In this document: piece after piece, positions 1 to 20,000 of the stretch
Position numbering within the stretch: position 1 is the stretch's first letter
How the letters are laid out: the number at the start of each line of letters is the position of its first letter
From: an uncultured virus (IMG/VR IMGVR_UViG_3300008108_000029)
Lineage: Duplodnaviria > Heunggongvirae > Uroviricota > Caudoviricetes
Strand: one strand, 5' to 3'
IMG/VR virus record: IMGVR_UViG_3300008108_000029
DNA length: 20,000 bases
Notes under the pieces: generated by a model
Database searches by the model: none
Told to the model about the DNA's origin: nothing
Seen by the model: the letters and a program-made list of their open reading frames with translations, nothing else
Position numbers and translations under genes: made by a program

Positions 1-2
1 TT

Positions 3-617
3 ATTGAAATAGCAGGTGATGAAGTGTCAGTTTCGGGAGATGGTGGAGTTATTACTAAATCACACGCTTTTTTGGAACATAAAATTATGAGAGATGTTTT
101 TAATAATAGGTATTCAAATACTAACAAAAAAAATATAAAATCTATAATATGGAAAGAATCGCATCGCAATACAAATCTTATTCGTAAAAATGATGTTGAT
201 TTATTAATATCAAAAGATATTAGGTTTAGGTTTTTTTTACCAATAAGAAATCCAATGGATTGTGCAATGTCAAATATGAATGGATATAAAAAATATTTTG
301 GTGCTGACACAGAAAGTAAGGAAGATGTATTGTTTGGTCTTTTTGAAATTTACAGTTGGTTTTTTGAACTGCAAAAAAAATATCCTGAACGCTTTATGTA
401 TTTGTTTGAAAATGATTTTAAAGAAAATCTATTAAAATTAGAAAATTTTTTAAAAATACAACATAATAAGGATTGGTATAAAGATGTAAATGATGTTTGG
501 GAATTAAAAAACAATTACAAACACGAACAAGATTTTATAAATCTATATAAATCTCTTGTGAGTAAACTAAAAGATGATTATATAAAAGATAAGTTTAATA
601 TTTTTTTAAACAGTTAA
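3..617 (+). CDS. Sulfotransferase-like protein, 5'-truncated by the window edge
   Basis: The frame is open from position 3, so the true start is probably upstream of the window. It contains WKESH and PIRNPMDCAMS, matching the RNPxDxxxS 3'-phosphate-binding motif of PAPS-dependent sulfotransferases, followed by a typical 'YLFENDF...LENFL' segment. Confidence 0.6.
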   Translation: MEIAGDEVSVSGDGGVITKSHAFLEHKIMRDVFNNRYSNTNKKNIKSIIWKESHRNTNLIRKNDVDLLISKDIRFRFFLPIRNPMDCAMSNMNGYKKYFGADTESKEDVLFGLFEIYSWFFELQKKYPERFMYLFENDFKENLLKLENFLKIQHNKDWYKDVNDVWELKNNYKHEQDFINLYKSLVSKLKDDYIKDKFNIFLNS

Positions 618-620
618 AAC

Positions 621-965
621 ATGAACCTAAAAGAAAAACTAAAAGACACAGAAAAAGTTATCACAATGTTACAAGATAACTATGGCGTTTTACAAAGAGG
701 AGGATTTGATATGATATGTCCTATTGTTCCACCTATTCAAGTAAAACAAAGGACACAAAATCAAATCACGGGTGCTGTTCACGAACAAATAGGATTGCAA
801 AAAAATTCTTGTAACACAAACTGTCCACTAATGGAGATAGGCGATAATCACGTTGTATTACATTGTGGGGGACATCCAATCAAGCACGAAATATCAAAGA
901 TTATTGATACAAATGAAGAAAAAGAAAGTAAAATAATCGGTTTAGGGTTAGGAGGTCAGGCGTGA
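621..965 (+). CDS. Hypothetical protein with four Cys (CP...CNTNCP...HCG), possibly metal-binding
   Basis: 114-aa ORF tightly packed between neighbours; its stop overlaps the next start (GTGA). Confidence 0.6.
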   Translation: MNLKEKLKDTEKVITMLQDNYGVLQRGGFDMICPIVPPIQVKQRTQNQITGAVHEQIGLQKNSCNTNCPLMEIGDNHVVLHCGGHPIKHEISKIIDTNEEKESKIIGLGLGGQA

Positions 966-1183
966 GTTTAATAAAAATAAGATTTAATAACGATTGCAAT
1001 GATGGAGTTAGTTGGTGGAGAGCAATTATTGATGGAGTTGAACATCATTTATCTGAAATAGTTATTAACACTAATAGTAGGACTACTAAAGATTATTTAG
1101 AAAGTAAAAATGAATACAAGTGGCACATTACTGTTGAAAGTTCTAACTATAAAATTCACAATGGCATACTAACTATTAATTAA
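962..1183 (+). CDS. Small hypothetical beta-rich protein
   Basis: 73 aa with a GTG start overlapping the upstream TGA, consistent with translational coupling. Confidence 0.6.
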   Translation: MSLIKIRFNNDCNDGVSWWRAIIDGVEHHLSEIVINTNSRTTKDYLESKNEYKWHITVESSNYKIHNGILTIN

Positions 1184-1229
1184 AATTTTATCTTTGCAAA
1201 AACCAAATAAAAACCAAAAAATAAACACT

Positions 1230-1775
1230 ATGACACCACTACAATCAATGAAAAAAAATTCAGAGTATGTAAAAATCTTATTAAAAGATTTACAACGTAA
1301 AACTGAAATTGACCAAAAAGTAGATTACTACAAAGCAATTCTAAAAGCATACGATTTAAAATCAGAAACACTTTCCAAAAAGATAGAAGTTCTTGAGATT
1401 AAGCATAACAATAGCAAAGAAAACTATGATTATGGTTATGATTTAAGTTGTCTAATTATCATCAAGATAGAGTTAGATGACGCTATATTTGAAAAGAAGA
1501 AATTTTTTGAAATGTGGCTATCAAGAGGTAAGGAATACGATGACAAGTTTAATATCTTATCAAAAGATTGCAACGATAACTTTGATGAAGTTCAAAATAA
1601 AGCAAAAGAATTAGCAGAGAAAAATGTAAAACTAAAATCTCATATTGAAAAATTTGAGAAAGAAGAAAATCCATCTCAACGTCTTAAAAACGAATATTAT
1701 CTACTTATTAAATATGAAGTTTACAAGGCAACAGAAAAGATTATAGGTTTAGCATTTGAAGATTATTATAAATAA
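1230..1775 (+). CDS. Hypothetical helical/coiled-coil protein
   Basis: The ORF track starts at TTG 1194, but 1197-1229 is an A/C-rich leader like those before other genes here, so ATG 1230 (MTPLQSMKK) is the likelier start. Confidence 0.65.
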   Translation: MTPLQSMKKNSEYVKILLKDLQRKTEIDQKVDYYKAILKAYDLKSETLSKKIEVLEIKHNNSKENYDYGYDLSCLIIIKIELDDAIFEKKKFFEMWLSRGKEYDDKFNILSKDCNDNFDEVQNKAKELAEKNVKLKSHIEKFEKEENPSQRLKNEYYLLIKYEVYKATEKIIGLAFEDYYK

Positions 1776-1786
1776 TTAACTTGTTA

Positions 1787-1876
1787 ATAGTCGGGGGTGT
1801 TTAACCTAAACTAATGTTAGTCGGTTTTAGCAGAGCATCCGATGGAGTAAGGAAACCATCTATAAAAACCGACTAT
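1787..1876 (+). ncRNA. Putative structured intergenic RNA element
   Basis: Perfect 11-bp inverted repeat tagtcggtttt (1818-1828) / aaaaccgacta (1865-1875) enclosing a gatgg/ccatc hairpin (1841-1860). A second atagtcgg copy at 1787-1794 can pair with the same 3' arm. Confidence 0.4.
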
Positions 1877-1896
1877 GAAATTCTAAAATTAAAAGA

Positions 1897-2520
1897 ATGA
1901 CACTTAAAGAATTTGAAAAAATATTTTCAAACGAAATAGTAAATCACTATTTAGAAAATCAAAAAACATTTGATGCTCACGGGATTCACGGATGTTTGCA
2001 TATATCAAGGTCGCTTATAATTTGCAGATGGATTTCAAAACAACTCAATGAAAAAGGACTTACTAATGATATTGATAAAGTAAGTTACGCAGTATCATTT
2101 CACGATTCGGGTAGAAAAGCCAATGGTATAGATTATTGGGAATGGCAAAGCAAATTAAATTGCCTGAACTATTTAATACAAAAAGGCATACCTGATGCTG
2201 ATTACATTTCATCTTTGATTGTAAAAAAATCGGATATGAACCACACTACAAACGATTTTCTTTGCCTTCACGATACAGATGTTTTAGAAATAATACGACC
2301 ATCAACGGGTATAGGTATTCAGGGATTCAATAGAGAATATCTAAAATTAAAACAAACAATAAACTATGATATAATATTCGGAGAGGTTGTTACTTTTATA
2401 TACGAAACCGAAGGCATAAAGCAACAATTCTTTGATAAAGATTGCTTACTAAATCTAATAAATTACTTGGAAGTTAATAAAAGTAGATTCCCAAATCTTT
2501 ATGACTGCACCAACTCATAA
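1897..2520 (+). CDS. HD-domain metal-dependent phosphohydrolase
   Basis: HGCLHISR ... FHDSGR ... LHDTD gives the H...HD...D arrangement of the HD superfamily. Confidence 0.75.
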   Translation: MTLKEFEKIFSNEIVNHYLENQKTFDAHGIHGCLHISRSLIICRWISKQLNEKGLTNDIDKVSYAVSFHDSGRKANGIDYWEWQSKLNCLNYLIQKGIPDADYISSLIVKKSDMNHTTNDFLCLHDTDVLEIIRPSTGIGIQGFNREYLKLKQTINYDIIFGEVVTFIYETEGIKQQFFDKDCLLNLINYLEVNKSRFPNLYDCTNS

Positions 2521-3022
2521 TCAAAATTTTAATGAATGGTTTAAGGGTTCAAAAGCAGTAGATGGTTTTGGAAATCCTACTATATTTTATCATAAAAGTC
2601 GTTCAAAAGAGATTTTTAATAGTTTTACTGATAATATTCAATATTTAAAAAATCCTTTTAATGATTGTGGTGGCATTTACTTTGTCGGAAAAGGTAGTGA
2701 ACCAAATATAGATTATATTGCTGATGGCATAGGATTTTATGTTTATTTGAAGTGCTTGAACCCACTAATAATTTGTGAAAAAATTGTTTTTAATAATCAT
2801 ACACTAAAAACAACTATTGAGATTAATGATATGTTAGGTAGAAAATATCAAATGATAGACATAAGCAAACCTTTCGTAAATAAATGTAAAGAAGAAAATT
2901 ATGATTCAATTTTTATTTATAGTCATAATTCTTACAATCAATATGTGGTTTTTGAGAATAAACAAATAAAGAGCATAGAAAACAATGGTCTTTACCAAAA
3001 TGATAATAATATATTTTCCTAA
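2501..3022 (+). CDS. Stand-alone ADP-ribosyltransferase-like protein (ART-PolyVal-like)
   Basis: FNEWFKGSKAVDGFGNPTIFYH...GIYF...VYLKCLNPL...YDSI...YVVFENKQIKSIENNG follows the pattern of the ART domain of phage polyvalent proteins (FxxWFGxSKVVDxxGxPLVVYHG...QIKS). Confidence 0.7.
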   Translation: MTAPTHNQNFNEWFKGSKAVDGFGNPTIFYHKSRSKEIFNSFTDNIQYLKNPFNDCGGIYFVGKGSEPNIDYIADGIGFYVYLKCLNPLIICEKIVFNNHTLKTTIEINDMLGRKYQMIDISKPFVNKCKEENYDSIFIYSHNSYNQYVVFENKQIKSIENNGLYQNDNNIFS

Positions 3023-3576
3023 TGAAATTATCAGTTTTAATTCCATCTCTACAAAGCAGAAGTCATTTTCTTGAAAGAGTTTTAGATTGCTTAAAAAAGC
3101 AAATAGAAAATAACAGTTATCAAGAAGTAGTAGAGATTAAAACACTTGTAGATAATGGAGGGCAAACAATAGGTCAAAAAAGAAACACGCTTAAAGCAAA
3201 TGCCAATGGCGAGTATATTTGTTTTGTAGATGATGATGACTTACTACCTGACTATTATTTACAAGAAATATTAAGCAGATTAAATAGTGGATACGATATT
3301 ATAACTTTCTACGTTGAGCATATTGTAGATGGCTCATATAAAAAATTAATTTGCCCTCATTTGCATATAGATAATCAAGAAATTAAAGGTTGTTTATTTT
3401 GGACTAATATGCTTCACCTTTGCCCACATAAAAAAAGCATATCTGATTTAGTTCAATTTCCAAATATAAATTTTTGTGAAGATTTAGAATATAGTAAGGC
3501 AATCAAAGAATATTGCAAAAACAATTCATTCATAGAAAAAATTATGTATCACTATGAATATAAATCTAATAAGTGA
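3022..3576 (+). CDS. Glycosyltransferase family 2
   Basis: KLSVLIPS, GQKRN, ANGEYICFVDDDD (DxD motif), and a downstream ED motif (FCED). Confidence 0.9.
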   Translation: MKLSVLIPSLQSRSHFLERVLDCLKKQIENNSYQEVVEIKTLVDNGGQTIGQKRNTLKANANGEYICFVDDDDLLPDYYLQEILSRLNSGYDIITFYVEHIVDGSYKKLICPHLHIDNQEIKGCLFWTNMLHLCPHKKSISDLVQFPNINFCEDLEYSKAIKEYCKNNSFIEKIMYHYEYKSNK

Positions 3577-4209
3577 TTAGCAATCAACTGAAGAATTAGG
3601 AATGTGGCAAACTTTGTATTCGCTATTTTCAATCTTTCTGTGATTTGTATTAGCCATAAGTTTATGTATAAAGTCCCAATCGTGTCCATATCCATTACAA
3701 CCTGACCAACTTATTTGAGGAATATTTTTATGTGCTATTGCTGAAGTTCCTATACTACCCCTTTCTAATTTAGTTTCCCTAACAACCGAACTTAAAATTC
3801 TATTTTCGGTAGGGTGAAATCTATAAATGATTGTGTCATTAAAATAAATCCAATCGTAATTTTGTATTGAACTTGCTATAATTTGAAGATGATTGTTTCC
3901 GAAAAAATCATCAGTATCAAGATAGCATATTATATCTCCTGTCGCTTTTTTGCAACCATAATCTCTTACTAACCCTGAAAAATATTCTTGCTTTGTTAAA
4001 CCGAATAATTTTATTTCATTAGATAAATGTTTTGTTGTTTCTGCAATAGTGATAGGGCATCCATCACTTACAATTATCAATTCTTTGTTTGGATACGTTT
4101 GTGATTTGAAAGAATTTACAGCCCTATTGAATTTATCAACTCTATTCTTTGCAGCATACATATAATCACCAAGAAAAGAAGCCATTATTACTGATACTTT
4201 AACAGACAT
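3577..4209 (-). CDS. Glycosyltransferase family 2
   Basis: KVSVIMAS, SFKSQTYPNKELIIVSDG, ATGDIICYLDTDD, GHDWDF. Confidence 0.9.
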   Translation of the reverse strand: MSVKVSVIMASFLGDYMYAAKNRVDKFNRAVNSFKSQTYPNKELIIVSDGCPITIAETTKHLSNEIKLFGLTKQEYFSGLVRDYGCKKATGDIICYLDTDDFFGNNHLQIIASSIQNYDWIYFNDTIIYRFHPTENRILSSVVRETKLERGSIGTSAIAHKNIPQISWSGCNGYGHDWDFIHKLMANTNHRKIENSEYKVCHIPNSSVDC

Positions 4210-4819
4210 ACATTTTGTATTTAAAATTAATAAAATCGTCTTTGTATATTTTGTTTACCAAACGGTATGATTTTAAATCATAGTAATCTTGAAAGCATAT
4301 TTTTCTATTGCTTCTATTTGTGAATGGAATATTTGAAAATTCCAAATTCAAATTCAATAGAATTGTAGATAAACTTGATGTATGATTATCATTTGATAAA
4401 GTTTCAAATTTGAATATGTGATTTGTTTTTATAGCGTTATTAACACTTAAAAAATCAGTTTGCGTTCTGTAAAACGTAGAATAATTTGTTTCTTCTTTTT
4501 TAAATCCAACGTAATAAAGCCAATTAATAAACTCATAGAAAGATAAATTTTTTATAGCATAATAATCTATAATATTAGGGTCAGACATTATATTCTCATA
4601 TATAGATACAACTAAATCATAAGGATTTCTTACATAAGAAAAAATGTTGTAATTTTTTATATAAGGATAAAAATTTATAGCAGTATCTAACGTGCAAATG
4701 TTTCCATAAATTAATCTTAAATCATCTACTTGTTTACTTATAACTTCTTTTACTGTTGTTCCTCCTGTTCGGTGTATATGTATAAAACAAAAATTTTTAC
4801 TATCGCTTATTACTGACAT
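4199..4819 (-). CDS. Sulfotransferase (Sulfotransfer_2 / carbohydrate sulfotransferase-like)
   Basis: FIHIHRTGGTTV (5'-PSB loop, usually FIHIPKTGGTS), VRNPYDLVVSIY (3'-PB motif), FKFETL, and C-terminal YKDDFINFKY. Confidence 0.85.
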   Translation of the reverse strand: MSVISDSKNFCFIHIHRTGGTTVKEVISKQVDDLRLIYGNICTLDTAINFYPYIKNYNIFSYVRNPYDLVVSIYENIMSDPNIIDYYAIKNLSFYEFINWLYYVGFKKEETNYSTFYRTQTDFLSVNNAIKTNHIFKFETLSNDNHTSSLSTILLNLNLEFSNIPFTNRSNRKICFQDYYDLKSYRLVNKIYKDDFINFKYKMYVC

Positions 4820-4837
4820 TGTTGATTATTATTTACA

Positions 4838-5311
4838 TTATAAATCTTTTTGTTGTTTTGTAACAACAATATTTTTAAAAATTTTATTCTTTATTAATAC
4901 AGATACTTCATTTGCTATATCTAATGCTTCTCTACCCGTTGTGTCTATTGGTAAGAAATATTTATCAGGTTTTTCATATCCTTCAACAAAATATTTTTCT
5001 CTACCTCTTATCTCACTTGTAAAAATATAGCACTCAAAAACTTCTGTCCTTTCTTTGAGTTCCTCTCTCAAATCTTTATATGGAGATATTAAAGATATAA
5101 TTGGCACAAACTCTTTTTTTTCAAGAAATAATGCAATATTGTAAGCAGTTTTTATATTATTTCTTCTTCCTGTTTCAGAGTAATCTTTGTTATTAAGAAT
5201 GTCCCTTAATTCATCTCCATCAATGTTAATTGAATTAGGAATTAATTTCAATAATTCTTTGGAAATAGTTGTTTTTCCTGCTCCTGCTTGTCCTGTTAAA
5301 TTTATAATCAT
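4838..5311 (-). CDS. cysC: Adenylyl-sulfate (APS) kinase, compact form
   Basis: P-loop LTGQAGAGKTT, IDGDELR, YSETGRRNN, SLISPY, YEKP. At 157 aa it lacks the DPKGLY lid segment of typical cellular CysC. Confidence 0.88.
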   Translation of the reverse strand: MIINLTGQAGAGKTTISKELLKLIPNSINIDGDELRDILNNKDYSETGRRNNIKTAYNIALFLEKKEFVPIISLISPYKDLREELKERTEVFECYIFTSEIRGREKYFVEGYEKPDKYFLPIDTTGREALDIANEVSVLIKNKIFKNIVVTKQQKDL

Positions 5312-5314
5312 AAT

Positions 5315-5518
5315 TTATTTTTGTTTATTAATTTTTATTTTATCCCAAATGTATTCGTATAAATAGTAAGTGAAAATTTTTATTATAAAGTCAGATATAC
5401 CTATGAATAAACCTAATGATGCCTGTCCTGTAATAAAAAAAGAAATTAAAAAAGTTATAAAAGAGGAATATATCCTGTATGTAAATGATTTAATAAAGTA
5501 AATTATATGTGTTTTCAT
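5315..5518 (-). CDS. Small membrane protein, DUF2061-like
   Basis: KSFTYRI...FFITG...KIFTYYLYEYIW pattern with two hydrophobic segments; lies directly upstream of cysC. Confidence 0.7.
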   Translation of the reverse strand: MKTHIIYFIKSFTYRIYSSFITFLISFFITGQASLGLFIGISDFIIKIFTYYLYEYIWDKIKINKQK

Positions 5519-5521
5519 TAA

Positions 5522-6265
5522 TTAAGCAGATATTCCACCCATATTAATTTCTTTTCTTAATAACAACTGCGTCCAATCAGAGTTATTATGTTCACACAAT
5601 ATACTTGTGTCAATATACTTTTGTATTCCTAACGCATCTGTATCAATAGCAAAGAATCCGTCAGGGTGCATAACTAAACCTTTTTCGTGTCTAAATTCAA
5701 ATTCATTAAGAATGTTTTTGTGCATTAAAACACATCCTAAACCACAATGAAATACTTTCATTAATTTACCATCAATATTTATTAAATCTGAACCTTCTTT
5801 CAAACTAATAGTTTCTCTTAAATCACCGAATGTTTCCATTCTTTGAGCCATCAAATGACTTTCGTATCCGAAATTAATCATATACATACCTGAAACAACT
5901 TCTAAATTATGTATCATAAGTCGTTCAATAACATCGGGAGGAGGAACTAAATCGCTTTCAAGATGAAATAAATAATCATAATTGTTAGCAATAGCATACT
6001 TTCTAATAGCATCGTGGCTCTCTGCTAATATCTTTTGTATTGAGTGATTTTTTGGCTTGATGTGTATTGCCTTAAATCCTTCTTTAATGAATCGTTTGTA
6101 ATTCTTTCTTGTTTCACTATTATCAACGATTAATACATCGTAGTAAGGATATGTAAATGTTTTTACTCTCGCTATGTATTCTTCAATACAATAGTTTTTC
6201 TTGTCAGAATGAGGAGTTCCTATCAAAACCCTTTTCTTTCTTCTAATAATGGATGGTGTTAGCAT
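5522..6265 (-). CDS. GT-A fold (GT2-like) glycosyltransferase
   Basis: VLIGTP, VLIVDNS, YDYLFHLESD (DxD variant), VVSGMY, CGLGCVLMHK, HPDGFF, IDTSILCEH. Confidence 0.8.
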   Translation of the reverse strand: MLTPSIIRRKKRVLIGTPHSDKKNYCIEEYIARVKTFTYPYYDVLIVDNSETRKNYKRFIKEGFKAIHIKPKNHSIQKILAESHDAIRKYAIANNYDYLFHLESDLVPPPDVIERLMIHNLEVVSGMYMINFGYESHLMAQRMETFGDLRETISLKEGSDLINIDGKLMKVFHCGLGCVLMHKNILNEFEFRHEKGLVMHPDGFFAIDTDALGIQKYIDTSILCEHNNSDWTQLLLRKEINMGGISA

Positions 6266-6271
6266 ACTTAT

Positions 6272-6478
6272 TTATCTTATTTTTGATTTTACTTTTGGTA
6301 TTTCAACTTTCAATACAACTTTATTGCTTACGAAACTATACCAACTATCTAAAAACCAATCATCAACTAATCGTGAATTTTTTTTATCCAAATAATTCAC
6401 TAATGATGTTTTAGTCCTAAATACCATTGGTTCTTTTCCCCAATCAATAACTATGTATAAATAACTTTTTTTAAGCAC
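6272..6478 (-). CDS. Small hypothetical protein, first gene of the minus-strand operon
   Basis: 68-aa ORF with a GTG start, ending 6 nt before the next minus-strand gene. Confidence 0.45.
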   Translation of the reverse strand: MLKKSYLYIVIDWGKEPMVFRTKTSLVNYLDKKNSRLVDDWFLDSWYSFVSNKVVLKVEIPKVKSKIR

Positions 6479-6724
6479 AAACTGTTATTATTTAAACGAT
6501 TTGTTTCCACAAATTGATTTTGTAAAATTAATATAATTTTTTCATTGATATTAACTATAAAAATTTATTATAATTTTTAAATTATACCTAAAAATGCCTA
6601 AAAAAACAATTAAGTTTTACAAAAACGTCATTTTGTGTCAGGATAAAAACTTTTACACCTGATATAGAGTAGATAATTTAGCAATCAGAAACAAAAATTA
6701 TTGTCAAACCTAAAAATTTAAAAA
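6479..6724. promoter_or_regulatory. Divergent AT-rich promoter region; candidate Bacteroidota-type -7 element TAATTTAG at 6674-6681 (+)
   Basis: The longest non-coding stretch, between divergent operons. TAnnTTAG is one mismatch from the TAnnTTTG consensus; there is no clear -33 element. Confidence 0.4.
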
Positions 6725-6817
6725 ATGAACAAAGAAGTAATTATCACAGCATTGTTAGCGTCAGTATTAACTGTTGCAATGATTGTAGCGAAAGAAAAAT
6801 TGATTGACAAAAAGTAA
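6725..6817 (+). CDS. 30-aa single-TM membrane peptide (absent from the ORF track)
   Basis: Hand translation: MNKEVIITALLASVLTVAMIVAKEKLIDKK*. It has an A-rich leader (tttaaaaaatg), an 18-residue hydrophobic core and a basic tail. Confidence 0.7.
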   Translation: MNKEVIITALLASVLTVAMIVAKEKLIDKK

Positions 6818-6829
6818 TCAAAAAAAAAC

Positions 6830-6887
6830 TAACTGACAGGGTTTAAAATGCTTGTTTACTTGTCGGTTAAAATTAACCAAATAAGCA
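6830..6887 (+). promoter_or_regulatory. Predicted H-type RNA pseudoknot in the leader of the candidate capsid gene
   Basis: P1 6830-6840/6859-6869 (11 bp, 2 GU) and P2 6849-6857/6879-6887 (9 bp, 1 GU), with loops of 8, 1 and 9 nt. Confidence 0.5.
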
Positions 6888-6915
6888 AAAAAAATAATAC
6901 TTAAAAATTAAGTAA

Positions 6916-7791
6916 ATGAAAAATGCAATGAACATTGACCGTTATATCGCTATGGCGGAAGAAAATTTTTCGGGGGCTAATGGCTACCAAGACCCGAATT
7001 TAGCGAATCTTGACCTTTCTTTTGAAGGTGAATTTGGTGCTGATGGAGATTATTATGATGCTGATGGAGATTATTATGATGCTGATGGCGACTATATGGA
7101 CGCTGACGGTTATTATGATGCTGCTGATGGAGATTACTCTTATGCTGCTGCTGCTCCTCGTGGCAGACGTATTATGGCTGCTCCTGCTCCTCGTAAAGTT
7201 GCTGCAAAACAACCAACTCCTTACCAAGTAAACGTATCAAACACGACAGCAGGTACTTTAACTGTTGTATTGTTTGGTCTTAACACTTATTTGTTAGACC
7301 CTAACTTTGGTTCTTCAACAGGTGTTACGGTTACTCCTGCACAGGTGAGTGTAACTTATTTAGAGTTATTAAACCAATCTGCATCTCAACCGTTTGAAAC
7401 TTCGTTAATTCGTATTCAAACTTCAACTGCTTCTCAATTAACACAAATTTTGACAGTTGTAAGTAAAGATGCTAATGGTCAATTATGTCAAATTCCTGTG
7501 ATTACGCAGTCATATTTCTCTGCTAATCAATTCCAAAGCACAATTTTGGATGTTCCATATCCTGTAAAAATTGACGGTAACACTTATGTTACTTTCCCAA
7601 TTTTAGGTAACACTACTGCAACATACACATTCTTCCCTGCGGAGAAAATCAATACTTCTCGTGTATTGGGTGGTGGTTCAGAATTACAACAATATTCTGC
7701 ACCTGCTGTTCCTGTTGCTGTTCCTATGTTTAGTGCAAGACCTGTTGGAATGAAACCTCGTCCAAAAATGATTCGTGCAGGACGTAGATAA
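6916..7791 (+). CDS. Candidate major capsid/virion protein: acidic repeat leader, basic linker and a ~150-aa beta-rich (possibly single jelly-roll) domain
   Basis: First long gene of the structural block, with codons typical of high expression (gct, cgt, ggt), its own terminator and no TM segment. The Thr/Val/Ser-rich core PYQVNVSNTT...TYTFFP has alternating beta-strand patterns. The fold is inferred, not shown. Confidence 0.55.
   Translation: MKNAMNIDRYIAMAEENFSGANGYQDPNLANLDLSFEGEFGADGDYYDADGDYYDADGDYMDADGYYDAADGDYSYAAAAPRGRRIMAAPAPRKVAAKQPTPYQVNVSNTTAGTLTVVLFGLNTYLLDPNFGSSTGVTVTPAQVSVTYLELLNQSASQPFETSLIRIQTSTASQLTQILTVVSKDANGQLCQIPVITQSYFSANQFQSTILDVPYPVKIDGNTYVTFPILGNTTATYTFFPAEKINTSRVLGGGSELQQYSAPAVPVAVPMFSARPVGMKPRPKMIRAGRR
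7039..7140 (+). repeat. 21-nt tandem repeat encoding (ADGDYYD) x ~5
   Basis: gctgatggagattattatgat is exact at 7039 and 7060 and degenerate at 7081, 7102 and 7123. Confidence 0.9.
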
Positions 7792-7813
7792 TCGTTAAAC
7801 AATAACGCAAAAG

Positions 7814-7853
7814 AAAAGGGCAGGTAATTTTATTGCCTTGCCCTTTTTTTTTT
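7814..7853 (+). terminator. Rho-independent terminator
   Basis: Stem aaaagggcaggtaat / attgcc-t-tgccctttt followed by a run of 10 T, just after the 7791 stop. Confidence 0.9.
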
Positions 7854-7887
7854 AATTAAAATATTTATAACGATTTATCTTAAACGT

Positions 7888-8430
7888 ATGAAAAACAATA
7901 CTATAAAATATATTTTTGAAAACAGACAACCTGAATTAAGAAGGTTGATTGTAAAATACGGATTGACACCTGCAAGAAGTAAAGCAGATTTGTGGAAAAA
8001 GGTTAATTACCTTATTACCAAATTCAAGCAGGAAATGTTGTTTGATATTGCTAAAATGCACCCTGATAGAGATTTGATATTATGGGCAGCGCAACAACAA
8101 CAAAAACTATCACAACCTCAACCTGTATTGCCTCAAATGCCATCAGTTTCAAGTTTTAATCAAGAAGAAAATTCAAACGCTTGTGGCTGCTCATCTGCTA
8201 ACGGAGATGACTATTCAAATATGAATTGTGGAATGAGTGCTTTTTCAGGAGATGATTTTTCAAATTGTAGTGGTAATCCTGATTGCACTTGTGATTGTAA
8301 AAAATCAAATGCAGAAGGAGAAAACCAAAAAATTGAAGTTAAAGCCACATTGGCTAACAATATGCCATTAATAGTGGTAGGTTCATTGCTTTTAGTCGGT
8401 GGACTTATTTTTTTAGGTAGTAAAGCGTAA
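7888..8430 (+). CDS. Membrane-anchored putative virion protein with a Cys-rich acidic linker and C-terminal TM
   Basis: Helical N-domain ending HPDRDLIL; SNACGCSSANGDDYSN...FSNCSG...CTCDC...SNAEG; TM MPLIVVGSLLLVGGLIFLG. Confidence 0.7.
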   Translation: MKNNTIKYIFENRQPELRRLIVKYGLTPARSKADLWKKVNYLITKFKQEMLFDIAKMHPDRDLILWAAQQQQKLSQPQPVLPQMPSVSSFNQEENSNACGCSSANGDDYSNMNCGMSAFSGDDFSNCSGNPDCTCDCKKSNAEGENQKIEVKATLANNMPLIVVGSLLLVGGLIFLGSKA

Positions 8431-8439
8431 AGCGAAAAT

Positions 8440-9258
8440 ATGATTTGGATTCAGCACGATTTCTATGAAAACTTTGTAAAAAGTATTCAAACAAAAGATA
8501 TTGATTTATCTCTTGATATTTTTCGTAGTGAATTATCAGATTTATTAACCTATAAAAGTAAAAATGTTTTTGGTTTATTTGATAAATTAAAAATAAGTTA
8601 TAGCAAGAAGGCATCTTACCAAGAACTTGTTGATATAATTATTAATCAAATTAAAACAAATCAAAAATTTGTCAGGGGATTATCTTTTTTAATTGGTGAA
8701 TCTAATGAAGTTGCCAAGAAAAACAAAAAAGAAGATTGGCAAAAACTATTGAATAACATAACAAATGGTATTAATATAGTTGCTAAATATTTTATTGATA
8801 ACCCTAAAAGAGAAAATCTTTTTAAAAGACAAATAAAAGATATGATTGGCTTGAAATCTTCTGTAACGGGAAATGATAGCCGAGAATTAGAAAAGAAAGA
8901 TAATACAGTTCTTTGGATTATTGGAATCGCTGCTGTATGTGTAGCAGGTTATTTAGTGTATAGATACTTTGATAAAAAAAGGCAAGAAAGAATGAGATTG
9001 GAAAGTTTAAATCCAAATTCATTTCCTTCATCATCACCTATGCCTGATACAAAATTAGAAGTTCCTGATTTAACTAATCAAGTAACACAACCTAAACCTA
9101 TTGACCCGTCATTTTCTGTTCCTGATGACGTATTATTGCCTGAATCACCTATTCCTACGGCTAATACGGGAGGCGTTCAAATTAATGTATCTACGACACC
9201 TACACCAACACCTACACTTACACCTACACCAATAGCACAAACACCACAATCAATATGA
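8440..9258 (+). CDS. Membrane protein with a helical N-domain, single TM and Pro/Thr-rich tail
   Basis: TM VLWIIGIAAVCVAGYLVY followed by RYFDKKR; TPTPTP repeats at the C-terminus. Confidence 0.7.
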   Translation: MIWIQHDFYENFVKSIQTKDIDLSLDIFRSELSDLLTYKSKNVFGLFDKLKISYSKKASYQELVDIIINQIKTNQKFVRGLSFLIGESNEVAKKNKKEDWQKLLNNITNGINIVAKYFIDNPKRENLFKRQIKDMIGLKSSVTGNDSRELEKKDNTVLWIIGIAAVCVAGYLVYRYFDKKRQERMRLESLNPNSFPSSSPMPDTKLEVPDLTNQVTQPKPIDPSFSVPDDVLLPESPIPTANTGGVQINVSTTPTPTPTLTPTPIAQTPQSI

Positions 9259-9569
9259 TTGAAGAAGGGAAAATAAAATCTAAATTAAAGATTAAAAAAC
9301 CTAAAAAAATTGGTGTTAAAAAAAGTATTTTGAAAAAAAGTATCCCTAAAAGAAGAAAAAAAAAGGAATACTCTGATTTTATCGGAGGAAATAGTGAGGT
9401 TGGAAAATATACAAAAGGTGCATTTTTAGGAGGATTGGTTGGGGGAGTTGGAGGATTATTAATAGGAAAAAAAATAATATTAGGAATTATAATCGGAGCA
9501 TTAGCAGGAGGTTATATATCTTACCAAATAAATAAAGAGAGTAACAAAAAATCAAATATCAAAAATTAA
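9255..9569 (+). CDS. Small basic membrane protein with glycine-zipper TM hairpin
   Basis: Lys-rich N-terminus, YSDFIG motif, then GAFLGGLVGGVGGLLIG...GIIIGALAGG. ATGA overlap with the upstream gene. Confidence 0.7.
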   Translation: MIEEGKIKSKLKIKKPKKIGVKKSILKKSIPKRRKKKEYSDFIGGNSEVGKYTKGAFLGGLVGGVGGLLIGKKIILGIIIGALAGGYISYQINKESNKKSNIKN

Positions 9570-9582
9570 AAACCCAATTATT

Positions 9583-11487
9583 ATGGAAAATAAAAATTTA
9601 GTATCAAAAGAAGAATACGAAAAAATAAAAAAACAAAAAGCAAAAGAAGATGCTGAAAGAGAGGTAATGTCCGCTAAATTAGGTGCAACTGATAATTTGT
9701 GGTCGCCACAAGAGGAGTTGCAAATATATACTTTTGATTCAGGTAAAAAACCAAGAAAAATGGTTTTAAAAAAGAAAGGAACTAAATATAACGATAATTG
9801 GGTTTCTAAAATGATGCCAATTCAGGGAAGTATGGTGTTCTATATTAATAGAGATGAAAATGGAAAACCTGTTGGTGAGCCAAAAAAATATCTACAAATA
9901 ATTACCTCTAAAGGTGTGTGGACTGATGACTATATTGACGGTGATAAACTTGAACCTTACTTCATTGATATTATTAGAAAAAAAGGTAAAGGGTATGGTG
10001 CAAGTGAACTTTTAGCAGCAAAAAAGAGATATGGAATTAAAGAAGGTGTTGAAGTTAAAGTAGAGGACTTATTAGTATCTAAATTTACAGGACTTGATGA
10101 TATTACAAAAGCAATGAATCAATATGGTGCAAATGGATATACTGATGTTAATTTACAAAATCTTGATTTAAGTGCTGATGGAGATTCAGGTATGCTTGAT
10201 TTATCAAACGCAGATGGTTTAGATGAAAGTATAGCAAACGCATTTGGAGCAGCACCAAAAAGAATAGCAAGAACGACAAGTGTTAGCGCAAAACCTAAAA
10301 GATTAGTTAGGGCATTAGCAAATCAACCTGCTATTAAATTAATTAAGTCAGGTCAATCTTGGAAAAAAGGAAATAATTTCCAAAAAGGTGCTTTACTTAC
10401 GGTAATAGGAACTACAACAATCTATAACAAAAATAATCAACCTCAAAAAGCAATTTTGTTTTCAAACAATCAAGCGTCCTTACTTGATAACAAATGGAAC
10501 AAATTATTAACTTGGAATAAGGTGGCTAAACAAACAGGTAATGCTGTTTCTATGTATGGTAAAGGTCAAGTTCCAAGATTCATAAAAGATTCAGGAACAA
10601 ATAAATGGGTTAGAAGTGGTTTTTATAATATTGACACATTTCAACCTAAAAGAGTTGTTGATACTCAAGTAAAAAGAACAAAAGATAGTAAGTTGATTAT
10701 GTTTTTAGTTTTTGCAGATGGAACTGCATCTACTTCAAACTATTGGACAAAATCAAATGATTTTTTATCAAGTTTTGATGGCGATTATTCAAATATGACT
10801 AATCAAAGTTTACTTGATGGTCTTACTGAAAACACAAGTTTATTAAACGCTGATGGAGATGAATATTCAAACTTAACAAATCAAAGTTTACTTGATGGTC
10901 TTACTGAAAACACAAGTTTTTTAGAATTTGAGGCAGGAGATTCTGATTTTGATGGAGATTCTGATTTTGATGGCGACTTTATGTTTGAAGGAGATGATTC
11001 AAATGCAGAGGGAGATGAACCTAAAAAGAAAAAAGGTGGATTTGGTGCTTGGTTGAAAAAAACTTTTTCAAGAAAAAAGAAGAAGAAATCTGCTTTAGCA
11101 ACCATTGCTGACCCTGAAACTGATGTTGTTAGTGCAAAAACTATGGTTGAGGCACACAAAGAAAGTGGAAGTAGTAAGCCATTAGGTCAATGGATTAAGT
11201 CAGATGGTGGTAAAAACTTTTTGAGTGCTTTAGCAGCAGTTGCGACAGCAGTTGTGTTAGGCAAAACTGAAAAAGGTGAAGTATCTAAAGATAGTGGAAG
11301 TGCTGATAGTAGAAGTGAGAGTGGAAGTGGAAGTGGAAGTGGAAGTGGAAGCGACACAAAAGGAAAAGATGAAGGTGAAAAAGAATTTAAAATTTTAGGT
11401 ATGTCGCCTGTTACTTTTGGTATCGTTGCAGGAGCAGTTGTTATTACTTCAATTTTTGTAGTTCCTAAATTAATTAAGAAAAAATAA
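9583..11487 (+). CDS. Large multi-segment putative virion protein with two acidic motif blocks and a C-terminal KILGM-TM anchor
   Basis: 634 aa. Acidic blocks at ~10129-10248 and ~10770-11015 separate basic domains; a GS linker precedes KILGMSPVTFGIVAGAVVITSIFVVPKLIKKK. Confidence 0.75.
   Translation: MENKNLVSKEEYEKIKKQKAKEDAEREVMSAKLGATDNLWSPQEELQIYTFDSGKKPRKMVLKKKGTKYNDNWVSKMMPIQGSMVFYINRDENGKPVGEPKKYLQIITSKGVWTDDYIDGDKLEPYFIDIIRKKGKGYGASELLAAKKRYGIKEGVEVKVEDLLVSKFTGLDDITKAMNQYGANGYTDVNLQNLDLSADGDSGMLDLSNADGLDESIANAFGAAPKRIARTTSVSAKPKRLVRALANQPAIKLIKSGQSWKKGNNFQKGALLTVIGTTTIYNKNNQPQKAILFSNNQASLLDNKWNKLLTWNKVAKQTGNAVSMYGKGQVPRFIKDSGTNKWVRSGFYNIDTFQPKRVVDTQVKRTKDSKLIMFLVFADGTASTSNYWTKSNDFLSSFDGDYSNMTNQSLLDGLTENTSLLNADGDEYSNLTNQSLLDGLTENTSFLEFEAGDSDFDGDSDFDGDFMFEGDDSNAEGDEPKKKKGGFGAWLKKTFSRKKKKKSALATIADPETDVVSAKTMVEAHKESGSSKPLGQWIKSDGGKNFLSALAAVATAVVLGKTEKGEVSKDSGSADSRSESGSGSGSGSGSDTKGKDEGEKEFKILGMSPVTFGIVAGAVVITSIFVVPKLIKKK
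10801..10980 (+). repeat. Intragenic repeats: 41-nt exact direct repeat (10801-10841, 10879-10919) and 18-nt tandem repeat (GDSDFD) from 10936
   Basis: aatcaaagtttacttgatggtcttactgaaaacacaagttt occurs twice with a 78-nt period; ggagattctgattttgat occurs twice. Confidence 0.9.
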
Positions 11488-11488
11488 T

Positions 11489-12562
11489 ATGAAAATAGAG
11501 CAAGAACAAAGCATAAGACCAATGGTTAAAACTGCACCTACCACTTTGAAATTTCAAAGACCTGTAATTGCTACGTCTGATGCTGTAAGACCTATTGCAC
11601 CATCTGCTACACCTGTTGCAAAAGCACCTGTTGCACCTGCACCTGTTGCTCCTGCACCCGTTGCACCTGCGAAATCTGCACCTGCACCTGCGAAATCTGC
11701 ACCTGCACCTGCTGCGAAATCTACACCTGCTGACACAACAGCAACAACAGGCACTAAATATAAAATTTTAAAAACAAATAAATTTAGTGAGCCACCTTTT
11801 AAAGTTGGTGATATTGTAGAGGGAACATTAGATAGCAATGGATTTCTGATTGTAAAGAGAGATTTTGAAGGAAAAAATGTTCAGTTCCAATTTGGTAAAG
11901 ATGAATTTGAACAAGTTGGTTCAACAACAACAACAACAAGTGGTTCTGCATCAGGAGAAAAAGAAGTTACTAAATCAGATTTTTGGTCGCTTAAAAATCC
12001 TTTTCACTATACTGTTATTGCAGGTGCTATAATAGGTTTTTTCTATGCTAAAAACAAAGCAAAAAACATTTTAGCATCTACTTTAATTGGAGCAGGTATT
12101 GGTGGTGGATTAGGTATTGTTGCCAATAAGTTTATGGGTAAAAATACGACATCAACAAAAAGTAGTGGAGATAAAGCAGGTTCGGGTTCGTCAGATAAAG
12201 TAACTGATGATAAACTAATTGATGCAATGATTAATAGTATGAGGCAAATGGTTGTTTCATTAGCAGTTACATTTGGTCAAGATAAAGCAAAAGCAGAGGC
12301 AGATTTTAATACAGATTTTGAAAAACAAAAGCCACAAGTAATTGCGAAAGGAAAAGAAGTTTTAGCGACTATGAAGGACAATGAAAAACAAGCAGTTTAT
12401 GAAATGATTTTGTTTGAAACTGATTTGTATTCAAAAGCAAAAACTCAAGAAGATGCTGAAAAAATTGAATCTCAACTTAATTCTAAAATTCAAGAATTAA
12501 GCACAAAATATTCAGTTGATTTGAAAGCAGCGATTGATAAATTAAAAGGTCAAAAATTCTAA
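11489..12562 (+). CDS. Membrane protein with an Ala/Pro-rich linker, small beta domain, two-TM glycine-zipper hairpin and helical C-domain
   Basis: APVAPAP/KSAPAPA repeats; FKVGDIVEG; YTVIAGAIIGFFYA...TLIGAGIGGGLGIV. Confidence 0.75.
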   Translation: MKIEQEQSIRPMVKTAPTTLKFQRPVIATSDAVRPIAPSATPVAKAPVAPAPVAPAPVAPAKSAPAPAKSAPAPAAKSTPADTTATTGTKYKILKTNKFSEPPFKVGDIVEGTLDSNGFLIVKRDFEGKNVQFQFGKDEFEQVGSTTTTTSGSASGEKEVTKSDFWSLKNPFHYTVIAGAIIGFFYAKNKAKNILASTLIGAGIGGGLGIVANKFMGKNTTSTKSSGDKAGSGSSDKVTDDKLIDAMINSMRQMVVSLAVTFGQDKAKAEADFNTDFEKQKPQVIAKGKEVLATMKDNEKQAVYEMILFETDLYSKAKTQEDAEKIESQLNSKIQELSTKYSVDLKAAIDKLKGQKF

Positions 12563-12563
12563 T

Positions 12564-13067
12564 ATGAATAAAAATCTTTTTCCAATTTACGGGATAATAG
12601 CAGGTGTAGGTTTGTCTTATCTATATATAAAAACATTAGGTAAAGATAAAAACTTAAATCTTACTAATAACTTGCTTATTGGAGCAGGTATTGGAGCAGG
12701 TATTGGCTCTTTAATTACTTTAATGTCTAATAATTCCTCTACCGAAGAAAAAAAAGAACCTAAAATAATAACCGAACAGTCATTGAAAGATTTAGCGAAT
12801 GAAACTAATTCTGCTTTGGAACTTCAGAACTATTTAGATATTATTGAAAGAGCAAAAGTAGGAGATAAAGATAAGCAAAGAATATTCAATGTTATCAACG
12901 GGGTTTTGTTAGCAAAAAAAGATAAAAAATGGGATGAGTTTGCTAATATGAAAACGAAAAAAAATATACTTTTAGGTTATAATGTTTCAGAGTATGATTT
13001 TAATGTTTTTCAAGACGTTATGGTTAATAAATTAGCAGACATTATTAGTGATGTTATAAATAAATAA
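12564..13067 (+). CDS. Membrane protein with an N-terminal two-TM glycine-zipper hairpin
   Basis: IYGIIAGVGLSYLYI...LLIGAGIGAGIGSLI, similar to the hairpin in 11489-12562. Confidence 0.75.
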   Translation: MNKNLFPIYGIIAGVGLSYLYIKTLGKDKNLNLTNNLLIGAGIGAGIGSLITLMSNNSSTEEKKEPKIITEQSLKDLANETNSALELQNYLDIIERAKVGDKDKQRIFNVINGVLLAKKDKKWDEFANMKTKKNILLGYNVSEYDFNVFQDVMVNKLADIISDVINK

Positions 13068-13646
13068 ATGGCTACAAAAGAAAAAATAGTTCAAGTAACT
13101 CAAGGTTTACCAAGTTGGGCTAAAGGAGTTATTGCAGTTGTCGCTGTTGGTGGCGTTGTTTTTATTGGATATAAGGTTTATAAATTGTTACAAGACATAA
13201 CGCAAGGTAAAGACCAACGTGATGTTATCAAAAGCGTAAAGCAAGAAATAAAACAAGAATTGGATGCAGGAAAAAATCCAAGCCATCCAATGTCCGTGTA
13301 TCGTTCTGCTGTTAATCAAATTAAATCAAATTTGGATGACTGCGAAGCAAACATTAATGATGAAACTAATGTAATCAAGTTATTAACAAAGGTTGTTAAA
13401 AACAATCTTGATTGGAAGATACTTCAGCAAGAATGGGACGTTAAAGAGGTAGAGGATTGTGCGAGTTGGACATCAACAAAGTATGAATTAGCAGAGTTGT
13501 TGCAAGACCAATTAGACCAAAAATATGTTTTCACATTGGGTAAACTCGTAGGGGAAAATTTTATTTATGACCCAATAAGAAGTGGTGAAAAATCAACATT
13601 TGATATTTTAAAAACTTACTTTAATAAAATAGGAGTTAAATTCTAA
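13068..13646 (+). CDS. N-terminally anchored membrane protein
   Basis: GLPSWAK followed by TM GVIAVVAVGGVVFIGY and KVYK, then a helical domain. Confidence 0.75.
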   Translation: MATKEKIVQVTQGLPSWAKGVIAVVAVGGVVFIGYKVYKLLQDITQGKDQRDVIKSVKQEIKQELDAGKNPSHPMSVYRSAVNQIKSNLDDCEANINDETNVIKLLTKVVKNNLDWKILQQEWDVKEVEDCASWTSTKYELAELLQDQLDQKYVFTLGKLVGENFIYDPIRSGEKSTFDILKTYFNKIGVKF

Positions 13647-13651
13647 ATATA

Positions 13652-14161
13652 ATGAAAGATAAATTAGCAGGAATACCTGATTGGGCAAAAATAGTAGGAG
13701 GTATAGCAATTATTGGTGGTGCTATTTGGGGTGCTGTCGCTATTTCAAAATTGCTTAAAGCAAGAAGAATACAAAAAGCATACGAAGAATCTCAAAAAGA
13801 TGAAGAAACAAAAGACCCAAATGTTGTTAATCCTCAAGATATAGTAACTTCAAAAGGAAAAATTGTATATGCTAAACCTAAATCAGCAGGTGCAGCAGGA
13901 TATGTAAATGTTAGGTCAAGTGCAGCAGTAGATAACACAAACTCTTGGTATAATCCAAGTAATTTTATAGGAATGGTTGTAGAAGGAAAACCTGTCGGAA
14001 AAGTTCTTGAGGGAAATATATCGGGAGAAGGTTATGTGTGGTATAAAATTACCGTAAATCCGCAACACTTACAAGAAAATAAAGAATTAGGATTAAAAGT
14101 TAATAAATCAAATACAACAGGTTACGTTAGAGAAGATAACGTAATTTTAAAAAGTGTTTAA
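13652..14161 (+). CDS. N-terminally anchored protein with an SH3b-like domain
   Basis: GIPDWAK plus TM; YVNVRSSA...IG...KVL...WYKI...GYVRED matches the bacterial SH3 (SH3_3/SH3b) pattern. Confidence 0.65.
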   Translation: MKDKLAGIPDWAKIVGGIAIIGGAIWGAVAISKLLKARRIQKAYEESQKDEETKDPNVVNPQDIVTSKGKIVYAKPKSAGAAGYVNVRSSAAVDNTNSWYNPSNFIGMVVEGKPVGKVLEGNISGEGYVWYKITVNPQHLQENKELGLKVNKSNTTGYVREDNVILKSV

Positions 14162-14227
14162 CAAATCCAAATAAAACCAAAACAAAACCAAAACCAAAAG
14201 ACCAAAATATAAACTAAAACAAAAAAA

Positions 14228-14704
14228 ATGGCACAATTAGCAAATGCAAATCTACTTGACGACAGCGTAGCAAACAGTAGTTCATTGAAAACTGAAAGAT
14301 TAAACAAAACTGCTCAAAAAGCAATCAATCCTAAACCGAGAGATTACAATGAAGAAAGAGTAGTAGAAAAAAGGAAAGAAGAATATAATAATAAGAAAGT
14401 AGTAGAACAAGAGGTTGAAATAGATGATGATTTTGAAGATGATTACGAGCAACAATCACCATCATTAATTAATTCTAATTCAAAAATTTATTCAAATACA
14501 GATAAAGAAAGTGAAGAAAAAGATAATAAAATATTAGGTATGAAACCTGTTTTATTTTATGGTCTTTTAGCATTAGGAGTAGCAGTAGGAGGATATTTTA
14601 TATATAAAAAATTTATTAAAAATAAAAAAACAATAGATGTAGCACCAAATCCAACACCAAGCGTAGATGTTCCGACACCTACAACAAATATTGGTAATGG
14701 ATAG
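14228..14704 (+). CDS. Acidic low-complexity protein with a KILGM-TM anchor
   Basis: KILGMKPVLFYGLLALGVAVGGYFIYKK; N-terminal LANANLLDDSVANS motif. Confidence 0.75.
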   Translation: MAQLANANLLDDSVANSSSLKTERLNKTAQKAINPKPRDYNEERVVEKRKEEYNNKKVVEQEVEIDDDFEDDYEQQSPSLINSNSKIYSNTDKESEEKDNKILGMKPVLFYGLLALGVAVGGYFIYKKFIKNKKTIDVAPNPTPSVDVPTPTTNIGNG

Positions 14705-14740
14705 TGTCTGCAAAATAACAACAACAAAAACAACAACAAA

Positions 14741-15586
14741 ATGGAACACAATTTAGATTTATTAAATGCAGACGGTCTTGACGAAAGCATTTCAAACACC
14801 AATGGAGGATTTAGATTTGGAAATTTAAGAGCAAGATTAAATCGTATGAACAGACCTGTAAGGGTAATAGCAAGACGAGGTGATGGCGATTTTTCAGATG
14901 CAAATGGATATGAAGATGTAAACTTAAAAAATCTTGATTTGTCTGCAAACGGAATGAATTTACAAGACCTTGATTTAGGTGCTAATGGTGATTATTCATA
15001 TTGCTGTGGTGTTGATGGAGATGATTCAAATGCTAATGGTTTTAGATTTGGAAATTTAAGAGCAAGATTAAATCGCAGAAAAAGACCTATCATAGTAAGG
15101 AGAGGAGATGGTGAAATTAATTCAGATGCCGATGGAGAAGGTTATTCTTACATTACAGTAACACCTGAACAAGCGAAGATGGCAGCAGATGTTGGTGGTA
15201 AATTATTGGCTAATATAAAAAGAAAACCTAAAACAGAACTTGAATCTAATTTAAAAGCTGCTTGTGGTCGTAAACCTTTGTTTGGTAAGTCAAAGAAGAA
15301 AAAATATCAAGAATGTGCAACTAAATTTATGGCTAATGCTGAAAAATCAAAATCTGCTGCTGCTGAAGCAATAGCAAGAGGAAAAGAAGCAGAAGCAAGA
15401 ACAGCAGAAGCAAACGCAGCAGCGAAAGCAGCAGAAGCAAAAACTTCAGAAAATAGTAGATTAGCTGCACCTGCGTCTGATAAATTTCTTGGTATGCCGA
15501 AAGCAGTAGGTATTACTGTTGTAGCAGTTGGAGGATTAGCACTACTTGTTGGTGGATACTTCTTAATTAAAAAAATGAGAAAATAA
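14741..15586 (+). CDS. Putative virion protein with alternating acidic and Arg-rich repeats and a KFLGM-TM anchor
   Basis: Two GFRFGNLRARLNR units, each preceded by an SNxNG motif; CGRKPLFG...C segment; Ala-rich helix; C-terminal TM. Confidence 0.8.
   Translation: MEHNLDLLNADGLDESISNTNGGFRFGNLRARLNRMNRPVRVIARRGDGDFSDANGYEDVNLKNLDLSANGMNLQDLDLGANGDYSYCCGVDGDDSNANGFRFGNLRARLNRRKRPIIVRRGDGEINSDADGEGYSYITVTPEQAKMAADVGGKLLANIKRKPKTELESNLKAACGRKPLFGKSKKKKYQECATKFMANAEKSKSAAAEAIARGKEAEARTAEANAAAKAAEAKTSENSRLAAPASDKFLGMPKAVGITVVAVGGLALLVGGYFLIKKMRK
14810..15075 (+). repeat. 35-nt exact direct repeat encoding FRFGNLRARLNR (14810-14844, 15041-15075)
   Basis: tttagatttggaaatttaagagcaagattaaatcg occurs twice. 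Confidence 0.92.
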
Positions 15587-15610
15587 AATAAAACCCAAAC
15601 CCAAAAAAAA

Positions 15611-16669
15611 ATGGAAGAATTAGATTTAACAAATTCAAACCTATTAGGTGATGAATTTTCAAACGCAAGAGGTGGCTTCTTTAAAAGATTAGGAGCAGGA
15701 ATAAAAAAAGCAGGTTCAGACATCAGAAAAGGTGTAAAGAAAGCAGGTTCAGACATCAAGAAAGGTGTTAAAAAAGCAGGAGAAGGAATTAAAAAAGTTA
15801 CAAAAAAATTAGGAGATAAAATCGGTAAAATTGGTAAAGATTTTAGAAATAATTTCCGTAAAATTTTAAGAAAAGGTGTTCTTCGTAAATTGAAAGGAAA
15901 TGCTCACGGTTACTCCACAAAATTATATCCTGCTATCGCAACTGAACAAGAACTAAAGAGTGGAAAAAAATACAAAGCATCTGCAATAGCAAAAGCAAAA
16001 TCAAACTACTCTAAATTAGTTTCTAAATGGAAAGATTTGGGTGGAGATGAGGCGGAATTAAGAAGTGCTATTAAAGAAGGTGGTAATAAAAGATTTTTAA
16101 AACTTCCTTTCAAATCAGCAAGTGGTAACAATGCTTATGAATTTTATTCATACTTTGCACCTGATGTAAATATTTATTATAATTCTGATGGCGAAAGTTT
16201 TACATACTTTGAAGGAACTTATAGCAATTCAGATGGCGAAACTACGCAAGAAATGCCTGAACAAAAAGAACAAACTAAAGGTATTATGGCAGTTTTTGCT
16301 TGGATTAAAGGTTTATTTTCAAAAGATAAAGGTGGAGATGAAAACCCATACGAAGCAGGAACTCCTGAATCAAAAGAGTTTGACCAAGACAAAAAAGAAG
16401 ATGCAGGTAATGAGCCTAAAGAAAGTGAAGCAGATAATGAAGTTATCAAAGAATTAGAAAAGAATAAAGATTCTGATGACACAGGTGGGGCAACTGATAA
16501 ATCAGCAGGTCAAGACACAAAAGAAGAAGAAGGCGAAAAAACTGATACAGATAAAACAGGAGATAAATTTCTTGGTATGCCAAAAGCAGTAGGAATTACT
16601 GTTGTTGCAGTAGGAGGTTTAGCACTTCTTATAGGAGGATACTTCCTAATCAAAAAAATGAGAAAATAA
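15611..16669 (+). CDS. Putative virion membrane protein with an acidic leader, 11-mer amphipathic Lys/Gly repeats and a KFLGM-TM anchor
   Basis: FSNARGG, then FFKRLGAGI and KKAGSDIRKGV/KKAGSDIKKGV/KKAGEGIKKVT/KKLGDKIGKIG. The last 35 aa are nearly identical to those of the previous gene. Confidence 0.8.
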   Translation: MEELDLTNSNLLGDEFSNARGGFFKRLGAGIKKAGSDIRKGVKKAGSDIKKGVKKAGEGIKKVTKKLGDKIGKIGKDFRNNFRKILRKGVLRKLKGNAHGYSTKLYPAIATEQELKSGKKYKASAIAKAKSNYSKLVSKWKDLGGDEAELRSAIKEGGNKRFLKLPFKSASGNNAYEFYSYFAPDVNIYYNSDGESFTYFEGTYSNSDGETTQEMPEQKEQTKGIMAVFAWIKGLFSKDKGGDENPYEAGTPESKEFDQDKKEDAGNEPKESEADNEVIKELEKNKDSDDTGGATDKSAGQDTKEEEGEKTDTDKTGDKFLGMPKAVGITVVAVGGLALLIGGYFLIKKMRK

Positions 16670-16683
16670 ATTAATTATAAATT

Positions 16684-16715
16684 AAGGTCGTTAATTTATA
16701 GCGACCTTTTTTTTT
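16684..16715 (+). terminator. Rho-independent terminator closing the structural block
   Basis: Stem aaggtcgtta / tagcgacctt followed by a T run. Confidence 0.88.
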
Positions 16716-16719
16716 AAAT

Positions 16720-16965
16720 ATGATAAACTTGTTTTATAATTTTTGTGAAAGATTTATAGCAGGAATTTATAGCATCAAACTTGAAAGTGGACTTTATTTT
16801 AATTTACCTAAAATAGCACCAATTTTCTTGTTTGCTTTAATATTTTATGCTATTGGTAATACCTTAAATATTAAAACATTAAATGAGATTTCGGTATTTT
16901 TGATGGTTGTGGTTTTTTTCGGTTTTTTTTATTATAAAATTTTCCCAAATAGATTAAATAAATGA
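16720..16965 (+). CDS. Small two-TM membrane protein
   Basis: Hydrophobic IAPIFLFALIFYAIG and ISVFLMVVVFFGFFYY segments; ATGA overlap with the next gene. Confidence 0.55.
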   Translation: MINLFYNFCERFIAGIYSIKLESGLYFNLPKIAPIFLFALIFYAIGNTLNIKTLNEISVFLMVVVFFGFFYYKIFPNRLNK

Positions 16966-18272
16966 AAGATTGGACAGTAGAATTGGCTGATGAAAATACA
17001 GGCGATTTAGTTAAAGTATATGTAACTGCTGATAGCAAAGAAGATGCTATTGATGGTGCTTGGTTTGAATTGTCAGAAGAAGGTGAAGATGTAAATAACT
17101 ATACTTTGATTGACGCTTATAGTAATTTACATTTATACGCTATCTCAAAAGATGGGAAAATTTATAGTGGTAATAATTACGAAGATATAATTTTAAACAA
17201 GCCAATTAATTTTTTCAGCAAAGACGACAGCATAAAAGGTTACATAGATAAAAAAGGTAAATTTTATGATGAAGATGGGAACTCTTTTGAAAGTGGTGGT
17301 TCAGTACATGAATACACAGATGATATTTGGTCTTTTGAAGCAAAAGTTTCTGATGTAAATTTTTATTACGAAGAATCTTGGGTAAAAAATATGTTACCTG
17401 AAAATTCTCAAATTGAATTTGTAAAAGGAGAAAATTTTAAAGTTAAGTATCGTAATGTAATAGACATTAATCCTGAAGGTATAGATGGAGGAACACCTTA
17501 TATTGAGGAAGTATCGGGAACTGTTGTAGTAGAATATTCTTTACGAGAAGATGAAGATTTAGAGATAATTGAATTAGATTTCAAAACTGATGCTGATTGG
17601 AATTTAAAAGTTTTGAGAAACAAAGGTTGTATTGCAACAACAATAGATTCATTAGAAATAAATTTCAAAAATAAAGAAGTTGAAGTTGATTTCGCAGGTG
17701 ATTCAAAAGGCGAATGGGATAGTTATGAAGAAGGTGGAGAGTTGTTTAATTACTTATCAACACCTATAACATATCAAGTTTTTAATGAAAACGAAATTGT
17801 TTTAAGAACACAAAGTTTCAATAAAGCCGTTGATTACAGAACTTTAAATGGGAAGCATTTAAAGATTGTTGCCATTGATAAAAATGGAAATTCAAAAGTT
17901 ATTGCATCAAAGGAATACGCAGATGGTGGGATTACAGGACTTGCAAGTAAAGGTTATTATGTAAAGTATGATAAGTTTCAAAAAATGTGGGTAGTATTTA
18001 AGTCAAACGGAACTCCTGTTAATGAATATATAAATAAGCACAATGCTATTGATGTTGCTGATAACTTAAATGAAAAAAACAAAATGGTTGGAAGTAATTA
18101 TGTAAATAAATACGCCAAAGGTGGTGGAGTTGAAATTCAATCTGAAATTACAAAAGAAGAACTTGAATCAAAACTTGGAAGAAAACTGAATGGTTGGAAT
18201 GACGATAGAGTTGAATATAATGGAGTTACATACGTTAAGTGTTTTCTAAAACCACATTATAAAATAGCGTAA
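16962..18272 (+). CDS. Modular hypothetical protein of five segments separated by [FY][AE]xGG motifs
   Basis: FESGG (aa 109), YEEGG (255), YADGG (319), YAKGG (384). Confidence 0.8.
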   Translation: MKDWTVELADENTGDLVKVYVTADSKEDAIDGAWFELSEEGEDVNNYTLIDAYSNLHLYAISKDGKIYSGNNYEDIILNKPINFFSKDDSIKGYIDKKGKFYDEDGNSFESGGSVHEYTDDIWSFEAKVSDVNFYYEESWVKNMLPENSQIEFVKGENFKVKYRNVIDINPEGIDGGTPYIEEVSGTVVVEYSLREDEDLEIIELDFKTDADWNLKVLRNKGCIATTIDSLEINFKNKEVEVDFAGDSKGEWDSYEEGGELFNYLSTPITYQVFNENEIVLRTQSFNKAVDYRTLNGKHLKIVAIDKNGNSKVIASKEYADGGITGLASKGYYVKYDKFQKMWVVFKSNGTPVNEYINKHNAIDVADNLNEKNKMVGSNYVNKYAKGGGVEIQSEITKEELESKLGRKLNGWNDDRVEYNGVTYVKCFLKPHYKIA

Positions 18273-19222
18273 TGAGAGTATTAACAAAAAAATATTTAGA
18301 TAATCTTCCTCAATCTTTGGTTGGGACTATTTTTGTTAATGGCAATAGAACTTGGCAAATAATTTCTTATGGAAATAATTTTAGAAGCAGTAGCGAGTAT
18401 AAAGTTTTCCACATAAAAGAAGTAGGTGGTCAAGATGAAGAATTATTTATGACACCTAACAACTTCGCTTATTCATTTTCTAATTCTTCAATAGCAGATA
18501 AAATTTCTAAATTCAAGTTTTACAAAAGTGAATACGCAGAGGGAGGATTAGTATTATCAAAGTTTTTTTCAAATACTTCAAGATTTGTAGATTATTCAGG
18601 TAAGTTTTTATATCCACCAAGAATTAAAAATAAAGTTCATCCTGATTCAATAGAAATGTTTGATGACGGGGAATATGTAGCACAGCCAAAACTAAACGGA
18701 AGTAATACATCTGTTTTTATATCAAAAAAAGAATTTGTCGCTAAAGAACGACATAATAAGTTTTTTGCAAACCCACCTAAATTTGATTTTCAATCTCTTT
18801 ATCGTGGAAACGGAAATATGTGTATTACAGGAGAATTTATGAACAAGAGTAAGAAAGACCATAACAACAAATCATTAGTTGGTTTTTGTATATGGGACAT
18901 ACTTGCTTATGACGGAAAATTACTGATAGGAAGCAACATAGAGGAGAGAATTGCTCTTTTAGAAAAACTCTATCCTGCTCAAGAAGAAATCAAATTTCAA
19001 GGATTAACATATATGTTGAAAACTGATGTTGAAAACATATACCGAGTTAATAATTTTTATGGTAAATTTGATAAGTTATATAAGACGTTATCAAAGATAG
19101 ATATGGTTGAAGGTTTAGTATTAAAACAAAAAAACGCTAAACTTCAAATGATGATAGGAGAAGAAAATAACAGTAGTTGGTCAGTAAAAGTTAGAAAACC
19201 AACTCTAAATTATAGTTTTTAA
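18272..19222 (+). CDS. ATP-dependent polynucleotide ligase-family nucleotidyltransferase domain with an N-terminal extension ending in YAEGG and no OB domain
   Basis: Motif I AQPKLNG, III ITGEF, IIIa FCIWDIL, IV EGLVLK, V SVKVRK. The stop follows 7 aa after motif V. Confidence 0.8.
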   Translation: MRVLTKKYLDNLPQSLVGTIFVNGNRTWQIISYGNNFRSSSEYKVFHIKEVGGQDEELFMTPNNFAYSFSNSSIADKISKFKFYKSEYAEGGLVLSKFFSNTSRFVDYSGKFLYPPRIKNKVHPDSIEMFDDGEYVAQPKLNGSNTSVFISKKEFVAKERHNKFFANPPKFDFQSLYRGNGNMCITGEFMNKSKKDHNNKSLVGFCIWDILAYDGKLLIGSNIEERIALLEKLYPAQEEIKFQGLTYMLKTDVENIYRVNNFYGKFDKLYKTLSKIDMVEGLVLKQKNAKLQMMIGEENNSSWSVKVRKPTLNYSF

Positions 19223-19236
19223 AAAAATAAAAAGCA

Positions 19237-20000
19237 ATGGCAATGGCAAAAAAAGAAACACCAAAGAAAGTTGATATTTTCGGTGCAGCGAAAAGAGTAG
19301 AAAAACCAACATCTAAAGCAACTGATAAAACTGTTGTTGAGGTAGATAAGATGGAGAAAAAACTTAATGAGTATAAGTTTTTAAATCAACAAATTAAAGC
19401 GTTAGAGGCAAAAGTAGAAGCAGTAAGAAATAATATCATTGAAGTTAGTAAAGAAAAATTTATTGAACTTTATAGGGATAATGGAAGAAATCCAAAAACA
19501 TTTATCTTGAAAGATGGTGATGGCTGCGTTATGGTAATTCCTTATGATGCCTATGCTAAAATTAAAACACAAGAAAGGGCTGATGAAATTATTGAAAAAT
19601 ATGGAGAGGAAGCCGTAAACATAAATGAAAAATACGTTTTTAATAATGACGTATTGGAGAGAAATATGGATGCTATCAGGAAATTAATTGGTGAAGCAAA
19701 AAACATTTCAACAGAAGATAAAGAGAACTTAATTCGTGTTGAAACTTCATACGAAATCAAAAAAGGTTTCATTGATAATCTATATAGAGATTATGAAGAT
19801 AATATGGAGGAAGTATTAGACGATGTTAAGCCGACTATTGCTTTAAAAGATTGTGGCGACAGATACGAAGAAGGTGGAGTTGCTGAAGATGCTGATTTGA
19901 TTGGTTATGTTTATGAAGATGCGAGTTACGAATCAGGCGGTGGGGTTGATAGATATGCTCCCGAATACCAAGAAATGTTACGAGGGGATAAAAGAGGAAC
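19237..20000 (+). CDS. Hypothetical protein, 3'-truncated by the window edge (absent from the ORF track)
   Basis: Hand translation MAMAKKETPKKVDIFGAAK... is open to the window end, with an N-terminal coiled coil, RYEEGG (aa 210) and SYESGG (aa 231). Confidence 0.8.
   Translation, partial: MAMAKKETPKKVDIFGAAKRVEKPTSKATDKTVVEVDKMEKKLNEYKFLNQQIKALEAKVEAVRNNIIEVSKEKFIELYRDNGRNPKTFILKDGDGCVMVIPYDAYAKIKTQERADEIIEKYGEEAVNINEKYVFNNDVLERNMDAIRKLIGEAKNISTEDKENLIRVETSYEIKKGFIDNLYRDYEDNMEEVLDDVKPTIALKDCGDRYEEGGVAEDADLIGYVYEDASYESGGGVDRYAPEYQEMLRGDKRG

Follow-up and report, generated by a model that had tools for sequence, protein, structure and literature searches.

What kind of particle, if any, is built from a run of thirteen genes of which twelve encode membrane-anchored proteins? 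The question is raised by a 20,000-nt stretch of DNA (the window; IMG/VR record IMGVR_UViG_3300008108_000029), from which 29 proteins were analysed. A preliminary description had read the run as the virion module of a poorly described lineage of large, membrane-containing bacterial viruses. As far as this can be known from genes alone, the reading is supported by a jelly-roll protein, a B204-like ATPase and the lack of tailed-phage hallmarks, and also because relatives keep the jelly-roll gene with the membrane-protein run and give no hallmark matches either. We therefore propose, with a probability of roughly 0.6, that the thirteen genes form the central part of the virion (morphogenesis) module in an uncultured freshwater bacterial virus, whose build is of the tailless, membrane-lined PRD1/STIV type and not that of a tailed phage.

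The layout of the block agrees with its first reading as a set of co-oriented, tightly packed genes closed by a terminator. Thus, all 13 genes lie on the plus strand (6725–16669), the intergenic gaps are, in order, 98, 96, 9, -4, 13, 1, 1, 0, 5, 66, 36 and 24 bases, and an intrinsic terminator (16684–16717, +; -14.3 kcal/mol, z -5.06), picked up by scan at 16684–16708, follows the last gene. The soluble, beta-rich gene, as also claimed, has a terminator of its own at 7809–7852 (+; -22.8 kcal/mol, z -5.42), which was missed by the terminator scan, yet is plain in the sequence; none of 200 shuffles folds as well. At the other end, contigs from two lake metatranscriptome libraries (two studies) start at 6702 and 6703 and cover the jelly-roll gene with 0 mismatches. 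These starts are a weak hint that 6702–6724 (+) might hold the 5' end of a transcript carrying a small ORF and the jelly-roll gene, the RNA support consisting of assembled contigs, not reads, from a type of library that can contain DNA.

The beta-rich gene itself (6916–7791, +) encodes a 291-aa protein that has no hydrophobic segment by the Kyte-Doolittle scale. Its N-terminal helix is conserved, the DGDY-repeat region that follows is acidic and variable, and the beta core (residues 100–265) is again conserved. The protein has a single jelly-roll core of ~160 aa, in agreement with the jelly-roll fold that had been suspected. The protein is the best conserved of the block, being 64% identical to its homologue in the related contig G001, compared with 35–53% for the anchored proteins. 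It is the candidate major coat-type protein and would form the coat. Paralogues are found within single genomes, with 2–3 in G001, 4 in the relative C131 and at least 11 in the relative C16, and the family also has tandem two- and three-domain forms elsewhere. In addition, acidic DGDxYS repeats and a motif, N-L-D-L-S-x-(D/E)-G, are common to the N-terminal region and two or three of the anchored proteins; six copies of NLDLSxxG are spread over three module proteins, where 0.3 would be expected. The motif of C16 takes the form GNTNLDLS, having changed in step in both the jelly-roll protein and a 770-aa anchored protein.

For the packaging motor, a search for an FtsK/HerA-type ATPase as opposed to a terminase and portal had been suggested. 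Such an ATPase is encoded in the window's own genome. The contig L056, which overlaps window positions 1–3121 at 100% identity, carries at 4240–5106 the gene for a 288-aa HerA/FtsK-type protein (P0165), 14.7 kb upstream of the jelly-roll gene. It matches the Pfam HerA family (PF01935) at 27.0 bits (cut-off 23.2), and its AF2 model has a pLDDT of 88.5. Foldseek ranks 1–15 are all the B204 packaging NTPase of STIV or STIV2 (best E 3.5e-9). By Z, B204 lies within 1 unit of DndH-C (16.9), followed by cellular HerA at 15.6, and since this lead is small, the packaging role is deduced from size, rank and context. The family has 214 homologues of 48–90% identity, is one of two genes that are best conserved in the lineage, and occurs on C16, on C131 and in the bin G005; it was not found on contigs G001 and G002, which are both incomplete (CheckV 84% and 53%). 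In C16 and C131 a jelly-roll paralogue sits beside or near the ATPase. Here the ATPase is adjoined by a 318-aa anchored protein, which has no profile similarity to the jelly-roll family (hhalign probability 0.2–0.3).

The most serious alternative is that the DNA belongs to a very divergent tailed jumbo phage, whose terminase, portal and HK97-fold genes were missed by profiles or lie off the contigs, in which case the block would encode virion proteins that are internal, ejected or decorate the head, and packaging would not be the task of the small ATPase. Such phages typically have much that is seen here, namely genomes of 97–375 kb, polyvalent proteins, homing endonucleases, RNA-repair and NAD-salvage genes among the relatives, and, in C16, 33 tRNAs with a tmRNA-like gene. 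Moreover, every contig is incomplete. All large contigs are linear fragments without end repeats, so hallmark genes could lie outside them, and the negative results below rest on these incomplete contigs and on profiles that can miss extreme divergence. Fibre-, spike- and tail-like matches also exist, including collagen/tail-fibre PHROGs, K1-lyase_C, a depolymerase, a "tail assembly" PHROG (E 3e-9) and T4_gp9_10_N (24.4 bits, under the cut-off of 25), while the receptor-binding parts among them (fibre, collagen, depolymerase) would equally fit vertex spikes.

Several results nevertheless make a tailed phage unlikely. First, the scan of the 29 window proteins with Pfam and PHROGs gave no terminase, portal, capsid or tail family match in the block, as the preliminary description had noted. 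Searches of the whole window, of the 12 kb upstream of it and of three related contigs (97, 148 and 375 kb), in which the jelly-roll gene is retained together with the run of membrane proteins, likewise detected no terminase, portal or HK97 capsid. Specifically, terminase, portal, HK97/T4 capsid, sheath and tube were absent from the matches of G001 (126 ORFs against PHROGs, 66 against Pfam), C16 (129 ORFs of at least 225 aa and 50 smaller ones against PHROGs, 87 against Pfam), C131 (74 ORFs, PHROGs) and L056 with L060 (23 ORFs), and the ORF scans gave no tape-measure match. Six-frame searches of the virus contigs with terminase profiles (PF03237, PF03354) and for portal or HK97-fold capsid (PF04860, PF05065) likewise gave nothing, the only PF05065 match being on another contig of the MAG G004. 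Second, the jelly-roll proteins of C16 and C131 are 55% identical, yet among the proteins conserved between these two contigs none is of a size to be a terminase, portal or capsid. Third, the ATPase is so well conserved in the lineage and has B204 as its best structural match. The preliminary description had named tailed-phage genes elsewhere, or a cellular context, as the findings that would overturn its reading; neither was found, and the context is viral. On this reading the particle would be tailless.

We now turn to the membrane proteins, for which anchors were called by Kyte-Doolittle hydropathy (19-aa window, threshold 1.6). A hydrophobic segment was found in every one of the 11 genes between 7888 and 16669 and in 4 of the 17 ORFs in the rest of the window, by a test whose background in these AT-rich genomes is high (16–26%). 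With the small ORF at the start, the twelve anchored genes originally counted are all confirmed, the 291-aa protein being the only one of the 13 without a segment. That small ORF (6725–6817) predicts a 30-aa single-pass membrane peptide (hydropathy 2.75 over 17 aa). Immediately downstream of the jelly-roll gene is a 180-aa C-terminally anchored protein (7888–8430; segment 153–171), homologues of which hold the same place in G001, L002, C16 and C131, followed by a 272-aa protein with a central anchor (8440–9258; segment 156–174; 51% identical to its G001 homologue). The next, of 104 aa (9255–9569), combines a very basic N-terminus (net charge +17 within 30 aa) with a glycine-zipper 2TM domain (PF05433, 27.6 bits, cut-off 24.2); no other match in the block exceeds a curated cut-off. 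A 634-aa tail-anchored protein (9583–11487; segment 609–627) bears NLDLSxDG and DGDxYSN motifs and basic runs, and a 357-aa protein (11489–12562) has a Pro/Ala-rich N-terminus and central glycine-rich anchors.

Three N-terminally anchored proteins come next: one of 167 aa (12564–13067; 39% identical to G001 20374–21000), one of 192 aa (13068–13646; homologue at G001 38000–38485) and one of 169 aa (13652–14161), for which Pfam gave no family at E up to 1. The gene after these (14228–14704; homologues in G001 and L002) encodes a 158-aa membrane protein whose N-terminal half is acidic. The last two are tail-anchored: a 281-aa protein (14741–15586) with three NLDL and three DGDxYS motifs plus Arg-rich repeats, and a 352-aa protein (15611–16669) with Lys-rich KKAG repeats, which is 37% identical to G001 23518–24717 over 407 aa. 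Their anchors are nearly identical, and the former ends in GGYFLIKKMRK. This ending is seen twice in the block, where five anchors lie at the extreme C-terminus and are then followed by basic residues.

The order of a jelly-roll gene and then a run of anchored proteins is kept in five other contigs with GC contents of 31 to 47%. Anchored proteins make up 11/14 of the module in G001 (rest of the contig 40/155), 11/15 in C16 (rest 100/634), 7/9 in C131 (rest 58/245), 10/11 in L002 and 6/14 in L013. This constancy bears on a further alternative, namely that the virus is of the tailless type, with the 11–12 anchored proteins acting in the membrane of the infected cell as assembly-site organisers or in superinfection exclusion, lysis or egress. 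Some N-terminal segments (the genes starting at 13068 and 13652) do resemble signal anchors, and the late block of the relatives is rich in peptidoglycan hydrolases (two SLT, with Amidase_2, DUF2272 and peptidase C92). However, the run always lies directly 3' of the jelly-roll gene, as one late operon, across distant relatives; the motifs common to the jelly-roll and anchored proteins change in step between lineages; and 9–15 such proteins are far above what lysis needs. We consider this alternative somewhat less probable than a tailed phage, and the anchored proteins are presumably parts of the virion. As for a non-viral origin, in which a giant plasmid-like or conjugative element would use the HerA-type ATPase and the membrane proteins for transfer or secretion, it is highly improbable, since the ATPase has no match among 72,556 plasmid records, the gene content is phage-like (94% coding density, short genes) and includes endolysin-type enzymes and fibre/depolymerase proteins, IMG/VR lists two relatives as viral, and no relaxase, T4SS or partition set was found, one ParB aside.

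The surroundings of the proposed virion module are in line with a bacterial virus. The block is flanked by genes for APS kinase, three GT2 glycosyltransferases, a sulfotransferase, ART-PolyVal and an RNA/DNA ligase, and Pfam identifies the APS kinase, GT2, ART-PolyVal and ligase genes much as they had been listed at the outset. Between the ATPase and the jelly-roll gene lies an island of ~15 kb with genes for glycosyl-, methyl- and sulfotransferases and for APS kinase. The peptidoglycan hydrolases, the intrinsic terminators and the gene density indicate a bacterial host, most likely of the Bacteroidota.

How does this virus compare with known ones? No sequence similarity was found among 50,697 phage records. 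Among the A32/P9-type packaging ATPases, which belong to jelly-roll viruses that contain a membrane, the one with a solved structure is the B204 protein of STIV and STIV2 (Turriviridae). It is the closest to the present ATPase, although the two are only 14–19% identical in sequence and the latter has ~60 extra C-terminal residues. STIV and STIV2 have archaeal hosts, unlike the virus here, and the STIV genome is ~17 kb, against 80 to >375 kb. Tectiviridae (PRD1, PR772) and Corticoviridae (PM2) are tailless bacterial viruses with an internal membrane, but no double jelly-roll capsid family was detected here; their capsids gave no Pfam match over cut-off, P2_N (PF18628) appearing only on a paralogue in G001, at E 0.048 and 13.8 bits (cut-off 25). 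Salisaeta icosahedral phage 1 (SSIP-1) is a cultured large, tailless, membrane-containing phage with a Bacteroidota-related host. Its record (43,788 bp, circular) has several genes annotated as structural protein, and neither the profiles of the jelly-roll (A1) and ATPase (A2) families nor BLASTP with all lineage proteins gave a match to it. Its GC content is 57%, versus 29% here, and its genome is 2 to >8 times smaller.

The Helvetiavirae (SH1, P23-77), which are membrane-containing with single jelly-roll capsids, resemble the present virus in the single jelly-roll core, the jelly-roll paralogues in one genome and the A32-type ATPase. They are defined by two adjacent capsid genes beside the ATPase, whereas the window has one jelly-roll gene and does not show such a pair; in C16 and C131, on the other hand, a jelly-roll gene does lie by or near the ATPase. 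Nor is there a sequence or specific fold match, and the genome here is many times larger. With the Nucleocytoviricota the likeness is a functional analogy only. In chloroviruses, for example, the capsid encloses an internal membrane with numerous proteins, the ATPase is of the A32 type, and virus-encoded glycosylation genes adjoin the capsid gene; the large genome, membrane proteins, ATPase and glycosylation genes have their counterparts here. However, no match was obtained to the core families of the NCLDV, capsid and A32 (PF04665) included, and the aforementioned features point to a bacterial host here.

Having proposed a membrane-lined particle, we would sketch how the module might work. 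Late transcription from near 6702 would yield large amounts of the 291-aa jelly-roll protein, as the terminator at 7809–7852 would let only part of the transcription through. The 12 anchored proteins would insert into the cytoplasmic membrane of the host and mark a patch that becomes the lipid layer of the particle. On this patch the jelly-roll protein would assemble, its N-L-D-L-S-x-(D/E)-G motif and DGDxYS repeats linking the partners, and the 288-aa ATPase would pump the genome into the membrane-lined shell. Several anchored proteins have strongly basic runs, which may neutralise the DNA. The glycosylation and sulfation island probably serves to decorate the particle surface with modified glycans.

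To our knowledge, all large bacterial viruses described so far are tailed phages. Known tailless, membrane-containing bacterial viruses are small, at roughly 7–18 kb for the metagenomic prokaryotic double-jelly-roll virus genomes found by Yutin et al. 2018 (PMC5894146) and 43.8 kb for SSIP-1. The evidence presented here supports a lineage of very large bacterial viruses that is poorly described, of tailless type and probably membrane-lined, with genomes reaching at least 375 kb. If correct, a tailless motor with a jelly-roll/membrane build at 100–375 kb would break the assumed link of large phage genomes to the HK97/terminase/portal machinery. Tentatively, and with somewhat less than even confidence, we extend this to a widespread freshwater clade of ~80 kb to >375 kb that has tailless membrane-lined capsids, a new single-jelly-roll family (also in tandem two- and three-domain forms) and a B204/A32-type motor, as a prokaryotic counterpart of the eukaryotic giant viruses. 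Such a clade would combine sets of tRNAs with polyvalent injected proteins and an island for capsid glycosylation, and its living members would span the steps from single to double jelly-roll coat proteins. Questions on this transition and on the origin of giant viruses would become testable in bacteria. Detection pipelines built on tailed-phage markers would, in that case, be missing an abundant lake virus, the window stretch being present in at least 15 freshwater or lake DNA runs.

We read the 13 plus-strand genes at 6725-16669 of the window as the virion module of a tailless-type, probably membrane-lined bacterial virus, and put the probability of this reading at about 0.6; whatever in it goes beyond gene content, fold and co-occurrence we infer. 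The window has a G+C content of about 29%. The genes of the block are separated, in order, by 98, 96, 9, -4, 13, 1, 1, 0, 5, 66, 36 and 24 bases, and a plus-strand terminator found by pattern scan closes them at 16684-16708 (-14.3 kcal/mol, z -5.06), just as the preliminary description had it for 13 co-oriented, tightly packed genes. Membrane anchors were scored by Kyte-Doolittle hydropathy over 19 residues with a threshold of 1.6. All 11 genes from 7888 to 16669 encode one, as opposed to 4 of the 17 remaining ORFs of the window, and the 30-aa ORF at 6725-6817 reaches 2.75 over 17 residues, in agreement with the twelve anchored genes first described. Five anchors lie at the extreme C-terminus with basic residues after them, two adjacent genes have near-identical C-termini (...GGYFLIKKMRK), and very basic runs, with a net charge of up to +17 per 30 residues, occur in several anchored proteins. 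By the same measure, the 291-aa protein encoded at 6916-7791 lacks a hydrophobic segment. Its gene is followed by a hairpin of -22.8 kcal/mol (z -5.42; equalled by none of 200 shuffles), clear in the sequence though missed by the pattern scan; together with a beta-sandwich model, this substantiates the claim of a soluble, beta-rich gene with its own terminator.

The block was also said to lack a recognisable virion signature, and indeed neither Pfam nor PHROGs assigned any of its proteins to a virion family, the sole match over a curated cut-off being a glycine-zipper 2TM domain in 9255-9569. An SH3b-like C-terminal domain in 13652-14161 was considered and dropped, as Pfam was empty there at E up to 1. 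The accessory flanks are as reported, with ART-PolyVal, three GT2 glycosyltransferases, a sulfotransferase, APS kinase and an RNA/DNA ligase. The leaders at 14162-14227, 14705-14740 and 15587-15610 consist of A/C-rich CAAAAC-type repeats with neither G nor a Shine-Dalgarno sequence, and leaders of this kind fit translation start in Bacteroidota.

Structural comparison of the 291-aa protein with jelly-roll capsids upheld the fold expected of it and returned no specific capsid relative by Foldseek or VIA-align. The AlphaFold2 model has a beta-sandwich core at residues about 100-250 (block pLDDT 85-95), and residues 18-96 are unstructured. Foldseek gave nothing in the PDB at E ≤ 0.001. Among the matches listed by VIA-align were the grapevine fanleaf virus coat protein (6.1) and the orf virus scaffold (5.8), as well as the capsid proteins of CPMV, phiCjT23 and FLiP (5.6), PRD1 (1w8x_N, 5.0) and PM2 (2w0c_L, 4.7). 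Because of the predicted beta-sandwich and these VIA-align matches, the protein is, as modelled, a jelly roll, with no specific relative identified. A word-indexed search recovered 340 homologues, the longest of their contigs having 237,926 bp. With a HMMER profile, 1,049 cluster representatives of the family were recovered at E ≤ 0.001, of which 553 reached E ≤ 1e-10 and 120 reached E ≤ 1e-30; 14 of the 150 best representatives match the profile in two or three stretches. When 37 sequences were aligned, 50 of the 51 invariant columns fell in residues 102-265, and a conserved N-terminal helix was followed by a variable acidic DGDY-type region. The profile of this alignment matched no PDB sequence, and among 50,697 phage records there was no match to the protein by tblastn or to the whole window by megablast. 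ESM Atlas yielded no usable result for this protein or for a 318-aa protein described below, its models of both being poor.

The module recurs in two IMG/VR contigs, G001 (97,455 bp; CheckV 84% complete; G+C not computed) and G002 (102,495 bp; 53% complete; 32% G+C at its locus L002), in C16 (375,071 bp, 31% G+C; a bin labelled Bacteroidota), in C131 (148,517 bp, 40% G+C; a genome bin) and in the smaller binned pieces L010 and L013 (31% and 47% G+C). All relatives keep the same order: a divergent glycosyltransferase, the jelly-roll gene, homologues of the genes at 7888 and 8440, and a run of anchored proteins. Anchors are found in 11 of 14 module proteins versus 40 of 155 elsewhere on the contig in G001, 11 of 15 versus 100 of 634 in C16, and 7 of 9 versus 58 of 245 in C131; the module counts are 10 of 11 in L002 and 6 of 14 in L013. 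Several of the module proteins that miss the threshold lie just below it, yet bear a glycine-rich ...GGY.IYKKFIKK tail. Compared with G001, the jelly-roll protein is the most conserved of the block (64% identity; 35-53% for the anchored proteins), and it is 55% identical between C131 and C16. The main jelly-roll gene is the only one in the window and in L056, a locus overlapping window 1-3121; C16 has at least 11 paralogous proteins (one with three domains), C131 has four, and G001 has two or three, one of them with an N-terminal anchor.

Directly 3' of the membrane-protein run, four relatives encode a HEFSH (HExxH) protein of 232-284 aa and 44-58% identity (G001 26987-27826, which is L004:6987-7826; C16 128680-129534; C131 105555-106253; L013 8778-9587). 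It is absent from the window, had no Pfam, PHROG or phage-record match, and is a candidate maturation metalloprotease. The protein of 574-756 aa that follows it (C16 129537-131807; G001 27826-29550) shows weak WD40/beta-propeller matches, and the jelly-roll profile picks up its C-terminal domain (E 2.9e-6 for C16, 0.0074 for G001); such a propeller-plus-jelly-roll protein may sit at a vertex or in a spike.

A putative FtsK/HerA (A32/P9-like) packaging ATPase, which the preliminary description had singled out as worth looking for, was found in the window's own genome. A metagenome contig scan with a member of the family, P0165, located it at L056 4240-5106; because L056 11983-15103 and window 1-3121 are 100% identical, the genome of the window carries this gene, which precedes window base 1 by 6,877 bases and the jelly-roll gene by 14.7 kb. 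P0165 matches PF01935 with 27.0 bits (cut-off 23.2), and its AlphaFold2 model has a pLDDT of 88.5 and a pTM of 0.83. In Foldseek, ranks 1-15 are all the packaging NTPase B204 of STIV/STIV2 (best E 3.5e-9; TM by target 0.64-0.70), followed by the Zot N-domain (3e-7) and SIR2/HerA (4e-6); the matches listed as next by VIA-align are DndH-C (16.9, a tie by the VIA-align rule), HerA (15.6), VirB4 (14.4) and FtsK (11.1). On the modelled structure, B204 would thus be the nearest solved relative of the motor of this lineage. The family comprises 214 homologues of 48-90% identity, many with a precomputed PF01935 assignment, in which little or no variation is seen in Walker A, Walker B (LVLEDIN) and a TNRHRDLDI motif. 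Its profile matched HerA chains only among PDB sequences (E 0.0044, 0.077 and 0.19); it matched C16, C131 and bin G005, and found nothing on G001 and G002, both of which are incomplete contigs. The C16 member is a 278-aa P-loop protein with a weak HerA match, encoded some 18 kb 5' of the jelly-roll gene. The ATPase matched none of 50,697 phage and 72,556 plasmid records.

Upstream of the ATPase (L056 18-4237 region) lie, in order, a Lys/Glu/Ala-rich 339-aa protein, a very acidic 171-aa protein, a 255-aa protein, a 160-aa protein with a DnaA_C-like helix-turn-helix (E 1.3e-4, below cut-off) and a very acidic 429-aa protein. In C16, C131 and L060 too, the helix-turn-helix protein comes first, then the acidic protein and then the ATPase, and the upstream proteins may be packaging accessories or condense DNA. 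Downstream is an anchored 318-aa protein (L056 5110-6066), then a series of about ten genes for glycosyltransferases, FkbM/TylF-type methyltransferases and sulfotransferases, extending into the window. Repeats seen by eye and a 27-aa BLAST match (E 0.009) from the L060 homologue had suggested the 318-aa protein as a membrane-anchored double jelly roll; the idea was dropped at hhalign probabilities of 0.3 (single sequence) and 0.2 (5-sequence profile). A 530-aa protein 5' of the C16 ATPase, acidic and of low complexity, was rejected as a capsid.

A very divergent tailed jumbo phage is the strongest rival, though an unlikely one, and it is here that HK97 capsid, terminase and tail genes elsewhere on the contig, named beforehand (with absence of the block's proteins from virions) as what would overturn the first description, matter. 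Neither ORF scans nor six-frame searches of the virus contigs found a terminase, portal or HK97 capsid gene. Terminase, portal, HK97/T4-type capsid, sheath and tube families were missing from the ORF scans of G001 (PHROGs on 126 ORFs of at least 85 aa, Pfam on 66; the ORF 19571-20350 fell outside the PHROGs scan, and three others initially omitted were scanned later), C16 (PHROGs on all 129 ORFs of at least 225 aa, 121 plus 8, and 50 smaller late-block ORFs; Pfam on 87), C131 (PHROGs on 74 of 75 ORFs of at least 200 aa, leaving out one of 1,160 aa) and L056 with L060 (23 ORFs in the ATPase neighbourhood). In six-frame searches, PF03237, PF03354, PF04860 and PF05065 had no match on virus contigs, their matches (one capsid, one weak terminase) being confined to other contigs of bin G004. 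C131 and C16 have no common large protein fit for terminase, portal or capsid, a Walker-A scan of G001 and C16 found no terminase-like P-loop protein, and nothing informative came from searching PDB sequences with three conserved G001 proteins or with the C16 ATPase singly. The relatives do encode proteins matching collagen and tail-fibre PHROGs, a K1-lyase_C domain, an 811-aa beta-helix protein, T4_gp9_10_N (24.4 bits, below the cut-off of 25) and a 'tail assembly' PHROG (E 3e-9). These fibre-, spike- and tail-like matches keep the tailed phage alive as an explanation; the fibre-like and spike-like proteins could be vertex spikes.

Somewhat less probable still is a tailless-type virus whose anchored proteins function at the cell membrane instead of in the particle. 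Bearing on where these proteins act are two motifs. N-L-D-L-S-x-(D/E/N)-G occurs in six copies, against 0.3 expected, in three block proteins including the N-region of the jelly-roll protein, and DGDxYS(N) in seven, against 0.0 expected. In C16 the first motif reads GNTNLDLS in the jelly-roll protein and a 770-aa anchored protein alike. Judged from sequence, motifs common to jelly-roll and anchored proteins point to a shared partner.

That the block belongs to a non-viral element is very improbable, C16 being clearly phage-like. Its 649 ORFs cover 94% of the contig at uniform G+C and include RNA ligases, RtcB, nicotinamide phosphoribosyltransferase, PRPP synthetase, thymidylate synthase, numerous GIY-YIG and HNH homing endonucleases, and polyvalent proteins (LPD1, LPD11, PBECR5) reaching 3,006 aa, beside 33 tRNAs and a tmRNA-like gene. 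Also seen were a eukaryotic-type topoisomerase IB domain and a class I aminoacyl-tRNA synthetase fragment. The G001 SNF2-type helicase (10724-11680; L001 4621-6288) is 318 aa long from ATG or 555 aa from GTG, and its homologues in C16 and C131 have 557-559 aa; ORF calling was ATG-only and shortened some genes. A 399-aa phrog_1362 protein was uninformative as a lineage marker, being an accessory gene widespread in actinophages.

Taking the block as the virion module of a tailless-type virus, PRD1, PM2 and Helvetiavirae are nearest in build, although none of their defining capsid families was detected here. SSIP-1 (43,788 bp) has no detectable sequence in common with the present lineage. Prokaryotic double-jelly-roll virus genomes are put at roughly 7-18 kb by Yutin et al. 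2018 (PMC5894146). At the level of titles and abstracts the literature held no description of such a lineage, and in PMC7824862 FtsK-HerA appears in the reference list alone.

At least half of the sequence words of the window stretch were found in 15 DNA runs with freshwater, lake-water or 'fungus metagenome' labels, four of them possibly source runs. Two small lake metatranscriptome libraries from two studies gave RNA contigs with 0 mismatches, at 6702-7217 and 7238-7730 in one and at 6703-7301 and 7355-7660 in the other. Both sets start at 6702/6703, a weak hint of expression and of a transcript start near 6702, these being assembled contigs from libraries in which DNA carry-over is possible. 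In the two clean RNA libraries, window contigs were confined to 6702-8061 and a few short pieces, a distribution whose gaps say nothing about silence. Runs X18 and X20 were excluded, since their content comes mostly from diverged relatives and shows frequent mismatches and chimeric joints.

Downstream of the block, [FY]-x-x-G-G(-G) recurs at apparent domain borders of consecutive proteins (window 16962-19998), with four copies in 16962-18272, a single one preceding the ligase domain of 18272-19222 and two in 19237-19998. Five proteins of G001 31295-37988 (L004/L005) contain 20 copies, and the whole of G001 has 32 versus 13.6 +/- 3.8 in shuffles. The motif may serve as a linker or as a protease cleavage site in packaged proteins of the polyvalent type. 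The RNA/DNA ligase homologue at 18272-19222 has about 90 extra N-terminal residues ending in YAEGG, an extension that suggests a precursor-made or particle-targeted enzyme.

An island of about 15 kb for glycan synthesis and modification (L056 6066-12599 and window 3-6265) separates the ATPase cluster from the jelly-roll gene, with GT2 and other glycosyltransferases, FkbM- and TylF-type methyltransferases, sulfotransferases and APS kinase. The particle surface may bear sulfated or methylated glycans, and similar kinds of glycan genes adjoin jelly-roll paralogues in C16 and C131.

Follow-up and report, generated by a model that had tools for sequence, protein, structure and literature searches.

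A glycine connector at the joints of "beads-on-a-string" proteins of an uncultured phage

The seven [FY][AE]xGG motifs present in a stretch of 20,000 nucleotides of an uncultured virus (IMG/VR record IMGVR_UViG_3300008108_000029; the whole stretch is called the window below) mark the places where the modules of "beads-on-a-string" phage proteins are joined. They form the core of a longer connector, [KR]-[YF]-x-x-G-G-(G)-[VIL], which is enriched in these proteins, lies at the borders of modules that are shuffled among relatives, and is conserved at the DNA level. We consider it probable that the connector acts both as a flexible hinge between modules and as a recombination joint in a tandem cluster of mosaic polyvalent proteins.

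Seven motifs in three consecutive genes

A regular-expression scan of all six frames of the window returned exactly seven matches to [FY][AE]xGG, starting at positions 17286, 17724, 17916, 18111, 18533, 19864 and 19927. These are the motifs of the original prediction, recovered with the same coordinates and residues. All seven copies lie within the open reading frames 16962-18272, 18272-19222 and 19237 to the end of the window (1,006 amino acids together, plus strand; genes 1 to 3). Open reading frames of at least 60 amino acids were taken as genes, and the remaining 26 of them (5,341 amino acids) contain no copy, as had been stated before. When the three proteins were shuffled internally, the mean number of matches was 0.067 and the maximum 3, and seven or more were reached in 0 of 20,000 shuffles. 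The shuffled-control count proposed along with the prediction is hence 7 observed against about 0.07 expected.

Because the pattern had been defined after the data were seen, it was then applied to independent sequences. The strict pattern occurs 148 times in 109 proteins gathered by homology (44,527 amino acids), which corresponds to 3.3 per 1000 amino acids. Three related viral contigs contain 24 strict matches, of which 23 fall into nine clustered genes (5,141 amino acids) and a single one into the remaining about 79,900 amino acids. The cluster of the window continues with at least one further gene just beyond the window end. The DNA of the three genes had no match in cultured-phage records, and no family matched any module of gene 1 or gene 3; the only domain in the window that could be named is the ligase in gene 2.

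Modules and their borders

Gene 1 (16962 to 18272, 436 amino acids), taken from the list of open reading frames and divided by module splitting and clustering, comprises five modules of 113, 146, 64, 65 and 48 amino acids joined by four connectors. At connector 1 (FESGG, 17286 to 17300) the pLDDT of the AF2 model drops from 81 (residues 101-110) to 38 (residues 111-120), and contigs in runs X13 and X14 match the window as far as 17280, beyond which they differ from it. Connector 2 (YEEGG, 17724 to 17738) lies where the model has low confidence; one relative's contig begins to match the window at 17762. Connector 3 (YADGG, 17916 to 17930) coincides with a homology border, since homology with the proteins P0002 and P0003 and with a contig of run X11 stops at 17918. 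P0002 is 73% identical to gene 1 overall, but has two other cassettes in place of the one that gene 1 carries between connectors 3 and 4. Connector 4 (YAKGG, continued by GV; 18111 to 18125; DNA GCC AAA GGT GGT GGA GTT) directly precedes the last module, M0. Connectors 1 and 4 are found at the edges of confident parts of the gene 1 model, and the low-confidence middle (mean pLDDT 52.5) covers connectors 2 and 3.

M0 (18126 to 18269, about 45 amino acids, pLDDT 94-97) is modelled as one helix and three strands and carries the conserved residues G-R-K-L-x-x-W-x-D-D ... Y-K-K ... Y-K. Its homologue set contains 105 representatives at E<=1e-3, nearly always at the extreme C-terminus, and most proteins of the family end in this module. 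M0 is an undescribed module for which no known family was found: its members gave only chance-level matches to Pfam at E<=1, there was no usable match in the Atlas, and neither M0 nor the N-terminal module of gene 1 had a fold match above Z 2.7 among 48,161 chains.

Gene 2 (18272 to 19222, 316 amino acids), assigned by Pfam RNA_ligase and DNA_ligase_A_M, PHROG 548 and a homologue survey, encodes an 87-amino-acid N-terminal module, a connector and a minimal ATP-dependent ligase (nucleotidyltransferase) module, and lacks M0. The RNA_ligase domain spans residues 134-290 with a borderline score (PF09414, 27.8 bits compared to a cut-off of 27), and the score for PF01068 is just below its cut-off (25.1 versus 26.2). 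The ligase has 302 homologues at E<=1e-5, many of them named ATP-dependent DNA ligase by their source, and no relative of the protein was found in IMG/VR. Connector 5 (YAEGG, 18533 to 18547) is the fusion point of the ligase module (18548 to 19219), which in most homologues is a stand-alone protein of about 215 amino acids. Among 120 homologues 91 are of this stand-alone type and none of the 91 has the motif upstream, but in 11 of 25 N-terminally extended homologues an aromatic motif is located within 30 amino acids before the 'YPPR' box. Furthermore, contigs in runs X13 and X14 start matching the window at 18554. The Pfam placement and the presence of the motif in fusions but not in stand-alone ligases confirm the predicted position at a domain border for this gene.

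The 5' part of gene 3 occupies positions 19237 to 20000. The full gene, on locus L103, encodes 746 amino acids (P0004), with an N-terminal module of about 210 amino acids (M4), about eight modules and then M0. Connector 6 (YEEGG, 19864 to 19878) marks the end of M4 according to alignment A4, and connector 7 (YESGG, continued by GV; 19927 to 19941) follows with the canonical DNA GGC GGT GGG GTT. M4 also occurs as a stand-alone, motif-free open reading frame in a 635-kb phage record and in locus L107. A tblastn search of cultured-phage records with P0004 returned the M4 part only, in four uncultured huge-phage records. For M4 the Atlas yielded nothing beyond viral clusters without a name and one lead to DUF7307 at 0.92.

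Cutting 104 proteins at [FYW]xxGG yielded 387 pieces, among which module families of constant length recur in different orders. Together with the cassette of P0002, the ligase fusions and M4, this demonstrates shuffling of modules at the motif, for which a check of homologues had been suggested. Seven of 14 distinct divergence points of metagenome contigs lie within 25 nucleotides of a connector, zones making up about 15% of the stretch, although several lie elsewhere and some of the connector-adjacent ones are cross-matches of paralogous sequence. The divergence point at 19927 presumably reflects adapter sequence. A joint in run X11 skipping from 17918 to 18111, whose shorter side has only 23 letters, does not prove a deletion; we read it as the connector of a relative aligned to the second of two similar connectors. 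Recombination at the connector is suggested indirectly, by module shuffling and DNA conservation.

The connector as peptide and as DNA

Among 521 GG sites of the family, 290 have F, Y or W at position -3, with K or R dominant at -4 and V, I or L at +2 after GG. The connectors join small, unrelated modules with a median length of 74 amino acids; they are internal and repeated, with up to about 14 copies per protein. Some relatives additionally possess an N-terminal leader of 8-12 amino acids ending in the motif, e.g. MGCNCGKYQEGG and MNQSDKIYYAKGG. In the model of a protein combining ART-PolyVal and M0 (mean pLDDT 75.5) the motif forms the inter-domain coil at residues 174-182 with pLDDT below 50, so that the proposed structure check placed it in an inter-domain linker. 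On the basis of this one well-supported model, the connector is predicted to be an unstructured linker. The aromatic residue is kept through differing codons (TTT 18, TAT 17 and TAC 14 times in 51 connectors). Since the aromatic residue, K/R at -4 and V/I/L after GG are all kept, beyond the needs of a hinge or a DNA joint, some recognition of the peptide by a protease, a partner or during packaging is likely. Self-cleavage at Asn-Gly was considered, as N precedes GG in 28 of 51 connectors of the relatives, but it was dropped because none of the seven window connectors has N at this position.

It had been stated that the codons differ between copies and that conservation is at the level of the peptide and not of the DNA. 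Inside the window the first statement holds, but it is incomplete. Two of the seven connectors already have the canonical 12-mer, which the other five lack, and a strong preference for one DNA form of the connector is seen in the remainder of gene 3, in the gene that follows and in the relatives. This form, built of rare codons, contradicts the second statement outside the window. In the genome of the window and three relatives, 23 of 32 connectors of the GGGV type read GGY GGT GGG GTT, compared to 0.9% expected (p ~1e-40). The first glycine is encoded by GGC in 23 of 51 connectors versus 6.7% genome-wide (p 4e-14) and the third by GGG in 21 of 28 versus 4.8% (p 1e-22). The conserved glycine residues of M0 are encoded by GGT or GGA in 13 of 13 cases.

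The typical connector DNA, AAT/TCA GGY GGT GGG GTT, is a short G-rich stretch in an AT-rich genome. In the related contig G002 the 12-mer occurs 13 times, always on the coding strand within a 6-kb cluster, and 0 times elsewhere in 97 kb. HSPs of 24-45 nucleotides with 83-100% identity are centred on connectors, and 27% of HSP ends are located within 15 nucleotides of a connector compared to 8% at random. The sequence GCC AAA GGT GGT GGA GTT G is common to connector 4 of gene 1 and the FAKGGGV connector of gene 3.

These data are best explained by a model in which the three genes and at least one beyond the window constitute a tandem cluster, each protein being a chain of small self-folding modules. 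At protein level the connector would provide a glycine hinge without fixed structure, flanked by an aromatic residue and, on its opposite side, by an aliphatic one. At DNA level its G-rich stretch would offer homology for the insertion, deletion and swapping of modules between paralogues and between phages.

Relation to polyvalent proteins and alternative readings

The relatives are encoded on IMG/VR viral contigs of 74-102 kb together with lysis genes, homing endonucleases and thymidylate synthase. Their modules include ART-PolyVal (22 of 64 proteins scanned) and also GNAT, NUDIX, ParB_N/DUF3140, RadC and the minimal ligase. The proteins belong to a freshwater-phage lineage and fit the class of polyvalent proteins (Iyer et al. 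2017, PMC5512222). The members of that class are described as phage-encoded chains of 2-15 disparate domains with extensive mosaicism; they share the same signature domains, and a solo ART-PolyVal gene is present in the same genome here, too. They are predicted there to be packaged and injected, and it is proposed that they are processed into units. In contrast to this class, the proteins studied here have a single stereotyped connector between their modules, and M0 terminates most of the chains. The MPTase of polyvalent proteins (PF18818) was not found in three related contigs, which are 53-84% complete. The classical polyvalent member gp60 of phage F116 (1650 amino acids) contains only two loose motif matches. 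In the main text of Iyer et al. 2017 (PMC5512222) 'linker' and 'glycine' have 0 occurrences each, and the literature found on ART-PolyVal or polyvalent proteins, virions and cleavage does not describe the connector. Short conserved glycine-rich motifs between variable segments are found in the T-even adhesin gp38 as well, where the genetic exchanges creating chimeras fall within or near these motifs (Trojet et al. 2011, PMC3157838). In gp38, however, the motifs make up the core structure of a single domain, and every one of them is essential (PMC3157838), whereas the connector joins autonomous domains of unrelated function, is apparently unstructured and occurs up to about 14 times per protein.

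The original prediction regarded the genes as polyprotein-like cargo. Separable modules, motifs at their borders, shuffling and the polyvalent repertoire agree with the polyprotein-like character; the assignment of the motif as a cleavage or packaging tag was not supported. We consider it unlikely, though not far-fetched, that the modules are set free, inside the virion or once injected, by an endopeptidase of the phage or its host that cuts at or after GG. Gly-Gly at unit borders is shared with the precursors of the GG proteases (adenain C5, Ulp1/C48, ASFV pS273R, poxvirus I7, C39), the peptide pattern on either side of GG is conserved more strictly than a hinge would require, and the motif is predicted to lie in an exposed linker. 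Adenain sites follow the consensus (M/I/L)XGG-X with a hydrophobic P4. At the GG sites of the family the fourth position before the putative cut is E in 96, A in 80, K in 64 and S in 42 of 521 sites, with the aromatic residue one position further out, so that they do not fit the adenain-type consensus and differ from the hydrophobic P4 of adenain or PLpro sites. The double-glycine leader type of C39 does not apply either, since that leader is single and N-terminal and goes with a C39 peptidase-ABC exporter. The genomes concerned here, moreover, are those of phages and not of eukaryotic viruses. The 8-12-residue leaders resemble propeptides, one relative's polyvalent gene includes a RadC-like JAB module, and processing is what Iyer et al. 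2017 (PMC5512222) propose for the class. Nevertheless, Pfam scans revealed no peptidase family in the window, and the suggested protease search came back empty, with MPTase-PolyVal, C48, C5, C39, S78 prohead and M23 families in 0 of three related contigs. The control genome was positive for MPTase, and the C39 controls (PF03412) were positive in 7 of 14 genomes; the C5 control was positive nowhere, which makes the C5 part of the PF02902 and PF00770 search uninformative. These absences weigh little, because the contigs have a completeness of 53-84% and no match exists for the majority of their genes. The only peptidase-like match was a C92-like amidase in G002 among lysis genes. Cleavage alone would also leave the rare-codon DNA form unexplained.

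Alternatively it might be, in our opinion doubtfully, that each connector is a short linear motif docking to a virion component or chaperone, possibly M0 or the capsid or portal protein, its repeated copies loading or ordering the chain when it is packaged and ejected. Such docking would fit the conservation of aromatic, basic and aliphatic positions in an otherwise disordered stretch and the many copies per protein, as would the G002 cluster, which is co-directional with SLT genes resembling the PHROG 'internal virion protein with endolysin domain'. Against docking, gene 2 has the motif but no M0, and in some relatives the motif also stands a few residues from the N-terminus. More improbable still is a role of the G-rich 12-mer as a Chi-like hotspot, homing endonuclease target or translational pause, with the peptide as a by-product. 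Its consistent rare codons and its restriction to the coding strand and to the cluster would be in line with this, and a GIY-YIG/NUMOD3 gene is located between two polyvalent genes in the related contig G003. We also take GGTGGTGG to resemble the Chi sequences of E. coli and Haemophilus, although Chi of the host may differ. Against this stand the F/Y position, which is kept although its codon varies, and the absence of the 12-mer from five of the seven window connectors. The ribosome exit tunnel is so long that pausing at the connector would be premature for the folding of the upstream module. Frameshifting at GGG-G was rejected as well, because the median distance to an off-frame stop is the same at connectors and at random sites (+1, 8 versus 8 codons; -1, 3 versus 3).

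The reading of the connector as a hinge and recombination joint bears on what polyvalent proteins are thought to be, namely a payload injected by phages that disarms their hosts. The proteins described here may be virion cargo injected with the DNA, with recombination taking place at the connector and M0 serving as a common anchor or targeting module. In a bolder and rather unlikely variant, the connector would be a dual-use cassette element, a recombination site as DNA and a cut or docking site as peptide, and M0 would be the signal for virion loading. If true, this would represent a plug-and-play scaffold for effector delivery that re-assorts anti-host modules, undescribed for phages. Conserved both as peptide and as DNA, the connector offers a concrete, testable mechanism for module exchange and a simple rule to divide hundreds of unannotated mosaic proteins into functional units. 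M0 becomes a candidate loading or anchoring signal, and if the chains are also cut at the connector, this would amount to a new protease specificity in phages.

Distribution of the motif and the proteins that carry it

Scanning all six frames of the window with the regular expression [FY][AE]xGG gave exactly seven matches, all in frame within three consecutive genes: gene 1 (16962-18272, 436 aa), gene 2 (18272-19222, 316 aa) and the part of gene 3 within the window (19237 to the end). Coordinates and residues of all copies agree with the original prediction, as does the absence of the motif from the other window proteins, since the remaining 26 ORFs taken as genes (5,341 aa) contain no strict match. 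The motif also exceeds the shuffled background, with seven copies observed, whereas 20,000 shuffles of each of the three proteins averaged 0.067 copies and never exceeded 3. The looser pattern [FYW]xxGG was found 7 times in the three genes and not in the other ORFs, whereas plain GG is frequent outside (36, compared to 11 in the three genes). The pattern was defined post hoc on data of the window, so that more weight lies on its replication in other sequences. Of 24 strict matches in three related viral IMG/VR contigs (G001, G002 and G003), 23 fall within nine clustered genes (5,141 aa), with one in the other approximately 79,900 aa.

The window (GC content about 29%) belongs to a JGI contig extending 3 kb beyond the window end. 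There, gene 3 is complete (746 aa), has about 11 connectors, shares its C-terminal module with gene 1 and is followed by a fourth gene with two further connectors of the form KYASGGGV. A search with the final 51 residues of gene 1, covering this C-terminal module (M0), against 1.84 billion representatives matched 105 proteins (E≤1e-3) between 33 and 1592 aa long, in nearly all of which M0 forms the extreme C-terminus. Where a GG precedes M0 by no more than 45 residues (86 family proteins), position -3 of this GG is aromatic in 77. A set of 109 homology-derived proteins (44,527 aa) contains 148 strict matches. Over 521 GG sites of the family the connector reads [KR]-[YF]-[EAKS]-x-G-G-[GSE]-[VIL], with F, Y or W at -3 in 290 of them.

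Modules and their borders

Homologues of gene 1 are mosaics. Protein P0002 equals gene 1 except that the 65-aa piece between connectors 3 (17916-17930) and 4 (18111-18125) is exchanged for two other pieces, and P0003 combines the N-terminal module of gene 3 with a middle module of gene 1. After exclusion of P0011, P0039, P0040, P0097 and P0101 (repeat-type, multi-stretch or zero-stretch matches), 104 proteins were cut at [FYW]xxGG, which yielded 387 pieces (median 74 aa). In all-against-all BLAST these pieces form module families of constant length recurring in differing orders. Together with the cassette swap in P0002 this bears out the expected module shuffling at the motif.

In gene 2 the motif had been placed at the border of a ligase domain (connector 5, 18533-18547), and the homologues agree. 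Among the 120 listed, of which 4 without the anchor box were set aside, 91 are stand-alone ligases of about 215 aa and none of these carries the motif. In the 25 N-terminally extended homologues, an aromatic motif lies at most 30 aa before the 'YPPR' box in 11 and at most 34 aa in 14; several further extended homologues are joined by a non-aromatic GG. The N-terminal module of gene 3 also occurs by itself, as an ORF lacking the motif, in an uncultured phage record of 635 kb and in a metagenome contig of 82 kb. In a closer relative, a neighbouring 999-aa protein has 10 strict and 14 loose motifs.

As a check, the original prediction had asked whether the motifs fall in inter-domain linkers, and structure models point to this for some of them. 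In the AlphaFold2 model of an ART-PolyVal+M0 relative (17-row alignment, mean pLDDT 75.5), YADGG (176-180) lies within the inter-domain coil 174-182 (pLDDT <50). Gene 1 was modelled poorly (mean pLDDT 52.5), and confidence is restricted to residues 1-37, about 91-110 and M0 (about 390-436, pLDDT 94-97). Connectors 1 (17286-17300) and 4 border these confident parts; connectors 2 (17724-17738) and 3 are situated in low-confidence sequence. M0 is predicted to fold into one helix and three strands, and no solved chain matched it above Z 2.7.

Pfam detected ART-PolyVal (PF18760) in 22 of 64 scanned family proteins, GNAT in 4, NUDIX in 2 and ParB_N with DUF3140 in 1; a RadC-like JAB module is present in a gene of one relative. 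This repertoire is that of the 'polyvalent proteins', a class already known from Iyer et al. (2017, PMC5512222). The classical polyvalent protein gp60 of phage F116 (1650 aa) contains no more than two loose matches, so the connector belongs to this lineage and is not a feature of the whole class. At the end of the family's ART-PolyVal modules stands an almost invariant tail, QIKLADGTNTTFDSNNPDIR(Y/F), directly continuous with the connector (P0068, residues ~157-180 in the alignment), and F116 has a related tail, GTFDASTPDILFS, without GG connector. A solo ART-PolyVal ADP-ribosyltransferase without the motif is encoded at 2501-3022 (+; E 3e-12), with a syntenic counterpart in G002 (L004:10027-10740).

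Three family-2 glycosyltransferases, a sulfotransferase and an APS-kinase-like gene are clustered at 3022-6265; G002 has the same set, which suggests that the phage directs the sulfation or glycosylation of some target. A second short-peptide motif family, acidic repeats of the types NLDLSADGD, LDLLNADGLDESI and (A/S)(N/D)GD(D/E)(Y/F)SN, occupies 6916-16669 (+), in ORFs starting at 6916, 7888, 9583, 14228, 14741 and 15611, many with a C-terminal membrane helix; these ORFs gave no family match. The last ~35 residues of 14741-15586 and 15611-16669 are nearly alike (KFLGMPKAVGITVVAVGGLALL.GGYFLIKKMRK).

Nucleotide form of the connector and natural variants

It had been claimed that the codons differ between copies and that the connector is conserved as peptide rather than DNA. 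Codons do vary inside the window, but the related contigs keep a rare-codon form. There, GGC encodes the first Gly in 23 of 51 connectors (6.7% genome-wide, p 4e-14), and GGG the third in 21 of 28 (4.8%, p 1e-22). With the rest of the present genome included as a fourth, GGY GGT GGG GTT was found in 23 of 32 GGGV connectors, 0.9% being expected; the 13 conserved glycines scored in M0 all have the common codons GGT or GGA. The 12-mer GGYGGTGGRGTT has 13 copies in G002, all on the coding strand inside the 6-kb cluster, and none elsewhere in 97 kb. A 15-mer scan of IMG/VR gave 85 matches in 83 stretches; those in frame, preceded by an aromatic residue and in AT-rich open frames belong to G001-G003, a 170-kb contig and one or two others. 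With no more than ~40-50% identity between the orthologous proteins of these genomes, saturation of synonymous sites would be expected. That such sites are retained in the connectors argues, from sequence, for ongoing homogenisation by recombination there or for selection at the nucleic-acid level. The aromatic residue is kept through differing codons (TTT 18, TAT 17, TAC 14 of 51), which indicates selection at peptide level as well.

BLASTN among the clusters gave many matches of 24-45 nt (83-100% identity) centred on connectors in otherwise unrelated flanks, and of the 172 match ends 27% are no more than 15 nt from a connector, compared to 8% at random. DNA nearly identical to 16962-19998 occurs in lake and freshwater metagenome runs of 13 studies (dated 2019-2025), and this uncultured phage is therefore widespread in fresh water. 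Contigs of four runs were compared with the stretch. In X13 and X14 one contig fits the window up to 17280, 6 nt short of connector 1, and then diverges, and the fit of another starts at 18554, 7 nt past connector 5; in X11 the fit of a relative's contig is confined to 17762-17918, beginning just past connector 2 and ending at connector 3. Among the distinct divergence places listed 7 of 14 are within 25 nt of a connector, zones making up about 15% of the stretch, but in two of these seven the connector and M0 of gene 3 itself cross-match, and the one at 19927 resembles adapter sequence. The seven places away from connectors are at 17026, 17636, 17651, 17670, 17685, 18197 and 19229.

The related phages are rich in GIY-YIG/NUMOD/HNH homing-endonuclease genes (many loci in G001 and G002); one in G003 (L018:3473-4438) sits between two polyvalent genes. 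L016:16037-17212 of G003 is an IS605 OrfB/TnpB-like gene (OrfB_IS605 plus Cas12f1-like TNB domain) inside the phage contig.

Hinge, cleavage site or docking site

Cleavage at the connector, or its use as a docking site, is plausible and would account for the conserved aromatic, basic and aliphatic residues; we regard cleavage as unlikely and docking as more improbable still. The Ulp1/adenain-like or prohead protease of the original prediction did not turn up. Profile search detected no peptidase family within the window, and Pfam detected in the relatives only a C92-like amidase among the lysis genes of G002 and the RadC-JAB module of G003 (115 G002 ORFs of at least 100 aa, and 150 ORFs of G001, at least 150 aa, and G003, at least 110 aa; ORFs across piece borders excepted). 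Six-frame searches for MPTase-PolyVal, C48, C39, S78 and M23 gave no match in any of the three related contigs, nor did that for C5, for which the control matched nowhere either. In the whole 97-kb contig of G002, no capsid, portal, terminase or prohead protease was recognised by Pfam (E≤1e-4, 115 ORFs) or by PHROGs (E≤1e-3, 57 ORFs). This freshwater lineage seems to have structural genes that are not yet catalogued, and as the contigs are 53-84% complete, absence of a protease is weak evidence. JAB enzymes include peptidases cutting after GG, which makes the RadC-like JAB a possible, sporadic candidate for processing; it is one module (PF04002, E 1.6e-30) of the connector-rich polyvalent gene L018:1271-3442 in G003, and precomputed domains assign the family to the ligase fusion P0112, too. 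The cluster lies within a long co-directional block with SLT genes matching 'internal virion protein with endolysin domain', an arrangement consistent with the virion-cargo idea.

The main text of PMC5512222 mentions neither the connector nor its rare-codon form nor M0 ('linker' and 'glycine' 0 times each), and further literature searching found nothing on them. The motif is real and is an inter-module connector in a lineage of mosaic polyvalent phage proteins. In the best-supported mechanism, which we consider probable, it would act as a flexible hinge between modules and double as the joint at which they recombine.
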